Shown: piece by piece, positions 1-64,000 of the stretch
How positions within the stretch are numbered: position 1 is the first letter of the stretch
Layout: every line of letters starts with the position of its first letter
Origin: Pseudobacteriovorax antillogorgiicola
GTDB taxonomy: Bacteria; Bdellovibrionota_B; Oligoflexia; Oligoflexales; RGVZ01
Reading direction: 5' to 3'
Length of the DNA stretch: 64,000 bases
Assembly: GCA_945898195.1 (NCBI GenBank)
Contig: CAMDHM010000003.1
Coordinates: 45,845 to 109,844, forward strand
The notes under the pieces: model-generated
Told to the model about the DNA's origin: nothing
What the model saw: the letters and a program-made list of their open reading frames with translations, nothing else
Database searches by the model: none
Position numbers and translations under genes: made by a program

Positions 1-135
1 TCAAAGGTCGACGAATCATCTGGGGATAAGTATTTTGATGAGCTGGCCTTTCAGGCATTGAAGGCATCCACGCCACTGCCGCCACCGCCAGAGGGATTGG
101 TCAATCAGAGGATTTTGCTGAAATTTTCGCCGTAA
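1..135 (+). CDS. 3' end of a TonB/TolA-family protein (C-terminal domain only; gene begins upstream of the window)
   Basis: Frame 1 is open from base 1 to TAA at 133-135. It reads ...GDKYFDELAFQALKASTPLPPPPEGLVNQRILLKFSP*, a typical end of a TonB_C/TolA C-terminal domain. It lies 10 nt upstream of tolB, the position tolA holds in tol operons. Confidence 0.55.
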   Translation, partial: SKVDESSGDKYFDELAFQALKASTPLPPPPEGLVNQRILLKFSP

Positions 136-145
136 GGATCTGAAT

Positions 146-1555
146 ATGCTTTCAAATTTCTTAAGATTTTGGTTTGCGGTCTGTGTTTGGCTGTCATCTT
201 CCCAAGTATGGGCTGTGATTGGCCAACCACTAATGGTCAATATCGATAATCCGAGTTTTAGAAAACTTAACGTGGCCATTCCAGAGTTTATGGTGGCGCC
301 ATCGGCCGACCAAGAAACCCGTGATGTCGGAAAGCGCGGCGCAGCCGAGTTGACGCGCCTTCTTAACTTTTCAGCCATGTTCAGTGTTCGCAGCAACGAA
401 GTTTTCGAGGAAGTTCTGAGGTCCAAAAATGTCATTAAATGGCAGCTTGGACAACAGAATCTTGAGGGTGTCGATATTCCTCAGTGGCGTGCGGTGGGAA
501 TCGAATCACTGACGTTGGGTGAAGTTCAGAACGATCAGGGAACGTGGACATTTACCATGCGTACCATTGATCTGGGCAAGGGTGAACTGCTCGTTGGTAA
601 ACGATACTCGAAGGTCCCCAAGGCTCAAATCACTGCCGTTATGCGTCGTTATGCGGATCAGATTATGAAGGCGTACACGGGGAAGTCCGGAATTTTTTCC
701 AGCCGCCTTGTATTTGTTGGGCGGCGAGCAAAAAGCGCTCCGAAGCAGATTTTTATCTCTGATTTTGACGGCTCCAACGTCCAGCAGATCACCAACGAGA
801 ATGCGCCTCACCTGAGCCCTGCTTGGAGTCGCGACGGCCGCTATGTGACCTATACCTCGTTCCAGGACGGACCAGCTGAAATTTTCAGTCACGACACAAA
901 AACCGGAAAAAAATTCAAGATGACCAGTGGGCCTGGGCTGAGCAGTGGCAGCAATTGGGGACCAAGCGACCGCGTCATCGCTTTTACTGGGGCACATAAT
1001 GGCAACTCAGAAATTTATGTGATGTCTCCACACGGACGAGATAGGAAAAGTTTAATTACGGGTGACGGCCTTGATGTTGATCCAACATTTTCCCCGGACG
1101 GAAAATGGATGGCTTTCGTTTCTGGGCGTTTTGGTAACCCCCATATTTTCCGGGCATCTCTCGAATGGACGGACGACAAGCTCCGCGTTACCGAAGACAA
1201 ACGCCTGACGTATGCGGGTTGGTATAATGCGACCCCAGCTTGGTCCCCTGAATCCGAAAAGTTAGCCTTTGCTGGTTACGACAAAGACATAAACCGCTTT
1301 GATATGTTCATGATGAATCCGGATGGTACGCAGCTCGAACGATTGACGCTGCGGGCGGGTGATAATGAGCGTCCAACCTGGGCGCCAAACGGGCAGTTGA
1401 TCGTTTTCCAGAGCAGCCGGGGACCGAATCTAGAAGACGTTAAGGGAACCCCTCACCTTTACATCATGAACCGCGATGGCAGCGGTCAGCGATTGCTCGA
1501 TACTGGAATTTTTGAAGCACAGCAACCGGCCTGGGGTCCTCAGGTCGAGGAATAA
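146..1555 (+). CDS. tolB: Tol-Pal system beta-propeller protein TolB
   Basis: 469 aa with an N-terminal signal peptide (FAVCVWLSSSQVWA). Repeated WD40-like PD40 blades are present (SPAWSRDGRYVTYTS, FSPDGKWMAFVSGRFGNPHIF, AWSPESEKLAFAG, WAPNGQLIVFQS), typical of TolB. Confidence 0.9.
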   Translation: MLSNFLRFWFAVCVWLSSSQVWAVIGQPLMVNIDNPSFRKLNVAIPEFMVAPSADQETRDVGKRGAAELTRLLNFSAMFSVRSNEVFEEVLRSKNVIKWQLGQQNLEGVDIPQWRAVGIESLTLGEVQNDQGTWTFTMRTIDLGKGELLVGKRYSKVPKAQITAVMRRYADQIMKAYTGKSGIFSSRLVFVGRRAKSAPKQIFISDFDGSNVQQITNENAPHLSPAWSRDGRYVTYTSFQDGPAEIFSHDTKTGKKFKMTSGPGLSSGSNWGPSDRVIAFTGAHNGNSEIYVMSPHGRDRKSLITGDGLDVDPTFSPDGKWMAFVSGRFGNPHIFRASLEWTDDKLRVTEDKRLTYAGWYNATPAWSPESEKLAFAGYDKDINRFDMFMMNPDGTQLERLTLRAGDNERPTWAPNGQLIVFQSSRGPNLEDVKGTPHLYIMNRDGSGQRLLDTGIFEAQQPAWGPQVEE

Positions 1556-1599
1556 AAAAGATTTCAAGAAGATTGATCTAAAATCAGAAAGTATGATTC

Positions 1600-1989
1600 A
1601 TGCGTCGTGTCGTGCCACGTGCATTATTCTTTGGAGCTGGCTGGCTGTTTGTCGTGATAGGCGTTATCGGTATTTTTTTGCCGCTGCTCCCGACAACTCC
1701 ATTTTTACTCCTTGCCGCGTGGTGTTTTTCAAAAAGCAGTGAGCGTTTTCACTCTTGGCTTATGAATCATCCAAGGCTAGGCCCACCAGTACGCGACTGG
1801 CAGGGCCACGGAGTGATCCGGCCGTCGGCAAAAATTCTGGCCACAGGCATGATGGGTGCTGCGATCTTGTTTCCGATGGTCCTGGTTAAGGTGCCTATTT
1901 GGGCTAAGTGGACAACAGTGGTGACGACGACCTGCGTCCTGTCCTTTATCTGGACGCGGCCCTCACGCCCATCGAAGAAAGGGCTTTGA
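1600..1989 (+). CDS. ybaN: DUF454/YbaN-family inner membrane protein
   Basis: 129 aa. GVIGIFLPLLPTTPFLLLAAWCFSKSSERFHSWL...HP is the hallmark N-terminal signature of YbaN/DUF454. Further TM helices follow. Confidence 0.75.
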   Translation: MRRVVPRALFFGAGWLFVVIGVIGIFLPLLPTTPFLLLAAWCFSKSSERFHSWLMNHPRLGPPVRDWQGHGVIRPSAKILATGMMGAAILFPMVLVKVPIWAKWTTVVTTTCVLSFIWTRPSRPSKKGL

Positions 1990-2572
1990 TCAGTTCTTCC
2001 GTGGTTTTGTAGGTAATTCCACGGATTCCGTGCCGGTGTGCAGCATCAATATTTTCTTGCACGTCATCAATAAAAACGCATTCGTGGGCTGCGCATTTCG
2101 CAACGGAAATTGCCTGGTGATAGATTTTTTCATCGGGCTTACAGGCGCCCACCTGATACGACAAGACTAGCTCATCAAAAATTTCGGGAAATTCATAGCG
2201 GGCTTTAATGTAGTCAAAGTGGTCTTCATTCACGTTGGAAAGAAGGATCATTCGATAGCCGGATTTTTTGATTCCTGCGGCAAGGCTTTCCATGTCTGGC
2301 TTTGCCCAGAATATGTCACATGCCGCATCGATCACCTTGCCACCGTCCAATTGACAATTGAGTCCAGCATCTAGTTCTTGCAAAAGGGTCGCCCGGGAAA
2401 TTTGTCCGGCCTCATATTGCATTTCCAGTCCGCTTGCAAAGAGCACCTTGAATACGTCGTCCGCAGATCGTTCCGCTAACGCTGCGATTTGCCGACACGC
2501 TTTTTCGTGGCTAAAATTAATCAGGACGTTGCCCATGTCAAAAATGACGGTTCGAATTGCGGTAGTTTCCAT
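1946..2572 (-). CDS. HAD-superfamily hydrolase (subfamily IA-like)
   Basis: HAD motif I is VIFDMGNVLI, with a later LLSN and a C-terminal FIDD motif. I chose the internal ATG at 2572 (METTAIRTVIFDMGNV) because the DxG motif normally sits within about 10 aa of the start. The ORF-track start at 2686 adds 38 non-homologous residues. Confidence 0.72.
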   Translation of the reverse strand: METTAIRTVIFDMGNVLINFSHEKACRQIAALAERSADDVFKVLFASGLEMQYEAGQISRATLLQELDAGLNCQLDGGKVIDAACDIFWAKPDMESLAAGIKKSGYRMILLSNVNEDHFDYIKARYEFPEIFDELVLSYQVGACKPDEKIYHQAISVAKCAAHECVFIDDVQENIDAAHRHGIRGITYKTTEELIKALSSMGVRAASR

Positions 2573-2790
2573 GACGTTATGATCCCTATATTTTATGGTT
2601 GGATGTTTATCCTCTGAGCTTGGTTTGAACAAGAGATTCCATGCCCAATCCGACGTGTCTTTAGTGGCAACTAATGTAGGCTCCAAGTTCTTCTGAATAT
2701 CTATTTTTGAATTTCTAATTAGGGTAGTCGTTGGGTTTGTTTAGGTCAATTTTGTGGTCGATTTCGCTGGTCCTTAGAGGGGGCAGTTTT

Positions 2791-4476
2791 ATGCCGATTA
2801 AAAATAGCGCTCGAACGTTGACTAAACGGCGCCGTGCGTCGGTCGTGGTCTGCCAGCAGGAATGCTTGCTGGGTGTTAAGTTGCGCGATCCGGTGTCGGG
2901 TCAGGTTCGGGTCTATTTGCCAGGAGGTAAGATCGAAAGGGGCGAGCGTCCCGCGACTGCGGCTCGGCGTGAATGCTTAGAGGAAACAGGATTTCGAGTC
3001 GTCGTCGCCGCTAATAAATTTACCCACCATAAAGTTCTACGATATCCGTTTTTTTGGGCAGGGCAGGTTGTGGATTGCACCACTGATTTTTTTTGCGGAA
3101 CGCTGAAAGATCCGGATTGCCAGCCGGATCCAATTAGCGATGATCCAGTTTTAAATTTAGGCGCGGTCTGGATTCCATTTAGCGAGGTGCGAGAAGTTTT
3201 TGGGTATCATCAAGGAATGCTTGATGTGATTTTGCAGTTCATCGATCCGGCCGTGTTGCCTCCCGAAAAATCAGTTTTATGTGCATTCTCTGCATTCAAG
3301 GGGACGATGTCCGCGGTCCAGGCTTGTGTGGCAGCCGCAGATTCCGTGCGCGCCGCCGGTTGGTCGGCCACGGAACTGCCCCTCGCGGATGGCGGCCGTG
3401 GTTCTCGTGATTTGTGGACCATTGGGATGAATCGCAATGGGGTATCAAGCCGAATATTAGATGTTCAAACGGTGGATCCTTTAGGGCGTCCGACCGTCGC
3501 CCGAGTGGGGATGAGTGATCGTGGTGGCGAAGTTTTTATTGAGTCGGCGGATTGCCTTGGTATGCATCTCATCGGCCCGCCGAGTCCGGCGACAGCCATG
3601 GTTGCGTCAAGCCGTGGGCTTGGCCTGTTGCTGCGTGACCTTTCGCGGCGCTTGCCAGCAGGGGCCGCAGTCAATATTGGTCTCGGCGATTCTGCCGTCA
3701 GTGATTGTGGTGTTGGACTGCTGCTGGCCCTCGGCTTCAAAATCCTTATTCTCGGTGAAGATCAGGTAGAGCCGATTGATGAATCTGCATTCAACTCCGC
3801 ACTTCTTGAGCGCGTTGTAGAAATTCAGGAGCCATCATCAGGAACGGATGCGCATCGTGATCTTATTGCGCTGAAAAATTTCAAGTGGACGGTTTTATGT
3901 GACGTAAACCATGCTCTTTCCGGCGCTGGTAAGGGCACATTGGGGGCGGCAAGGGTTTTCGCACCACAAAAAGGCGCACTTTTTGCGCAAGTGGAGTCCC
4001 TCGACAGGGGATTCAAGGAGATGGCACAAATTTTCGATGATTTCGATGATTTCGATGATTTCGATGATAGCGCTAGTGGCGCGGTCCCTTGGCGCAAAGC
4101 GAAGCATGGGGGGGCAAGTGGTGGTGTCGCTGCAGCGTTGGGCTGTGTGTTTGATGCCCAACTTGTAAGTGGAGCGGAGTGGTTGCTGGAGTCCACGGGG
4201 TTTGATGAGTTGCTGGCAACGCATCGCCTTGTCTTGACGGGCGAAGGGTCATCAGATGCCCAATCGATTGGTGGTAAGGCAGCCTTTGTGTGCGCACATC
4301 GTGCGATGCTTGCTGGTGTCAGGACGGAGATTATTTCGGGGTGTGTGAACTTGGGTAGGTGGCCTGCTTGGATGAAGCAGTTTTTGGGTGACGCGGTCGC
4401 GTCTGGTCGTGAGCCAGACGCCGTAGCGGCATTGAAGGAGGCAATTGACTTTAAGCTCCGAAATCGTAGTACGTGA
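2791..4476 (+). CDS. Fusion protein: N-terminal Nudix hydrolase domain + C-terminal glycerate kinase (GlxK/GarK family) domain
   Basis: A perfect Nudix box is present: GKIERGERPATAARRECLEETGF (Gx5Ex7REUxEExGU). Downstream glycerate-kinase signatures are SAFKGTMSA, LADGGRGSRD and LTGEGSSDAQSIGGKA. The start was set at ATG 2791, preceded by AGAGGGGG; the ORF-track TTG at 2731 is also possible. Confidence 0.65.
   Translation: MPIKNSARTLTKRRRASVVVCQQECLLGVKLRDPVSGQVRVYLPGGKIERGERPATAARRECLEETGFRVVVAANKFTHHKVLRYPFFWAGQVVDCTTDFFCGTLKDPDCQPDPISDDPVLNLGAVWIPFSEVREVFGYHQGMLDVILQFIDPAVLPPEKSVLCAFSAFKGTMSAVQACVAAADSVRAAGWSATELPLADGGRGSRDLWTIGMNRNGVSSRILDVQTVDPLGRPTVARVGMSDRGGEVFIESADCLGMHLIGPPSPATAMVASSRGLGLLLRDLSRRLPAGAAVNIGLGDSAVSDCGVGLLLALGFKILILGEDQVEPIDESAFNSALLERVVEIQEPSSGTDAHRDLIALKNFKWTVLCDVNHALSGAGKGTLGAARVFAPQKGALFAQVESLDRGFKEMAQIFDDFDDFDDFDDSASGAVPWRKAKHGGASGGVAAALGCVFDAQLVSGAEWLLESTGFDELLATHRLVLTGEGSSDAQSIGGKAAFVCAHRAMLAGVRTEIISGCVNLGRWPAWMKQFLGDAVASGREPDAVAALKEAIDFKLRNRST
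4033..4068. repeat. Perfect 4 x 9-bp tandem repeat (ttcgatgat)4, in frame, encoding (FDD)4 inside the glycerate-kinase domain
   Basis: Read directly from the sequence: ttcgatgat at 4033-4041, 4042-4050, 4051-4059 and 4060-4068. Confidence 0.95.
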
Positions 4477-5080
4477 CAGCAACGCGTTTGAGGTCACGGC
4501 TGACCATGAGCGACACCATCACGTCGACGCTGTAGTAGTCGTCTGTGATGCTCACTTCGAAATAATCGTGGCCGAGCCAGGATTCTGGTGCGTTGCCGAT
4601 CAAAAGGCTGTCTTTTGATAGTTGATGGTAATCCGAAGCGTTCGGGTCGAGTGCTGTAATGAGGGATTTGGCGAATGCGCTGTAACGTTTATCGGAATGT
4701 TTTTTCAATAAATATTTAGCGCAACTGTTGATGCCTTCAGCCGGGATACTTTCATTGGCACTACACCAATTCTTTAACGAGATTTCTCTCGTGGGCTCCA
4801 GCTTGCTAATCAATCCGCGAATGACGTCGAGTTTGCTGTGAGCCTCCTCGACAGAATAAAATTCAATACCGGAAACTCCCATGTAATCCATGTCTTCACG
4901 GGTCACTGCGTAAACGCGGGCGCGAGCCCCTTCGACCTCGGTTGGAACTTCGACGGTAGTAAATTCAGCACCGGCATCGGCATGGGCGATTTTGGTTCCG
5001 ATCAGAGCGCCGGTGATTGGTAAAAGAATGACGATGGCTGCGCGAAACAGAGAGGCGGTAGCGAAACGGGGCATGGGCAA
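4451..5080 (-). CDS. Hypothetical secreted protein
   Basis: 209-aa ORF with an N-terminal signal peptide (ASLFRAAIVILLPITGALIGTKIAHA/DA). No recognisable family motif. Its 3' end overlaps the convergent Nudix-GK gene by 26 nt. Confidence 0.5.
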   Translation of the reverse strand: MPMPRFATASLFRAAIVILLPITGALIGTKIAHADAGAEFTTVEVPTEVEGARARVYAVTREDMDYMGVSGIEFYSVEEAHSKLDVIRGLISKLEPTREISLKNWCSANESIPAEGINSCAKYLLKKHSDKRYSAFAKSLITALDPNASDYHQLSKDSLLIGNAPESWLGHDYFEVSITDDYYSVDVMVSLMVSRDLKRVAVTYYDFGA

Positions 5081-5110
5081 AATCCTTACGTGTAACCTTG
5101 CTGGAAACGG

Positions 5111-6319
5111 TTAATAGGCCGCAAACCTCTTGGTGGGCAGGCCTTTCAAGGATATCCATACAATTAAGCAGGCAGTAAGCGCAAGGGCTCCGCCGGTGCA
5201 AAAAGCCACAGCGACCCCGTAAGTCTGAAAAAGCCAACCAAAAAGGAGGCTTGCGGGCAATGCTGCCATACCAGTCACGAAATAAAAAAGGCCGAAGGCC
5301 GTGCCCCGTAATTCAATGGGGGCAAGGCTGGCAACCAGAGCGCGCTCGGCTGGCTCGGCAAACCCAAAGTGCAGTCCATAAAGCAAAAACAAGGTGATGA
5401 TGGCTGTATGGTCCGTTGCCAGTCCGTAAGCCGCGAAAATAACAGCGTACCAAAGCCAACCGGCGACCATCATGCGGCTAGCTCCTAAGCGGTCTGACAT
5501 TGGGCCGCCAACCCAAGTCGCAGCAACTTTGACCAGGTGCAGTGCTGCCCAAGCCAAGGCCGAGTAACCAGGAGAAATGCCCGCGTCATTTAGACGCAGG
5601 ATAAGAAATGCGTCACTTGAATTTCCCAGGGTGAAAACAAAAATCGCAAACAAAAGGATTTTCAGTTCTCGTGGCAAGCGAAGCCAGTCGGTGCGCAGAT
5701 TTTTAAGACTTAGGGCCTTTCCATTTGCCAACTGTGCTGCTTTACGGGGCACTTCGTGGACAAAGGCAAACAATACGATGAGGGATATTATGGCGGGAAT
5801 TGCCGCGATTAGAAAAATATCCCTGTAGCCAAGACCAAGTGTAAGCAAGCAAAAACTGGCTGAGAGTGGCCCGATAACGGCCCCAGTATGGTCCAAGGCC
5901 CGGTGCACCCCGTATGCCGCTCCGCGGTTTTCTGGTGCCGTGGAGTCAGCCAGTAACGCATCTCGCGGTGCAGATCGAATGCCCTTGCCAACCCGGTCGG
6001 TAAATCTCACGGCAAGGATAAACGGCCAAGTTTGGGCAAAGGCAACCAATGGACGCACGATCGCTGCAATACCGTATCCTGCAATCACGAGCGGCTTACG
6101 CCGCGGCATGCGATCGGCGAAAGATCCTGAGGCGACTTTGAGCAATGCCGAGGTCGATTCGGCTAGGCCCTCTATCAGGCCCAGTGCGGCAGGCGTGGCC
6201 CCGAGGACTTGAGTCAAAAATGCCGGAAGGAGCGGGTAAATCATTTCCGAGGAGGCGTCGGTCAGCAGGCTGACAATACCAAGGGCAATCACAATCGACG
6301 GGATTTTTGCGTTTTTCAT
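5111..6319 (-). CDS. MFS transporter
   Basis: 402 aa, about 12 hydrophobic helices. An MFS loop 2-3 motif is present (GSFADRMPRRKPL, D-R-x-G-R-R type), with a repeated half-structure. Confidence 0.8.
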   Translation of the reverse strand: MKNAKIPSIVIALGIVSLLTDASSEMIYPLLPAFLTQVLGATPAALGLIEGLAESTSALLKVASGSFADRMPRRKPLVIAGYGIAAIVRPLVAFAQTWPFILAVRFTDRVGKGIRSAPRDALLADSTAPENRGAAYGVHRALDHTGAVIGPLSASFCLLTLGLGYRDIFLIAAIPAIISLIVLFAFVHEVPRKAAQLANGKALSLKNLRTDWLRLPRELKILLFAIFVFTLGNSSDAFLILRLNDAGISPGYSALAWAALHLVKVAATWVGGPMSDRLGASRMMVAGWLWYAVIFAAYGLATDHTAIITLFLLYGLHFGFAEPAERALVASLAPIELRGTAFGLFYFVTGMAALPASLLFGWLFQTYGVAVAFCTGGALALTACLIVWISLKGLPTKRFAAY

Positions 6320-6352
6320 CCGAGTCGTAGGGCCATCGTAGGGGAGTTCCTT

Positions 6353-7417
6353 TTAGGGCAAGGCTGCCTGAATGGAGGACGCCAGGGTATTCCACGGCAG
6401 GTTGCTTTCATCGTCACTGTTTCGTGCAGCCGGCGTGCCTTCATCGCTGCGGATGCGAATTTCTTTGCGCAACGGAATGCGGGCAAGGAGTTTCAGCTGG
6501 CGTACTTTTAGAAATTCTTGAAAGGCTTCATGACCGAAAATGTGTTCCTCGTGACCACAGCCCGGACAGGTAAACCATGCCATATTTTCTACAGCACCCA
6601 GCACCGGAACGGATAGCTTTTCGAACATGGACAAAGCCTTGTGGGCATCGACCAAAGCAACATCTTGAGGCGTTGTAACGATGATAGCGCCGGCAACGGG
6701 CAGTCGCTCCGCAAAAGTCATCTGAACATCACCAGTACCAGGCGGCATGTCGACGATCAAATAGTCGAGTTCACCCCACTCAACGTCGTAAAAAAATTGC
6801 TCAAGGGCCTTGGAAACCATCGGTCCTCGCCAAATGACCGGCTGGGTCGGGTCAGTCAGAAATCCAAAAGAAACAACCTTCACACCGTGGCCTTCAAGTG
6901 GAAGTAGTTTGCTTCCCGAGGTCACCGGCATGCTGCCAGTCAAGCCAAGCAGGATTTGAGCCGACGGCCCGTAAACATCGGCATCCAGTAGACCAACCCT
7001 GTGCTCTTTGGCGAGGGCCACGGCCAGATTTGCGCTGACCGTGCTTTTTCCAACGCCACCTTTGCCCGAGGCCACAAGCACGACATGCTTAACGCCTGGT
7101 ATGGCTCGACGCGCAAACCGGACCCCGAATGGACCAGTCTTGGATCGAGTTGCCGGGGGCGCAGGACGGCTTGCCGTAGGCGCATTGTCAGAACGTCGAA
7201 AATAAATGACGGGATGTACATCTAGCGGAATATGGCCTTGAGAACGGGCCTTTTCCAGTGCCGTGATGACGATCTTTTCGACGGCCATTTTTTCATTAAG
7301 ATCAAGGCCTTGCGAGTCAAAGATCGCCCGAATACCGTCCATCCCGTTAAAGCATGCGGGGCTGCGTCCAGCGCCCGAAAGGGCTTCTCTGATGATGGAT
7401 GTCAGTTTCTGTTCCAA
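6353..7417 (-). CDS. apbC: Mrp/ApbC/NBP35-family Fe-S cluster carrier ATPase
   Basis: Deviant Walker A VASGKGGVGKSTVSANLA, MinD/ParA-type switch regions, a CPGCG motif (WFTCPGCGHEEHIFG) and DYLIVDMPPGTGD. Confidence 0.9.
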   Translation of the reverse strand: MEQKLTSIIREALSGAGRSPACFNGMDGIRAIFDSQGLDLNEKMAVEKIVITALEKARSQGHIPLDVHPVIYFRRSDNAPTASRPAPPATRSKTGPFGVRFARRAIPGVKHVVLVASGKGGVGKSTVSANLAVALAKEHRVGLLDADVYGPSAQILLGLTGSMPVTSGSKLLPLEGHGVKVVSFGFLTDPTQPVIWRGPMVSKALEQFFYDVEWGELDYLIVDMPPGTGDVQMTFAERLPVAGAIIVTTPQDVALVDAHKALSMFEKLSVPVLGAVENMAWFTCPGCGHEEHIFGHEAFQEFLKVRQLKLLARIPLRKEIRIRSDEGTPAARNSDDESNLPWNTLASSIQAALP

Positions 7418-7486
7418 AGGTGGCTGTTCCCCGAGTTTCTGGAGTCCGCCGAAATTTTGCGGAGCTCGTCGGGATTATCAGGACTT

Positions 7487-8902
7487 TCAGCGCGCGGCAA
7501 GGGGGTGGCGCTCTTTCCACCAACCGGAGGAAACTTCGTGGAGGTGTGAAAAATTCTCGCCCACAGAGGTCAGTGCGGGATCGGCCGTTGCCCCTAAGTT
7601 TGGTGAGAGGCTTGATATAACCCGGCGCAGGGCATCGGAGTCCCTATTTTCCAGGGTCATGACAAGATACAAACTCTGACGGTAAATCGAACCAGCCGCT
7701 GCTGCACCAAACGTCATGTACGACGCGCTAAAATCGGCAGCCGGAAAAAACGGTGCAGGTTTGATCGGAAAGGGAAATACGCCCCCTGAAGCCATCTCAC
7801 CGATCCTTTGGGCCAAACCCTCCTCAAGCCACGGGGGCAGGGCCCGTCCGCCGGTCATGTTTGAATTCAAAGCATGGACCAGCTCATGGCGCAGGACCTG
7901 GGAGATAATGCCGGTACCGCCACCGGCTCGGCTACGGATTGGAATTCGCATGCGCCCGTCAAAAATCCCCTCGGCCCAGTCGGGAACGCCACCAAGAACC
8001 CACGAAAATTTTTCCGTGGGATAGAGGATCACTTCGAGCGGTGTTGCAGGTTCCTTGTAGCCATATTTTTCGGTGAACTCGTCGAGGCTGGACTCCAGAA
8101 TTTGAGCAGCCTGAGCCGCGAGGCCTTCATGCTCGCCCGTCCGATAGGAAATCGTGAAGTGTGGGGTTCGTTGGACCTGTTGCAAGTCACCCTCACCCGC
8201 ACGGCGACGCATCACCTCCAGGCGTTTGGCGACATCTCCAGTTGGATTCCCTTCTTCGAGGGTCTGCACGGCTTCAGAAAATCGACCATCGCTCTCGTAC
8301 AAATCGGCCAGCAGCATTCGGGATTCTTGGTCTCCGGCATTGGCTTTGATGGCCTCTCGCAAATTTTCTTCAGCGCCGCCCGGTTGTCCGGATTTCTTTA
8401 AACAAAATCCCAAGCCGCGGCGGATGTCGGCCTGCATGGGCCCAGGAGAATTTAAATCTTTTGCCATTGACGCTGCACGGCGCAAGGACTCAATGGCTTT
8501 ATCGCAATCGCCGGTGGCGATTGCGGCCCAACCATCGCTTGCCAAGACGACCGGAAGTTGGACGGCAAGCCAGTGGCGAAAGTCTTGGCTAATCGCCTGA
8601 TTTGCAAGGATTTTCTCGATCAAGGCCAGGGCTTTGCCATAGGCACCAGTGGTGAACAAGACGCGAAGTTGCTGCGCGCTTTCAATTTCCTGTGGGTCAG
8701 AAAATCCGAAGGCATCAGCAAGATTTGCAGTGGTTGAGTTTTTCGGCGGACTTGGATTTGGGGGCATTGCTGCCGTATCGAAACTTTTTGCTGATTTCTG
8801 AATGGAGCCTTCTGGACCTCGAATACCACGCAAGATTGCGGCGCCGCCTGCAGTGATCAGGAGTGCTCCGCTGGCCATCATCATCACTTTAGAGAAGTTC
8901 AT
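7487..8902 (-). CDS. Membrane-anchored TPR-repeat protein with a C-terminal gluzincin-like (HExxH ... EEGLA) domain
   Basis: 471 aa. N-terminal TM/signal segment (MMMASGALLITAGGAAIL), central TPR-like helices, then LRHELVHAL followed by WLEEGLAQ, the peptidase-MA-like arrangement. Confidence 0.55.
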   Translation of the reverse strand: MNFSKVMMMASGALLITAGGAAILRGIRGPEGSIQKSAKSFDTAAMPPNPSPPKNSTTANLADAFGFSDPQEIESAQQLRVLFTTGAYGKALALIEKILANQAISQDFRHWLAVQLPVVLASDGWAAIATGDCDKAIESLRRAASMAKDLNSPGPMQADIRRGLGFCLKKSGQPGGAEENLREAIKANAGDQESRMLLADLYESDGRFSEAVQTLEEGNPTGDVAKRLEVMRRRAGEGDLQQVQRTPHFTISYRTGEHEGLAAQAAQILESSLDEFTEKYGYKEPATPLEVILYPTEKFSWVLGGVPDWAEGIFDGRMRIPIRSRAGGGTGIISQVLRHELVHALNSNMTGGRALPPWLEEGLAQRIGEMASGGVFPFPIKPAPFFPAADFSASYMTFGAAAAGSIYRQSLYLVMTLENRDSDALRRVISSLSPNLGATADPALTSVGENFSHLHEVSSGWWKERHPLAAR

Positions 8903-9164
8903 TCATCTTTCCAGAATCATGCAACGCTTTGAGGTCGGTGAACCCGCCGACAAAATGGTCGCCGATAAAAATCATGGGCACCGTCCGCCAGCCGTTGTTT
9001 TCGCTGCTAAGCCTTGCGCGCAGGTCTGGATTTTCCTCAAGGTTGATCTCGGAGAAAGGCAGGCCGAGGCCTGTCAGAAACTTTTTGGCATTGATGCAGT
9101 AGGGGCAGTAATTGGTCGTGTAAACCCGAATCTCTTTGTTGGTCGTCCGCTTATCGGAAGGCAT
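8889..9164 (-). CDS. grxC: Glutaredoxin (GrxC-like)
   Basis: 91 aa with active site YCPYC (VYTTNYCPYCINAKKFL). TVPMIFIGDHFVGGFTDL matches the TVPxxFI...GG glutathione-binding region. Confidence 0.85.
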   Translation of the reverse strand: MPSDKRTTNKEIRVYTTNYCPYCINAKKFLTGLGLPFSEINLEENPDLRARLSSENNGWRTVPMIFIGDHFVGGFTDLKALHDSGKMNELL

Positions 9165-9199
9165 GGTGTTGACTCCGGGATTTTTGGTGGGGGTTAGGT

Positions 9200-9667
9200 T
9201 TAAGTGCGGCTTGGGCGTAATGCCCTGGCCATTTCGCGGTTCGCATCCTTGGTTTTGTCGCTTTGGCGTTTATCGTGGGCTTTTTTGCCCTTTGCCATGG
9301 CGATCTCAATTTTCACGAAACCATTTTTTAAATAGACCTTGGTGGGAACGACGGTAAGGCCTTTGGTCTCGGTTTGGTGGGCGATCTTGGTGATTTCAGC
9401 TCGGGAAAGCAGCAACTTGCGTGGCTGTTTTTCCTCGTGATTCATCACATTCCCGTGGCTATAGTGACTGATCTGCACTTCCTGCAGGATGGCTTCGCCC
9501 TTGTTGTCGATCTCCACCCAACCGTCGGCGATATTGATGCGACCGGCGCGGATGGACTTGACTTCGGTGCCTTTAAGGACAATTCCTGCCTCATACTTCG
9601 CGCCCAGCTCGTACTCGTGGCCGGCCTTGCGATTGGTGACAATGATTTTTATACCTTGAACAACCAT
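9200..9667 (-). CDS. smpB: SsrA-binding protein SmpB
   Basis: 155 aa from ATG 9667: IVTNRKAGHEYELGAKYEAGIVLKGTEVKSIRAG...LLLSRAEI...GLTVVPTKVYLKNGFVKIEIAMAKGKK is canonical SmpB. The 120 extra upstream codons in the ORF track are a non-coding extension. Confidence 0.9.
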   Translation of the reverse strand: MVVQGIKIIVTNRKAGHEYELGAKYEAGIVLKGTEVKSIRAGRINIADGWVEIDNKGEAILQEVQISHYSHGNVMNHEEKQPRKLLLSRAEITKIAHQTETKGLTVVPTKVYLKNGFVKIEIAMAKGKKAHDKRQSDKTKDANREMARALRPSRT

Positions 9668-9668
9668 A

Positions 9669-10676
9669 GTGGTGGTAGAGCGTAGCCGAGTCATGGAAGC
9701 CCGGCAACCGACAAGCATGCAACCTTTACCAGAACATTTTCGCAGCCTCGGACCCACCGTTGAAAACGAGGGTCCCGGTGATCGGCTCGACCTTTTTTTG
9801 GCGCGAAAATATCCGTTTTTGACCCGCGGAGGCTGGCAACTCCGAATTTTTTCGGGCTGCCTGCGGGTCAATGGAGGCATCGTTTTCCCCGCGTATCGAC
9901 TGGAACGTGGCGATCTTATAACGTTTTTCCATCCTCCTTCGGTCGAGCCAGAGGTTGATCGCGGCATCTTTGAGGTCTGGCGCGAGGGTGAGGTCATGGC
10001 GGTTTTCAAGCCAGGTAACCTACCCATGCATGAAAACGGTCCTTACCGATTCAACACGTTTACGCATCTGGTGTGGGAGGCCTTCGGTCGCGATTGGTCC
10101 GCCGTTCACCGCCTTGATCGCGAAACAAGTGGGATCGTCTTGTGCGCTGCGACGCCTGAGGCCCGCAAACGCCTTTCCGCTGATTGGGCTGCCCGTAAGG
10201 TCCATAAGGAATATCTGGCGATTGTGAATGGTGCGACTCAGCACGATGCCTGGACGGAGTGCGGTCCGATTGGGGACCTAAAGGAATCACAGATTCGCAT
10301 AAAAAAATGGGTGATTCCCGATGGACTCGATGCTGAGACGGCCTTTGAAACTTTGGGGCGTGGAACCGCCCATAGCCTGTTGCGCGCGACGCCGAAAACC
10401 GGACGCACGAACCAAATTCGCATTCATGCGGCGTTTGCCGGCCACCATCTGGTTGGCGATAAGCTTTATCATCCGGATGAGAATGTTTTTCTCGATTATT
10501 TCGAGAACGGAAATACGGCCGACGTCCAAGAACGTTGCGGCTTTCACCGTTTGTGTTTGCATGCCGGCAGACTTCGGTTTGCTCATCCTCAATCGAAGGT
10601 CACAGTAGACGTTGAGGTGCCAATGCCTGCAGATATGTTAGCCCTTTGGAAAGGGCTCGGATCCGTGGCCTTGTGA
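9669..10676 (+). CDS. RluA-family 23S rRNA/tRNA pseudouridine synthase with N-terminal S4-like domain
   Basis: Catalytic motif HRLDRETSGIVLCA. Also KEYLAIV, TGRTNQIRIH and LHAGRLRFAHP. N-terminal RLDLFLA...RVNG is S4-like. The exact start is uncertain, since 9669 abuts the smpB start. Confidence 0.85.
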   Translation: MVVERSRVMEARQPTSMQPLPEHFRSLGPTVENEGPGDRLDLFLARKYPFLTRGGWQLRIFSGCLRVNGGIVFPAYRLERGDLITFFHPPSVEPEVDRGIFEVWREGEVMAVFKPGNLPMHENGPYRFNTFTHLVWEAFGRDWSAVHRLDRETSGIVLCAATPEARKRLSADWAARKVHKEYLAIVNGATQHDAWTECGPIGDLKESQIRIKKWVIPDGLDAETAFETLGRGTAHSLLRATPKTGRTNQIRIHAAFAGHHLVGDKLYHPDENVFLDYFENGNTADVQERCGFHRLCLHAGRLRFAHPQSKVTVDVEVPMPADMLALWKGLGSVAL

Positions 10677-10688
10677 GACCGTGTTTGC

Positions 10689-11954
10689 TCACGGTATGCC
10701 AAGTGTGACCTCTTTCGATGTGTTTCTGGATAGATCAACGATTATGATTTTGTCGGCAACAGATTGTGCCCCATCCATGTGGGTCAAGACGATGAATTTA
10801 GTGTTGGGCGAGATGCCAACTTCACCGAAATAATCGACGCCTTTTGTCGAAAACTCTTTGATCACCCGACCTTCCCCGTAGTTCACGAGAAAGACTTTTT
10901 GCCAGCGTCGGCGAACGTCATCGGTTCGTCCCTGCACCAGTGCAATTTTACGATCAAAGTTTGGCCAAACGAGGGCTTGAGTTACGTTGTTAGTGGCAGG
11001 TAGCTTGAAGCTAAAGTCACTATTTTTGGTGACCCCGGTCCACGAGCTAATTTCATTGATCAGAATGCTATTAGTGGAGGCTGAAACTTTCAGTGCCGCA
11101 AAACGACCCATGGTTTGCAGAATTTGGAATCCTTCTTTCACTTTGATTGTCTGCTGGGTTTTGGCAAGTGGCATCGAAACCGTGGTGAGCGTTCTTTTTT
11201 TAGCGTCCCAGAGGGTCTGTCTTGAAGTGAGTGGGTCGACATAAACGACGTCGTTTCCGGGTTCAACCTTACCAAGATTGCGTGACTGCATCGTGCTGGT
11301 ATCGAGTTGCAAGATGTTTCGGTTAAGGGGTTCGAATAGGATCGGAGTCCGATTCGAAGGAATGCTACCGAAAAACCCCTTGCGACGAATCGAAGTAGAC
11401 CCGTTGCTTGCTCCTGAAACAAGTTCAAGGTCTCCGCGTGCGCAGTTTGAAAATGCAGGGTCAGTAATTACTGCTGCCATGCTAGACGCAAATCCAGCGC
11501 TGTCCAGGGTTGCCAGGAGGTCTGCGGCCAAGGTGTTGCGTAAACCAAATTGCGGCAAAGCCAGTCCGGAACCCAGTTGGATTTCATAGACGATGAGCTT
11601 GCGTTCTGGGGCGGCGCCTTGATTTGTTTTCTTGTCGCCCTCGTTCGACTTGATCGCAGGCAGAATGATATAGGCGCGAGTGCCATCCAGTGAGAAAATA
11701 AGCTTGCGGCTGAACGGCAGGTGGAAGTCCTTGACACATGTGCTCTGAAAATCAGCGGAGTCTGTTTTGGCCGACGTTTCACGGTCGACTTTTGGCGTTT
11801 GGCTTGGACTCGGCGATGGCGAGGCTGGGGAAGATGCTGCCGGCGATGGCGATGGCGAGGCTGCGGGAGATGGCGAATTGGATTTTGCCAGCGGCGCAAG
11901 GGCGATGAAAAACATTGCGGCGACAAGGTGCCATTTATTGAACGATGGAATCAC
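10689..11954 (-). CDS. Hypothetical secreted protein with Ser/Pro-rich linker
   Basis: Start set at GTG 11954, which forms a GTGA overlap with the stop of the upstream gene. This gives MIPSFNKWHLVAAMFFIALAPLAKS (signal peptide) followed by SPSPAASPSPSPAASSPASPSPSPS. The rest is beta-rich with no known motif. Confidence 0.5.
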   Translation of the reverse strand: MIPSFNKWHLVAAMFFIALAPLAKSNSPSPAASPSPSPAASSPASPSPSPSQTPKVDRETSAKTDSADFQSTCVKDFHLPFSRKLIFSLDGTRAYIILPAIKSNEGDKKTNQGAAPERKLIVYEIQLGSGLALPQFGLRNTLAADLLATLDSAGFASSMAAVITDPAFSNCARGDLELVSGASNGSTSIRRKGFFGSIPSNRTPILFEPLNRNILQLDTSTMQSRNLGKVEPGNDVVYVDPLTSRQTLWDAKKRTLTTVSMPLAKTQQTIKVKEGFQILQTMGRFAALKVSASTNSILINEISSWTGVTKNSDFSFKLPATNNVTQALVWPNFDRKIALVQGRTDDVRRRWQKVFLVNYGEGRVIKEFSTKGVDYFGEVGISPNTKFIVLTHMDGAQSVADKIIIVDLSRNTSKEVTLGIP

Positions 11955-13021
11955 TTTGGAAGTTCCCCTTGTGCAATTGTTTTCATAATTCGGCAAAGTT
12001 CTGCTGGTTTCGGGCCTTCGGCCTCAGGTGTTCCCGCCCTAACGTATTTTGGGAAAAGGATTCGACCGCTGACCGCTGCCGTTATGTTTTTATCGTCGTG
12101 CCGCGCGATTAACGTTCCTGCCGTGATGTGCTGGAAATTCTCAAGGCCTGGCACCAGCGACACGACACCCGATTGAGGATAGGGAATGATTTCATGCCAC
12201 GTATAGATCGACCGGGAGAAGGCTTGGGGAACGATTAATCCTGGCAAGTTGCTTACGTCTGCGGAGCCTGTTGCGTGGAGCGCATGCAAGGCGCTGGAGA
12301 AACCAATTTGGATTTGATCCTGGGTAAAACCGTTTTGCCCAAGTTCGATGGTGATGCCGGTGCCGCCCCTTGCATTTACATATTCATCCGAACACATTCC
12401 GTCTTGCGAAAATGAGCCTCCCCAATGGGTGACGATAGGCATTTCAGGTGAAATCATTTGAGCAAAATCGAACGATTTTCGTGTCCACGGGAAGATGAAG
12501 AACGCCGTCTCAGATGGTTCTTTTGTTTGGTGGATATCCAGCAGAAATCGGCTGCGTTCAAGAAGATTCTGTAACTCCCGCGCACGTTGGCCTTCCCGCG
12601 TCGCGTCCAAGCTGCCCATGCCAAAGCTGCGGTTTAAATCGCGGTCCAGAAAACGCCGGCCCGCAAGTGCCGCCTCGACATTGCCCAGGGCGATTCCAAT
12701 TGTAGTTTTTAGGTGGATTTCCCCCGTCAGAATTTGATCTAGAATTTTTTGCAACACCGGCAGTCCGCCTACTTCGTTGCCGTGGACAATTGCCATAATG
12801 GAAAAATTTATTTTGCCGCCTGGAGCCATCGCATCCCGGACGCTGGCGACATCTGGCCCAAGGCATATCGTGTTGGGGGCACATTCAATGGATGGCAACC
12901 TTTGGCGGGCCCCTCGAATCGTCTTTTGAAAATTTTCAATGTGCTTGTCGATTTGATGTCCTGGTATTTGACTTTGGTTAGGCACTAAAAAAAGCTCCGC
13001 TATATCTCTGATCTCTGGCAT
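11951..13021 (-). CDS. Succinylglutamate desuccinylase/aspartoacylase (AstE/AspA, M14-like) family protein
   Basis: 356 aa. IMAIVHGNEVGG is the Zn-binding HxxE motif characteristic of this family. A later DIHQT (His ligand) fits the family spacing. Confidence 0.7.
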   Translation of the reverse strand: MPEIRDIAELFLVPNQSQIPGHQIDKHIENFQKTIRGARQRLPSIECAPNTICLGPDVASVRDAMAPGGKINFSIMAIVHGNEVGGLPVLQKILDQILTGEIHLKTTIGIALGNVEAALAGRRFLDRDLNRSFGMGSLDATREGQRARELQNLLERSRFLLDIHQTKEPSETAFFIFPWTRKSFDFAQMISPEMPIVTHWGGSFSQDGMCSDEYVNARGGTGITIELGQNGFTQDQIQIGFSSALHALHATGSADVSNLPGLIVPQAFSRSIYTWHEIIPYPQSGVVSLVPGLENFQHITAGTLIARHDDKNITAAVSGRILFPKYVRAGTPEAEGPKPAELCRIMKTIAQGELPK

Positions 13022-13050
13022 GATCCGAAAAGACTTCTCGCACTTTCGCC

Positions 13051-13752
13051 GTGTTGGCTATTTTGTCACAAAATGCTTCCCTTGGGGGCCTTGTCGTGAA
13101 CCAGTCATTTTTTCTTGTGCCGCTTTCCACAATTTTTGGCTTTAGCACTTTTCGGTTCGCCATTGCCGCTTCGTTCGCGGTGTTGGTGGTGGCTTGTGGC
13201 AATTCTGGGTGCTCTATTAATAAGAAGATGCCGCAAACCCATGACGGGGTTGCGCTTAAATCGGTCCGTGTCAGTAAATCGTCGAATCCGCCGGCGAGTT
13301 TGGCCGTGGCTCGCGTTAAGCCGGTTTGGCAAAAGAATTTTATGGAACGGGCCAAGGAACTCAAGGCCGTCGAGGCCTGGGGGCTATTTTCGGAGGGGGG
13401 CTGGGTGGACGATGGACAGACCATGGTTTTCGTCGTTCCCGAGGGCTTAGCCGAAGTCGAGGCCGTTTTTCCTGGTGGCCGTGCCGCCAGCAAACTCAAG
13501 CCTATTTCGGCGGCCGATGTGCTGCTTTTTAGGAAAAATATGGCGAGTCTCGATGGACTTGAAGATCATATAGAGGCTGTCTTTGATGCGGTACAGTATG
13601 AGCTTGTGCACTTAGTCCCGCTAGAGAGTGAGGCTCAGTTGGGTGTTAAAACCAGGATTATGATGGTGCTCCCAACGGAACACAAGGCCCCAAAACACCT
13701 GGCGTTGTTGAAGGCGATCAAAGCCATCCGGCAGGAGAGGGCAAATCAATGA
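13051..13752 (+). CDS. Hypothetical lipoprotein
   Basis: Hydrophobic leader ending in the lipobox LVVAC-G. No family motif. The start is uncertain (ATG 13051 or GTG about 13117). The stop overlaps the pfk start (ATGA). Confidence 0.5.
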   Translation: MLAILSQNASLGGLVVNQSFFLVPLSTIFGFSTFRFAIAASFAVLVVACGNSGCSINKKMPQTHDGVALKSVRVSKSSNPPASLAVARVKPVWQKNFMERAKELKAVEAWGLFSEGGWVDDGQTMVFVVPEGLAEVEAVFPGGRAASKLKPISAADVLLFRKNMASLDGLEDHIEAVFDAVQYELVHLVPLESEAQLGVKTRIMMVLPTEHKAPKHLALLKAIKAIRQERANQ

Positions 13753-14849
13753 AGCTTGGCGTATGCACGGGCGGCGGTGACTGCGCCGGTCTCAATGCCG
13801 TTTTGCGAAGCCTAGTTCTGACGGCTCGCACTCGCGGCGACACCGAGATCATCGGCATTGTGGAGGGCATCAATGGCCTTGCCTTCAATCCGCCTCGCCA
13901 TCAGGTCCTGTATTCCCCAAATAGTGGCGGTTTAGATGAGTTTACCTTGGACAGCCTGCTGACCCTCGGTGGAACTTACTTGATGACTTCGAATGCGGGA
14001 AATCCGTTTCGAGATCCGGTTGTCGGGGCGACCTATAAAGCAGATGTCATCCGCGGCTACAAAGCACTGGGTTTGGATGGGATGATTGTCATCGGCGGCG
14101 ATGGAACCCACTGCATCGCTGCAGAGCTTGCCAGTGGAGGCGTCAGGTTGATCGGGATTCCTAAGACGATTGATAACGACTACTTCGATTCAGAGATGGC
14201 GGTAGGATTTACTTCAGCCGTTAATGTTGCCGCCGAAGCCGTCATGCGGGTGAATACGTCAGGCACATCTCATGGACGCATTATGGTGGTGGAAGTCATG
14301 GGGCGGAATGCTGGCTACATCGCGTTGAATGCCGGACTTGCCGGTGGGGCGGACGCTATTTTGTTGCCTGAGCGGCCTTTTTCGCGGGACCGCCTCGCGA
14401 GGCACCTGCGGGAAACTGCTTTGACTCGCAAAAGCCATGCTCTTGTTGTGTGTGCGGAGGGGGCTCACGCTGGGGGTGAAGATCTGAATTATCGCGCCTC
14501 CGCGAGCGGAAGCCGCCACCTCGGGGGGGTTGGTGAAGCCGTCGCTAGCTTTCTGCACGATGCCCTTGATCGGGAGGCGCGCTGCACATCGTTGGGGCAT
14601 ACCCAGCGTGGCAGTCAGGCGGATCCAGTAGATCGGATACTGGCTGCTAGGTTTGCGACCCGAGCCATCCGGCTTGCCCATGAAAACCGGTTTGGTTCGA
14701 TGGTTGTCTTGAAAAAAGGTGAGGTAGAAGTCGCCAAATACCCAAAGCCCCGAAGTCGGGGTGGGTCGGCAGCACGGTGCCTTGCCTCCTCGGATCCAAC
14801 GATCATCGCGGCCGAGGATATGGGCATCTATTGCGGGGAAGTCCCCTAA
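13749..14849 (+). CDS. pfk: 6-phosphofructokinase (PFK-A family; phosphoryl donor not resolvable by eye)
   Basis: GGDCAGLNAV, IGGDGTH, IPKTIDND, MGRNAGYIAL and GHTQRG are the canonical PFK motifs. Confidence 0.85.
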   Translation: MKLGVCTGGGDCAGLNAVLRSLVLTARTRGDTEIIGIVEGINGLAFNPPRHQVLYSPNSGGLDEFTLDSLLTLGGTYLMTSNAGNPFRDPVVGATYKADVIRGYKALGLDGMIVIGGDGTHCIAAELASGGVRLIGIPKTIDNDYFDSEMAVGFTSAVNVAAEAVMRVNTSGTSHGRIMVVEVMGRNAGYIALNAGLAGGADAILLPERPFSRDRLARHLRETALTRKSHALVVCAEGAHAGGEDLNYRASASGSRHLGGVGEAVASFLHDALDREARCTSLGHTQRGSQADPVDRILAARFATRAIRLAHENRFGSMVVLKKGEVEVAKYPKPRSRGGSAARCLASSDPTIIAAEDMGIYCGEVP

Positions 14850-14853
14850 TTCT

Positions 14854-14976
14854 TTAGTCTTTTTTGATGCGCCTGCCGTGTGGGCTTTTAGCTTTCCGGC
14901 GTTTCACGCGTGCTTTCATGGCAGCGCGTTTGCGGGCGGTCTTATTGCGATTACGGGGCGGACGGTTCTTGCGCAT
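14854..14976 (-). CDS. Candidate small (40 aa) Arg/Lys-rich protein, unlisted in the ORF track
   Basis: My reverse-complement reading gives GGAG, a 6-nt spacer, then ATG. The product is MRKNRPPRNRNKTARKRAAMKARVKRRKAKSPHGRRIKKD* (18 of 40 residues are R/K). It is co-directional with and 91 nt downstream of the barrel gene. No family was recognised. Confidence 0.35.
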   Translation of the reverse strand: MRKNRPPRNRNKTARKRAAMKARVKRRKAKSPHGRRIKKD

Positions 14977-15067
14977 TGGATACTCCATCAAAGCTCAAAA
15001 ATACGGGCTCGTGTCTAACAAGCTTCGGGGTCTTTACACCAAGCTCCTGACTACATGCCAGTAGAAT

Positions 15068-15742
15068 TTATAGTTTCATGCCCAAGCTTAGGAAAACATT
15101 ATTGAAAGGGCCAAAGGTTTGGGCAAACAGTTGCATGGTGGTCTTTTCATCCTTCGTTTCAGTCGTACCCGAGGCGGTGATCGTCTTTTCAATGGCGAGC
15201 AGGGGCGATTCATAGAAGGTTGATTCCAACTCAAAAAACAGAGAATCGTCCAAAGCCATTCGAAATCCCAAACCCGCGCTGTGAAATAGGCCATTAACCG
15301 TCTTTTCGGTGTATCCAACCTTGTTGAATTCCGATTGGGAAGCCGACTTGTAAGAGCCACCGGCAAAGCCAAAAGGGACGGCGCTTTGGCTTAAGGGGCT
15401 GAAGTAATAGCGAACTCCGCCGCCCAAGAGTAAATCGACGCTGTTATCTGGAGCCTTTCCGCTATTGCCAGAAGAGTAACTATTAATGCCAATGCCACCT
15501 GTGGCGAACCAACTCATCGTTTGGCTCAAGGTGTCGTGATAGCGGCCTGTGACGCCGAACGCCGATTTGGAGCCTGAATCTACCCCATCCGACTTGCTCT
15601 TTTGTGAGCTGAACAGCAACGTGCCAAGGGTGGCCTCGGTGGCGAAGGCGGAGTTAGCGGTAAACCCAAGTACACCCAGTGAAATTGCGATGTGGCTAAA
15701 AAGGCTGATTAATAAGCTGCCAGAAAATTTGCGACTGGACAT
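15068..15742 (-). CDS. Small outer-membrane beta-barrel protein (OmpA-like/OmpW-like barrel class)
   Basis: Start at internal ATG 15742 gives MSSRKFSGSLLISLFSHIAISLGVLGFTANSAFA (signal peptide). The remainder has alternating amphipathic beta-strands with Gly/aromatic girdles (GVRYYFSP, GFAGGSYKS, GLGFRMAL, FFELESTFY). Confidence 0.6.
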   Translation of the reverse strand: MSSRKFSGSLLISLFSHIAISLGVLGFTANSAFATEATLGTLLFSSQKSKSDGVDSGSKSAFGVTGRYHDTLSQTMSWFATGGIGINSYSSGNSGKAPDNSVDLLLGGGVRYYFSPLSQSAVPFGFAGGSYKSASQSEFNKVGYTEKTVNGLFHSAGLGFRMALDDSLFFELESTFYESPLLAIEKTITASGTTETKDEKTTMQLFAQTFGPFNNVFLSLGMKL

Positions 15743-15783
15743 TGCGTGTTCCCCTTCAAGATATCTTGATCTTGGGCGAGATA

Positions 15784-17145
15784 CTACAAGCTGATCGGCG
15801 GACTTGTCACGACAAAGAATGAGTAGCCAGGGACCTGTTCTTGGCATTTTGCCGTGACCTTGGCTTTGTAGGTGCCGGTTGAATTGAAGGCATTTTCGGG
15901 AAGGACAAGGGTGTCTTCCGTTCCAGCAATAGAAAGCGACGTATAAACCGGCTTGTTATTGGCATCAAAGACGGCAACGGACCACGTGTAGGCTGTGATC
16001 GTCCCAAATGGATTGCCAACCCGGTTGATCGTGCGGGTCACAGCGTCCCATACAGGTGTGCTCAGAGCGTTTAAAGTCAATGGTGGTGCCGTGACCGGAT
16101 ACTTGCTTCCGGTGATCGGTTGATCCGTTGGATTGGTTTCTCCGTCAATGCGACGCGGCTCAAACAAAATAACCTCGAAGCCTCTCAAACGGGTCGGACT
16201 TCCGAGCGTGATGCGTCGGCCAAAAATGCCATCGCCGACAAGGCCGTCGTCGCTGGCCCCATCATCAAGCAGAGTTTGATCCCATGCCACACTGCTGCTG
16301 CCCGAGGTCGTTGTCGCGCCGCTGATAATAGTGCTGGATCCAAGGATTTTGATATCTTGGGCGACCAGATGCGGTTTTAATTTTGCACTGAAAACAATTT
16401 GCACGGTTTCCGTGCCGCTGCTGTTTGAGGATAATTCGTATTGCACGGCCGCATACTCAAGGCCCTCGCTAAAGAAATTAGGGCCAACTCCTTCGGCGGA
16501 ATCGATTTTAGAGTTTTTATTGATGTCGGATTCGAAGATATCCAACGTGTTATTGGCATTCCGGTCGGGATTGAACACAGTAGGAAGGCCATTGGGGTCT
16601 GTGGCAGTCATCGATCCGCTATCGATTAAACCGTAACCTGAACTTCCATATGCGGAATTGGGAACACCGTCACCACGGTCGCTGTTGATGGCTTCATCAA
16701 TCGGAACAATTCCGTCGAAGGATCCAAAAATTATGATCGGTCCGCGTTCAAATAGGGGTGGAAGTTGATCAGGAACGCCGGTGAAATACTGGTTGATGAC
16801 GGTGGCAGAAATTGTCGGAAGCGAAAGGGTAGACCTTAGCAGGTTGTCGGGAGACAGCAGGATCATCGTGTGCGCACGATCTTCGCGGACGTGAGTCAGG
16901 GCAAATATTCCGCTGGCGTCAATTATGGCGCTGCGGACAATCTGAGTCCCTTTGTCCAGCATCAGCATGGTCCAGTTGGACATGTCGGATTGGCGGCCGG
17001 TGCTGCTTTTGATTGAGCCGGATATATTTTTAAGGGCGAAACTTTCGTCAGACTTTGATCCACTTGGACTGCATCGAATTAGCGCAATAAAGCTGGCCAG
17101 AATCGCTATGCCGCAGATTGAGTTGGTAAATCTAAGTGGCTTCAA
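15784..17145 (-). CDS. Hypothetical lipoprotein (large, beta-rich, secreted)
   Basis: TTG at 17145, 7 nt after the upstream stop, gives (M)KPLRFTNSICGIAILASFIALIRC-S, a leader with a lipobox. ATG 17262 would overlap the upstream CNNM gene by 110 nt. No family motif was seen. Confidence 0.5.
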   Translation of the reverse strand: MKPLRFTNSICGIAILASFIALIRCSPSGSKSDESFALKNISGSIKSSTGRQSDMSNWTMLMLDKGTQIVRSAIIDASGIFALTHVREDRAHTMILLSPDNLLRSTLSLPTISATVINQYFTGVPDQLPPLFERGPIIIFGSFDGIVPIDEAINSDRGDGVPNSAYGSSGYGLIDSGSMTATDPNGLPTVFNPDRNANNTLDIFESDINKNSKIDSAEGVGPNFFSEGLEYAAVQYELSSNSSGTETVQIVFSAKLKPHLVAQDIKILGSSTIISGATTTSGSSSVAWDQTLLDDGASDDGLVGDGIFGRRITLGSPTRLRGFEVILFEPRRIDGETNPTDQPITGSKYPVTAPPLTLNALSTPVWDAVTRTINRVGNPFGTITAYTWSVAVFDANNKPVYTSLSIAGTEDTLVLPENAFNSTGTYKAKVTAKCQEQVPGYSFFVVTSPPISL

Positions 17146-17152
17146 AATGGTT

Positions 17153-18511
17153 TTAAACCTTGTCTTTTGAGTCCTTGATGTCTTTGACTGGTTCGCGCAG
17201 ATTTTTTGGCGGAGTGACCAAGACCTTGTCGACCCGGTGTCCGTCCATGTCCATGACCTCAAAGCGCCAACCTTGCCATAATACCACGTCCGTCTCGCGC
17301 GGGATTCGTCCCACCGACATCATGATCATGCCGCCCAAGGTCTGATAGCCGCCATCCTTCTCGTGGGGCATTGTAGATAGGTTGAACAGGTCCTTCATAT
17401 CTTGAATCCCGATCATCCCCTCGACCAGCCACGTGCCGTCTTTGCGTTTTACGGCAGACCTCTCATTTTTGGCTTCGTCATCGGGAATATCGCCGACAAT
17501 GGCCTCAAGAACGTCGATAAGAGTGATGATGCCAGCGGTTCCCCCGTATTCATCGATCACGATGGCGAGGTGTTTTCCCGAAGATTTGAACATCTCCAGA
17601 ACCTTCAGTGATGGCGTCGATTCCATTACAAACAGTGGATCGAGGACCATCTTCCGCAGTTCAGGGCGATTTCCCGTGGCCAGGACCTGCCACAGCTGCT
17701 TCACGGAGATCAGCCCAGTGACCTGATCAGGATTGGTTTCATAGACTGGAAAATAAGAGTGCGGGCTGGCCATCATCTTGCGCATGCTGTCGTCAAACGA
17801 GTCGGCGAGATCCAGCATCACGATCTTGAGGCGCGGCGTCATGAGCTCGTCGACCCGACGGTCGCCCATCCGCAGGGCTCGTTTCATGATCGACTCTTCC
17901 TCTTTTTGGAAGACTCCGGATGCGGCTCCTTGCTCTATCATCAGCTTAACTTCTTCTTCTGTAACCTCGTTGCGATCGACCGCGGTGACGCCAAGGAATT
18001 TCAGGATGCCGTCCGTTGCAAAGCTGAGCATGCGGACGACCGGGTTCGTGAGTTTCGCAAGAAACCGCAGAGGGTAGGCAAAGGTGACGGCGATCCGCTC
18101 CGGGTTGTTGAGGCCCATCCGTTTGGGAACCAGTTCACCGATGACCAACGAGAGAAAGGTAATGGAAACCACGACCACTCCGAAGGCCATGGGGTCAGCG
18201 TAGCGCGCGAATATTGTTCCAGGATTCGCCTCCAGTTTGATCATGGCGGCCAATTCTTCAGACATGGTGGCACCACCAAAGGCCCCCGCAAGAACTCCGA
18301 TTAGGGTGATGCCAATCTGGACGCTGGCCAGAAATGAAGTCGGGGTGCTGGCGAGCTGCAGGGCCACCTTGGCCCGGGCATTACCGTGTTGCGACATTTG
18401 GTTGAGGCGGGTTTTGCGGGCTGAAATGACGGCAATCTCTGCCATGGTTAATAGGCCATTGCAGGCGGTCAGTAGCAAGACGATCAAGGCTTCAAAAATC
18501 AGGGAAGCCAA
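17153..18511 (-). CDS. CNNM/TlyC/CorC-family transporter (DUF21 + CBS pair + CorC_HlyC domain)
   Basis: 452 aa. N-terminal DUF21 TM region (AEIAVISARKTRL), tandem CBS domains and a C-terminal CorC/HlyC transporter-associated domain (WLVEGMIGIQDM...GWRFEVMDMDGHRVDKVLV). Confidence 0.85.
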   Translation of the reverse strand: MASLIFEALIVLLLTACNGLLTMAEIAVISARKTRLNQMSQHGNARAKVALQLASTPTSFLASVQIGITLIGVLAGAFGGATMSEELAAMIKLEANPGTIFARYADPMAFGVVVVSITFLSLVIGELVPKRMGLNNPERIAVTFAYPLRFLAKLTNPVVRMLSFATDGILKFLGVTAVDRNEVTEEEVKLMIEQGAASGVFQKEEESIMKRALRMGDRRVDELMTPRLKIVMLDLADSFDDSMRKMMASPHSYFPVYETNPDQVTGLISVKQLWQVLATGNRPELRKMVLDPLFVMESTPSLKVLEMFKSSGKHLAIVIDEYGGTAGIITLIDVLEAIVGDIPDDEAKNERSAVKRKDGTWLVEGMIGIQDMKDLFNLSTMPHEKDGGYQTLGGMIMMSVGRIPRETDVVLWQGWRFEVMDMDGHRVDKVLVTPPKNLREPVKDIKDSKDKV

Positions 18512-18597
18512 TTCAACTCCGGGGTTTTTTGTGAATGAAATCCTGGGCCGATCATAGAGCTGCTAGTGCTTCCGGATCAACCCTTCAAATTTATTCT

Positions 18598-20313
18598 TCA
18601 TTCGGCGGACTGTTTTGCCGCATGCAGAATTAAGTCCGGCTCGGGAGCTTGGGACTTGGTTTCAATGAAATCGCCGTAGAAAAGCTCCCATCGGACAGGG
18701 AATTGTTTTGATTCCCATAGTTTTTCCCGCCAGATCGTATGGGGGCCAGCATGACGGGTGTGGGGGAACAACCAAGGATGACCCAAGGCCAGCTCCAAGG
18801 CTTCGGCATTTTCAGAAAAACTGGCGATGTGTAGCGGTCGCAATCTGTCGCCTCGGGCTGCAGCGGCTTCGTACGCGTTGACCAGGGCCATGGCGTTGAA
18901 GGCGGCTCCCATGCCGACATCCCAAATTACGAGGGGTACCTCTTCCCCGAGATCCTGAGCGGCGAGAAGGTGGAGGGTTTTCGGCACCTCGACATAAAGG
19001 CGGTGGGCCTCTTTGTCCGGAGCGTTTACCGCGTGCACGAACTCGCCGGAGGCGGTGTCGCGGATTGCAGACCCAAAAATGCCTGGTTCGGCGGTTTCGA
19101 TGTTTTGGACAATTTCGAAACGACCGACTTGGAGGGGCGCAGGGCGAGTTTTCTTATGTGGTGGTTTGCGTTTTGGCGGGTCTCCGCCATCGCTCTGCCC
19201 TAATTTTTCACGATGCGCGCGGTAAAAATCCAGGAAGGTGTCATTCTTGATGGTTTCGCGCATTCCGGCCATCAGCTTCATGTAGAAAGTCAGGTTGTGC
19301 GTCGCCAGAAGTTGCCAGGCGAGGGGCTCCTTGACCTTCTGAAGGTGGTGTAAATAGGCGATGCTGTACTTGCGGCAAACGGCGCAAGCGCAACTTGGGT
19401 CCAGGGAACCCTCATCAAGGCGGTAACGACCGCGGCGCAAGTCGATCTTGCCGTTCCAGGTGAATACGACGCCTTGTTGCGCTAATGCTGTTGGCAAAAT
19501 GCAGTCGAACATGTCGACACCACGGTGCACGGCTTCCAGTAGATCGCGTGGGGTTCCGACGCCCATGAGATAGCGCGGTAGGTGGTCTGGTAAAAGCTCC
19601 GTCACCAATTCGGTCGAATCCTCGCGTTCGGCGGAAGTTTCACCGACGGCGAGGCCTCCGATGGCAAATCCATCGAAGGGCATTTCCCGCAAGGTCTGAG
19701 CGCTTTCACGCCGCAAATCCGGATAACAGGCGCCTTGAACGATGGCAAACATGGATTGGGGGGATTCGCCTCGTGCGGCCAGAGAACGCGCTGCCCAGCG
19801 GTGGGTGCGTTCCATGGCGGCGCGGGCCATGTCATGGGGTGAGGTGCTCGGAATGCATTCATCGAGCACCATCATGATGTCGCTGCCGATGGTTTTTTGC
19901 ATTCCGATGCTGAGTTCCGGGGTCAAGAGGATTTCGCGCTTGTCGGTATAGGCCCGGAAACGGGCGCCTTCCTCCGTCATGTTTCGAGCATTGGGCAGGC
20001 TAAAAATCTGAAAACCACCGGAATCCGTCAGCACGGATTTTGGCCATCCCATGAAACGGTGGATGTCTCCAAACTTCTGAAATAGTTCCGGACCTGGCCT
20101 AAGCATCAGGTGAAAGGTGTTCGCTAGGAGCACTTGTGCCCCAATTTCTTCAACCACATCGAGTGGTTGTGTGCGAACGGTGGCAAAGGTTCCGACCGGC
20201 ATAAAGATCGGTGTCGTAACCTCGTTGTGCAAGGTTTTGAACCGGGTCAGCCGGGCACGGGACCCGGAGGCCACACGCAGGAGCTCAAAATTAAGCCTTT
20301 TAGACGTCGTCAT
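18598..20313 (-). CDS. tgt: tRNA-guanine transglycosylase (queuine tRNA-ribosyltransferase) with about 185-aa C-terminal MnmC/MnmD-like extension
   Basis: Tgt core: TPIFMPVGT, LTDSGGFQ, VQG, GFAIGGLAVGE, YLMGVG and the Zn site CxCxxC...H (CACAVCRKYSIAYLHH). The core ends near residue 385, but the ORF continues to residue 571. Confidence 0.85.
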   Translation of the reverse strand: MTTSKRLNFELLRVASGSRARLTRFKTLHNEVTTPIFMPVGTFATVRTQPLDVVEEIGAQVLLANTFHLMLRPGPELFQKFGDIHRFMGWPKSVLTDSGGFQIFSLPNARNMTEEGARFRAYTDKREILLTPELSIGMQKTIGSDIMMVLDECIPSTSPHDMARAAMERTHRWAARSLAARGESPQSMFAIVQGACYPDLRRESAQTLREMPFDGFAIGGLAVGETSAEREDSTELVTELLPDHLPRYLMGVGTPRDLLEAVHRGVDMFDCILPTALAQQGVVFTWNGKIDLRRGRYRLDEGSLDPSCACAVCRKYSIAYLHHLQKVKEPLAWQLLATHNLTFYMKLMAGMRETIKNDTFLDFYRAHREKLGQSDGGDPPKRKPPHKKTRPAPLQVGRFEIVQNIETAEPGIFGSAIRDTASGEFVHAVNAPDKEAHRLYVEVPKTLHLLAAQDLGEEVPLVIWDVGMGAAFNAMALVNAYEAAAARGDRLRPLHIASFSENAEALELALGHPWLFPHTRHAGPHTIWREKLWESKQFPVRWELFYGDFIETKSQAPEPDLILHAAKQSAE

Positions 20314-20334
20314 GGCGCCGGAAGTAACACAAAG

Positions 20335-21432
20335 TTAGCTCTTGAGCCAGCCCCGCCAGCGAAACAACACGAGCAGTACGACAACAATTAAACCCATGAG
20401 CCCCAAGGCAAACGGATAACCGTAGTACCAAGCAAGTTCGGGCATGTTCCAGGGCGACTTTTCCGTGTGAAAATTCATTCCGTAAATTCCAGCGATCAGA
20501 TTTAGGGGCATGAACAGGGTCGAAATCACCGTCAAAGTCCGCATGATGTCGTTCAGGCGGTAGCTGACGCTCGACAGGTAGATCTCCATCATGCTTGAAA
20601 CCAGGTCTCGGTATGATTCCAGTGCGTCGATGATTTGCACGGTGTGATCATAGCAGTCGCGAAAATAAAATCTGGTGTTGGCCTCAACCAAAGTTGATTG
20701 ATCCCGGTACATGATGGCAAGAGCATCTCGTAGTGGCCATATGGCGCGACGGATCAGCAAAAGCTCTTGCCGCATCGCATAGATTTTTTGAACAGTATCT
20801 TTTTGGCCTCGAGTCATAATGTCGGTTTCAAGGGTCTCTAGGCGATCTGCAATATATTCAATGTGCGGGAAAAAATCGTCAATTACAGCATCGAGAATCG
20901 CCGAGGCCAGGTAATCGGCTCCATGCTCGTACAAAGATGTTTTTCCACCACGAACGCGTGCACGGATTGGATCAAAACAGTCGCCCTTGTGTTCTTGAAT
21001 TCCGATAACAAAACCGGCGCCGAAAAAGAGACTGAATTGTTCTAGCTCGGTTTCTTTGCGCTGTGTATCAGCCATGCGGGTGGCGATGTAATAGTAGTGG
21101 GTATAGTCCTCAATTTTAGGGCGCTGATAAAGATTGGTAGCGTCCTCCAGGGCCAAGGCATGGAGGTTGAAAATTTTTCCAATGCGTTTGAGGCGTTCAA
21201 CGTCCGTCAACCCGATGATATTAATCCAGACCACTTTGTACTGGCTCATCAACTCTAAAATTTTCGATTCATCAGGATCCCGTAATTCAACGTGACCGGA
21301 AGGCCCGTAGGCAAGAATTTCGACGGTGGTCGGCGTGGGTGTTTGAACGCCGCGAATCGTGCCGGCCGGAGTTCCCCGAGGTGGGCGCTGGCGCTTTGAG
21401 CGTAAGCGGCGGATGGCGCTAGTCAGGTTCAT
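20335..21432 (-). CDS. corA: CorA-family Mg2+/Co2+ transporter
   Basis: 365 aa. Two C-terminal TM helices carry the signature YGMNF (LIAGIYGMNFHTEKSPW). Confidence 0.85.
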   Translation of the reverse strand: MNLTSAIRRLRSKRQRPPRGTPAGTIRGVQTPTPTTVEILAYGPSGHVELRDPDESKILELMSQYKVVWINIIGLTDVERLKRIGKIFNLHALALEDATNLYQRPKIEDYTHYYYIATRMADTQRKETELEQFSLFFGAGFVIGIQEHKGDCFDPIRARVRGGKTSLYEHGADYLASAILDAVIDDFFPHIEYIADRLETLETDIMTRGQKDTVQKIYAMRQELLLIRRAIWPLRDALAIMYRDQSTLVEANTRFYFRDCYDHTVQIIDALESYRDLVSSMMEIYLSSVSYRLNDIMRTLTVISTLFMPLNLIAGIYGMNFHTEKSPWNMPELAWYYGYPFALGLMGLIVVVLLVLFRWRGWLKS

Positions 21433-21607
21433 CGTGCGAGTTTCCTGAGGGTTTTATTGGTTCCTTAAAATTCCGGCAAATCACCGTAACGATTGATCTT
21501 TATAATACCAAATCTCCGTTGAGTTGTCCCAATAGGAGGTTTTTTTGTCTAAAGGCTGCGGGAACTTGGCCGATGCATCCTTGTAATTGTCATAGAGGAA
21601 AAATTTT

Positions 21608-23437
21608 GTGCTTCGACCAACTTCATTTTTGAACGGCTTTGTCGCCCCTGCGGGGATGCGGAACTATGCCGGCATTTTGACGCTTTGCTATCTGGTACCC
21701 GCGTGCGGTGTTTCTGTTCCTGAGGAAGAAATTTACGTGGTTAGTTCTTCCTCAGATCTTCAAGTAAATCCGAATTCATTTAACGACGATAGCGCGGTTC
21801 GGCCTGATTTGAACTTGATTCTAGCCAAGGTTTCTCCGTTTTCGTCGTCTCCAGCAGATGAGCTTGATACCAAGTTTTTGCTCGGTTTGTCTGATTGCCA
21901 TTGTTCACAGGAAAAATTCGCCAGCAAGTATATGGCAAACCTCGTAACCCGAGGCGGTCCAATGCCGCAACTTTTGATGCCAATGGTGCGCGAGGGCGTT
22001 GCTGCTGACCCTAAGGTTCAGAGGCTTTTACGGATGCCGCCCGCCTATCGTTCCATTTTGGACGGACTCGTCAGCGTTGATAACGTGATTAAAAAACAAG
22101 TGAAGGCAACTGTCGGTGGAAAAGTCTCAGCAGCATTGAATGGCGGATCGACCATCGCCGATCGATACGATTTCCGGTTTGACGGTTTTGCGGCTGCTGG
22201 CCTTGGTCCGATGACGGCTCCGCAAACGTTCTCAATCGGTGATCAGGCAACGCGCTGGAATTATATTCTAGGTATGGATGCAATGTGGTTAGGAAAGCCA
22301 TCTTTGGATGGTGTGGATCATGGCCTTCAGCTTTTGAACACGGCCCTTGTTCTGTCGGAATGGTCCTATTTGTACGGATTGGATGTGGCTTCAAAAAACG
22401 GGCTGCCTTATGGCGGACTGACTTTTCAACCGGAGCAAAACAGCCCAGACAATATGTTTGGTCTAACGATGACCCCGTTTGATCCGCGCAAAGATTTAAC
22501 CGGTATGCGATTTGTTACCGGTGCGTACACGATTGAATATCCTGCCGTGGATTCGCTGGAGATGGCGACGGAAGTGCAAGAAGGTTGGCGGCATGGGACG
22601 GGGGTGGTCAATTTAGATGAACAGTCTTTAGTTTGGCGTGCTGCGGCGCGCGCCATGGCTCGATTGCGGCCGGCCGCTCGCGTCGCGACGACGGGGCTCT
22701 ATGCCAAGGGCACCGGGATTTTTCCTGACGACGCCCACACGGCATCGTTGTTGTTCTTGCCTGGGATGGACTTGCTGTTGGACGGACCTTTTTTCAGTAC
22801 GTTGGCCCAATCGGTGCGCGAGAAAGCAAATTTCAATCGTCGCAAGGATGGAACATTTGATCCAGCTGGGTATCCCGATGTGCGTGAGCCACTCTTTAAT
22901 GAGGCTCGGGTTGTGGCGTTAGCGCGCCTTTCATCGGCACTATCAGAATGGATTGGGCAGGTGGCAAACCTAGATGACTTAGAAATCGACGAGGCTACGG
23001 CATCGCGGTTGAAGGTTGCGCATAAGAGACTTCGGGATCCGGTGCGTTTAGCCCTTGTCGTCATGATGAGAGAGCTCCCGGCGGACCTTGGCGGAATCGG
23101 TCAATCGCGAGACCTTTCGGGCCGCGCTGGAATGTCATCCGGCGGAGCGGCGGAAGTGCTTTTTCACGTCGCCCGTACTTTACTTGTTGGGCTGGATAGT
23201 CAGTTTTTGAGGAGCAGGGCCTTGGCCCTAATGGATCATTTTGCAGTGAATTATCTGTTGCCGATATGGCGCGATCCGTCCCGTCGGGCCGAAATTTCTC
23301 CTGCCGATGTGATTTGGATCCATAATGCATTGGCGACCTTTGAAGTCATCGAAGGAAGTGTCGAACGATTCCCGTGGTTGCCTCAGGTGCGTTCCGTATT
23401 TGCCAAAGCGATCGAGGACTGGAACAATAGGCTCTAA
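21608..23437 (+). CDS. Hypothetical lipoprotein (609 aa)
   Basis: GTG start. Leader AGILTLCYLVPAC-G is lipobox-like. Helix-rich, with no recognised family. The stop overlaps the next start (ATGA at 23437). Confidence 0.5.
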   Translation: MLRPTSFLNGFVAPAGMRNYAGILTLCYLVPACGVSVPEEEIYVVSSSSDLQVNPNSFNDDSAVRPDLNLILAKVSPFSSSPADELDTKFLLGLSDCHCSQEKFASKYMANLVTRGGPMPQLLMPMVREGVAADPKVQRLLRMPPAYRSILDGLVSVDNVIKKQVKATVGGKVSAALNGGSTIADRYDFRFDGFAAAGLGPMTAPQTFSIGDQATRWNYILGMDAMWLGKPSLDGVDHGLQLLNTALVLSEWSYLYGLDVASKNGLPYGGLTFQPEQNSPDNMFGLTMTPFDPRKDLTGMRFVTGAYTIEYPAVDSLEMATEVQEGWRHGTGVVNLDEQSLVWRAAARAMARLRPAARVATTGLYAKGTGIFPDDAHTASLLFLPGMDLLLDGPFFSTLAQSVREKANFNRRKDGTFDPAGYPDVREPLFNEARVVALARLSSALSEWIGQVANLDDLEIDEATASRLKVAHKRLRDPVRLALVVMMRELPADLGGIGQSRDLSGRAGMSSGGAAEVLFHVARTLLVGLDSQFLRSRALALMDHFAVNYLLPIWRDPSRRAEISPADVIWIHNALATFEVIEGSVERFPWLPQVRSVFAKAIEDWNNRL

Positions 23438-24852
23438 TGAGCCACTTAAAATTCAGTTTTTCATCAATATTTTTTGCGCTGCCTGCCCAAGCGTGCTTGG
23501 GCCTTTGGTTTCTGATTTTTTTTAGCGGAACCGCTTCTTCGCAGATTGGTTTGCTCCCTAAAGGCGTCGGAATTATCAACTACACGTCCCGCGGTTACTA
23601 TTCTCAAACGAATCAGTACGGCGATACGATGAACTCGCGCACTGGTCTTGGTCACAACTTTGATGCGCGATTTACTGGTCAGACGATGATGGCTGGCTTA
23701 AATGGCCCTGAACTAAAACTTTTGGCCGAGACCCTGCAGCGGTACGATCAAACGTCTGCAGCGGGCGGACCAGCGTTGCTTGCCGGGATCGACCTTGGCA
23801 CCCTACATGGCGATGTAACGGCCCGGGTGAAGGCGGAAATTTTTTCTTTGGCTTATGGTGTTGCGCCGTGGCTTACCGTTTTTGCGGCAGTACCGCGTGT
23901 AACTCTGGAAACCCGAACCACGCTGCGCTTCGATCGGGATCCTGGTGGCAGTGCTGACGCAATTCGTACTGCCCTTGGCGATTTTGCCTTTCAAGATTTA
24001 CAGGATGGATTACAGCGAGCCGCCAACATGGGTGTGGCTGACGTGCAGCAGAATTTTGAGAGCCTCAAATATGATCCAGTTGATTATTGGTCCAACCGCG
24101 CCATCGGTGATTGGAGGTTTGGTGCCCAGACCGCATCTGGCGCAGCAGGACCAGATGAGTTCGGTGGGGCTGGTTTTTACCGGGCACTCGTCGTGCTGCC
24201 GACCGGCCGTCAGGACGATCCCGATGCTTTTACGGATATTCCAACCAGTGCCGGCTATCGTGGTATAAATTTCAACACGCAGCAGGTTTACAAGCACGAA
24301 AGCCGGATCTATGCCGGCGGAAGCCTGGAATATCAGTATAATCTTGACGCTAAAGTCCGGCGTCGCATTCCTATCGGTGATGAACGGGCCATTGATCCGG
24401 AGCGCACGCGGGATGTGAGAATAAATCCAGGCGACGACGTCGAGGTGGCGTTGATGGCAGGATACGCGGGGGATACGCTCAATGCATCTCTACGGCTTGC
24501 CGACAAGCGACACTATAATGACAAATATTCTGGTAGCCTTGAAGGAAATTACGTTCTGGTCGGTGACGAAAGTGATACTCGACTTGGGTATGCACAAGTG
24601 GGCGTTGGTTTTACGACGACCAATTTGTTTAAACGTGGGAAATTTGTTTATCCAATGATGATCGATATTGGATACAACCATCCACTATATGGAATTCACA
24701 CAACCGACGAACGTTTTTATTCGGTCGCGATCACAGGATTTTTTGGCAGTGCCAGTAGGAGCCACGGGACAGAACAACCCGGGACGGTAGGTCCCGGTTC
24801 AGTTAGTAATGAAACGAAAGCTTCTTCTCTGCTCCGACCCCTGAAACGCTAA
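23437..24852 (+). CDS. Hypothetical secreted protein, possible outer-membrane beta-barrel (471 aa)
   Basis: Signal-peptide-like N-terminus (FFALPAQACLGLWFLIFFSGTASSQ). Many short alternating-hydrophobic segments flanked by Gly/Tyr (YAGGSLEYQY, GYAQVGVGFTT, MIDIGYNHPLYG). Translationally coupled to 21608-23437. Confidence 0.45.
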   Translation: MSHLKFSFSSIFFALPAQACLGLWFLIFFSGTASSQIGLLPKGVGIINYTSRGYYSQTNQYGDTMNSRTGLGHNFDARFTGQTMMAGLNGPELKLLAETLQRYDQTSAAGGPALLAGIDLGTLHGDVTARVKAEIFSLAYGVAPWLTVFAAVPRVTLETRTTLRFDRDPGGSADAIRTALGDFAFQDLQDGLQRAANMGVADVQQNFESLKYDPVDYWSNRAIGDWRFGAQTASGAAGPDEFGGAGFYRALVVLPTGRQDDPDAFTDIPTSAGYRGINFNTQQVYKHESRIYAGGSLEYQYNLDAKVRRRIPIGDERAIDPERTRDVRINPGDDVEVALMAGYAGDTLNASLRLADKRHYNDKYSGSLEGNYVLVGDESDTRLGYAQVGVGFTTTNLFKRGKFVYPMMIDIGYNHPLYGIHTTDERFYSVAITGFFGSASRSHGTEQPGTVGPGSVSNETKASSLLRPLKR

Positions 24853-27157
24853 TCTTTACAGCGCCACCTTTAGCCAGCTTGCCGAACAAGACTTCATCAG
24901 CCAAAGGCTTTGCAATCTCGTTTTGAATCAATCGTGCAAGTGGCCTTGCGCCAAAAGAGGGGTCGAAACCCTTGTCCGCTAAATATTCTCGGGCTAAATC
25001 GTCGATCGTAACTTCGATTTTTTTTGCAGCCAATTTCGCGATAATATCTTTGGTAAATTTGTCGACCACAGACAGAATTACCAGACGTGGCAGCGACTGA
25101 AAGTAGATGACGGAGTCAAGTCGGTTTCTGAATTCTGGAGCGAAGGCATTTTTGATGGCTTCCAGATCGCCCTTTTCATTGGGAGCCATGCCTGGGGTCC
25201 GTGTAAATCCAATCGAACCATGCATCATTTCCCGTGCACCAGCATTGGTCGTCATGATGATGATGGTGTTCCTGAAATCAGTCTGTCGTCCGTTGTTGTC
25301 GGTCAGTGTGCCGTGATCCATGACCTGAAGTAAAATATTCTGCAGGTCGCCGTGTGCCTTTTCGATCTCGTCGAAGAGCAGCACGGCGTGAGGATTCTTG
25401 TTGACGGCATCCGTCAGCAGGCCACCTTGATCAAATCCGACATATCCGGGAGGAGCGCCAATTAGACGCGATACGGTATGCCGCTCCATATACTCGCTCA
25501 TGTCGAAACGGATGAATTCGATTCCCATAATGGAAGCCAGTTGCTTGGCGACCTCTGTTTTCCCAACACCGGTGGGCCCGGCAAAAAGAAAGCTACCGAT
25601 TGGTTTCTCTTCGGAGCCTAGGCCAGATCGGGACAGTTTAATTGCGGAAGCCAGCGCGTCAATGGCATCATTTTGACCGAACACCACTGATTTAAGGCGG
25701 TGGTCTAGGTCTTTCAACGCAGATTTATCGGAATTGGAAACTTTCTGGGGTGGAATGCGCGCCATTTTAGCGATGACACCCTGGACATCATCCAAGGTGA
25801 TTGTGCGGATCTTTATGGTTTTGGATGAATCCCGCGATAGGGAAGCCGCTGATCCAGCTTCATCAATCACATCGATCGCCTTGTCTGGCAGCTTTTTATC
25901 TCGCAGGTAACGGGCAGAAAGTTCCACAGCTCCGCGGATGGCATCCGGCGAGTACTTAACCTTATGGTGCTCCTCATAACGGGATTTTAGACCCTTCAAA
26001 ATTGAAATCGTGTCTTCAATAGAGGGCTCGTCGATGTCGATTTTTTGAAATCGGCGAACAAGTGCGTGGTCGGTTTCAAAATGACTTCGGAACTCTTTGA
26101 ATGTCGTCGAACCAATGCACCTCAAGGTGCCGTTTGCCAACGAGGGCTTTAAGAGATTCGACGCGTCAAGGGTACCGCCACTGACTGAGCCGGCACCGAT
26201 TACCGTATGGATTTCGTCGATAAAAAGGATCGCGTTCTTTTTTTTCTTGATCGCTGCAAGTAGGCCTTTGAGCCGTTGTTCGAAATCTCCGCGGAATCGG
26301 GAGCCGGCCAGAAGCGAGCCCATATCCAACGAGTAGATCGTCGCGCCCTTGAGCGGTGTGGGAATATTGTCTTCTGTGATGCGCAGGGCCAGACCTTCGG
26401 CAATAGCGGTTTTGCCAACGCCGGCATCGCCGACCAAAAGGGGATTATTTTTGCGCCGTCGACAGAGCACCTGCACGGTTCGTTCGATTTCAGCGTTCCG
26501 ACCGATCAAGGGATCGATATGCCCCTCGCGCGCACGCGCGCACAGATCGACCGCATAGAGAGCCAGTGGGTCCCGTCCGCTCTGGCGTTCCGTTGGGCCA
26601 GATTCCGATTCGTCTTCGTCATCGCGTGGCTGTGGATCAGGCCGCTCACCATCGCCAATACGGGCTATCGGTTGCTCCGGTCCAGCGATGCCGGTGGGGT
26701 CACTTGCTGATTCAGAACCCTCGCCAGATTTCGCAATTCCGTGAGAAATATAATTGATGACATCAAACCTGCTGATGTGTTGCTGTTGAAGGAAATAAAC
26801 AGCAAAAGAATCGCGTTCTGAGAAAAGGGCCACGAGAAGGTTTTCACCCTTGATTTTATCTTTTCCAGCCGCCCTTACATGTTGGGCTGCGCGCTGAATG
26901 ACCCTTTGAAAGCCGATTGTTGGCTGAGGCATCTGACCGGGGCGCAAGGTGCCAGTAGGGATATGCTCATCAAAAAACTCCTCGAGCTTTTGGCGCGTGT
27001 AATCCACGGACCCACCGCAGGCTCTCAGGGCCTTGATGGCGGTATCATTTTGAAGGAGAGCAAACAGCACATGCTCAACCGTCACGTATTCATGGCCGCG
27101 CCTAGCGGCCTCGCTAACGGCAAGGTTCAGGCTGACTTCAAGTTCATGGCTGATCAT
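24803..27157 (-). CDS. clpA: ATP-dependent Clp protease ATP-binding subunit ClpA
   Basis: 784 aa. Clp_N repeats, two AAA+ modules (GDAGVGKT and GPTGVGKT Walker A; LFIDEIH and [10 protein letters not shown] Walker B) and a C-terminal D2-small domain. It lies immediately downstream of clpS. Confidence 0.93.
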
Positions 27158-27248
27158 AAGCCCTCCAGTCCAGTCTTTTGCTCCCAGACTTTGTTCTCAA
27201 TGCAATCTACACGCCGTTCGATAAACCCGCCTCAATAGATCTGCTCCC

Positions 27249-27596
27249 CTACACCCGTTCCATGGTGCATTGGAGGGGATGTTCGTTCTCGCGAGCGCAT
27301 TCCATGACCAAGGCAACTTTGGTTTCTGCGATCTCGCACGGATAGGCACCGCAGACCCCAACACCCTTGGTGTGAACGTTGATCATGATCTCCGTGGCGA
27401 CTGCGCGTTCCTTATTAAAAAAAGTTTCCAGGACCATGACAACAAACTCCATGGGAGTGTAATCGTCATTGTGCAAGAGGACGCGATACAGGTGCGGCAC
27501 TCGAATCTGTACGGCACGCTCGGTGATGACCGAGGTCCCTGACCGGTGGTCTTCGTTCCCGTCGGTCTGATTGATGATGGGCAGGCTTTTACTCAT
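27249..27596 (-). CDS. clpS: ATP-dependent Clp protease adaptor ClpS
   Basis: 115 aa. [24 protein letters not shown]...A...M..VH..G is the canonical ClpS core. Confidence 0.9.
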
Positions 27597-27750
27597 GAAA
27601 CCCCTTCAAAACGTAAATCACGTTCTTTTAACATTGGGTCTGACAGGCCGTATGTCAACCCCCCAAGTTTTATCGGCAAAAACCGGGATTTTTTGCAGTG
27701 GATTGACGAATCTTAAACATGGGTGGTAAGTACCCGAAAGGAATAATCAT

Positions 27751-28641
27751 TTGAATCATCTCATGTTCTTCTTTAGGCGGAGGTGGCGGAAATTGAAAGA
27801 TCTAGTTGCGAATCTACGGTTTCCGGAGTCCGCGGCGCTGTTCCTGTTTTGTCGTGAGATGCTGGCCATGCGTCATGGCACGACACGTATCTTGGATCAG
27901 GATATTGGCGGACTGCTTCATCTGGATCCAGCGGACTCGAGCCACTGGAAAAAAGGGAAAAAACACATCCGTTCTGTTCAGGCGATCGAGGCAATTGCAT
28001 CGCAATTAAAATGCGATCCTGCTTTGGTTGCAGCCGTGGCAACTGGCGAGATGGATGAGGCCGAGGCGGTATTGGAGGCCCGGGGGCACGGCGCCTTTGA
28101 AGTGAACCAAGCTTTCGTAGAAACTTTTTTTCGCGAAATGCAGAGGCATCATAGCAGTCAATGGAGTCGCGATCGTGAGCGAATCATTATTGAAGCGTCT
28201 GTTATCGACAAACCAGCGATGGCGAAAATAGTGGCCACAATTCACGGCCGTATTGGCTGTTTTGAGGCGCCGGTGTTTATGCCGGAAATTTCAAAATTGT
28301 TTCCGGTCGTGGCTTTTGAAAATATTCCTGCGGCACGGACCATGCGACCATATTATCGTTTTGAAATGGCCAGACAGGTTGGGCGATTTGTGCTGGCGGG
28401 AGCATCACAATACCAGCCACAAGGGCGCGGCAGTTTGCCGTCATCTGTATTGGATCATGTTCGTCAAGTCGAAGAGAACATGTTTGCTATGGAGTTGCTT
28501 GCACCTTTCCAAATGGTTCGGGCAGAAATGATTCGTGCTGATGTCAAACTCAATTTTGTTAATCAGTTAGCGGATGTTTTCTGGTTGTCCCGGTCGATCA
28601 TGAACCGGCGCATCAAAGACGTTCTTTTGGCGAGCAGCTAA
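27751..28641 (+). CDS. XRE-like HTH + ImmA/IrrE (DUF955)-like domain protein lacking the HExxH metal site
   Basis: N-terminal LDQDIGGLLHLDPADSSHWKKGKKHI resembles an XRE HTH. C-terminal EENMFAMELLAPFQMV and LADVFWLSRSIMNRRI match the ImmA/IrrE pattern E..AN.FA..LL.P / fgVS......R. The expected HELGH position reads ARQVGRF. Confidence 0.5.
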   Translation: MNHLMFFFRRRWRKLKDLVANLRFPESAALFLFCREMLAMRHGTTRILDQDIGGLLHLDPADSSHWKKGKKHIRSVQAIEAIASQLKCDPALVAAVATGEMDEAEAVLEARGHGAFEVNQAFVETFFREMQRHHSSQWSRDRERIIIEASVIDKPAMAKIVATIHGRIGCFEAPVFMPEISKLFPVVAFENIPAARTMRPYYRFEMARQVGRFVLAGASQYQPQGRGSLPSSVLDHVRQVEENMFAMELLAPFQMVRAEMIRADVKLNFVNQLADVFWLSRSIMNRRIKDVLLASS

Positions 28642-28653
28642 GAACTTTGTCGT

Positions 28654-29766
28654 TTAGCCTCCGTGGGGCAGAGGCTTGTATTGGACTGGTTTGCCTTTCT
28701 GAAGCTCAGTTTCAGATTGCATGGGTTTTCCGTTCGGCAATGAATTCCATTGCTCTGCTTTTAGTTCCTTCGGGTTCAATGACGGGTTTTTAAGCGTCGC
28801 TTGTTCTGGGTCCATTTCTCGTTTGCGACACTTTTCAATTTTGTAGAGTTTTGAATAAAACGATACGATTTTGCCCTCCAATCCACGGCAGGCTTCGTCA
28901 ATCGGAATGATGTCAATAGGCTTGCTATGGTCGTATTGCCGGATGAACTCAACATCGATGGTGGATGGGATTTCAGGTCCTATTTGAAGTAAATCAAATT
29001 CGGCCTCGGAAAGAGAGATGATGTTTGCGCCGAGGCCAGATTTTCGGCCGATTTTTTTCTGCCAGGCCGTAAACGTTTCCCAGTCTGGAAATACCCTCTT
29101 TTTACACTTTTGAACGAGGTAAATGTCAACAAATGAGAAGGTTACAAATTTGCCTTCAAGTTGCTTGCAACCCAGTCGTCGTTTCTCGTTCCTATCTGCA
29201 ATCGGGTCACCGGCTGAAAGCGCGGCAATAATATCTGACTCAACTTCGGTGACGTTAACAGAGCCACGCATGATTTGAGTCATGGTTGCAGGATCTTGAA
29301 TAAGGCGTCTTTTGCATTTTTCGACATGGAAAATTTCGCTGTAATAGCTGATGTATTTGCCATCGAATTTCGCGCAGGCATTTTTACGTTCGGCGGCATT
29401 AATTGGGCGCAGTTTTGCTGGTTCTGAACGAGGAACCCTGATGATGGAGTCGTCGTTTTCGTCCGACGGGATCTGCTTGGTGGTCGTTTTTCCTGCCGCT
29501 CCTCCGCCCCTGTCAGTTCCAGGCATTGAAGGTGTGGTCCGTGATTCTGGAAAATCTCCGGCTTGTGGAGGCTGATATTCCGGCTCCGGTGGTTCAGGGG
29601 GCGGTGGCGGGTCGACTTGTGCCTCTTGGGGCATATCTTGTGCCAGGGCCACCGTTGGTTTCGTCCATATGGATGCCGTTGCAACCATCGTCAGGATAAG
29701 GGAACCCGAGGCCACGGCGAGCCGCAGACGGTGTCCCAAAATGTAAAAGCCCGTTTCCACAAACAT
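28654..29766 (-). CDS. Hypothetical secreted protein with Pro-rich N-terminus and three copies of a two-Cys module
   Basis: Signal/TM segment (LAVASGSLILTMVATASIW), then PPPPPEPPEPEYQPP. Three repeats of C-x3-[DE]GK[YFI][IV][ST][YF]-x7-[VI][EQ]KC[KR][KR]R follow. Confidence 0.55.
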   Translation of the reverse strand: MFVETGFYILGHRLRLAVASGSLILTMVATASIWTKPTVALAQDMPQEAQVDPPPPPEPPEPEYQPPQAGDFPESRTTPSMPGTDRGGGAAGKTTTKQIPSDENDDSIIRVPRSEPAKLRPINAAERKNACAKFDGKYISYYSEIFHVEKCKRRLIQDPATMTQIMRGSVNVTEVESDIIAALSAGDPIADRNEKRRLGCKQLEGKFVTFSFVDIYLVQKCKKRVFPDWETFTAWQKKIGRKSGLGANIISLSEAEFDLLQIGPEIPSTIDVEFIRQYDHSKPIDIIPIDEACRGLEGKIVSFYSKLYKIEKCRKREMDPEQATLKNPSLNPKELKAEQWNSLPNGKPMQSETELQKGKPVQYKPLPHGG

Positions 29767-29805
29767 TATTGTCGCGGAAACGGGCTACTTTTACAACGCA
29801 TGGCT

Positions 29806-30165
29806 TCAATGGGCGCGGTGTAACTTTTTACGTTTGTGTTTGGAAGCCTTGTGTTTGGAGGCCTTGTGTTTTGAAAGCCTATGCTTTTTCGACTTGGTAA
29901 TTTTGCATGAGGCACCTGACTTTACGGTGACATGCCGAGCAATTTTCGAATGACTCACAGCCGGAGCGCTATGGGTGACATATGAGGACGTGTTCGTTTT
30001 TTGAGCATGGTAGACGGATTCGACGCGCCTTCCAGAGTCGCTGCCGCTAATGGCGCTCCATGTTAGATAACCGGCGCCGCCAATGCCCAGGGCAGCCAGT
30101 GATCCAATCACTCCGGTTAAAATCATTTTTCTGGTTTTCGTTGCCGATCTTTTTCTGGTCGCCAT
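29806..30165 (-). CDS. Small single-pass membrane protein with Lys/His-rich tail
   Basis: ATG 30165 is preceded by AGGAG with a 5-nt spacer. Product: MATRKRSATKTRKMILTGVIGSLAALGIGGAGYLTW (TM helix) ... KHRLSKHKASKHKASKHKRKKLHRAH*. The ORF-track start at 30255 lacks an RBS. Confidence 0.45.
   Translation of the reverse strand: MATRKRSATKTRKMILTGVIGSLAALGIGGAGYLTWSAISGSDSGRRVESVYHAQKTNTSSYVTHSAPAVSHSKIARHVTVKSGASCKITKSKKHRLSKHKASKHKASKHKRKKLHRAH
29836..29880. repeat. Imperfect 3 x 15-bp tandem repeat encoding (S)KHKA units
   Basis: gtgtttggaagcctt / gtgtttggaggcctt / gtgttttgaaagcct, read directly from the sequence. Confidence 0.85.
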
Positions 30166-30292
30166 AAAATCTCCTGCTTTCTGCTTGAACCACCGCTTTT
30201 TCAACTCAACATCAACTCTTTTGGAAACGCCCACGATCAGAAACTCCTCACCCAAGGACTTTGTCCGAGGGGTGTCTTAAGGGAAGAGCATC

Positions 30293-30312
30293 GGGCGGGA
30301 CATCTCCCGCCC
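30293..30312. other. Perfect 8-bp GC-rich hairpin (GGGCGGGA-catc-TCCCGCCC) in a long intergenic region
   Basis: Read directly from the sequence. No U/T tract follows on either strand, so it does not look like a classical intrinsic terminator. Confidence 0.6.
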
Positions 30313-30608
30313 ACTTTCCCATTGAGCAAGCCTTGAGCCAACGGACTGAGGGCGTTGAGGGTTGCTGAGGATGGGGGGGTAATCTTAATGGTTTATAGTA
30401 ATAAATACGGGTACTTAATGTATTTATTTGGGATCAATAAGTTGGCTGTTGTTTCAGTTTTTGATGCATAGATTAAGGTGGCACTGGCAGAAGCAGGTGG
30501 CATGTGTCTAACAAATTGACAGGTTGGCGATGGCGGCAGCTTGGTTTAAGAACTTCCTCGACGAAGTTTCTTGCCACTGTGGAACGCCATCTTTGATCTG
30601 GGTATTTT

Positions 30609-32450
30609 ATGAATGCAGCCTCACATTTCGTTAACTTGCGTTCTTTTCTTGATGCCCTCCGGGTTCGTGGTGATCTGGTTGAGATAGATGTCGAAGTTGA
30701 TGCTTGCTTGGAAATTCCAGAAATCCACCGGCGTGTGATTGCGGCCGGTGGTCCCGCATTGTTGTTTAAAAACGTCAAAGGAAAAAAATTTCCACTCGTG
30801 TGCAATATGTTTGGCAGTCGCCAGCGCGTGGATCTCGCTTTTGGTGAAGAAGCTAAAGATTTCGTACGCCGCATAGCGGCATTGCCGGAAGAACTTTTGC
30901 CTCCGTCTATCCGGAAACTGTGGGGGTTGCGCGACCTTGGCCTACGTGCGGCAAAAATTGGCTTTAAGAATACTTCGCGTGCTCCGGTTCTTGCCCACCA
31001 GATCCCAGGTGCTGATTTGACCCAGCTTCCGGCAACGACGAGTTGGCAGAAAGACGGCGGTCCTTTTTTGACTCTTCCACTCGTTCATACGCGAGGCCCA
31101 GCGGGGCCTGGCTGCTTGGGCGGAAAACCGGAAAACCTTGGTATGTACCGCGTTCAGATTTTTGAATCGGGCGAAGCCGGAATGCATTTTCAGATTGGCA
31201 AGGGCGGGGGATTTCACCTTCACGAGGCTGAGCGCATTGGCAAGGCATTGCCCGTTAATATTTACCTGGGTGGCCCGCCGGCGATGATGCTTTCCGCCAT
31301 TGCCCCCCTTCCAGAGAATGTCCCTGAATTGTTGCTGGCGTCCTTACTCCAAAATTCCAAACTGCGTCGCTGTAAGCTTCCAGTCCAGCCAGAGATCACA
31401 GGTGTGGCGGAGGCCGAATTTTGTTTGGCTGGATATGTTCCCCCAGGTGTTCGTCGTCCAGAAGGCCCATTCGGTGATCATTATGGTTATTACTCTTTGG
31501 TCCATGATTTTCCGGTTTTTCGTCCCAAAGCGATTTATCATCGGGATGGGGCCATTTTTCCCTGCACTGTTGTTGGAAAACCGCGCCAGGAAGATTTCTA
31601 CCTGGGCGATTATTTGACGGAGCTGCTGTCGCCACTTTTTCCGGTGGTGATGCCGGCGGTGCGTGATTTATGGAGCTATGGCGAAGCAGGCTATCATGCA
31701 CTGGCCTCCGCCGTGATTCGTGAGCGTTATGGCCGAGAATCCTTGTCCTCTGTTTTTCGTATTCTTGGCGAAGGCCAATTGGCTCTGACTAAATTTCTAT
31801 TTGCGGTCGACAAGCCAATACCATTGCGGGATTTTTCCAAGGTCCTCATCCATGTGCTTGAACGAGTCGACTGGCGCAGGGATCTTCTAATCTTCTCTGA
31901 AACATCGATGGATACTTTAGATTATGCAGGGCCAGAATTAAACAAAGGCAGCAAGGGCGTAATCCTTGGCCTCGGCGAGGCCATTCGAAAATTGCCCGGG
32001 GAATGGCACGGAACAGTCTCGGATAACCGGATTCGCGACGTTCGGGTATTTTGTCCGGGATGTCTGGTGGTGGAAGTTCCTGACTATAAAAACGCCCCAG
32101 ATATTGGGGCTGCGATCTCTGCATTACCTGAATTTAAAGACTGGCCGTTGATTGTTGCTGTCGACAATGCAGTCCGCGCAACGCGCAATGAGCCTAGTTT
32201 TATATGGACGGCATTCACTCGGTTTAATCCACAAACCGATTTATATGCAGCTAAGACTAATCTTGGGCGCAATCGGGTCGAATACCAAGGGCCGGTGCTG
32301 CTCGACGCACGGATGAAACCTTGGTATCCCGAAGAACTTTTTTGCGACGAAAAAACGTCGAAGAAAGTCGACCGGCGCTGGTCCGAGTATTTTCCAGGGG
32401 GTAAAGTGGTCATGGGCGACAGCACCGAGGCCGACTTGGCCAAGTGGTGA
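30609..32450 (+). CDS. UbiD-family (prenylated-FMN-dependent) decarboxylase
   Basis: 613 aa. LRSFLDALRVRGDLVEIDVEVD...EIPEI.RRV...GGPALLF.NVKG, TLPLV.T..P, GMYR.Q and GGPP are typical UbiD family blocks. Confidence 0.85.
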   Translation: MNAASHFVNLRSFLDALRVRGDLVEIDVEVDACLEIPEIHRRVIAAGGPALLFKNVKGKKFPLVCNMFGSRQRVDLAFGEEAKDFVRRIAALPEELLPPSIRKLWGLRDLGLRAAKIGFKNTSRAPVLAHQIPGADLTQLPATTSWQKDGGPFLTLPLVHTRGPAGPGCLGGKPENLGMYRVQIFESGEAGMHFQIGKGGGFHLHEAERIGKALPVNIYLGGPPAMMLSAIAPLPENVPELLLASLLQNSKLRRCKLPVQPEITGVAEAEFCLAGYVPPGVRRPEGPFGDHYGYYSLVHDFPVFRPKAIYHRDGAIFPCTVVGKPRQEDFYLGDYLTELLSPLFPVVMPAVRDLWSYGEAGYHALASAVIRERYGRESLSSVFRILGEGQLALTKFLFAVDKPIPLRDFSKVLIHVLERVDWRRDLLIFSETSMDTLDYAGPELNKGSKGVILGLGEAIRKLPGEWHGTVSDNRIRDVRVFCPGCLVVEVPDYKNAPDIGAAISALPEFKDWPLIVAVDNAVRATRNEPSFIWTAFTRFNPQTDLYAAKTNLGRNRVEYQGPVLLDARMKPWYPEELFCDEKTSKKVDRRWSEYFPGGKVVMGDSTEADLAKW

Positions 32451-32462
32451 TGCCGCGCCTAG

Positions 32463-33344
32463 CTAAACCTGTTCAATTCCTGCGAGTTGCCAGCCAGCGG
32501 TTCCCGGAGCTTTTACGAACGTCCAGTTTTCTTCAAATTTAACCGGCACCGAATCGCTTCCCGCAACGAGTTGGCCTGTCTGTTCATGGGTTGTGTAATC
32601 TAAAAGGTTCGCGGTAAATCTAACCGACGAATAGTCCCTATTTTCTTCCTGCCAGCTGTTTATTACCTCAGCCCGTCGGACCGAAATATTTTCAAGGCGA
32701 TTGATCTGTTGGTTTTGCTTGAGCTCGGCGAGATCACGCTCCAAAACATTTTTAATGTCGTGGTCTAGAAAATCTTTGACAGATGTTAGGTCGCGTCTTG
32801 TCCATGCGCCTTGTACTTTAAAAAACATATCCGACGCCACTTCAGAGTCAATGCCCTCTGGCGGAAGCGCGTGGTATTGATTCATCATCGGGCTTTCGGT
32901 GCGTGCGCCAATGTTTGATTGCGAACGGTTTTTCCACCAACGAAATCCAAAGTAAGCCAAACCAGCAATCATTATGATCTGAATGAGACCAGGCCCGCCG
33001 CCGCCGCCGCCGCCAAAACCACCTGCGTTGCCTAACGAACTAAAAAGCATGCTTCCGAGAAAGCCACCAGCTAATCCCCCGGCCATGTTGCGCAGAAAGC
33101 CGCCGCCTCCCGCTGCAGCTGGAGCGGCTTGGGATGGTGCGGAATCGGGCTTGTTATATGGTCTGGATGATCCTTGAGAAGGCTGAGATGAATTCGGTCG
33201 TGAACCAAAACCAGAGGAACGACCGCTCGATCTGCCGCCGCCGGCTCGTGCATCAGCAGGCGTGGAACCTAATTCAACCAACCCCACGATAAAAAATAAG
33301 ACAGCAAAAGTCCGCATGCACCAATTTTTGTTAAGTCTAAGCAT
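32463..33344 (-). CDS. Tim44-like domain protein with Gly/Ser-rich N-terminal region
   Basis: Signal/TM segment, low-complexity GGGRSSGRSSGFG...GGGGGGG, a TM helix (IQIIMIAGLAYFGFRWW), then a C-terminal region of about 150 aa (FFKVQGAWTRRDLTSVKDFL...VRFTANLLDYT...NWTFVK) matching the Tim44-like fold pattern. Confidence 0.65.
   Translation of the reverse strand: MLRLNKNWCMRTFAVLFFIVGLVELGSTPADARAGGGRSSGRSSGFGSRPNSSQPSQGSSRPYNKPDSAPSQAAPAAAGGGGFLRNMAGGLAGGFLGSMLFSSLGNAGGFGGGGGGGPGLIQIIMIAGLAYFGFRWWKNRSQSNIGARTESPMMNQYHALPPEGIDSEVASDMFFKVQGAWTRRDLTSVKDFLDHDIKNVLERDLAELKQNQQINRLENISVRRAEVINSWQEENRDYSSVRFTANLLDYTTHEQTGQLVAGSDSVPVKFEENWTFVKAPGTAGWQLAGIEQV
32995..33014. repeat. (CCG)6 trinucleotide tract (encodes poly-Gly on the minus strand)
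   Basis: ccgccgccgccgccgccgcc read directly; lies inside 32463-33344. Confidence 0.9.
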
Positions 33345-33453
33345 GTCGATTCTCCCCGAGGTTCAGCGTTGATTGCAGCTTTTAATGTTGCACGATAGTT
33401 CGGTGACTACCACTCAATTCACGGTATCTGGTCATGCTCTCGATATGAATGGC

Positions 33454-36400
33454 TCAGGTGGCGAAATATCGAGCCTGCGGATGCCAGGCCACAATGGCGC
33501 AAGTGGATTGCTCTGGTACCATCTGGAAGTTTTCCGTCAGATGGACAGCAATCTGACGTGTCGCATCAAGGCACTTGAATAGGCGACCGTTGTCTTCCAA
33601 ATCTGGACACGCCGGATATCCGAAGCTGTAACGAGATCCCTGATACCCCTGACTGAACAGTTGACGAATGTTGCGAGAATCGCGTGTGTGGACTTTGAGC
33701 TCTTTACGAATTAGAGCATGCAGCCACTCGGCGTAGGCCTCAGCCATTTCCGTTCCAAGACCGTGAAAATAGAAATAATCAGAATATTGATTTTTGGAAT
33801 AAAGGTTGTTGGCGAAATGACTGGCTGCAGGTCCCATCGTGACAACTTGCATCGCAATCACGTCACGCTGACCCGACGAGACCGGCGTATAGAAATCCGA
33901 GATACAGAGCCGGCGGGCAGAACGTTGGCGTGGAAAATCAAAGGTGGTGATGATCTTTTCGCTGTCTGGGGCTTCGTAAACGTGCAGCTTCGTGCCTTCG
34001 GCAGCGCATGAAAAGTAACCGTAAACGGCCTTCGGTTCTAGGAGTTTTTCGCGTTCTGCGCGGGCACGCCAGGTGTTTAATAGTGGCCGTGCCTTGGATT
34101 CTAAAACATTTTTGAATTGTTCGTCGGACAGTTCGCCTTTGGCAAACTGCCAACGCGTGCGAACGAGCGCGAACTCGTCGAGGTAAGTGAACAGGGTCGA
34201 CAGGGGAGTTTCAAGGACCTTGGTTCCCCAAAAAGGCGGTGCTGGTATTTGTTTGAAGCGCCGAACCCAAGACGATTGACCGTCAGCGCACAGCTCTGTT
34301 GCCGTAGATCCGCGGCGCACGGCCCGCACGCGGGGCCGAGCTGGTGCCGCTTCGGTCACGTTTTTGAGGGCATCCATTTTAACGGAACCAACGCGAGTTG
34401 CGCTGCTTCCTTCAGGTTCAGCGGCACCATTGCCGGTGATCTGCGCCATGATGCGGAGGCCCTCAAAGGCGTCCGATGCATAATAAACTTTGCCGCCGTA
34501 TCCGGCTTGGCATTCCTCTTCAACAAACTGGCGCGTGAGGGCGGCGCCACCAAGAATGACGGGCACAGTGATGTTACGGTGGGTCATCTCTTCGAGATCG
34601 GTGCGCATGATGGCTGTCGATTTGACGAGAAGCCCAGACAGTCCAATCGCATCCGGTTTGACCTCATGATACTTCTGCAAAATAGCTTCAATCGGCTGCT
34701 TGATGCCAATATTGACTACGTCAAACCCGTTGTTGGTCAAAATGATGTCGACGAGGTTTTTACCAATGTCGTGCACATCGCCTTTGACAGTCGCCAGAAG
34801 AATCTTGCCTTTTTTCTGTCCTGACTCGTTCTTGTCCATGAATGGCTCAAGGTGGCCAACGGCAGCTTTCATGGCCTCGGCAGACTCCAAGACAAAGGGA
34901 AGTTGCATTTCGCCGGCGCCGAATTTTTCGCCGACCACACGCATACCTTCCAGCAAGAAGTTATTGATGATGTCGAGCGGGCGATATTCTTTGAGGGCCA
35001 AAGTTAGTGTCGGGATAATTTCGAGTTTTTCGCCGTCAATAATGTGATTGGCCAGACGCTGTGGCAGCGGCATCTTCTCGGCTTCAGAAGGATCGACCCG
35101 TCGCATAGCTTTTTTGTCTGTATAACGTGCTAGAAGTTCTTTTAACGGGTCGTATCCAGGGGCAACGCGGTCAAAAATCAAATCGTCGAATATTTTGCGC
35201 TCGTCCGGGGGAATTTTAAAAACCGGCATGATTTTTGAAGCGTTCGATATGGCTAAATCCAAGCCGTATTCGACGGCATGATAAAGCATTACGCTGTTAA
35301 GCAGTCGGCGCGGATAAGGGTTTAAACCAAAGCTGACGTTAGACAAGCCAAGAATCGTTTTGACACCTGGCATGGCCTCTTTAATCATCCGGATCGCTTC
35401 GAGCGTTTCGATCGCGCTTTTGCGAAATTCCTGATCGCCGGACCCAAGGGTGAAAGTGAGTGGGTCGAAGATGATGTCGCCTGGCTTTAGACCAAAATCA
35501 TCGTGCGCGATATGGTATATGCGTTTGGCAATGGCGAGCTTTTTCTCGCGAGTTTTAGCCATGCCGTCTTCGTCGATGGTTAGGGCCACGACGGCCGCGC
35601 CGTAGGTGCGACAGAGCTCCAGCACCTGGCGAGCGCGATCCTCGCCATCCTCGAGGTTAATGGAGTTGACGATCGCCTTGCCGGGAATGATCTTTAGCGA
35701 TTCTTCGATAACGGGAACTTCTGTCGAGTCCACCATGATTGGAATATTAACCTGCGTCACGGTGCGTTGCAGGAACTCGCGCATGTCGATAACTTCGTTG
35801 CGCGAGACATACGCCGTGCAACAGTCCAGGATGTGCGCGCCTTCTTTGAGTTGGCTTTTAGCAATCTGAACAAGGCCGTCGTAGTCGTTGTTTTTTAATT
35901 TATCGCGAAAAAGTTTTGAACCGTTGGCGTTGGTGCGCTCGCCAACATAAAGTGGGCGTACGTCAATATCAAGGCTTTGAGCGTTGTAAAGTGACGATAC
36001 CGCATTCTCGTAGCGCGGCTCTCGGGCTCCTAGTTGCCGGTCGGATAGGGCTGAACTAAGGGCTCGGATGTGATCTGGTGTGGTGCCGCAGCAGCCGCCG
36101 ACGATGTTAACACCATGGTTACGTGCAAGGCCCGCAACTTTTTCAGCGAACTTATCTGGTCCGAGTGGATAAACAGTCTGGCCGCGGACGTTTTCGGGCA
36201 GTCCTGCGTTGGGCAGGCAACTCAATAGAAATGGTGCAGACTGGCTAAGGTACTGCAAATGATTGCGCATCTCGTCCGGGCCAGTGGCGCAGTTGAGGCC
36301 GATGCTGGCAAGGGGGAACATTTCAAGTGTGGCAAGGGCCGACTGAATATCGCTGCCAACCAGTAGACTTCCCGTTAATTCGACCGTGACTTGCGCCATG

Positions 36401-36999
36401 ATTGGAAGTTCGAGTTTTCTTTCGAGCATGGCTTCGCGGCACGCGCGGATGGCAATTTTGATTTGCTGGATGTCTTGGGCGGTTTCAATGAGCAGTACGT
36501 CAGAGCCACCATCGATCAAGCCAAGGGCTTGTGCGCGGTAACTTTTTAGCATTGTGTCGTAGTCGACGTGGCCGAGTGTGATCAGTTTCGTGCCGGGTCC
36601 AATGGAACCAATGACATAGGTTGGCCGCGAAGTGTAACTGTCGCAGACCTCTCGGGCAAGTTGGGCAGCCGTGACATTTAATTCGTAGGTGCGTTCGGGG
36701 ATTCCGTATTCCGCCAGTACGATTTCGTTTGAACCAAACGTATTCGTCTCAATTCCATCCGCGCCAGCGTCAAGATAGGCCGCATGAATTTCCCGAATCC
36801 AGTTCGGACGGGTGGCGCAAAGGATTTCATTGCAACCTTCGAATATTGCCCCGCCGAAGTCGTCAGGTGACGGATCACGCACCTGCAACTGTGTGCCCAT
36901 GCCGCCGTCGAGGAACATGATTTGGCGTTTCGCTAACTCAAAAAAGCCAGGATGTTTGCCGCGATTGCCATTATCGGATTTTAGAATTATTTTTGACAA
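33454..36999 (-). CDS. metH: Cobalamin-dependent methionine synthase MetH
   Basis: 1181 aa with all modules. Hcy-binding (FLDGGMGTQL, GGCCGTTP), pterin-binding, B12-binding cap plus DxHxxG (GDVHDIGKN), and the AdoMet reactivation domain (RYSFGYPACPDLED). Confidence 0.95.
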   Translation of the reverse strand: MSKIILKSDNGNRGKHPGFFELAKRQIMFLDGGMGTQLQVRDPSPDDFGGAIFEGCNEILCATRPNWIREIHAAYLDAGADGIETNTFGSNEIVLAEYGIPERTYELNVTAAQLAREVCDSYTSRPTYVIGSIGPGTKLITLGHVDYDTMLKSYRAQALGLIDGGSDVLLIETAQDIQQIKIAIRACREAMLERKLELPIMAQVTVELTGSLLVGSDIQSALATLEMFPLASIGLNCATGPDEMRNHLQYLSQSAPFLLSCLPNAGLPENVRGQTVYPLGPDKFAEKVAGLARNHGVNIVGGCCGTTPDHIRALSSALSDRQLGAREPRYENAVSSLYNAQSLDIDVRPLYVGERTNANGSKLFRDKLKNNDYDGLVQIAKSQLKEGAHILDCCTAYVSRNEVIDMREFLQRTVTQVNIPIMVDSTEVPVIEESLKIIPGKAIVNSINLEDGEDRARQVLELCRTYGAAVVALTIDEDGMAKTREKKLAIAKRIYHIAHDDFGLKPGDIIFDPLTFTLGSGDQEFRKSAIETLEAIRMIKEAMPGVKTILGLSNVSFGLNPYPRRLLNSVMLYHAVEYGLDLAISNASKIMPVFKIPPDERKIFDDLIFDRVAPGYDPLKELLARYTDKKAMRRVDPSEAEKMPLPQRLANHIIDGEKLEIIPTLTLALKEYRPLDIINNFLLEGMRVVGEKFGAGEMQLPFVLESAEAMKAAVGHLEPFMDKNESGQKKGKILLATVKGDVHDIGKNLVDIILTNNGFDVVNIGIKQPIEAILQKYHEVKPDAIGLSGLLVKSTAIMRTDLEEMTHRNITVPVILGGAALTRQFVEEECQAGYGGKVYYASDAFEGLRIMAQITGNGAAEPEGSSATRVGSVKMDALKNVTEAAPARPRVRAVRRGSTATELCADGQSSWVRRFKQIPAPPFWGTKVLETPLSTLFTYLDEFALVRTRWQFAKGELSDEQFKNVLESKARPLLNTWRARAEREKLLEPKAVYGYFSCAAEGTKLHVYEAPDSEKIITTFDFPRQRSARRLCISDFYTPVSSGQRDVIAMQVVTMGPAASHFANNLYSKNQYSDYFYFHGLGTEMAEAYAEWLHALIRKELKVHTRDSRNIRQLFSQGYQGSRYSFGYPACPDLEDNGRLFKCLDATRQIAVHLTENFQMVPEQSTCAIVAWHPQARYFAT

Positions 37000-37005
37000 G
37001 ATCCC

Positions 37006-37305
37006 TCAGTCCTCCAGATCGTCGAGGCCGACATAGCGGATCTTGCAATCGCCGTTGATTTTAAGTTGGCAGCCAAGGCGTTCATGCTCATGGGCGCCGA
37101 AGCCTTGAAGGAAATCTTTTTCCTCAGTCGCGGCGGGCGACAGGTTTTCCATTCCGGAGACCACGCGGACCCGGCAGGTGCCACAGCTGCCAGATTTGCA
37201 GCCGAAAGTGATGTCACAGTCGACTTCAGCGGCAACGTCGAGCAAGGAAATACCTTCGTCGACGTCAACTTCAAGGTCTTCAGATGTAAAATAGATCAGT
37301 GCCAT
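37006..37305 (-). CDS. Plant-type [2Fe-2S] ferredoxin
   Basis: 99 aa from ATG 37305. The Cys pattern CKSGSCGTCRVRV...LGCQ (C-x4-C-x2-C-x~29-C) is present. The stop lies 6 nt before the metH start. Confidence 0.8.
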   Translation of the reverse strand: MALIYFTSEDLEVDVDEGISLLDVAAEVDCDITFGCKSGSCGTCRVRVVSGMENLSPAATEEKDFLQGFGAHEHERLGCQLKINGDCKIRYVGLDDLED

Positions 37306-37327
37306 GGGCAGGAACCTAATGCAAAAC

Positions 37328-37981
37328 TCACCAAAGGTGAACGCCGAACTCGTCGTGCAGGGTTCGTACAAGCTCGGTTAAAGGCAGGCCGACGACATTG
37401 CTGTAGGAGCCCTCAATGCGTTCGATCATATATGCGCCGATACCTTGGGCTCCATAGCTTCCAGCCTTGTCCATCGGCTCGCCAGTGGCAACATAGGCGG
37501 CGGTCTCGGCCGCGGACAGGGTCTTGATCGAAACCTGGGTTTCAACCTTGAATGCCTTGTCTCTCAGCGGGTTCGCGCCTTTTAATTCAACGAGACAAAC
37601 CCCCGAGATCACGGTGTGGGTCCGACCTGACAGCTTGCCCAACATGCCTATGGCGTCTGGCCGGTCGAGGGGTTTTTCCAGAATTTCGCCGTCAAGGACC
37701 ACGATCGTGTCACAAGTGATGATGATAGTTCGTTCGGCACTTATGGCCTGGCCTTCTCGGGCTAAAATACTTGCAACGGTAGCTTCCGCCTTTTCCCTAG
37801 CGTTTCGGATCGTGTAAGCGCCCGGTTCTTCACCTAATTTTGGCTTTTCTTCGACATCTGGCGACAGCACCTCGTGGGTTACGATGTGGCCTAAAAGCTC
37901 GCGCCGCCGAGGGGAAGAACTGCCCAAAATGATTCGCGGAATGCCAATCTCATTCTGGCATAAATGTTTCTGTTTTTGCAT
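37328..37981 (-). CDS. maf: Maf-family nucleoside triphosphate pyrophosphatase
   Basis: ILGSSSPRRRELL, CDTIVVLDGEILEKP, GKAGSYGAQG and VVGLPL are canonical Maf motifs. Confidence 0.9.
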   Translation of the reverse strand: MQKQKHLCQNEIGIPRIILGSSSPRRRELLGHIVTHEVLSPDVEEKPKLGEEPGAYTIRNAREKAEATVASILAREGQAISAERTIIITCDTIVVLDGEILEKPLDRPDAIGMLGKLSGRTHTVISGVCLVELKGANPLRDKAFKVETQVSIKTLSAAETAAYVATGEPMDKAGSYGAQGIGAYMIERIEGSYSNVVGLPLTELVRTLHDEFGVHLW

Positions 37982-38087
37982 GGCGTGGGGTGCCTCCCGG
38001 ATGACCGGCTAAATATGCTAAAATTTAAGGAAATTCCACTATTTCTGACTCTGGCTACGGGTCCGAGTCGAAGGCAGGCATACAAAC

Positions 38088-39053
38088 ATGGCGGAAGTCC
38101 GGGAAATTGCCTACGTCGCTGTCGGTGACAACCATGCGCGGCATGTCGCGCAAATTGTTGCATCACCAGATTGGCGGGTGTCTGCGACGCTGTTGACCCT
38201 AAACGCCGCGTTGCAAGGATTCGTGTCCGGCAAATACGTGGCGATCATGCTCGAGGATACGCAGGATTGTCCGGCGGCACTTCATATCTTGCGTGAATTG
38301 TGCAACCCAATCCTATATCTGGCCCCAATTATGATTCTGGTGGATAAAGAGCGCGAAAATGACGAGAGCTCTTTTGATATCCATTTTGGGTTTATTTGCA
38401 TGATGAAGCCGATCTCCAGAATGGTAGTGATTCAGACCTTTACTAATATGGTTAGGCGAATCAATTCGCCGTCTGGCATCGCGGCCCATGCTTGCTCCAA
38501 GGCTTACGGAAATGGTGAGGGTGTGGGACCAATTGAAGCGCTTCCGGGTTTCACGCAACTTGTGAAAGATCCGACGTTTGCGCATCGCCTTCCCAATTTT
38601 CGCGCACTCACCAAGCTTCGCAGTGTTGTGGGGGACACAGCGCGTGGTGGAATTCATATCGACGGGTTCAGACTGGCAGAGGCTGATCTATTGAGGCACG
38701 CCAAAAGCTTTCCTTCAAACATCGTTGCATATTTGATTTTATCCAGCCTTTACGCCGATTATTCCATGACGATTCTTGCGCGGCGTTTGGTTCAAAACGC
38801 GGCAGTTTCCGCGCAAAATTTCTCACTAGCAACGGCATTTTTAGCCCAGTTGCATCTCCTTCTTGGCGAAATGGAAGATGCCATCATCGTTCTTGGGCGC
38901 TTATTGAAAATGCGTTACTTACCCGAACAGACCAGCTTTTCTTTGGCTAAATTATATTGTTCGGTCGGCCGTGCTGATCAGGCAGATAATTTGCTCGCCG
39001 GACAAGCGGGTCGTTTTAACGCACTGAGAGCGGCCTGGATCGATACGAAATGA
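38088..39053 (+). CDS. Hypothetical protein: receiver (REC)-like N-terminal domain + TPR-like C-terminal helices
   Basis: N-terminus has the REC beta-alpha rhythm (IAYVAVGDN..., VAIMLEDTQDCP, IMILVDKE, ICMMKPIS with the conserved K-P), but the acidic pocket is degenerate (GDN instead of DD). The C-terminus has TPR-like repeats (LYADYSMTILARRLVQNA..., LHLLLGEMEDAIIVLGRLL, LAKLYCSVGRADQADNLL). Confidence 0.45.
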   Translation: MAEVREIAYVAVGDNHARHVAQIVASPDWRVSATLLTLNAALQGFVSGKYVAIMLEDTQDCPAALHILRELCNPILYLAPIMILVDKERENDESSFDIHFGFICMMKPISRMVVIQTFTNMVRRINSPSGIAAHACSKAYGNGEGVGPIEALPGFTQLVKDPTFAHRLPNFRALTKLRSVVGDTARGGIHIDGFRLAEADLLRHAKSFPSNIVAYLILSSLYADYSMTILARRLVQNAAVSAQNFSLATAFLAQLHLLLGEMEDAIIVLGRLLKMRYLPEQTSFSLAKLYCSVGRADQADNLLAGQAGRFNALRAAWIDTK

Positions 39054-40024
39054 GCGATAGCGAAGTTAAATCCCCGGTTGCAGATCTTCCGTCGGCCTCA
39101 TCTCCGGGTGGATTCCTGGCTTTTTGGGGTGTCCGTCATTCGCCCTTTTTTGGGAGGGCAGATGTCCCGGCCGCTTTTCTCTTAGAAAATCAGCGCAATG
39201 TTGCCGCGCGCGTCCTCATTGCCGCACAAGATGGCGCCCCGGTTGTGACAATAGGAGGTCCAGGCGGAGTCGGTTTAACCCTCCTTGCAAAATGGTTGTA
39301 CGAAGCGCTGCCCGAGGCATCGCATCATGCGATGCTCCTCGCGCCTGGTGGCCCGGGAACAGAACCAGCGGCGTTAACGACGAGAATCGCAGCATTTGGA
39401 GCATCTCGGCTAGGTGTTGCGATGGCTACGATGTGCCTCACCACCGAATCCATGCGCGATCAGATGATTACAATTGCGCCGGTTCTTGATGTTTTGCGTC
39501 GCGGACAAAAACGGCTGGCAATCATTTTCGATAATGCTGGATTGCTGTCGGGTGAGCCATGGGCATCCTATATTCTTTCGGTTATAAGGCAGGGTGAGTT
39601 GATTGATGGCGTGCTTCAGTTTTTTCTTTTTGGCCATGAGACTGAGCTTCAGAAAATCACATCATCTTGGCCGAGAGCGCTCGATGCTCGGACCATCAAT
39701 ATCGCATTGCTCGCGCCCTCGGAAGCCGATCAACGAAAATGGCTTGAGCACAGAATTATCTTGGCTGGAAGTGACGATGCCAGCGCCCGCAAAATATTTT
39801 CCAATGAAGCGGCTAAAGAGGCGATCTCTGGCTCAGGCAACAACCTAACTAAGCTGGGTCGAATAGCCGAGGCGGCGATGATCGAGGCCTTCATGGCTAG
39901 TTCTAGGCAGGTGGAGTCAAGGCACGTTGCAATTGCGTTGGGTCATCAAGACAGGCAGGAAGTTTCAGTCTCGCCGCTTGCAGTCCGTGGGACAGGGTTG
40001 TTGGATCTTTTGAAACCAATCTGA
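39050..40024 (+). CDS. ExeA/GspA-like AAA (AAA_22-type) protein with degenerate Walker A and B motifs
   Basis: FWGVRHSPFFGRADVPAAFLLENQRNVAARVL...VVTIGGPGGVGLTLLAKWL follows the ExeA pattern (fFgL...PF...p.flf.s..h.eal..L...tGe.GtGKT.l). The Walker A Lys is Leu. Walker B reads LAIIFDNAG (DN, not DE). ATGA overlap with the upstream gene. Confidence 0.55.
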   Translation: MSDSEVKSPVADLPSASSPGGFLAFWGVRHSPFFGRADVPAAFLLENQRNVAARVLIAAQDGAPVVTIGGPGGVGLTLLAKWLYEALPEASHHAMLLAPGGPGTEPAALTTRIAAFGASRLGVAMATMCLTTESMRDQMITIAPVLDVLRRGQKRLAIIFDNAGLLSGEPWASYILSVIRQGELIDGVLQFFLFGHETELQKITSSWPRALDARTINIALLAPSEADQRKWLEHRIILAGSDDASARKIFSNEAAKEAISGSGNNLTKLGRIAEAAMIEAFMASSRQVESRHVAIALGHQDRQEVSVSPLAVRGTGLLDLLKPI

Positions 40025-40042
40025 GAAGGAGTTCGTTGAACC

Positions 40043-43000
40043 GTGAGGATTACCAGGCGTCAGCAGAAAGCACTAACCCTCGTCGTCATTGTTATGGCCG
40101 CGATGTATATGCTCAACCTGGTTGTCGATAATCCATACAGCCACAGGTTTGTGCGCAATACTGTTGACCGTCTTCTTCGTGAATCCACAAACATTTCTGT
40201 AGATTACCGGGTAATGCGGGTCCAGATATTTCCCCCGGCCCTTGATCTCTATGGACTCGAAATTACCCGCACGGACGTTGCACGTGATGATCTGACGGCG
40301 GCCAATCGAAAAGTCTTAGGTGCCGCTCATATCCGAGCGACGCTTTCCATTTGGTCATTGCTGATAGGACAACCACAACTCGCCTCGTTCGAGGCGAATA
40401 ACACACGCCTTGACGTCGACGATCTGAGCAGTCTCGGTAAACTGGTCAAACAACAGGGACCGAAAAACAACTCGTCTGCCAAATTGGCGTGGCCTCCAGA
40501 ATTTTCAGTCCCCGTTCGGAAGGTGATTCTGCGTAATGCTCGAGTCTCACTGTTTCAGATGGGTGAGCTTCGGCCAATTCCATTAGCGCCAAATTCATTT
40601 CTGTTTAGCGGGGAGAGTATTGACCTAGCATTGACCGTTCAGGGCTGGGATAGCGCAGACCTATCTATTTCAGCGTCTGATGTTGCATTACGCGCTGGAG
40701 GTACAAACTATCTCACGGGCGCAAGGTTGGTTGCAGAGGCAACATACAATACAAATACAGTCGATGTAAAAATCGAAAAAATGGAGAGCTCCGGCTTGAG
40801 CGGGGATGGATCGGCGAGAATAAGGCTTGACCAACTTGTGCCACTGCCAAACCTGCGCATGATTTCCGGAGATGCAACACTGCAGTTAGCTGGCGATATT
40901 GGCCTTCTTGGCTCTATTCTTGAGATTCCAGAAACCGTCGGGCCTGCAAAGGCTTCTTTGATCGCAAAATTTGCAGTGCCGATAAATAGCAGCCTCGGGA
41001 AGGCGGAATTTAAATTGTCGGTAGATGCCGAATCATCGGGAGCGATATTCGGGGGATTTAAGCTTCATAATTTCAAAAGCCACCTCGGTATTGATGCCGA
41101 TCGAATTTCTTTTGACGACGTTCAATTAATTATCGGCAAAAAAAAATATGGAACAGGAAAGGGTGTGCTGCAGTTCGATGGGGCCGGACTTTATTCGTTT
41201 CAAGTTCAACCCGATGGATTGCCGCTAAGCAAACTACTTGACGTGTTCAATGTTAACTTTGATGCGTTTGATCTGGATATGACGGCGCCCGATCTCGTTC
41301 TTTCGGGGACGTCTGCACCATTTCGGATGAAGGCCTCCGCCACCATTGTCGCCAAAAATATTACCCTTCCAGCGACGCCATATGATCATTCAAAGTTTTC
41401 TGTCAGTCCAGACTGCGATTTAAACCTGCGCCTAGATATAAATTCACGACGCCTCCTGTTTGACGGGACACAAGGGGTTTGCCGTAGCTCTGGTGGCGAG
41501 ACATCCTTGGAGCTATCTGGGCCTATCTCCTTCGACGATAAATCCGGGATTGACCTCCTAATTAATGCAAAACGGGCCGATGCCAGCATTGGCGATTATT
41601 TTTCTCAAACGCCGATGCGCGGTGCCGGGAATTTCTCGGCTAGAGTTCATGGTCCCTACGACCGTGTTCTAATTTCAGGCGACGTTAATTTCACAGATTT
41701 TGAAGTTGGAAAAATGAATCTTGGTCGAATCTCAGCCAATTGGTCGGTTGATGGAAAGGTGGTGTCGTGGGAGAACCTGCGGATTGTTCCCGAAGAGGGT
41801 GCTGAGATCGTCCTTGAAAAGGGCTCTCTGGACATCGGCCGCAACATGAATATCAGCTCGCAAGTGCTGGCGGCTAATATTCCACCGTCATTGATCGATG
41901 GTTTTTTGCGTACGGTTAAAATCCAGCCGTCAATTGCATTTGGTGTGGAATCTGTTAGGGGCAGTATCAAGGGTCCACTAGGTGACCCGCTGTGGTGGGA
42001 TGTTGATGCAAACATCGCTCTTTTTGATCTGGATTATGAAGGAAAACGCATCGCGGATCATATTGCCGGAAAGATTCTTGCAAATCACGATGGCTGGCGT
42101 GTGTCTGAGGTAAATATTTTAAGTGGCGATCTCGCCATTGACGCTCGCTTGCGGCATGTTCGTGAGAAGATCCGGGAAAAAATCCGATCGGGCGGATCAG
42201 GCATTGCGGGTAATGATTCACTTGAGCTGGATGCCAAGGCCTATTCGGTGTCAAACCTCAAATCAAATCAGGATCATCTATCGCGTTTGCCCTATCTCGA
42301 AAAAAAATTAGCGGATTTGGGGATCAAAGGCTTCCTTGCCGGTGAATTGAAGCTTGGTGGTAAGCTTAAGGCCCTTGAGGGCGCGTTTGACGTATCGGTT
42401 ATGCGGCCAAAGTTGTTGGGGAGCGCGATAGCCCCATTGCGGGTCAAGGGCGTTGTTTCAGGGCGACGTGTGGAAATGATTTTGAATCATGGTGGAAATG
42501 CCCTCGAGGGTCGATTGTCTATCGATTCAGGGGCTCCGGGCACGTCATTTGAATGGTTTTTTACTGCCAATCGCTTGGATCTTCGTTTTCTGGGTACGCC
42601 ATGGTTCGCTAGTGACCCCAGGAATTATCTTTATATCAACGGATCTTGGATTATGCGTGGGCAGCTTGAAGATTTCTGGCGAAGCGCCGGCACACTGCGG
42701 GTCGCGGCAATCAATGGCAGGATGCTGCGCGAGGTGATGGGTGAGCAACGAGTGATGGACTTTAAGTCCGACTTACCCTTTGAAGCAGTATTTGAACGCG
42801 GGAATGTACGGTCAACTGGGACTAAGGATCTCGTGGTTTCCTCGCGACAGGCGCGGCTTCGAATGGTCTTGCAGGATGGCAATATTTTTCCTGGGCACAT
42901 GAATATTGGGGTAGACGGAAATCTAGAGATGTCTTTGCTCAGGGATATGATCCCGCAGTTTGAAAGCGCTACCGGAAAATTAGCATTCAAGGGGCAGATT

Positions 43001-44284
43001 AGCGGGAGCGTCAATGATCCTACGTATGGTTTTGAAATTGATGACGTCCGAGCCAATCCATTCACTGCAGGCTCGTGGGAGCCCGTGTCTATTGGACTGG
43101 CGGACTTTAGACCTCCTCTGCGCAACATTCGCCTCAAGGCGCTTTTGAAAGATGGTCTGGTCCAGATTGAATCTTTTAGCGCGTCAAAAGGCAGTGGTCG
43201 CCTGGATGGTGCTGGGACCTTTGCTTTTCGCGCCGGAGAAGAGGTAGGTGACTCAAGCATTGACATCCGGCTCGAAGATGCTGCGGTTGTATATCCCGTG
43301 GCATTCTTGAAGAGCTTTGAGTCGAATGTTAGCGGCAATCTTTCGCTGACTGGTAGGGGGCGACCCTATCGGCTTTCGGGAGACCTACAGGTTACGCGGG
43401 CTCGCTCAACCCGAGAGGTGGATCTGGGTGCCGAAATCCTAAATTCCATTCGCAAACAGTCGATTTCAATTCCCTCAGTAGCGACGGATCCTGTTCTTCA
43501 GTTCGATTTGACTGTCCGTGCAGATCAGACGGTAAACGTAAACAACCGTTTGATTCAGGCGTTGCTGAGCACCAATCTGCAGATTGGCGGCACCGATCAA
43601 CAGCCTTCGGTTCTAGGTCAGATAGATGTCGTTCGTGGTAAATTCGTCTATAAGCGTGATTTCTCAATTTCCCGGGGGATCATTTCATTCGATGATCCGC
43701 TTCGTGTTGATCCTACGTTGGAGATCACCGCAGTCAGCGAAGTGCAGAACTATCGGGTTTACATAAATATGTCTGGTCGTGCGTCGAATCCACGCGTGGA
43801 CTTTTCGATTGATCCGCCGACGCGACAGAATGGTAATGCCATTAGTAAAGTGGATATTCTTGTTTTACTTGGACGGGGCTCCCTGCCTGAAGAGCAGCAG
43901 GCCCTTGGCGAGACGCAGAACGTAGCGGCGACAGAAGCCCTTGGTTTTATTTGGGGTCAACTCGACGAGCCAGTCGAAAAGCTTTTTGACATGTCAGGAC
44001 AGAAGATCGTCAAGCAAGTATATTTTGATACCTATGCGTCACCTGATGGAAGGCCTCTTTTAAGGGTGAATCTACCGCTTAATCTCGGTAACGATTTGGA
44101 TGTGGTCCTTCGTGTCGATCAAGATCAGGCGATGAAGCTATCCAGCGAATTCGCACTGTCGGATAATATTTCTTTTGGGTTTGGTGTGGAGCGCCAAAGT
44201 CAGGACTCGGCAACGATCCAGACTCAGAGCACGATTCCAGCAGATACTGCAGCAGATTTGAAGTTTCGTTTTGCATTTCCTTAG
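40043..44284 (+). CDS. tamB: TamB/AsmA-like translocation and assembly module protein (DUF490 C-terminus)
   Basis: 1413 aa, GTG start, N-terminal TM anchor (ALTLVVIVMAAMYMLNLVV) and long beta-rich repeats. The C-terminus has the DUF490 pattern (GQIDVVRGKFVYKRDFSISRGIISFDD...LEITAVSEVQNYRVYINMSGRASNPRVDFSIDPP...ISKVDILVLLGRG). Confidence 0.8.
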   Translation: MRITRRQQKALTLVVIVMAAMYMLNLVVDNPYSHRFVRNTVDRLLRESTNISVDYRVMRVQIFPPALDLYGLEITRTDVARDDLTAANRKVLGAAHIRATLSIWSLLIGQPQLASFEANNTRLDVDDLSSLGKLVKQQGPKNNSSAKLAWPPEFSVPVRKVILRNARVSLFQMGELRPIPLAPNSFLFSGESIDLALTVQGWDSADLSISASDVALRAGGTNYLTGARLVAEATYNTNTVDVKIEKMESSGLSGDGSARIRLDQLVPLPNLRMISGDATLQLAGDIGLLGSILEIPETVGPAKASLIAKFAVPINSSLGKAEFKLSVDAESSGAIFGGFKLHNFKSHLGIDADRISFDDVQLIIGKKKYGTGKGVLQFDGAGLYSFQVQPDGLPLSKLLDVFNVNFDAFDLDMTAPDLVLSGTSAPFRMKASATIVAKNITLPATPYDHSKFSVSPDCDLNLRLDINSRRLLFDGTQGVCRSSGGETSLELSGPISFDDKSGIDLLINAKRADASIGDYFSQTPMRGAGNFSARVHGPYDRVLISGDVNFTDFEVGKMNLGRISANWSVDGKVVSWENLRIVPEEGAEIVLEKGSLDIGRNMNISSQVLAANIPPSLIDGFLRTVKIQPSIAFGVESVRGSIKGPLGDPLWWDVDANIALFDLDYEGKRIADHIAGKILANHDGWRVSEVNILSGDLAIDARLRHVREKIREKIRSGGSGIAGNDSLELDAKAYSVSNLKSNQDHLSRLPYLEKKLADLGIKGFLAGELKLGGKLKALEGAFDVSVMRPKLLGSAIAPLRVKGVVSGRRVEMILNHGGNALEGRLSIDSGAPGTSFEWFFTANRLDLRFLGTPWFASDPRNYLYINGSWIMRGQLEDFWRSAGTLRVAAINGRMLREVMGEQRVMDFKSDLPFEAVFERGNVRSTGTKDLVVSSRQARLRMVLQDGNIFPGHMNIGVDGNLEMSLLRDMIPQFESATGKLAFKGQISGSVNDPTYGFEIDDVRANPFTAGSWEPVSIGLADFRPPLRNIRLKALLKDGLVQIESFSASKGSGRLDGAGTFAFRAGEEVGDSSIDIRLEDAAVVYPVAFLKSFESNVSGNLSLTGRGRPYRLSGDLQVTRARSTREVDLGAEILNSIRKQSISIPSVATDPVLQFDLTVRADQTVNVNNRLIQALLSTNLQIGGTDQQPSVLGQIDVVRGKFVYKRDFSISRGIISFDDPLRVDPTLEITAVSEVQNYRVYINMSGRASNPRVDFSIDPPTRQNGNAISKVDILVLLGRGSLPEEQQALGETQNVAATEALGFIWGQLDEPVEKLFDMSGQKIVKQVYFDTYASPDGRPLLRVNLPLNLGNDLDVVLRVDQDQAMKLSSEFALSDNISFGFGVERQSQDSATIQTQSTIPADTAADLKFRFAFP

Positions 44285-44312
44285 TCTCCTTTTTTAGGGA
44301 ATTCATTAGATC

Positions 44313-47300
44313 GTGAGAAGCCTTCACAAAATCGTATTTTTGCTCATGATCATTGTCGGGTGTCCGGCAGGGATTGCGTTGTCTGCGCCGTGGGAGCTTG
44401 CGTCGGGCCTAGTATCTGAGGCGGCGCAACGGAATTTGCGCATGCGTCATCCCGAAGTCGAATCCCCGGGGGACCTAATGGAGCTCGTCGAGGAAATTGG
44501 GCGTAAAGCCGATTTTCTGCAAATTTCCGCATCATTCAGCCCGTCAGCTTCAGGCGGCGTGTTTATAATTTCCGCAAAACACGCCCAGATCGTTGGGGAA
44601 GTGAATATCGATAGCTCATTGCGGGATTTGAGGACGCAATTGAAGTCTATTTCTCAAAATGTTGAGGGACAGGTTGACACGGCTAGCATGCGTGCCAAGG
44701 TCCAGACAGATTTCATGAAATATTTGAAACTACGCGGCTACTATGAAGCACAAGTTACCATCAACCCCGTGGAGAATGAATCATACGTAGTTTATGAGGC
44801 TCGGGTTTCCGAGGGTGAGCCATGCATTATTGAAAAAGTTGATGTGGGAATTAAACTGCCGTTCGGGTTTCCGCAGGGTATCTCGCCAGGCGATATTTGC
44901 GACGAGGAATCTATCCGGCAGGCCGTCGACCGATTGTTGGAATCAGCGCGGCGGCGGGGCTACAACCAGGCTCGAATTGAATTGGCAGGGTTGACGCTAC
45001 ACCCGAATAAAAACACAGCGACCGTGCACATTGGTGGCGTGCTTGGAAAGCGGATTCGTTACCAGATTCGTGACCGATCAACAACGCTCAGAATCGACGA
45101 CCTTTTTGCGCAGGATGAACTTTCCGGTATCGATCCGAGCATTGTTGGTCCCGATGCAATGGCTGCCGAACTTACGAGGCGTTATCGCTCGAAAGGGTTC
45201 AGTGATGTTGCTGTCACTGGGCCAAAGCAGGAGCGCCCGAGCGATGATGAGATCGTTTACGTTTTTGATGTCGATCCGGGGACCCAGTATATTTTGCATG
45301 GAATTAATTTCGAGGGTGGCCAGCGATTTTCTTACCGTGAATTGATTGGTTTGATGAACATCAAGGGTTTTTGGCAAAACACCTCGGCCCCACTAGATCC
45401 TGATTTGATTCGATCCGGAGTCGAGGCGATCAAGGCAAAATACCAGGCGGCAGGGTTCTGGGATGTCGTCGTTCGTGATCGTCCGCCCTCTCGTGACAAG
45501 GAGTCTGGCGGTGCACAACTTACGATATCGATTAGTGAGGGCGATCAAAGAATTCTTGGTTCTATTCAGATTCAGGGGGTAAAGGCTTTCAGTCCCCATG
45601 AACTATTGGAGCTTCCTGAGGCGGACGGCGTTTTAAGTGTGGACTCTCCCCTGGACCGATCATCCTTATTTAAGCTTCAGCGGCTAATCAAAACAAAGTA
45701 TTTCGAGTCAGGATACCTATATTCTGACGTCAAATTGGACATGACTTTCCGGGCGGATCGAAAAAAAACCATAGTCGCTGTTGCCGTCGAGGTTTTCGAG
45801 GGAGCCCGGGTCAAGATTGGCAATATTTCTGTTATGGGGTTGGCGCGAACCAAGTCGAAAGTGGTGATGCGTGAGCTCCGCTTTGAAAGCGGTGACTGGT
45901 ACGATCCAGGAAAAATAACTGAATCACGGCGCGCACTCGTTACTTTGGGTCTTTTTCGGTCGGTGCAAATACTGCCTCTAGATCGAAATGCCCTTGCCGA
46001 TGAAGAGCCTGAACTGGATATCCTTGTGGATGTTCGTGAAGGCAAGGCGGGCAATGTCTCATTTGGTCCAGGGTGGAGCCTTGCTGATGGTTATCGTTTC
46101 AACACTGAGGCCACCTATTCGAATATCGGGGGCGTCGGCCGTCAGGTTTCTCTGCGTGCCGGGTTTGATCAGGAACTACGGCAGCCCGCGGTTAACAATA
46201 AAACACTTGTCGGGCGTAATATCGGCGCAGGATATGTCGAACCATATATCTTTGACTTGCCTGTGGATTTCAAAATTTCAGCAAACAACCAGGCTAGATC
46301 TACGGAGACAGCTTGGGAGATTAGTCGTGTTGGAGAAGTTGCCTTAACGCGCAAGCTACGCTGGCTTGGGGCCGACTCTCATGCATCAATGTTCTATGGG
46401 CAAAAATTCACGCGTCAGGAAAGTGATGTGGATCAACAGTCGGCACTACTGTCCGATGATGTTCGTGTTGGCTTCGTGGGGATTCGGGCCAACATTGACA
46501 AGCGTAATGATTTGACGTGGCCAACCAGTGGTTACACATTAATTCCTGAATTGAGTCTGGCCCGATTTGACCTTGGTGGGGACCTTCGGTATCTCCGTTC
46601 TGAGGTGGGATATGCGCGGTATTTCGGCCTTGGTGCGCGTTTTGTGCTTGCACTTGGGCTTTCGGTGACGACCTTTCATGACGTTGAGCGCAGAGGTGAG
46701 GACCGGTCTCTAGACCTTCTTCCTCCGTCCGAACGGATCTATGTGGGCGGCGCCGACACGGTCCGGGGCTTCCGTGAGAGATCGCTTGGACCGGTAATCC
46801 GAAGCCCATTCTTAAGTCAAGACGGAGTTTGGGACTGTTCATTTCATAATTCAAAATCGGGCGGCTCTCGTCGGGTGGTGCTTAAGGTTGAAGGACGTTA
46901 CCGGATTAGTGAGACCCTGGCGGCCACAGGTTTCTTTGATAATGGGAACGTTTTCTTTAGCAAAGACGAGGCAGACAGGTTTGCCCGTGCATTTTCCGAG
47001 CCTATTGAAGTTGGCAGCATTAGCGGCCAATGCGACTCAAAATCGGCATTGCGCTCAATTGAGGACAATAATGGTTATAACCTTGATGATTTGGGAAAAC
47101 ACCCTGATCGATTGTGGAATGATCATTACTCAAGTTTTGGGTCGAGTATAAATTTTTTGACCGCGATTGGATCGGTGAATCTCGCCTATGGGATTCCGCT
47201 TCATGAGCCAAGAACCGAGACCTGCAGTCAGAACGAGTCGTTATGTTTTCCACGCGGAAAACAATTCGGATATTGGTTGACGCGTGGGGAAATTCATTTA

Positions 47301-47321
47301 AACGTCGGCGCGCGCTTTTAA
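44313..47321 (+). CDS. Omp85-family outer-membrane protein assembly factor (BamA/TamA-like) with POTRA repeats, 1002 aa
   Basis: Signal peptide, several POTRA-like units (EGEPCIIEKVDVG, ILHGINFEGGQRFSYREL, GSIQIQGVKAFSPHELL, GNISVMGLARTKSKVVMREL) and a Bac_surface_Ag barrel (GNVSFGPGWS, YVGGADTVRGFRERSLGP, terminal ...NVGARF). Confidence 0.8.
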   Translation: MRSLHKIVFLLMIIVGCPAGIALSAPWELASGLVSEAAQRNLRMRHPEVESPGDLMELVEEIGRKADFLQISASFSPSASGGVFIISAKHAQIVGEVNIDSSLRDLRTQLKSISQNVEGQVDTASMRAKVQTDFMKYLKLRGYYEAQVTINPVENESYVVYEARVSEGEPCIIEKVDVGIKLPFGFPQGISPGDICDEESIRQAVDRLLESARRRGYNQARIELAGLTLHPNKNTATVHIGGVLGKRIRYQIRDRSTTLRIDDLFAQDELSGIDPSIVGPDAMAAELTRRYRSKGFSDVAVTGPKQERPSDDEIVYVFDVDPGTQYILHGINFEGGQRFSYRELIGLMNIKGFWQNTSAPLDPDLIRSGVEAIKAKYQAAGFWDVVVRDRPPSRDKESGGAQLTISISEGDQRILGSIQIQGVKAFSPHELLELPEADGVLSVDSPLDRSSLFKLQRLIKTKYFESGYLYSDVKLDMTFRADRKKTIVAVAVEVFEGARVKIGNISVMGLARTKSKVVMRELRFESGDWYDPGKITESRRALVTLGLFRSVQILPLDRNALADEEPELDILVDVREGKAGNVSFGPGWSLADGYRFNTEATYSNIGGVGRQVSLRAGFDQELRQPAVNNKTLVGRNIGAGYVEPYIFDLPVDFKISANNQARSTETAWEISRVGEVALTRKLRWLGADSHASMFYGQKFTRQESDVDQQSALLSDDVRVGFVGIRANIDKRNDLTWPTSGYTLIPELSLARFDLGGDLRYLRSEVGYARYFGLGARFVLALGLSVTTFHDVERRGEDRSLDLLPPSERIYVGGADTVRGFRERSLGPVIRSPFLSQDGVWDCSFHNSKSGGSRRVVLKVEGRYRISETLAATGFFDNGNVFFSKDEADRFARAFSEPIEVGSISGQCDSKSALRSIEDNNGYNLDDLGKHPDRLWNDHYSSFGSSINFLTAIGSVNLAYGIPLHEPRTETCSQNESLCFPRGKQFGYWLTRGEIHLNVGARF

Positions 47322-47336
47322 TGTCGGGAGATAATT

Positions 47337-49421
47337 ATGAATCAAGCTAATTCATTGGATGCCTATTTTTCAGGTGAAACTCATGAAATTAGAGTGGCAC
47401 TCCTTGCGGGGCTTGCCTCCTCGGGAGAGTGCCTACCCCCGGACGTAGTTGTTGGCCTGCTCCGACTGGAATTGCCATCCGCAGAAAAGGTTTTGCTTCT
47501 TGAAGCCGTCTCTTTAGCGGACCCATTGTCTTTTGAGGATTTTGTTTTTGATCATATGATTCACTGGCCCCAGGATGTTGCGGCTAAAGCATTGCGGATC
47601 TGGGCTGGAAATCCTGCGTGCACTCGCTGGAACGAGCTTTCTCGGTTGGCTGCACTGCCTGGTTTGCCTCAGCGAATTCTGTATACAATTCTTGACGTTT
47701 CGGCTCGTGCGCCCGATGAATTGCTGACGAAGGCATGCGTGGATTCAGCGATGCATGCCGACGGCGGTGGCCTATCGCCGGCATTCAATTCCCTTATGTT
47801 CGTTCGGATGTTGCAGAGGAAGATTCAGGATGATCGGGTTTCGGTATTGGTCCGTAAAATCTGCGAAAAGTCGGCTCACGAATTTGTCCCGGAGGACAAG
47901 TCAGCCTTCGCCGCGTGTCTTTATTTGTGGTGTTTTCATAAGGACGAATTTGACCATTGGGACTCAAGGATTCCGGCAGGTTCGCCTCAATCTATACTGC
48001 GCCTCCTGCCCAATGATCGCAGCGTTAGTTGGTTAGGAGGGGGCTTAAAAAGCCGCGCTACCAAGGAAACGACGGCTGGGCGTCAGAAGAACCTGCAGGG
48101 ACCATCAGATGGCAATGGTGCAGGGGCTTTTTTGGGCTGGTTGCTCAGTAAGGACGTGTCGGCAAGTCGGATCAAAACTCTAGTGTCTGGTGTGTGGCAA
48201 CAGTTGCTGGTTGTTGGCGATGTCGATGAACCTGATGAACGTTGGACGGCTGCAACGAATTCTTTACGAGTAAAGACCGGCATTTACCGAATTGCTTGTA
48301 TCCGGGCATTGGGCAAGCGGCGTGGGAGTGATCTTGCTGTACTGAAGCTTCTTGATTATGTCCGTTCGGGGGATACGAATGAGCTGACCGAGGTGGCTCG
48401 AGCTCTCGGTTCTATTGCATCTCCGCGCGCAATTCAGGAATTGATTTCCATGATGTCGCGGCACAATGCAGGAGTTGACTTGCAGATTGAGATCTCGGTG
48501 GTCCTAAAGAATCAGAAACTTGACGATCATCATGATGCGATTGGCGCGGCCCGTTTGCATGTAGCTTCGCTGCTCAAAAGTAGTCGAGGAAAAAATAATG
48601 CCAGCGAAGGTTTGGCCGAGGTTTTGGAGGCGTTGCAAGATCTGGTCGATGCTCCCGTTGCCCTTGTTGCTCCCGTTGGGGCAGTTGATGCAAGGATGAT
48701 GGACGAAGCCCTGGCGAAATCAATTCCACATTATGAAAGGCTTTCGGCCGAGGTAAAGCGGGCACTCAGGACTGCCTGGTATTTTCATCGTCAGATTGAG
48801 CTCGGGGGTGCGGCGGCATCGATTGATCTAAGTCCGGTGATAGATATGCAATATAAAGGCATGGAACTTTTGTTCCGCGAATATTTCGAAGATGTTTGCG
48901 GGCGCCTGATTCAGCAGGGCACTATTCAGCGGAAACTGGACCTGATCGGATACTCTCGTCCCATTCAAGATAAGATGGACGAATTCGAGAGCTATATTGC
49001 GGCAATGCCGGTCATCAATACAATCCCATTTTTTAGTAAGTTTAAGATGCGAAAAATGCTGATGGCACTATGCCAGTTTAAACCGGGGCGTCGGTTTACC
49101 TTGGATGGTCTAAAGGCGTTTGGTCTATTCTTTTTTATTTTTGGGCGGGGCGAGTGCCGGTATGGTTTGGGCGGAGTCCTTCCTATTGTGCCGAATCCCT
49201 TCAAGGATCAGGCTGCACTTGCCGACTTCTGTCGTTTGCTTCATGTGTTTCAGGATTTCAGAAACCGCGCGGCTCATGAGGGGTTTCACCCGGATGCCGC
49301 TGCTGATATCAAGGGGATCTGGTGTAATACGGCTGAAATTGTCCAGCTGGCCCATGCTCTGCGCCCAGTTTTGAGTCGACCAATCGTCGAACCCGGCCTT
49401 GTCCGGGAGCGCGCTAGCTGA
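47337..49421 (+). CDS. Hypothetical HEAT-repeat protein with C-terminal HEPN-like domain (Rx4H motif RNRAAH)
   Basis: 694 aa and cytoplasmic-looking. Central PBS-lyase/HEAT-like repeat (VARALGSIASPRAIQELISMMSRHN). The C-terminal helical region ends in VFQDFRNRAAHEGFHP, which fits the HEPN Rx4-6H signature. Confidence 0.5.
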   Translation: MNQANSLDAYFSGETHEIRVALLAGLASSGECLPPDVVVGLLRLELPSAEKVLLLEAVSLADPLSFEDFVFDHMIHWPQDVAAKALRIWAGNPACTRWNELSRLAALPGLPQRILYTILDVSARAPDELLTKACVDSAMHADGGGLSPAFNSLMFVRMLQRKIQDDRVSVLVRKICEKSAHEFVPEDKSAFAACLYLWCFHKDEFDHWDSRIPAGSPQSILRLLPNDRSVSWLGGGLKSRATKETTAGRQKNLQGPSDGNGAGAFLGWLLSKDVSASRIKTLVSGVWQQLLVVGDVDEPDERWTAATNSLRVKTGIYRIACIRALGKRRGSDLAVLKLLDYVRSGDTNELTEVARALGSIASPRAIQELISMMSRHNAGVDLQIEISVVLKNQKLDDHHDAIGAARLHVASLLKSSRGKNNASEGLAEVLEALQDLVDAPVALVAPVGAVDARMMDEALAKSIPHYERLSAEVKRALRTAWYFHRQIELGGAAASIDLSPVIDMQYKGMELLFREYFEDVCGRLIQQGTIQRKLDLIGYSRPIQDKMDEFESYIAAMPVINTIPFFSKFKMRKMLMALCQFKPGRRFTLDGLKAFGLFFFIFGRGECRYGLGGVLPIVPNPFKDQAALADFCRLLHVFQDFRNRAAHEGFHPDAAADIKGIWCNTAEIVQLAHALRPVLSRPIVEPGLVRERAS

Positions 49422-49491
49422 TAACCTTCTCGGCGAACAATCCGGTCTTTTGGCCTGGAATCGCTTATGCTTACCGCAGGTTGGGGTGGAC

Positions 49492-50220
49492 ATGACTGGC
49501 AAAGTTGCTTTGGTTACTGGGGCATCACGAGGCATCGGTGCTGCCTGCGCAATCGCATTGGGGAATGCCGGCTTCAAAGTAGCGGTCCATTACCGAGGGC
49601 ATGAAGATAAGGCCCTTGCAGTCTGTGCCTTGATTCCTGGGTCGCGTGCCTTTCGCGCAGATCTATCTGATGCTGCGGCCTGCCAGGGTTTGATCAAGAC
49701 GGTCGCCGCGGAAATGGGTGGACTTCACGTTCTGGTCAATAACGCTGGCGTCGCTATCGATCAGATTCTGCCCCTTGCGAAGCCGGACGATTTTGACTTG
49801 CTTCTTAATACCAATTTGAAGTCAGTATTCCTTTTATCTAAATTTGCATCGCGCCCGATGATCCGCCAAAAGTGGGGGCGAATCATTAACTTGGCGTCGG
49901 TTGTCGGTTTTACCGGTAACCCCGGCCAAAGCATGTATGCGGCAACAAAAGCCGGCATTGTGGGGTTCACTAAATCAATCGCTGCAGAGTTGGCTCCATT
50001 TGGGATCCTTGCAAACTGCGTAGCGCCTGGCTTCATTGAGACTGATATGACGGGTGCGCTGCCTGAGGCTGTCAAAGAAGCTATGTTGGGGCGTATTCCC
50101 CTGAAAAGGTTCGGCGCGGTCGAAGATATTGCTGCGGCAGTTGAGTTTCTTTCGTCGGATAAATCATCTTATATTACTGGTTCCACGATCCATGTGAACG
50201 GCGGAATGTACACCAATTGA
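49492..50220 (+). CDS. fabG: 3-oxoacyl-[ACP] reductase FabG (classical SDR)
   Basis: Start at ATG 49492 (MTGKVALVTGASRGIG). Also NNAG, the catalytic S...YxxxK (YAATKAG) and HVNGGMY. The ORF-track start at 49399 adds 31 non-homologous residues. Confidence 0.85.
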   Translation: MTGKVALVTGASRGIGAACAIALGNAGFKVAVHYRGHEDKALAVCALIPGSRAFRADLSDAAACQGLIKTVAAEMGGLHVLVNNAGVAIDQILPLAKPDDFDLLLNTNLKSVFLLSKFASRPMIRQKWGRIINLASVVGFTGNPGQSMYAATKAGIVGFTKSIAAELAPFGILANCVAPGFIETDMTGALPEAVKEAMLGRIPLKRFGAVEDIAAAVEFLSSDKSSYITGSTIHVNGGMYTN

Positions 50221-50230
50221 CGGGAATGGC

Positions 50231-51280
50231 ATGTCGGTCGACCAAAAGAGAAAATCCTCAATATTTTTGACAGCGATGGGACACTACGTTCCCGATAATG
50301 TTCTCGATAACAATTTTTTTGACAGTTTGAACATTGGTTCCGATGCTCAATGGATTGTTGATCGAGTCGGCATTCAAGAGCGACGCAGTGTTCTCCGTCC
50401 TGAAGAAATTCGCGCCCTTCGTTTTGGCGAAACGACTCGAGACGAACTAATTGCCGCTGGGCGCATCATGACGTTTGGTCAAATGGGTGCAAGGTCCTGG
50501 GAACTCGCCATGACCCGTTCAGGACTAAAAACCGAAGGCCTGCACGCTGGCGCTGTTATCGGTGGCACTTCAGTTCCGGATAGCGATATTCCTTCCCACG
50601 CATGTTATGCCGCACGCGATTCAGGATTGAAGACCGGATTTGCCTACGACACCAATTCGGCATGCAGTACCTTTGCCGTGCAGATCCAAACGCTGCGCGG
50701 GGCTTTCGCAATTGGAAGCGCGACAACTGGCGCCATTTTTGGCGCAGAACGATACACGACCCGGGTCGACTATTCGGATCGGAAGGGATGCATTCTATTT
50801 GGTGACAGTTCCTATGCGGCTTACGTTGAAAGTGTGCCGCGCGGAAAGTGTCTTGAAGTGGTCGACACTTTGGTCGAATCCTCTCCTGAGGGTGCTGATA
50901 CAATTCGTATGCTCGACGGAAAGTCATTTGAGCAAGATGGTCAAGCGGTACAGAAGTTCGCAATCCTTAAAACGGTGAGCGCAGCTCAGGCCATTATGGA
51001 GCGCAATCACCTTCTCATTGCAGATGTAAACTGGTTTGTCGGTCACCAGGCGAACCTGCGAATGCTGATGTCTGCTGCGCAGAGGATCGGCATTGATCCC
51101 GAACGACACCTTTATAATGTTGCGTTTCACGGTAACCAGGGCGGAGCCGGAGCCCCGGTAACGATGTCGCAAAATTGGGACCGTTATCGTGACGGCGATA
51201 TTATTGTTATGTCCGTTGTTGGGTCTGGTTTAACCTGGGGCTCGGTAGTGTTCCGGGTTCACGACAAGGGTCACGATTGA
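50231..51280 (+). CDS. FabH-like 3-oxoacyl-[ACP] synthase III (KASIII family)
   Basis: The Cys-His-Asn triad contexts are present: TNSACSTFA, FVGHQANLRM and FHGNQGGAG. C-terminal GSGLTWGS is also present. Confidence 0.8.
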   Translation: MSVDQKRKSSIFLTAMGHYVPDNVLDNNFFDSLNIGSDAQWIVDRVGIQERRSVLRPEEIRALRFGETTRDELIAAGRIMTFGQMGARSWELAMTRSGLKTEGLHAGAVIGGTSVPDSDIPSHACYAARDSGLKTGFAYDTNSACSTFAVQIQTLRGAFAIGSATTGAIFGAERYTTRVDYSDRKGCILFGDSSYAAYVESVPRGKCLEVVDTLVESSPEGADTIRMLDGKSFEQDGQAVQKFAILKTVSAAQAIMERNHLLIADVNWFVGHQANLRMLMSAAQRIGIDPERHLYNVAFHGNQGGAGAPVTMSQNWDRYRDGDIIVMSVVGSGLTWGSVVFRVHDKGHD

Positions 51281-52422
51281 ACGCGCCGATCGAAGGAAAG
51301 AGATGGATCTTGATGACCGGTGCCGCCGGCTTGATCGGTCGTCATCTGCGCTTTAGCCTTAACGATCAATATCGCTTTTGGTGTATCGATAGCCGTCCCG
51401 TGAATGACATGTACATGGGCGACATTGCCGATATCTTGGATATCGGCAGTTTGACGACACTGACGGATGTCTGGGATCGGCGTCCCGAGATCACTGCTAA
51501 TTTGCATGCGGTCATTCATCTGGCTGCCTACTACGATTTTTTAAATCTGCCGAATCCGGCGTATCAGCGGGTCAATCAGGGCCTTGAACGCTTACTGATG
51601 CTGATTTCCAAAGATGCCCCAGGTGAGTGTGTGGTGGTTTCTGCTGGCAGCATGACAGTCCTTGCACCAGTCCTGCCCGGGCAACGGCAAAATGAGCAAA
51701 GCCCCCGAGCCGGACTCTGGGAGTTTCCCCGGAGCAAGCTTCAAGCCGAGCGATTGTTGGATCAGACGTCGATCAGGCAACCGGTGGTGCAGTTAATTCT
51801 TGCTTGTGTGTATTCAGATTGGTGCGAGTTTGTTCCGCTTTTCAACTGGATCGAAATTTGTGGGACGCCTGGTCCCGAGAAACATTTCTATCCTGGTGCG
51901 CCGACCCGCGGGCTAACTTACTGCCATATCGAAGACGTCGTCCGTGCGTTCGTCCTTGCAATCGAAAAGTTTGGATTGGGTGGTGAATTAATTCTGCTGG
52001 CGGAGGCTGATCTACTGCAAAAGCGCGCTAAGAAGTCTGTTGAGGTCGCGATGGAGGGCGGGGTGAGGGAAAAGTTCTTGATCGGGCAGCCCCAGTCAAT
52101 GAGTTATCGCGAAATTCACGCGCGTGCCTGCACCGCATTCCAAGGCAAGGCAATTCCCCTTATTCAGTTGCCGACCGAGATTGCGACGATTGGTGCTTGG
52201 ATCATGGATTTGTTTGGTCGGATTATAAAAAAACCGGCCTTTATCAAGCCATGGATGATAAAATTTGCCGGACAACATTTTTCATTTGATCTGACCTGGT
52301 CTCGAACCCGCTTGGGGTGGATTCCGAAGAAGTCCATCCAACAAGATTTTAATGGGCTCATGCTTCGGGCCATTCGTGAGCGTGATCATTGGGTAAAGAT
52401 CAACGCTTTGCGGCCGCGATGA
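51277..52422 (+). CDS. NAD-dependent epimerase/dehydratase-family (extended SDR) protein
   Basis: Rossmann motif ILMTGAAGLIGRHL near the N-terminus. TTG start overlaps the KASIII stop (TTGA). 381 aa. Confidence 0.65.
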   Translation: MNAPIEGKRWILMTGAAGLIGRHLRFSLNDQYRFWCIDSRPVNDMYMGDIADILDIGSLTTLTDVWDRRPEITANLHAVIHLAAYYDFLNLPNPAYQRVNQGLERLLMLISKDAPGECVVVSAGSMTVLAPVLPGQRQNEQSPRAGLWEFPRSKLQAERLLDQTSIRQPVVQLILACVYSDWCEFVPLFNWIEICGTPGPEKHFYPGAPTRGLTYCHIEDVVRAFVLAIEKFGLGGELILLAEADLLQKRAKKSVEVAMEGGVREKFLIGQPQSMSYREIHARACTAFQGKAIPLIQLPTEIATIGAWIMDLFGRIIKKPAFIKPWMIKFAGQHFSFDLTWSRTRLGWIPKKSIQQDFNGLMLRAIRERDHWVKINALRPR

Positions 52423-52545
52423 TTCGCCAGCTATCGCAGGCTGGATAAAGTGTTCCCCCAATAGCGACAATAGTCGCAGGAAGGCGCTTGTAATAGTGCG
52501 CGGCCAATAAAAAAGGCAAAGCAACCAGAGTGATTTGAAGGAGCC

Positions 52546-53757
52546 TTATAAATTTATGGATGGCGTCCGCCTTCTTTGTATGGGCAGCTTGGTCACCTGC
52601 ATTCGGCGGAGTTCGCTCAACGGATAGATGGTTCCCCGCCAATTGATTCCACCCCGGCGCAGGGTTTGAATCATTGAGTTAAATCCTGCGATTCCACACA
52701 AAATCATGCCCAGTGGAAAAGTTGGCACTAAGGCGGGATTGATTCCGTGAATTCGAGATGATCGGAATTGCGTAAAGCAGGCGAAAAAATAGACAAACAA
52801 GCCGCTACAGATAGTCCAATCATTTCTGAAAATAGGCCAAATGAATGCGACCAATGGCGCAGCAATGACAAACATATTATCTGCAGTCGCGCGCAGGGCC
52901 GAGTAGTGAGACAGTGCGAAGGCGTTCTTTTCTAGGCCGTTCAGCATGGATCTGAAGCTGGAGTAATATTCGAGCGAGACGGCTGTACCGCTGCCCATCA
53001 ATGAACCTTTTCCCCCTGACTGATGGCATAAAATCGCTAGACCAATGTCGTCAATGACTTCCATGCGCAATCTTTTAAACGGCTGAATTCTTCGTATCAA
53101 ATCCCCCCGAACCAGATTGAAGGCGCCGACTCCCATTGGCGCGCGGCACGAATCCGTTCCTATGGCGGTTGGATTGATAAAATAAAACAAGACCCATGCT
53201 GCTTGCGCCATGGCCGTATTAAATAAGAATCCTGCAGGATCGATCCTTGGCAATAAGGACAGATGGTCAAGCCTGAGATGCTGCATTGTTGCCACGGCAC
53301 GCTTTAAGGCATCGGCTGAAAAATGAATGTCGGCGTCCGTGCAAAGGATGAATTCACCGGTAGCAACAGCCAAAGCCTGGTCCAGGGCATGGACTTTTCC
53401 GAGCCACCCCGCGGGGAGCTCCCGGATATGAATGGGGATGATTCGATGGTCTAGTGTTGAACATTCGTCGATCAGGGTGCCGGTATTGTCGGTAGATCGA
53501 TCATTGACGCAAATAATTTCCAGGTTCGGGTAATCGATGTTTAGGAGCGTCTTTAGGGCTGGACCTATGGTTTTCCCTTCATTTAGAGCTGGGATGAGGA
53601 TCGATAGGCGTGGCCAATTTGTTTTCTGATTGACGGCAAGTGCCTGAGCCCCAGGTAGAAATTTCAAAGATGAAGTATGCCGCGCCGTCCGCAGCCACAC
53701 GAGTAAAATTGCGAGCTGCGCGAGGAAGATGGTGATGGTTTCACTGGGATGCTGCAT
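52546..53757 (-). CDS. Family-2 glycosyltransferase, membrane-associated
   Basis: N-terminal TM helix, LSILIPALNEG (GT2 start), DRSTDNT, CTDADIHF (DxD) and several C-terminal TM helices. Confidence 0.75.
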   Translation of the reverse strand: MQHPSETITIFLAQLAILLVWLRTARHTSSLKFLPGAQALAVNQKTNWPRLSILIPALNEGKTIGPALKTLLNIDYPNLEIICVNDRSTDNTGTLIDECSTLDHRIIPIHIRELPAGWLGKVHALDQALAVATGEFILCTDADIHFSADALKRAVATMQHLRLDHLSLLPRIDPAGFLFNTAMAQAAWVLFYFINPTAIGTDSCRAPMGVGAFNLVRGDLIRRIQPFKRLRMEVIDDIGLAILCHQSGGKGSLMGSGTAVSLEYYSSFRSMLNGLEKNAFALSHYSALRATADNMFVIAAPLVAFIWPIFRNDWTICSGLFVYFFACFTQFRSSRIHGINPALVPTFPLGMILCGIAGFNSMIQTLRRGGINWRGTIYPLSELRRMQVTKLPIQRRRTPSINL

Positions 53758-53794
53758 GGGCTATAATCTAACACAACTACACGAGACTTTCCCG

Positions 53795-55150
53795 ATGCTA
53801 AAATTTCGCTTTGCTCAAAACATGGAAGCGCTTGGTATTGAGCGCGTGGAAGCAAATTCCAGGAATGATTTTCGGATTTTTAACAACCTGACCCTCTGGT
53901 TGTCTGCGAATTTTAATCTTTCAACTTTTGCGCTAGGGACCTTGGCGGGGCCGGTGTTTAAGCTAAGTTTCTTCGATGGGCTTAAGGTCATCGTTTTGTT
54001 TAATATCCTTGGGGCCATTCCAGCCGCGATATTTGCAACACTAGGACCTAAGTTAGGCCTTCGCCAAATGACCATTTCTCGATTTTCTTTTGGTTGGAAC
54101 GGAGCCAAAATCATGGCCCTGTTTAATGCTGCAACCTGCATTGGATGGTCTACCGTGAATGTCATGGTGGGTGGGCAGCTGGTAAAAGAGTTAAGCGGCG
54201 GAAGGGTGTCATCTGCCGCTGCAATTATAGTCCTTTCTCTGGTAACGATGATCGTCAGCCTATATGGCTACCAACACGTTCATCGCTATGAACGCTATGC
54301 GTGGATTCCGATGGCGTTTTGTTTTCTGACTCTTTTTACGAGATATTTTCCCGAGATTAGAGTGTCGACTTGGAGCCTTCATGGGTCCGTTTTATATTCG
54401 GCATTGGCTTCATTCGGAGCTGCTGTATTTGGGTATGCAGCGGCATGGTCATCGTATGCGGCGGACTACAACGTTAATCAGCCCGAATCGACGCCGCCTG
54501 GGAAGATTTTCTGGCTGACTTACCTGGGTATTTTAATTCCCTGTATTTTTCTGGAGGCCTTGGGATTGGCCTTGACGACGGTGGTGCCATTTCACGGAAA
54601 GACGGGTGGGATTCTTCTGGCGATGGCCACGGAAGGGTTTGGAAATCCTGGATTATGGATGTTGGCTTTTTTTGTTTTAAGCCTCGTCGCGGCGAACGTT
54701 CCCAACGATTATAGCCTTGGCCTTTCTTTGCAACTCTTGGGCGAGAAATGGCAGCAGATTAGTCGCGCGGTGTGGACTGTGTTAGGGACCATCGCTTATG
54801 TCATCATTGCGCTCATAGCCGGCTCCGAATTTAACGAGACTTTGACAGACTTTTTATTGCTGATTACGTATTGGCTGGCGCCGTGGTTGACGATTTTGCT
54901 GTTGGAGCATTTTTTCTTTCGTCGCGGCGAATATGATGTGGCGAATTGGAATTCAAAAGCCCAGTTGCCAAGTGGTTGGGCTGCAATAGTTGCAATGATT
55001 TTTGGGCTTTTTGGTGCCTACCTTGGCGCATCTCAGGCGCGGTTTGTCGGCCCAGTTTCGCGCCTGCTTTCTGGCGCTGACGTGGGTTTTGAGTTAGGGG
55101 CGCTATGTTCCGGCGTTGCCTATTTGATTCTCCGCAAATCGCGTCCTTAA
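53795..55150 (+). CDS. NCS1-family (purine-cytosine/CodB-like) permease
   Basis: About 12 TM helices. N-terminal block NLTLWLSANFNLSTFALG and ISRFSFGWNGAK are typical of the cytosine/purine permease family. The start is uncertain (53729, 53756 or 53795). Confidence 0.7.
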   Translation: MLKFRFAQNMEALGIERVEANSRNDFRIFNNLTLWLSANFNLSTFALGTLAGPVFKLSFFDGLKVIVLFNILGAIPAAIFATLGPKLGLRQMTISRFSFGWNGAKIMALFNAATCIGWSTVNVMVGGQLVKELSGGRVSSAAAIIVLSLVTMIVSLYGYQHVHRYERYAWIPMAFCFLTLFTRYFPEIRVSTWSLHGSVLYSALASFGAAVFGYAAAWSSYAADYNVNQPESTPPGKIFWLTYLGILIPCIFLEALGLALTTVVPFHGKTGGILLAMATEGFGNPGLWMLAFFVLSLVAANVPNDYSLGLSLQLLGEKWQQISRAVWTVLGTIAYVIIALIAGSEFNETLTDFLLLITYWLAPWLTILLLEHFFFRRGEYDVANWNSKAQLPSGWAAIVAMIFGLFGAYLGASQARFVGPVSRLLSGADVGFELGALCSGVAYLILRKSRP

Positions 55151-55172
55151 GGCCCCGCAGCCTCATCAGTGA

Positions 55173-56345
55173 TCAGGCGGACGGAGAAATTCCAGCCAGG
55201 ATTGCCCCGGCCTTTTCGAGCGTCTCGGGAGTTTTGCAAAATGCAAACCGGACCTGGCGCAAATCTTTAGCCACGGAATCACCGGGTAGATAAAAGGGCG
55301 ATAGTGGAATCGTGGCTAATTTTTTCTTGCGGACTAGATCTAGGCTAAAATCCATGTCGTTAACATCGGGGGCCAGGCGTTCGTACCCTGCCGAAATAAA
55401 GTAGGTGCCTTCGGGCGTCTGAGCCTCAAACCCGGCGGCTCGTATTGCGACTAATAAAGTGTCTCGCCGGGTCAGGTAATCCGCGCGAAACTGTTTGTAG
55501 TAGTCGTCGCCCAGTTCAAATGCCCTGACCATGGCGTGCTGCAGTGGTGTGGCAGAACAAAAAACAGTAAATTGATGAACGCGGCGAAGGCCTTCTGTTA
55601 GCGCGGCGGGCGCGCAGGCATAGCCGATTTTCCATCCGGTAAAACTGAACGTCTTTGATGTTGAAGATATCGTTATCGTACGGTCCCACATTCCCGGTAG
55701 TGAGGCCATTGGGATATGTGTGGCGGGTTTAAAGATGATTTCTTCGTAAACCTCATCCGACATGACGATCAGATCATGCTTGCGGGCAACATCTGCAATG
55801 GCCTCCATCTCTGCGCGAGTCAAGACACGACCGGTCGGATTGTGTGGGGTATTGATCAAGATCATTTTGGTTTTTTTGGTAACTAAACGCTCTATGGCGT
55901 CGGCGTCTATTTTCCAATGAGGTGGCTGCAGGGCAACCGTTTTCAGGGTTGCTCCGCCGGCATGGCAGGCTGCCGGGTAGGAGTCATAAAATGGGGCGAT
56001 TCCGATCGCCTCGTCGCCCGGACCACAAAAAGCCTGGACTGCGCACCAGATGGCTTCGGTGGCGCCGGTTAGTACCGTAACCTCCCGGTCTGAATCATAT
56101 TTTAGACCATAAGCCTTTTGATAGCGGCGACTGATGGCGTCACGGAGGGGTTTGATTCCCGTGGCTGGAGCGTATTGATTGTGCCCTTTTTTCATCGCTT
56201 CGGCGGCAGCCTGAATGATTTCCTCGGGACCGTTGAAGTCGGGAAACCCTTGGGCCAAATTCACGGCACCAACGGAGTTAGCCTCGGCCGACATGATACT
56301 GAAAATCGAGGTCGGATATGTTTGCCAGCGGTGCTGCGGTATCAT
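55173..56345 (-). CDS. Class I/II PLP-dependent aminotransferase (YbdL/MalY-like methionine/aromatic aminotransferase group)
   Basis: NLAQGFPDF, NQYAP..G, NTPHNPTG, the PLP-lysine context SSTSKTFSFTGWKIGY and RFAFCK at the C-terminus. Confidence 0.85.
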   Translation of the reverse strand: MIPQHRWQTYPTSIFSIMSAEANSVGAVNLAQGFPDFNGPEEIIQAAAEAMKKGHNQYAPATGIKPLRDAISRRYQKAYGLKYDSDREVTVLTGATEAIWCAVQAFCGPGDEAIGIAPFYDSYPAACHAGGATLKTVALQPPHWKIDADAIERLVTKKTKMILINTPHNPTGRVLTRAEMEAIADVARKHDLIVMSDEVYEEIIFKPATHIPMASLPGMWDRTITISSTSKTFSFTGWKIGYACAPAALTEGLRRVHQFTVFCSATPLQHAMVRAFELGDDYYKQFRADYLTRRDTLLVAIRAAGFEAQTPEGTYFISAGYERLAPDVNDMDFSLDLVRKKKLATIPLSPFYLPGDSVAKDLRQVRFAFCKTPETLEKAGAILAGISPSA

Positions 56346-56413
56346 GTTGGCTGTCCTGTAAATTCAGGTATTGTCGGCGTGAATAACGGCTTGCTCGAAG
56401 GGGACCCAATTCC

Positions 56414-57769
56414 GTGACCAAATTTAAATTCAAGCGAATTGCTTCGTTTTTGACCGTTTTTATTATTGCTTTTGCCGGGGCGTCTTGCACCCAAAATCAA
56501 TCAGGTGGAGCTGTGCCAGATGGTCACGGCACGTTTTTGGTTGGGCCAGAGAAACCGTGTGACGCAGCGGACCATTCCGGAGATTTGTCTAATGGCGGCC
56601 CTTCTGGGGTGGTCGGGGCCGTGACGACGGATGCCAATTATTCGTCCAGTGCATTATGGGCCTTAGATGTCGCGTCAGACCGCTTCTGTCCGGTGGCTAA
56701 TGGCGAGGCCGGTGATCTCTTTTTGACGGCTGCAGGGGATGGCCTTGCGCTCTTCTCTCGAAATTCCCCCCAATTGAACTACACGGTGTTCACAGCGGTC
56801 GGGCGTACCGCCCAACAGGCGACTCCATTTGCTGAAAATGGTGATCCGCACGCGCTTCGGGTTTTCCGCGACAATGGTTTCGTTCGATGGCTAATTGCGC
56901 TCAATACTGCAGGAAAATTGGTGGAATTTGATCCCGTTGTCCCTCGCGACGGGGCCGTCGTTGTGCCGGAGGACTTTAGCCGCGCTAGTCCCGGTAGGGT
57001 GTTTCGTCCCGTTGACGTGATCGTCGTCAAGGGCGAAGAAATTGATTCGAACCTTCTCAAGGCATCTAACGGTAAAGCAGATAGTGACTATATATTTGCC
57101 CTCCATCAGGGATTAGATCCCTACTACCGCAGTAATTACAGCCAGGCAATTTACGCTTGGCGACGGGTTGGGCCAGGTCAATATGCCGAAGTCGACCTTG
57201 ATAAATCCAAGGGGGGCATCAATGGGTTTCCCCTTCGTTTTTCGAACCCATCTGGTTTTATCCAAAAGAGTGGTCGGCTGTCGTTTCTTAGCCTTTGTTT
57301 CAGCACCGATGCGAACTGCTTGAAGGGTCTCGAATACATAGACCTCAAGGAAATTGGAAATATTCAGCAGACGCATCTGGTTACGGATTTTTCTGGGAAC
57401 GCCATATTTTCAAACGGGTTAACCGCCACTGGGGCGCCCGTTAAGCTGAATTCAAACGATAAGCCTGTGATGCTAGCTTTCTCTTCGGTGCAGATGTCAT
57501 CTGGAAAAAAAATAGTGTCCATCGATATTGCGTCCGGGGCGCTTCAAACGATTCATACTTTTGATGCGGCTGGCAGTGCTTATTACGGACTTGTTTATGA
57601 TCAGGTGTCTTCGAATCTCCTGGTTGGAGACACTGATGGAACGCGGGCATTAATGTGGGCCTATCCAATCGGACCCAATGGTAAGGCATCTGGTAAAGCG
57701 GCTCGTTACGTGTTGGCGAGTCCTGGCCAACCCTATCCAATGCAGCTTGTGCTTTTAAATAAAAATTAA
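56414..57769 (+). CDS. Hypothetical lipoprotein (beta-propeller-like)
   Basis: GTG start. Leader FLTVFIIAFAGASC-T carries a lipobox. Repetitive beta-rich sequence with no known family motif. Confidence 0.5.
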   Translation: MTKFKFKRIASFLTVFIIAFAGASCTQNQSGGAVPDGHGTFLVGPEKPCDAADHSGDLSNGGPSGVVGAVTTDANYSSSALWALDVASDRFCPVANGEAGDLFLTAAGDGLALFSRNSPQLNYTVFTAVGRTAQQATPFAENGDPHALRVFRDNGFVRWLIALNTAGKLVEFDPVVPRDGAVVVPEDFSRASPGRVFRPVDVIVVKGEEIDSNLLKASNGKADSDYIFALHQGLDPYYRSNYSQAIYAWRRVGPGQYAEVDLDKSKGGINGFPLRFSNPSGFIQKSGRLSFLSLCFSTDANCLKGLEYIDLKEIGNIQQTHLVTDFSGNAIFSNGLTATGAPVKLNSNDKPVMLAFSSVQMSSGKKIVSIDIASGALQTIHTFDAAGSAYYGLVYDQVSSNLLVGDTDGTRALMWAYPIGPNGKASGKAARYVLASPGQPYPMQLVLLNKN

Positions 57770-57783
57770 GCGTTCCCCGGCCG

Positions 57784-59814
57784 ATGAATTTTATCCAAAG
57801 GTTTATGGTCTTTTTTTTGGTTCCGCCCTTGCTGGCTGCTGCAGCAGGGGAGGCTGGCAAGCCTGACGCCAATCGGGTTGTTGTTCGGGGGCGAAGGCCT
57901 GATCAGATGCGACTTGAATATCCGGGATCTGGCCTTCGGTTTTTTCCCAATGGATCGTCTCAAGATGATCTCTCGACGCATATGAAACGACAGGCTGCGT
58001 TTGATGTTGTTCCCGCGGAACGACCGTCGCCCTTTGGTTTTGCTTTGCCTCGTGTGCGGGGACAGGATGCGCGTTTTACTCAGCTATTTATTGATGACTT
58101 GCCTCTCGCCGACCCCTACGCAGCATTACCCCTTATCGAGGAAATAGACCTTCCGGCATTTGATTCGGTCGAAACAAGTTCTGGGGTTGCGCCGTATGAA
58201 TTGCCGGCAATTTCCTTGCGCGGCGCGATGCGGTTTCAATTGTTTGATGATGAGCCCCTTTCAACCGAATCTGATTGTGCTGAAAATTTAACCGGAAAGT
58301 TGGGAATTCGAGTTTCAAGTCCGGTGGCAACTACCTCATGGAGCCGATTTGATTTCACTAAAAATGACGTAAAATCGCGCCTTTATTTTCGCCAACTGAA
58401 TAGTAAGGGAAATTACCGTTATTACGATGATAACGGAACCCCATTGAATCATGACGATGATGAGGTAATCCAACGAGGGAACAATCATCGGGCTTCTCAG
58501 TTTGTAATGCCTGCTTTTTGGTGGCGTCGGGGCGCAGCAACCTTGAAGGCATTTGGGGTTTGGAATGCTGCCCAACAAGGTTTGCCGTCGTTGATCCAAG
58601 CTTCGAAATCCAACTCTGCAAGCCAGACGAACGCCCTCGGGCTTGGCCGGATTTCAGTTGCTTGGGACCTTGGCTCTAATAATTCCATGAATGCGGCCGT
58701 AGGAATGATATCAGACCATCGCACGGTAAATGATCCGGGGGGCAGCATCCTTGTCGTTCGGGATCATGATGACCGTCGCATAATAACCCGATCTGGTGAA
58801 ATGGGGTGGCGCGGCGCTTGTGTGGGCGGTGTTGTTTTGTGTCGGGTTCTTATCCGTAGTGATCAGTCTGTGATCTCTCCTCAAGGATTATCACGCGGTG
58901 TTGTTCATGTGATTTCAGCAATTAGAACCGTAGCCCCTGAGTCAACACTTGGCCTCATCGAGGCAAAGGCTGACGTTGCAAAATATTCAGGGGGCGTGTC
59001 TGGGCAGGTCCAACCATCTTGGTCCGTCGGATGGAAGTTGCCTGCAATGTTTTCCTTTGAGTCTTACGCTCAGTTAGCGACCGAGGTCCGCCCGCCTAGT
59101 TTACTTGAGTCGGAAGGAGATGGTGCGAGAATAATATCGTCTCCCAGTCTTGCCGCCGAGAAAACAACGCACCTTGAATTAGGATTGGACCAGAAAAGCA
59201 GCGAGGATGATCGGGCAATTCATCTGGCGCTTTTTCGGGATGATCGAAGAGACGCTATTGTTATCGTTCCATCGAGCATTTCAAGCTACCGAGCAGTCAA
59301 TATTCCCGATACCAGTTCTATCATTGGAGTTGAACTTGCTGCGGAGAAATCGCTAGAAATTTTAAACGTCGGCGCGCTGCGAGGAAGTGCATCTTGGATT
59401 TCATTCCAATCTAGAACGGGCCAGGACAATCTTTTGATACCTGGTGTGCCTTCTGATCAGGGTGCAATCAGCATCTCTCAGCCGTTGTTTCGCAGAGCTT
59501 GGCGGTCTGTTGTTGCCCGTTGGACATCTCGTCGGCGCGGTGTTGTTTACCGGGATGTCGCAAATAATATTCGACTGCCCCCGTGGTGGATTCACGATGC
59601 TGCGTTCGATATCCGTTGGCGTTGTGAGATTGAAGGGTTATGTTCCCGTCCTGTTAATTTTGATATCGGGCTCGCCGTTAATAATTTAGCTGACACAATG
59701 GCGACGTCTTATTCAACTTCATCCGGTCAGCATGGAAAAACTGGATATTCAGATGTTTGGGGCGTTCCCTTACCTGGTCGGACATGGACCATGTCACTCA
59801 CTTCGAATTTTTAG
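57784..59814 (+). CDS. TonB-dependent-receptor-like outer membrane protein (plug + beta-barrel)
   Basis: Signal peptide, then plug-like blocks (VVVRGRR, PRVRGQDARFTQLFIDDLPLADPY, FDSVETSSGVA). Long barrel ending in the OMP C-terminal signature ...WTMSLTSNF. Confidence 0.65.
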   Translation: MNFIQRFMVFFLVPPLLAAAAGEAGKPDANRVVVRGRRPDQMRLEYPGSGLRFFPNGSSQDDLSTHMKRQAAFDVVPAERPSPFGFALPRVRGQDARFTQLFIDDLPLADPYAALPLIEEIDLPAFDSVETSSGVAPYELPAISLRGAMRFQLFDDEPLSTESDCAENLTGKLGIRVSSPVATTSWSRFDFTKNDVKSRLYFRQLNSKGNYRYYDDNGTPLNHDDDEVIQRGNNHRASQFVMPAFWWRRGAATLKAFGVWNAAQQGLPSLIQASKSNSASQTNALGLGRISVAWDLGSNNSMNAAVGMISDHRTVNDPGGSILVVRDHDDRRIITRSGEMGWRGACVGGVVLCRVLIRSDQSVISPQGLSRGVVHVISAIRTVAPESTLGLIEAKADVAKYSGGVSGQVQPSWSVGWKLPAMFSFESYAQLATEVRPPSLLESEGDGARIISSPSLAAEKTTHLELGLDQKSSEDDRAIHLALFRDDRRDAIVIVPSSISSYRAVNIPDTSSIIGVELAAEKSLEILNVGALRGSASWISFQSRTGQDNLLIPGVPSDQGAISISQPLFRRAWRSVVARWTSRRRGVVYRDVANNIRLPPWWIHDAAFDIRWRCEIEGLCSRPVNFDIGLAVNNLADTMATSYSTSSGQHGKTGYSDVWGVPLPGRTWTMSLTSNF

Positions 59815-59832
59815 CTATGGAAACTTACGCTG

Positions 59833-61941
59833 ATGAGTAACCGTTACTCGATTCTTTTTGATCCAATAAAAATTGGTCCCGTCACTGCGCCTAACCGGTT
59901 CTACCAAGTGCCTCATTGCAATGGCATGGGGTATAGGTTTCCCAGTACGCTGGCAGCCATGCGCGGTATGAAGGCCGAAGGCGGCTGGGGAGTGGTCTGC
60001 ACAGAAGAGGTAGAAATCCATCACACGACGGATTTGGCTCCATTTCATGAAGGTCGTTTATGGAGTGGTGGGGATATCCCCGGGCTTAAAATGATGTCGG
60101 ATGCAGTCCACGAGCATGGCGCTTTGTCGGCCATTCAACTGGTGCATAGCGGGATGAATGCAACAAATTTTTATTCCCGTGTTCCGCCGATGGGGCCTCG
60201 TTCCATGGGGACTTTAGGTGGCTGTGGATTTGATCCCGTGCAGTCACGTCGGATGGACAAGGCCGATATTCGCAATGTGAGGCGATGGCATCGTGCGGCT
60301 GCAATTCGGGCCAAAAATGCTGGTTTTGACATCATTTATTGTTACGCCGCTCATGGGCTCACGCTACCCATGCAATTTATGATGCGGCGGTACAATGATC
60401 GGACCGATGAATACGGGGGTTGCCTGGAAAACCGCGTTCGTTTTTTACGGGAAATTATTGAAGACACCAAAGATGCGGTTGGTGATCGATGTGCGGTCGC
60501 TGTGCGCTTTTCGGTGGATGAGCTTTTGGGGGATGTTGGAATAACCCATCAGGGCGAGGGGCATGACATCATTGCAATGTTGGCGGAAATCCCGGACCTT
60601 TGGGATGTGAACATCAGCAATTGGTCCAATGACTCATCGACATCGCGTTTTTCAAAAGAGGGGTTTCAAGAGCCTTATATTGCCTTCGTGAAAAAATTGA
60701 CGACGAAGCCTGTGGTCGGTGTTGGACGATATACGTCTCCTGACTCGATGGTTTCTGCGGTGAAGCGTGGCATTCTTGATTTTGTCGGGGCGGCGCGTCC
60801 ATCGATTGCAGATCCATTTTTGCCCAATAAAATTCGCGATAATCGTTTAGAAGATATCCGTGAGTGTATTGGCTGCAACATTTGCGTCACTGGTGACATG
60901 AAAAGCGTGCCCCTTCGATGCACCCAGAATCCGACGATGGGCGAAGAGTGGCGCCGTGGATGGCATCCAGAGAAAATTGCAGCAAAGAAATCTAACAAAG
61001 AAATTTTGGTGGTTGGCGGTGGGCCAGCTGGACTCGAGTGCGCGAGGGCGTTGGGTCAGCGCGGTTACGAGGTCACTTTGGTGGATGCCAGGCGAGAGCT
61101 TGGTGGGCGCGTTGTTCACGAGTCGAAGTTGCCTGGTTTAAGTGAGTGGCGGCGTGTTGCGGAGTGGCGATTGTCTTCTCCGCAGTCGCGGGCAAACGTC
61201 AAAATGTATCCCGACAGCCCAATGACGGCCGTCGACATTCTTGAGACGGGAATTAGAGACGTGATTATTGCGACTGGCGCTAAGTACCGGCGCGATGGAA
61301 TCGGTCGAACCATTCATGTGCCGATCCCTGGCCTTGATCGCCAGGGAGAGCCAGATGGATTACCGGTATACACCCCAGATGATTTGATGGACGAACGAGC
61401 CGCTCCTGGCTTTGGCGCCTCAGAACATGTGGTTATTTATGATGACGATCATTTTTATATGGGCGGCCTACTCGCCGAAAAGCTGGCGATATCCGGTTGC
61501 GCAGTTTCAATCGTGACACCATCTCCAATGATATCCTACTGGACCCAATTTACCTTGGAGCAGGAGCGAATTGAAAATCGATTGCTAGGACTCGGCGTGA
61601 GGTTTCTGGCTCGCCACAGAGTGACAGCGGTTAGGAAGGGTGAGATTGCGATTGAGTGTGAGATCACAGGTAAAACTAGAGACATTGAGGCGGGTGCCAT
61701 AGTGTTGGTGACCGATCGGCTACCGGTTGAGGATCTCTACCGCGAACTTATCCCAAGCCTTGAATCCGGGAAACTCGATTCCCTTCAGATTATTGGTGAT
61801 GCCCAAGCGCCAAACACCATCGCCCAAGCCATTTATGCTGGGCATCTTACGGCTCGGGAATTTGATGAAATGATTAACCCAGACGAAACACCGTTCAAGG
61901 TTGAACGGGTATCGTCTGGGTCAGCAGCCTTTGTACTTTAG
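59833..61941 (+). CDS. Old-yellow-enzyme/2,4-dienoyl-CoA-reductase/trimethylamine-dehydrogenase-like FMN + [4Fe-4S] + NAD(FAD)-binding oxidoreductase
   Basis: N-terminal OYE TIM-barrel (LFDPIKIGPVTAPNRF, HGALSAIQLVHSG, YAAHGLTLPMQF), Cys cluster CIGCNICV...C, then the dinucleotide fold VVGGGPAGLECA. Confidence 0.8.
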   Translation: MSNRYSILFDPIKIGPVTAPNRFYQVPHCNGMGYRFPSTLAAMRGMKAEGGWGVVCTEEVEIHHTTDLAPFHEGRLWSGGDIPGLKMMSDAVHEHGALSAIQLVHSGMNATNFYSRVPPMGPRSMGTLGGCGFDPVQSRRMDKADIRNVRRWHRAAAIRAKNAGFDIIYCYAAHGLTLPMQFMMRRYNDRTDEYGGCLENRVRFLREIIEDTKDAVGDRCAVAVRFSVDELLGDVGITHQGEGHDIIAMLAEIPDLWDVNISNWSNDSSTSRFSKEGFQEPYIAFVKKLTTKPVVGVGRYTSPDSMVSAVKRGILDFVGAARPSIADPFLPNKIRDNRLEDIRECIGCNICVTGDMKSVPLRCTQNPTMGEEWRRGWHPEKIAAKKSNKEILVVGGGPAGLECARALGQRGYEVTLVDARRELGGRVVHESKLPGLSEWRRVAEWRLSSPQSRANVKMYPDSPMTAVDILETGIRDVIIATGAKYRRDGIGRTIHVPIPGLDRQGEPDGLPVYTPDDLMDERAAPGFGASEHVVIYDDDHFYMGGLLAEKLAISGCAVSIVTPSPMISYWTQFTLEQERIENRLLGLGVRFLARHRVTAVRKGEIAIECEITGKTRDIEAGAIVLVTDRLPVEDLYRELIPSLESGKLDSLQIIGDAQAPNTIAQAIYAGHLTAREFDEMINPDETPFKVERVSSGSAAFVL

Positions 61942-61946
61942 CCTTT

Positions 61947-62756
61947 TTACTTTTTGATTTTCACGTAAACCGGAACCGAGCACTGAGCATCAAATGGTCC
62001 GTTGATGGTAACAAGAATGTCACTGGCACGGAATCCTTGGCCACCGTTCACAATGAAAGCACCTGGGAGGTTTGTCGACGGCGCTGCTGGATCGAACTTG
62101 CCTTCTGAAACGGTGCCTGCGCCGAGGACTTCGGCGTGCTTGCAGAAGTCAGGAATAGCAACCCGAATACCAATCACGATTCCGTCCATCGGATTACGTC
62201 CGCTTTGGACCACGGGAAGGTCACGGCCAAAACCACCGCTGTAGTTCACCACACCGATCAATTGCTCAGGGGCATCGGCGGGATTTCCAGGGTGGTTTGG
62301 GTCTTGTGGATTTGGAGCTGGATTTACGGGGATTGGTCCAGCGCCGTTTTCTAAGAGGGCGTAGAAGGTCAAATCACAAATTGACGGAATGGTCGCGTAT
62401 GGCTGCGTAATTTCAAACGAGATCCAGCTGAGGGTCCCATAGGCAACTTCAAAAGAGCCATCAGGAAAACGGTTCATACGTTGTGCGAGAAGTGGGCGTG
62501 GATTTCCTGTGTACTGAGCATTTTGAACAAATGCACGACAGTTTGGTCCGGAAAGTTGCCCAACCACACGGTTGGTCAACATCACGTTGTTGCCAAATGA
62601 ATAACCAGGGCTCATCACAACTCGGCCGCCGTCAACGACGATGCCAGTGGTGGTGGCCATGTGTCGGTAAGCTAGTTCTGCCCGAGCTTCACCGCTGGTG
62701 GACATTGCAATTCCGAGCCAGGCTGCCGCAGTAAATCCAAAAATTTTTCTAAGCAT
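61947..62756 (-). CDS. Hypothetical secreted protein
   Basis: 269 aa with a signal peptide (FGFTAAAWLGIAMSTSGEARA/E) and a central Pro/Asn-rich linker (PVNPAPNPQDPNHPGNPADAP). No known motif. Confidence 0.5.
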   Translation of the reverse strand: MLRKIFGFTAAAWLGIAMSTSGEARAELAYRHMATTTGIVVDGGRVVMSPGYSFGNNVMLTNRVVGQLSGPNCRAFVQNAQYTGNPRPLLAQRMNRFPDGSFEVAYGTLSWISFEITQPYATIPSICDLTFYALLENGAGPIPVNPAPNPQDPNHPGNPADAPEQLIGVVNYSGGFGRDLPVVQSGRNPMDGIVIGIRVAIPDFCKHAEVLGAGTVSEGKFDPAAPSTNLPGAFIVNGGQGFRASDILVTINGPFDAQCSVPVYVKIKK

Positions 62757-62773
62757 TTTCTTTTCTCCCTTAA

Positions 62774-64000
62774 TCAGTAACTCGGAAATTGTTCCGGGTT
62801 ACGTTCGTTCATCATGGAATAAATCACGTCGAAAACTTGCTCGGCATTCGGTTTGGAGTAGTAGTCTCCATCGGAAGCATATGCCGTCCGGTGCTCCCTC
62901 GCGGCGATGGTCCGCGGTGCAGAGTCCAAGTATTCGTATGCGCCCTGTTTTTCAAGGACTTCTTGCATCATAAAGGCGCTCGCCCCCCCTGGGACATCTT
63001 CGTCCAAAAAGACAGCTGCATTTGTTTTTCTTATGGATTCACCGATCCTGCCGTAACGGTCAAATGGGAGGAGGGTCTGCACGTCGATTAATTCAATGCT
63101 GATCCCAACATCCGCCAATAATTTCGCGGCCTCTTGAGCAATACGAACGCAGGCCCCGTAGGTAACCAAGGTGACGTCAGAGCCCTCGATAAGGACCTCC
63201 GGCACGCCCAGTGGGATGGTGTAGGTCCCTAGGTTGGCCGGCATGTCCTCTTTAACGCGGTAGCCATTCAAAACTTCAATGACCAAGGCCGGGTCGTCGC
63301 CTTGAAATAGCGTGTTGTACATACCGGCAGCCTGGACCATGTTTCGTGGAACGCAAACGTGAATGCCGCGGATTCCGTTGATGATCATACCCATGGGAGA
63401 GCCCGTGTGCCAAATGCCCTCCAGTCTGTGTCCCTTCGTCCGAATGATCACTGGAGCCATCTGTCCGCCGACGGTCCGGTAGTGCAAGGTGGCGAGATCA
63501 TCGCTCATTCCCTGAAAGCAGTAGAGCAGATAGTCCAGATACTGGATATCAACCAACGGACGTAAGCCGCGCATCGCCGCGCCCATTCCTTGGCCAAAGA
63601 TCGTTGCCTCGCGAATTCCAGTGTCCGTAATCCGGACCTCGCCAAATTTGGCCTGCAATCCGTCAAACTCCAGGTTTACGCCACCGAGTTTTCCGATGTC
63701 TTCGCCGACGATAAAAACCCGTGGATCGCGCTCCAAGTGGATCTCAAAAAATCTTTGGATGATCTGACGACCGTCCACTTTTTCCGGTGATTGGCCATAC
63801 GCTGGTTTTATTTCGGCGACGCCTAATGGTGATCGCGACGTCTCGCTGAAAAGGTGTGATGAATAACGGCGCTGGTGTTCCTGGGCGTAAGTCGCAAGCA
63901 TGACACGCAATTCTTCCTTGGTTTCCGTTGCTTCATCCCGCAAGGCAATCATCGTCCGTTTCATCGAACCTTGAATCGTCCGTCTCATAAGCGCTGGTGT
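62774..64000 (-). CDS. 2-oxoacid dehydrogenase E1 component, transketolase-like beta portion (probably the 3' part of a fused alpha/beta E1 gene; 5' end may lie beyond the window)
   Basis: VFIVGEDIGKLGGVNLEFDGLQAKFGEVRITDTGIREATIFGQGMGAAMRGLRP and TLVTYGACV...A...L....GISIELIDVQTLLPFD are the Transket_pyr and Transketolase_C patterns of E1-beta. The frame stays open upstream of ATG 63988 to the window edge. Confidence 0.75.
   Translation of the reverse strand, partial: TPALMRRTIQGSMKRTMIALRDEATETKEELRVMLATYAQEHQRRYSSHLFSETSRSPLGVAEIKPAYGQSPEKVDGRQIIQRFFEIHLERDPRVFIVGEDIGKLGGVNLEFDGLQAKFGEVRITDTGIREATIFGQGMGAAMRGLRPLVDIQYLDYLLYCFQGMSDDLATLHYRTVGGQMAPVIIRTKGHRLEGIWHTGSPMGMIINGIRGIHVCVPRNMVQAAGMYNTLFQGDDPALVIEVLNGYRVKEDMPANLGTYTIPLGVPEVLIEGSDVTLVTYGACVRIAQEAAKLLADVGISIELIDVQTLLPFDRYGRIGESIRKTNAAVFLDEDVPGGASAFMMQEVLEKQGAYEYLDSAPRTIAAREHRTAYASDGDYYSKPNAEQVFDVIYSMMNERNPEQFPSY

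Follow-up and report, generated by a model that had tools for sequence, protein, structure and literature searches.

A conserved cluster of TPR, P-loop and HEAT protein genes around tamB and a BamA-like omp85 in an Oligoflexales bacterium

Operons that combine genes for a TPR protein, TamB and an Omp85, with or without an ATPase gene, have been published for Myxococcus xanthus and Bdellovibrio bacteriovorus (PMC3983030, PMC7668184). The M. xanthus sgmX locus contains MXAN_5766 (SgmX, TPR), 5765 (putative secretion-type ATPase), 5764 (DUF490/TamB) and 5763 (Omp85) (PMC3983030, PMC7668184, PMC7519303). Mxan_5766-63 is a putative four-gene operon, and a suppressor mutation is located in its 5'UTR (PMC7668184). 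This mimA suppressor indicates that the 5'UTR is important for regulation. The operon may reach further downstream, to MXAN_5761 (bioRxiv 10.64898/2026.08.28.747804). B. bacteriovorus, with its bd2492 ('SgmX1') operon, belongs to the same phylum as the organism studied here (PMC3983030, PMC11025332). RT-PCR showed that bd2492 (TPR), bd2494 (TamB) and bd2495 are co-transcribed; bd2495 encodes an essential Omp85 with seven POTRA domains (PMC3983030). The TPR homologues SgmX and Bd2492 serve type IV pili as effectors of MglA (PMC3983030, PMC7668184, PMC7519303), and Bd2492 binds MglA and has a role in prey invasion (PMC3983030). In M. xanthus, inactivation of mxan_5765 or mxan_5764 left S-motility unaffected (PMC7668184), and insertions in MXAN_5765-5761 caused no developmental defect (bioRxiv 10.64898/2026.08.28.747804). 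Even in this model organism, a functional link of the TPR gene with its neighbors is therefore only putative.

TamB-BamA systems without TamA are also related. In such bacteria, for example Borrelia, tamB is located directly upstream of the gene for a BamA-type Omp85 (PMC4494059, PMC5582053, PMC11361582). Operons with tamB before bamA are already known (PMC4494059), and TamB-BamA complexes have been described as well (PMC4494059, PMC5582053).

Organization and conservation of the cluster

We analyzed a stretch of 64,000 nucleotides (the window) from Pseudobacteriovorax antillogorgiicola. It contains five co-directional genes, g1 to g5, whose first four follow the order of the sgmX locus:

38013..38049, + strand: conserved block of 37 nt in the maf-g1 intergenic spacer, putative promoter/leader
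38088..39053, + strand: g1, cytoplasmic protein with a REC-like domain (residues ~1-126) and TPR, 321 aa
39050..40024, + strand: g2, ExeA/AAA_22-type P-loop protein, 324 aa
40043..44284, + strand: g3, TamB, AsmA-like, anchored in the inner membrane and spanning the periplasm, 1413 aa
44313..47321, + strand: g4, BamA-like Omp85 with 6-7 POTRA domains and a 16-strand-type barrel, 1002 aa
47337..49421, + strand: g5, cytoplasmic HEAT/ARM solenoid (~1-440) with a C-terminal helical domain (~450-685), 694 aa
49492..50220, + strand: FabG-like 3-oxoacyl-ACP reductase, 70 nt past g5
50231..51280, + strand: KAS III (FabH)-like ketosynthase
51277..52422, + strand: NAD-dependent epimerase, weakly HpnA-like, last co-directional gene

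Direct reading of the sequence returned the coordinates and junctions given in a first-pass annotation of this DNA. g1 and g2 share a 4-nt ATGA overlap (39050-39053), and the following junctions are gaps of 18, 28 and 15 nt. The 18-nt gap between g2 and g3 carries a GAAGGAG Shine-Dalgarno sequence. The operon-like organization proposed there is borne out by these tight junctions and the overlap. A consensus scan, whose site counts across the whole region are close to shuffle expectation, found no terminator-like hairpin in any cluster junction. The proposed extent of 38088-49421 is correct for the five genes; however, three more co-directional genes lie past 49421, where the FabG-like, KAS III-like and epimerase genes follow after a 70-nt gap.

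The spacer upstream of g1 is 106 nt long (37982-38087). As annotated earlier, it contains TGcTAAAAT at 38016-38024, similar to an extended -10 element, where the sequence reads TGCTAAAAT. This element falls within the 37-nt block. ATATG[C/A]TAAAATTTTAATAAATTCCACTATTTCTGAC is near-invariant across eight orthologous loci, in which the g1 proteins are only 47-58% identical. The downstream half of the block occurs once in the window, and the 37-nt block has no match in Rfam.

The first-pass annotation implied that the flanking genes should be linked to tamB/omp85 in other genomes. A gene-neighborhood analysis found this linkage across deeply divergent lineages, many of them relatives of Bdellovibrio. 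The order g1-g2-tamB-omp85 is kept in at least five lineages, at TamB identities of only 26-37% and with different outer flanks, among them TonB/ExbBD and biotin genes. Genes for a g1-like protein, AAA_22, TamB and Omp85 follow one another in this order in loci L011, L012, L013, L015, L016 and L018, and clade profiles confirmed that the distant upstream genes are homologous to g1 and g2. The P0012 contig, L002 and L013 show the same 4-nt overlap of g1 and g2. g5 is linked to tamB/omp85 in six of eight distant loci and unlinked in L014 and L019. Nine close loci are fully collinear (UbiD, MetH, Fer2, Maf, the cluster, FabG); since the whole region is collinear there, they provide no independent evidence. 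The cluster is real and tightly packed, beyond what chance would produce.

The FabG-like and KAS III-like genes are conserved together with the cluster even in distant lineages. The former comes after g5 in every close locus as well as in L011 and L013, and is close by and inverted in L018. The latter is found near g5 in L013, L015, L016 and L018. The FabG-like protein matches Pfam adh_short and scores 281.8 bits against TIGR01830 (cutoff 297.75); the KAS III-like protein matches ACP_syn_III and ACP_syn_III_C and scores 194.7 bits against NF006829 (cutoff 249). Whether the epimerase gene is part of the unit is uncertain. It was not seen beside the cluster in the distant loci, and its product matches Pfam Epimerase at 8e-13 and TIGR03466 at 7e-11, far under the cutoff of the latter.

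Properties of the encoded proteins

g3 is TamB, as first annotated. It matches the full PF04357 model (1e-33, residues 1045-1412), with a weak YhdP match at the N-terminus. A single N-terminal hydrophobic anchor (residues 10-28) leaves only ~9 residues exposed to the cytoplasm. g4 is likewise the very large Omp85 that had been described, with a signal peptide, POTRA (6e-38) and Omp85 (8.6e-27) matches and a VRGF loop-6 motif in its translation. Six POTRA segments were matched, three strongly and three weakly; Borrelia BamA contains five POTRA domains. The original framing as a TAM-type locus does not fit g4. Its score is 249.6 bits against TIGR03303 (BamA) versus 87 bits against TamA, and among PDB sequences it matches BamA best (1e-24), with TamA at 5e-7. 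We therefore ruled out TamA as its identity.

g1, g2 and g5 contain no transmembrane segment or signal peptide, in agreement with their annotation as cytoplasmic-type proteins. The assignment of g1 as a REC-like/TPR protein also held. In its AlphaFold2 model (pLDDT 89, pTM 0.86), helical repeats come after a (βα)5 domain. Foldseek matched the protein to MamA/OGT TPR proteins as well as to the response regulator PorX, and TPR matches were found in its sequence. D14, D57 and K107-P108 are invariant in the family. In a weak hhalign alignment with CheY, D57 and K109 are in register.

HEAT repeats in g5 are supported by an all-alpha model (pLDDT 86) and Foldseek matches to AP2, importin and alphaRep solenoids. 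The strongly conserved C-terminal domain has no sequence match in Pfam or PDB, and its profile found 207 representatives among 1.84 billion proteins. D, R, DG, R, Q, RN and H do not vary in it, and it carries an invariant RNRAAHEG at residues 642-649 (family motif RNxAAH). The earlier HEPN-like label depends only on the Rx4H motif and gains no support from HMM or structure matches to g5.

ExeA/GspA-type ATPases (COG3267, including the XrtA/PEP-CTERM-associated TIGR03015 and MshM) share the AAA_22-type P-loop fold with g2. They are frequently paired with TPR proteins, and a TPR protein gene adjoins g2 too. At the superfamily level, the ExeA-like assignment of g2 was upheld. g2 itself scores 21.7 bits against AAA_22, under the cutoff of 27. 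Its distant orthologues, which the profile of the window's clade picks up, match AAA_22 above threshold and TIGR03015 at up to 2e-26, over nearly the full length of the latter, and have a canonical GxGK[ST] and intact Walker motifs. g2 contains a degenerate Walker A without the lysine and a degenerate Walker B (hhhhDN). The lysine is missing throughout its clade in a 12-member family alignment. This absence could reflect decay instead of a scaffold role; however, the family retains 45-64% identity and many invariant columns, which argues for selection. An LLDLLKP tail is conserved at the C-terminus.

Relation to described operons and possible roles

The first-pass annotation knew of no described system with this composition. 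The published operons show otherwise for its core, and novelty is confined to some additions: the REC-like head of g1, the degenerate ATPase, g5, the co-conserved FabG/FabH-like genes and the invariant promoter/leader block. Likeness to the M. xanthus locus lies in gene order and domains. SgmX has 1060 residues and no reported REC-like domain, unlike the 321-residue g1 with its REC-like head, and g2 lacks the Walker A lysine. Bd2492 (353 aa) and g1 are both small cytoplasmic TPR proteins whose genes precede tamB and the gene for a many-POTRA Omp85. For B. bacteriovorus, however, neither an ATPase gene between bd2492 and bd2494 nor a HEAT protein in the unit has been reported. g1 appears to occupy the position of Bd2492/SgmX, an equivalence at the level of position and domains. 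Borrelia-type operons have none of the genes for cytoplasmic TPR, ATPase and HEAT proteins.

We consider it fairly probable that the cluster represents the form that the TPR-ATPase-tamB-omp85 operon (Myxococcus MXAN_5766-5763, Bdellovibrio bd2492-2495) takes in the Oligoflexales/Bdellovibrionota. Its five genes are translationally tight and follow an extended -10-type block that is phylogenetically invariant, and their order is kept over a very long evolutionary distance. From knowledge of the families, TamB would use one N-terminal helix as its inner-membrane anchor, span the periplasm and dock there onto the POTRA arm of the BamA-type Omp85, its C-terminal DUF490 binding the POTRA domains as expected in Borrelia. 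The two would form a trans-envelope module for outer-membrane growth, through phospholipid delivery and/or β-barrel insertion, with TamAB and the Borrelia TamB-BamA complex as precedents. The adjoining FabG/FabH-like genes would fit a lipid-supply theme. More tentatively, g1, g2 and g5 would most likely act as scaffolds or regulators that are produced in a fixed ratio to this module. g1 may be an SgmX/Bd2492-like adaptor that reads a phospho- or partner signal and localizes the machinery, for example to the pole. g2, translationally coupled to g1, may be its hydrolysis-dead ExeA-type P-loop partner, with the LxxL[LF] tail as a candidate TPR/HEAT ligand. g5 may provide a HEAT platform with a conserved, possibly HEPN-type, effector domain.

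The annotation had instead proposed g1, g2 and g5 as dedicated accessory or assembly factors for Omp85/TamB, with g2 acting as ExeA/GspA does for secretins. The linkage in at least five deep lineages, the tight and overlapping junctions and the intact TIGR03015/AAA_22 orthologues are consistent with this proposal, which we nevertheless regard as unlikely. The ExeA analogy is weak because g2 lacks a transmembrane segment, a periplasmic peptidoglycan-binding domain and, clade-wide, the Walker A lysine, and the cluster in the window contains no secretin or GspB partner. g1, g2 and g5 would never leave the cytoplasm, which would exclude them as Omp85 assembly factors of the ExeA kind, and TamB exposes few residues there. 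Nor is a TPR protein serving Omp85/TamB what the studied homologues suggest, as their targets are MglA and type IV pili (PMC3983030, PMC7668184, PMC7519303).

It is quite unlikely that unrelated housekeeping or regulatory genes simply inherited their order beside tamB-bamA in a slowly rearranging region, without functional coupling. The collinearity of the nine close loci, the separate location of g5 in L014 and L019 and the lack of a common phenotype in Myxococcus mutants (PMC7668184) would agree with such descent. It is countered by persistence of the order at low TamB identity with changed outer flanks, by the start/stop overlaps and 15-28 nt gaps, and by co-transcription in Bdellovibrio (PMC3983030). 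A split STAND-like defense or abortive-infection system, in which a TPR sensor, an NTPase and a HEPN-type nuclease effector flank tamB-bamA by chance, is very improbable. The g2 orthologue in L015 matches NB-ARC and nSTAND models and that in L011 matches NACHT, the Rx4H motif of g5 is invariant, and one g5 family member has a faint Csm6_HEPN match (E = 0.12). A PADLOC search, however, returned no hits, and g2 is predicted to be catalytically degenerate in the window's clade. The genes also belong to the vertically conserved core and lack the patchy distribution of island genes, and the g5 C-terminal domain is 44-48% identical over the same distance at which TamB/Omp85 are 27-39% identical.

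Gene organization and linkage of the cluster

Sequence reading of the window returned exactly the five co-directional ORFs claimed in the first-pass annotation, here named g1 to g5. The co-directional run extends beyond position 49421, where that annotation had placed the end of the cluster, and three more genes follow g5 before a convergent gene is reached.

Genes of the cluster and its downstream extension
38088-39053, +, g1, REC-like/TPR protein
39050-40024, +, g2, probable AAA_22-type P-loop protein
40043-44284, +, g3, TamB
44313-47321, +, g4, Omp85 protein
47337-49421, +, g5, HEAT protein with a separate C-terminal domain
49492-50220, +, FabG-like reductase, 70 nt after g5
50231-51280, +, KAS III-like ketosynthase, in the co-directional run
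51277-52422, +, epimerase, weakly HpnA-like, last in the co-directional run
52546-53757, -, HpnB-like family-2 glycosyltransferase (TIGR03469, 3.7e-41, below cutoff), converging with the epimerase

The short junctions reported earlier are present. An ATGA start/stop overlap joining g1 and g2 was read from the junction sequence. The 18-nt gap between g2 and tamB contains GAAGGAG, and tamB starts with GTG. Gaps of 28 nt between tamB and the Omp85 gene and of 15 nt between the Omp85 gene and g5 were both read directly. The 106-nt spacer upstream of g1 is flanked on its other side by a divergent maf gene. A consensus scan found no terminator-like hairpin in any cluster junction, and its overall counts did not exceed the shuffle expectation. 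The epimerase and the glycosyltransferase hint at hopanoid- or lipid-associated sugar chemistry. Further downstream, positions 56414-59814 (+) hold a 451-aa ORF without a Pfam match and, immediately after it, a gene for a TonB-dependent receptor-like barrel.

Nine closely related orthologous loci (L002-L010) are fully collinear with the window, including the flanks (UbiD, MetH, Fer2 and Maf upstream, FabG downstream). Because the whole region is collinear, this synteny was not counted as independent evidence of functional linkage. In the window, the gene of a Tim44-like domain protein (32463-33344, -; PF04280, 3.6e-28) separates the UbiD-like gene (30609-32450) from the MetH-like gene (33454-36999).

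The informative loci are those found through distant homologues of g5. Six of them (L011, L012, L013, L015, L016 and L018) share one order: a ~320-aa TPR-type protein, an AAA_22 protein, TamB, Omp85, a minus-strand secreted gene, g5, and FabG and/or KAS III. Their outer neighbors vary and include TonB/ExbBD/TolB-like genes, biotin genes and others. TamB is only 26-37% identical among the distant lineages and to the window. Profiles built on the window clade recognize g1 and g2 homologues in L013, L015, L016 and L018 at 26-68 bits. The order g1-g2-tamB-omp85 is therefore kept across distant lineages, and the linkage hypothesis of the first-pass annotation survives the neighborhood comparison that it had named. 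In two further loci, L014 and L019, g5 is located apart from tamB/omp85 and is still paired with the secreted gene. Their common neighbors indicate that they probably represent one lineage. The secreted protein (~320-370 aa) lacks a clear Pfam domain, its one match being a faint one to Reg_prop, and its gene is missing from the window.

Minus-strand secreted gene in the distant loci
L011:8719-9687, -, between omp85 and g5
L012:8668-9783, -, between omp85 and g5
L013:8942-9913, -, between omp85 and g5
L015:8948-9919, -, between omp85 and g5
L016:8839-9789, -, between omp85 and g5
L018:8877-9947, -, between omp85 and g5
L014:7940-8923, -, divergent with g5; tamB/omp85 elsewhere
L019:8933-9907, -, divergent with g5; tamB/omp85 elsewhere

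TamB, Omp85 and related operons

The g3 protein is a TamB, matching PF04357 (1e-33) over model positions 3-381 of 381 and carrying one N-terminal hydrophobic anchor at residues 10-28. The g4 protein scores best against the BamA family TIGR03303 (249.6 bits, below the 297.15 cutoff) and reaches 87 bits against the TamA equivalog NF047950 (cutoff 625). Its best PDB sequence matches are to BamA (1e-24), ahead of TamA (5e-7), and its residue 323 aligns with residue 172 of E. coli BamA. Six consecutive segments of ~90 residues match the POTRA model, three with strong and three with weak scores, and the N-terminal segment is unmatched, giving 6-7 POTRA domains. By sequence comparison, g4 is BamA-like rather than TamA. 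The pair is thus not a canonical TAM: the DUF490 domain and anchor of TamB are in place, but the Omp85 protein is not a TamA and has 6-7 rather than 3 POTRA domains. In addition, tamA is upstream of tamB in the canonical TAM, whereas tamB precedes omp85 in the window. A lipobox-like IVGC in the g4 signal peptide (44313-44390) raised the possibility of a lipoprotein Omp85 similar to TamL, which was rejected because the Cys is absent from all ten orthologues.

Operons of tamB and bamA, including those with tamB first, have already been described (PMC4494059), and Borrelia is an established case of TamB-BamA complex formation (PMC5582053, PMC11361582). As in the TamB-BamA operon of Heinz et al. 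(2015), tamB in the window adjoins a gene for a BamA-type Omp85, at a distance of 28 nt. Operons with an additional TPR gene are also known. In Bdellovibrio bacteriovorus, bd2492 (a 353-aa cytoplasmic TPR protein), bd2494 (DUF490/TamB) and bd2495 (an essential 7-POTRA Omp85) are co-transcribed (Milner et al., PMC3983030). In Myxococcus xanthus, Mxan_5766-63 is a putative four-gene operon (Mercier et al., PMC7668184), and MXAN_5766 is SgmX, which activates type IV pili as an effector of MglA-GTP (PMC7668184, PMC7519303). Inactivation of mxan_5765 or mxan_5764 causes no S-motility defect (PMC7668184). A 2026 preprint extends the sgmX operon to MXAN_5761 and reports insertions in downstream genes without a developmental phenotype (10.64898/2026.08.28.747804).

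The window likewise places a cytoplasmic TPR gene 5' of tamB and a ~7-POTRA Omp85 gene, with an AAA_22-type gene between (PMC3983030, PMC7668184). The equivalence of g1 and g2 to Bd2492/SgmX and MXAN_5765 is positional and at the domain level only. The first-pass annotation had known of no described system with this composition, a claim that does not hold since the TPR-ATPase-TamB-Omp85 combination was already published (PMC3983030, PMC7668184). Literature searches on TamB with ExeA, or on Oligoflexia with BamA, returned nothing relevant, and the Lipocone paper mentions TamB and Bdellovibrionota in matters unrelated to the cluster.

Cytoplasmic proteins g1, g2 and g5 and their possible roles

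Structure prediction supports the earlier reading of g1 as a REC-like and TPR protein. In the AF2 model (pLDDT 89, pTM 0.86), a (βα)5 CheY-like domain is followed by TPR-like helices. The elements of the former (E5-10/H17-24/E29-36/H38-47/E52-56/H63-77/E81-85/H87-100/E103-106/H111-126) have pLDDT >90. Foldseek matched the TPR proteins MamA and OGT and the response regulator PorX. D14, D57 and K107-P108 do not vary within the family, and g1 is weakly in register with D57 and K109 of CheY (probability 12%). The first acidic residue of the receiver pocket is Gly, no Thr/Ser is present at the end of β4, and Pfam Response_reg (PF00072) is not matched even at E = 10. The REC-like domain may be a pseudo-receiver.

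The g2 protein had been called ExeA-like. Its own match to AAA_22 is marginal (21.7 bits, below the cutoff of 27). Its orthologues in L013, L015 and L016 score 34-53 bits, above threshold, and match the ExeA-type TIGR03015 at 1.6e-14 to 2.2e-26 over almost the full length of that family. Profile search confirms the homology of these deep-lineage orthologues to the window clade. Their GxGK[ST] and DExx-type motifs are canonical. In g2, Walker A reads GGPGGVGLT, and none of the 12 clade members keeps the lysine, having L, S, T, A, M or I in its place (GxxGxG[LSTAMI]T). Walker B in the clade is hhhhDN. The Walker A motif is also gone in L012 (159-1097). The remainder of the ExeA comparison fails: g2 has no TM segment (maximum Kyte-Doolittle 19-residue score 1.42), no PG_binding or other Pfam domain beyond AAA_22, and no secretin or GspB gene as a partner in the cluster. 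All versions of g2 end in a low-complexity linker and a C-terminal LxxL[LF] tail, which we speculate could be a ligand for the TPR repeats of g1 or the HEAT repeats of g5.

The AF2 model of g5 is all-alpha (pLDDT 86). A HEAT/ARM solenoid spans residues ~1-440; it gave Foldseek matches to AP2, importins and alphaRep and dominated the search with the whole model. Residues ~450-685 make up a distinct domain of very high conservation, in which RNRAAHEG is invariant. This domain has no Pfam match, and a profile search of the PDB at E up to 10 came back empty. The HEAT part of the earlier HEAT/HEPN-like assignment is confirmed. The HEPN part is backed by an Rx4-6H motif (RNRAAH, 642-647), in which R, N and H do not vary, distant paralogues included, but not by any HEPN HMM or structure match; per-member Pfam scans gave one hit in 11 members (Csm6_HEPN, E = 0.12). 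The profile of the C-terminal domain retrieved 207 representatives among 1.84 billion proteins, 109 of them, at E < 1e-30, being orthologue-type proteins of 700-1000 aa. Weaker relatives comprise HEAT proteins of 880-935 aa, a few short proteins and one Response_reg fusion. D, R, DG, R, Q, RN and H are invariant across all relatives. Compared at one evolutionary distance, this domain shows 44-48% identity, against 27-31% for TamB and 30-39% for Omp85. This higher conservation argues that its function is strongly constrained and probably enzymatic or tightly binding.

The fusion protein P0224 (418 aa) joins a canonical Response_reg receiver to the RNxAAH domain. P0208, P0213 and P0217 (884-935 aa) are longer HEAT proteins that terminate in this domain and whose genes do not adjoin tamB/omp85. 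P0217 is from the same JGI sample as a 337-kb contig bearing the full cluster. It was rejected as an independent link to tamB, its context being that of an unlinked paralogue-type HEAT protein.

We consider it reasonably probable that the cluster is the Oligoflexales form of the TPR-ATPase-tamB-omp85 operon. Judging from family knowledge, TamB and the BamA-type Omp85 would constitute a trans-envelope module for outer-membrane growth. The g1, g2 and g5 proteins, which have no TM segment or signal peptide, would be co-expressed scaffolds or regulators and not ExeA-style assembly factors, since the periplasm is out of their reach and g2 is devoid of the catalytic lysine, of a TM segment and of a peptidoglycan-binding domain. 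The first-pass annotation had proposed an accessory module for Omp85/TamB assembly. The operon-like cluster and its linkage stand, the ExeA analogy is weak, the novelty of composition does not hold, and we regard that model as unlikely. Inheritance of the gene order without functional coupling is also a doubtful explanation of an order kept in loci whose outer neighbors vary. A split STAND/HEPN defense system is very improbable: PADLOC gave no match for g1, g2 or g5 at E up to 0.1, and the vertical conservation is like that of core genes.

Within the reading as a TPR-ATPase-tamB-omp85 operon, the co-conserved FabG/FabH-like genes would fit the lipid-transport role proposed for TamB (PMC8593681). 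A bolder and rather improbable extension is that g1, nucleotide-dead g2 and g5, whose RNxAAH domain may be a HEPN-type RNase, act together as a single cytoplasmic signaling complex, which would couple a polarity or phospho-signal to the production, placement or activity of TamB-BamA and to fatty-acid supply. If true, a cytoplasmic control layer for outer-membrane growth would be common to Bdellovibrionota and perhaps Myxococcota, and the presence of sgmX-type genes in tamB-omp85 operons would be explained. The sharing of one operon by a TPR polarity/pilus regulator (SgmX/Bd2492), TamB and a 7-POTRA Omp85 has been an unexplained curiosity since 2014. The window shows that the arrangement, ATPase-like gene included, is ancient, under selection and kept across lineages with TamB identity below 40%. 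The cluster is not a system of a new kind. What is new in this Oligoflexales form of the known operon type is the REC-like head of g1, the pseudo-ATPase g2, g5 with its uncharacterized domain, the linked fab-like genes and an invariant leader. The RNxAAH motif, the g2 tail and this leader are handles on a possible link between polarity or signaling and the delivery of lipid and protein to the outer membrane. Without such a link, the cluster would be a well-conserved example of an already described operon type.

The leader upstream of g1

A candidate -10 element, TGCTAAAAT at 38016-38024, had been noticed inside the 106-nt maf-g1 spacer. It gains strong support from its position in a 37-nt block, ATATG[C/A]TAAAATTTTAATAAATTCCACTATTTCTGAC (38013-38049), which is almost invariant in eight orthologous loci. 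The g1 proteins of these eight loci are only 47-58% identical. The block occurs once in the window. A sigma-70 scan did not pick up the element because no -35 is present there, and its promoter-like counts equaled the shuffle expectation. Neither a riboswitch nor another known RNA was matched by Rfam searches over window positions 37000-53000 at E up to 1, leader and junctions included, and RNAalifold found no consensus structure of the leader on a MAFFT alignment. In the M. xanthus sgmX operon, a suppressor point mutation is located in the 5'UTR (PMC7668184). Single-sequence folds (window 38013-38075) place a variable 5'UTR hairpin 3' of the block in several loci; L006 has lost it by deletion, and in L009 it is weak. 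The stems differ between loci yet are complementary, as in GACTCTGG/TCCGAGTC versus GACCGCC/GGTGGTC.
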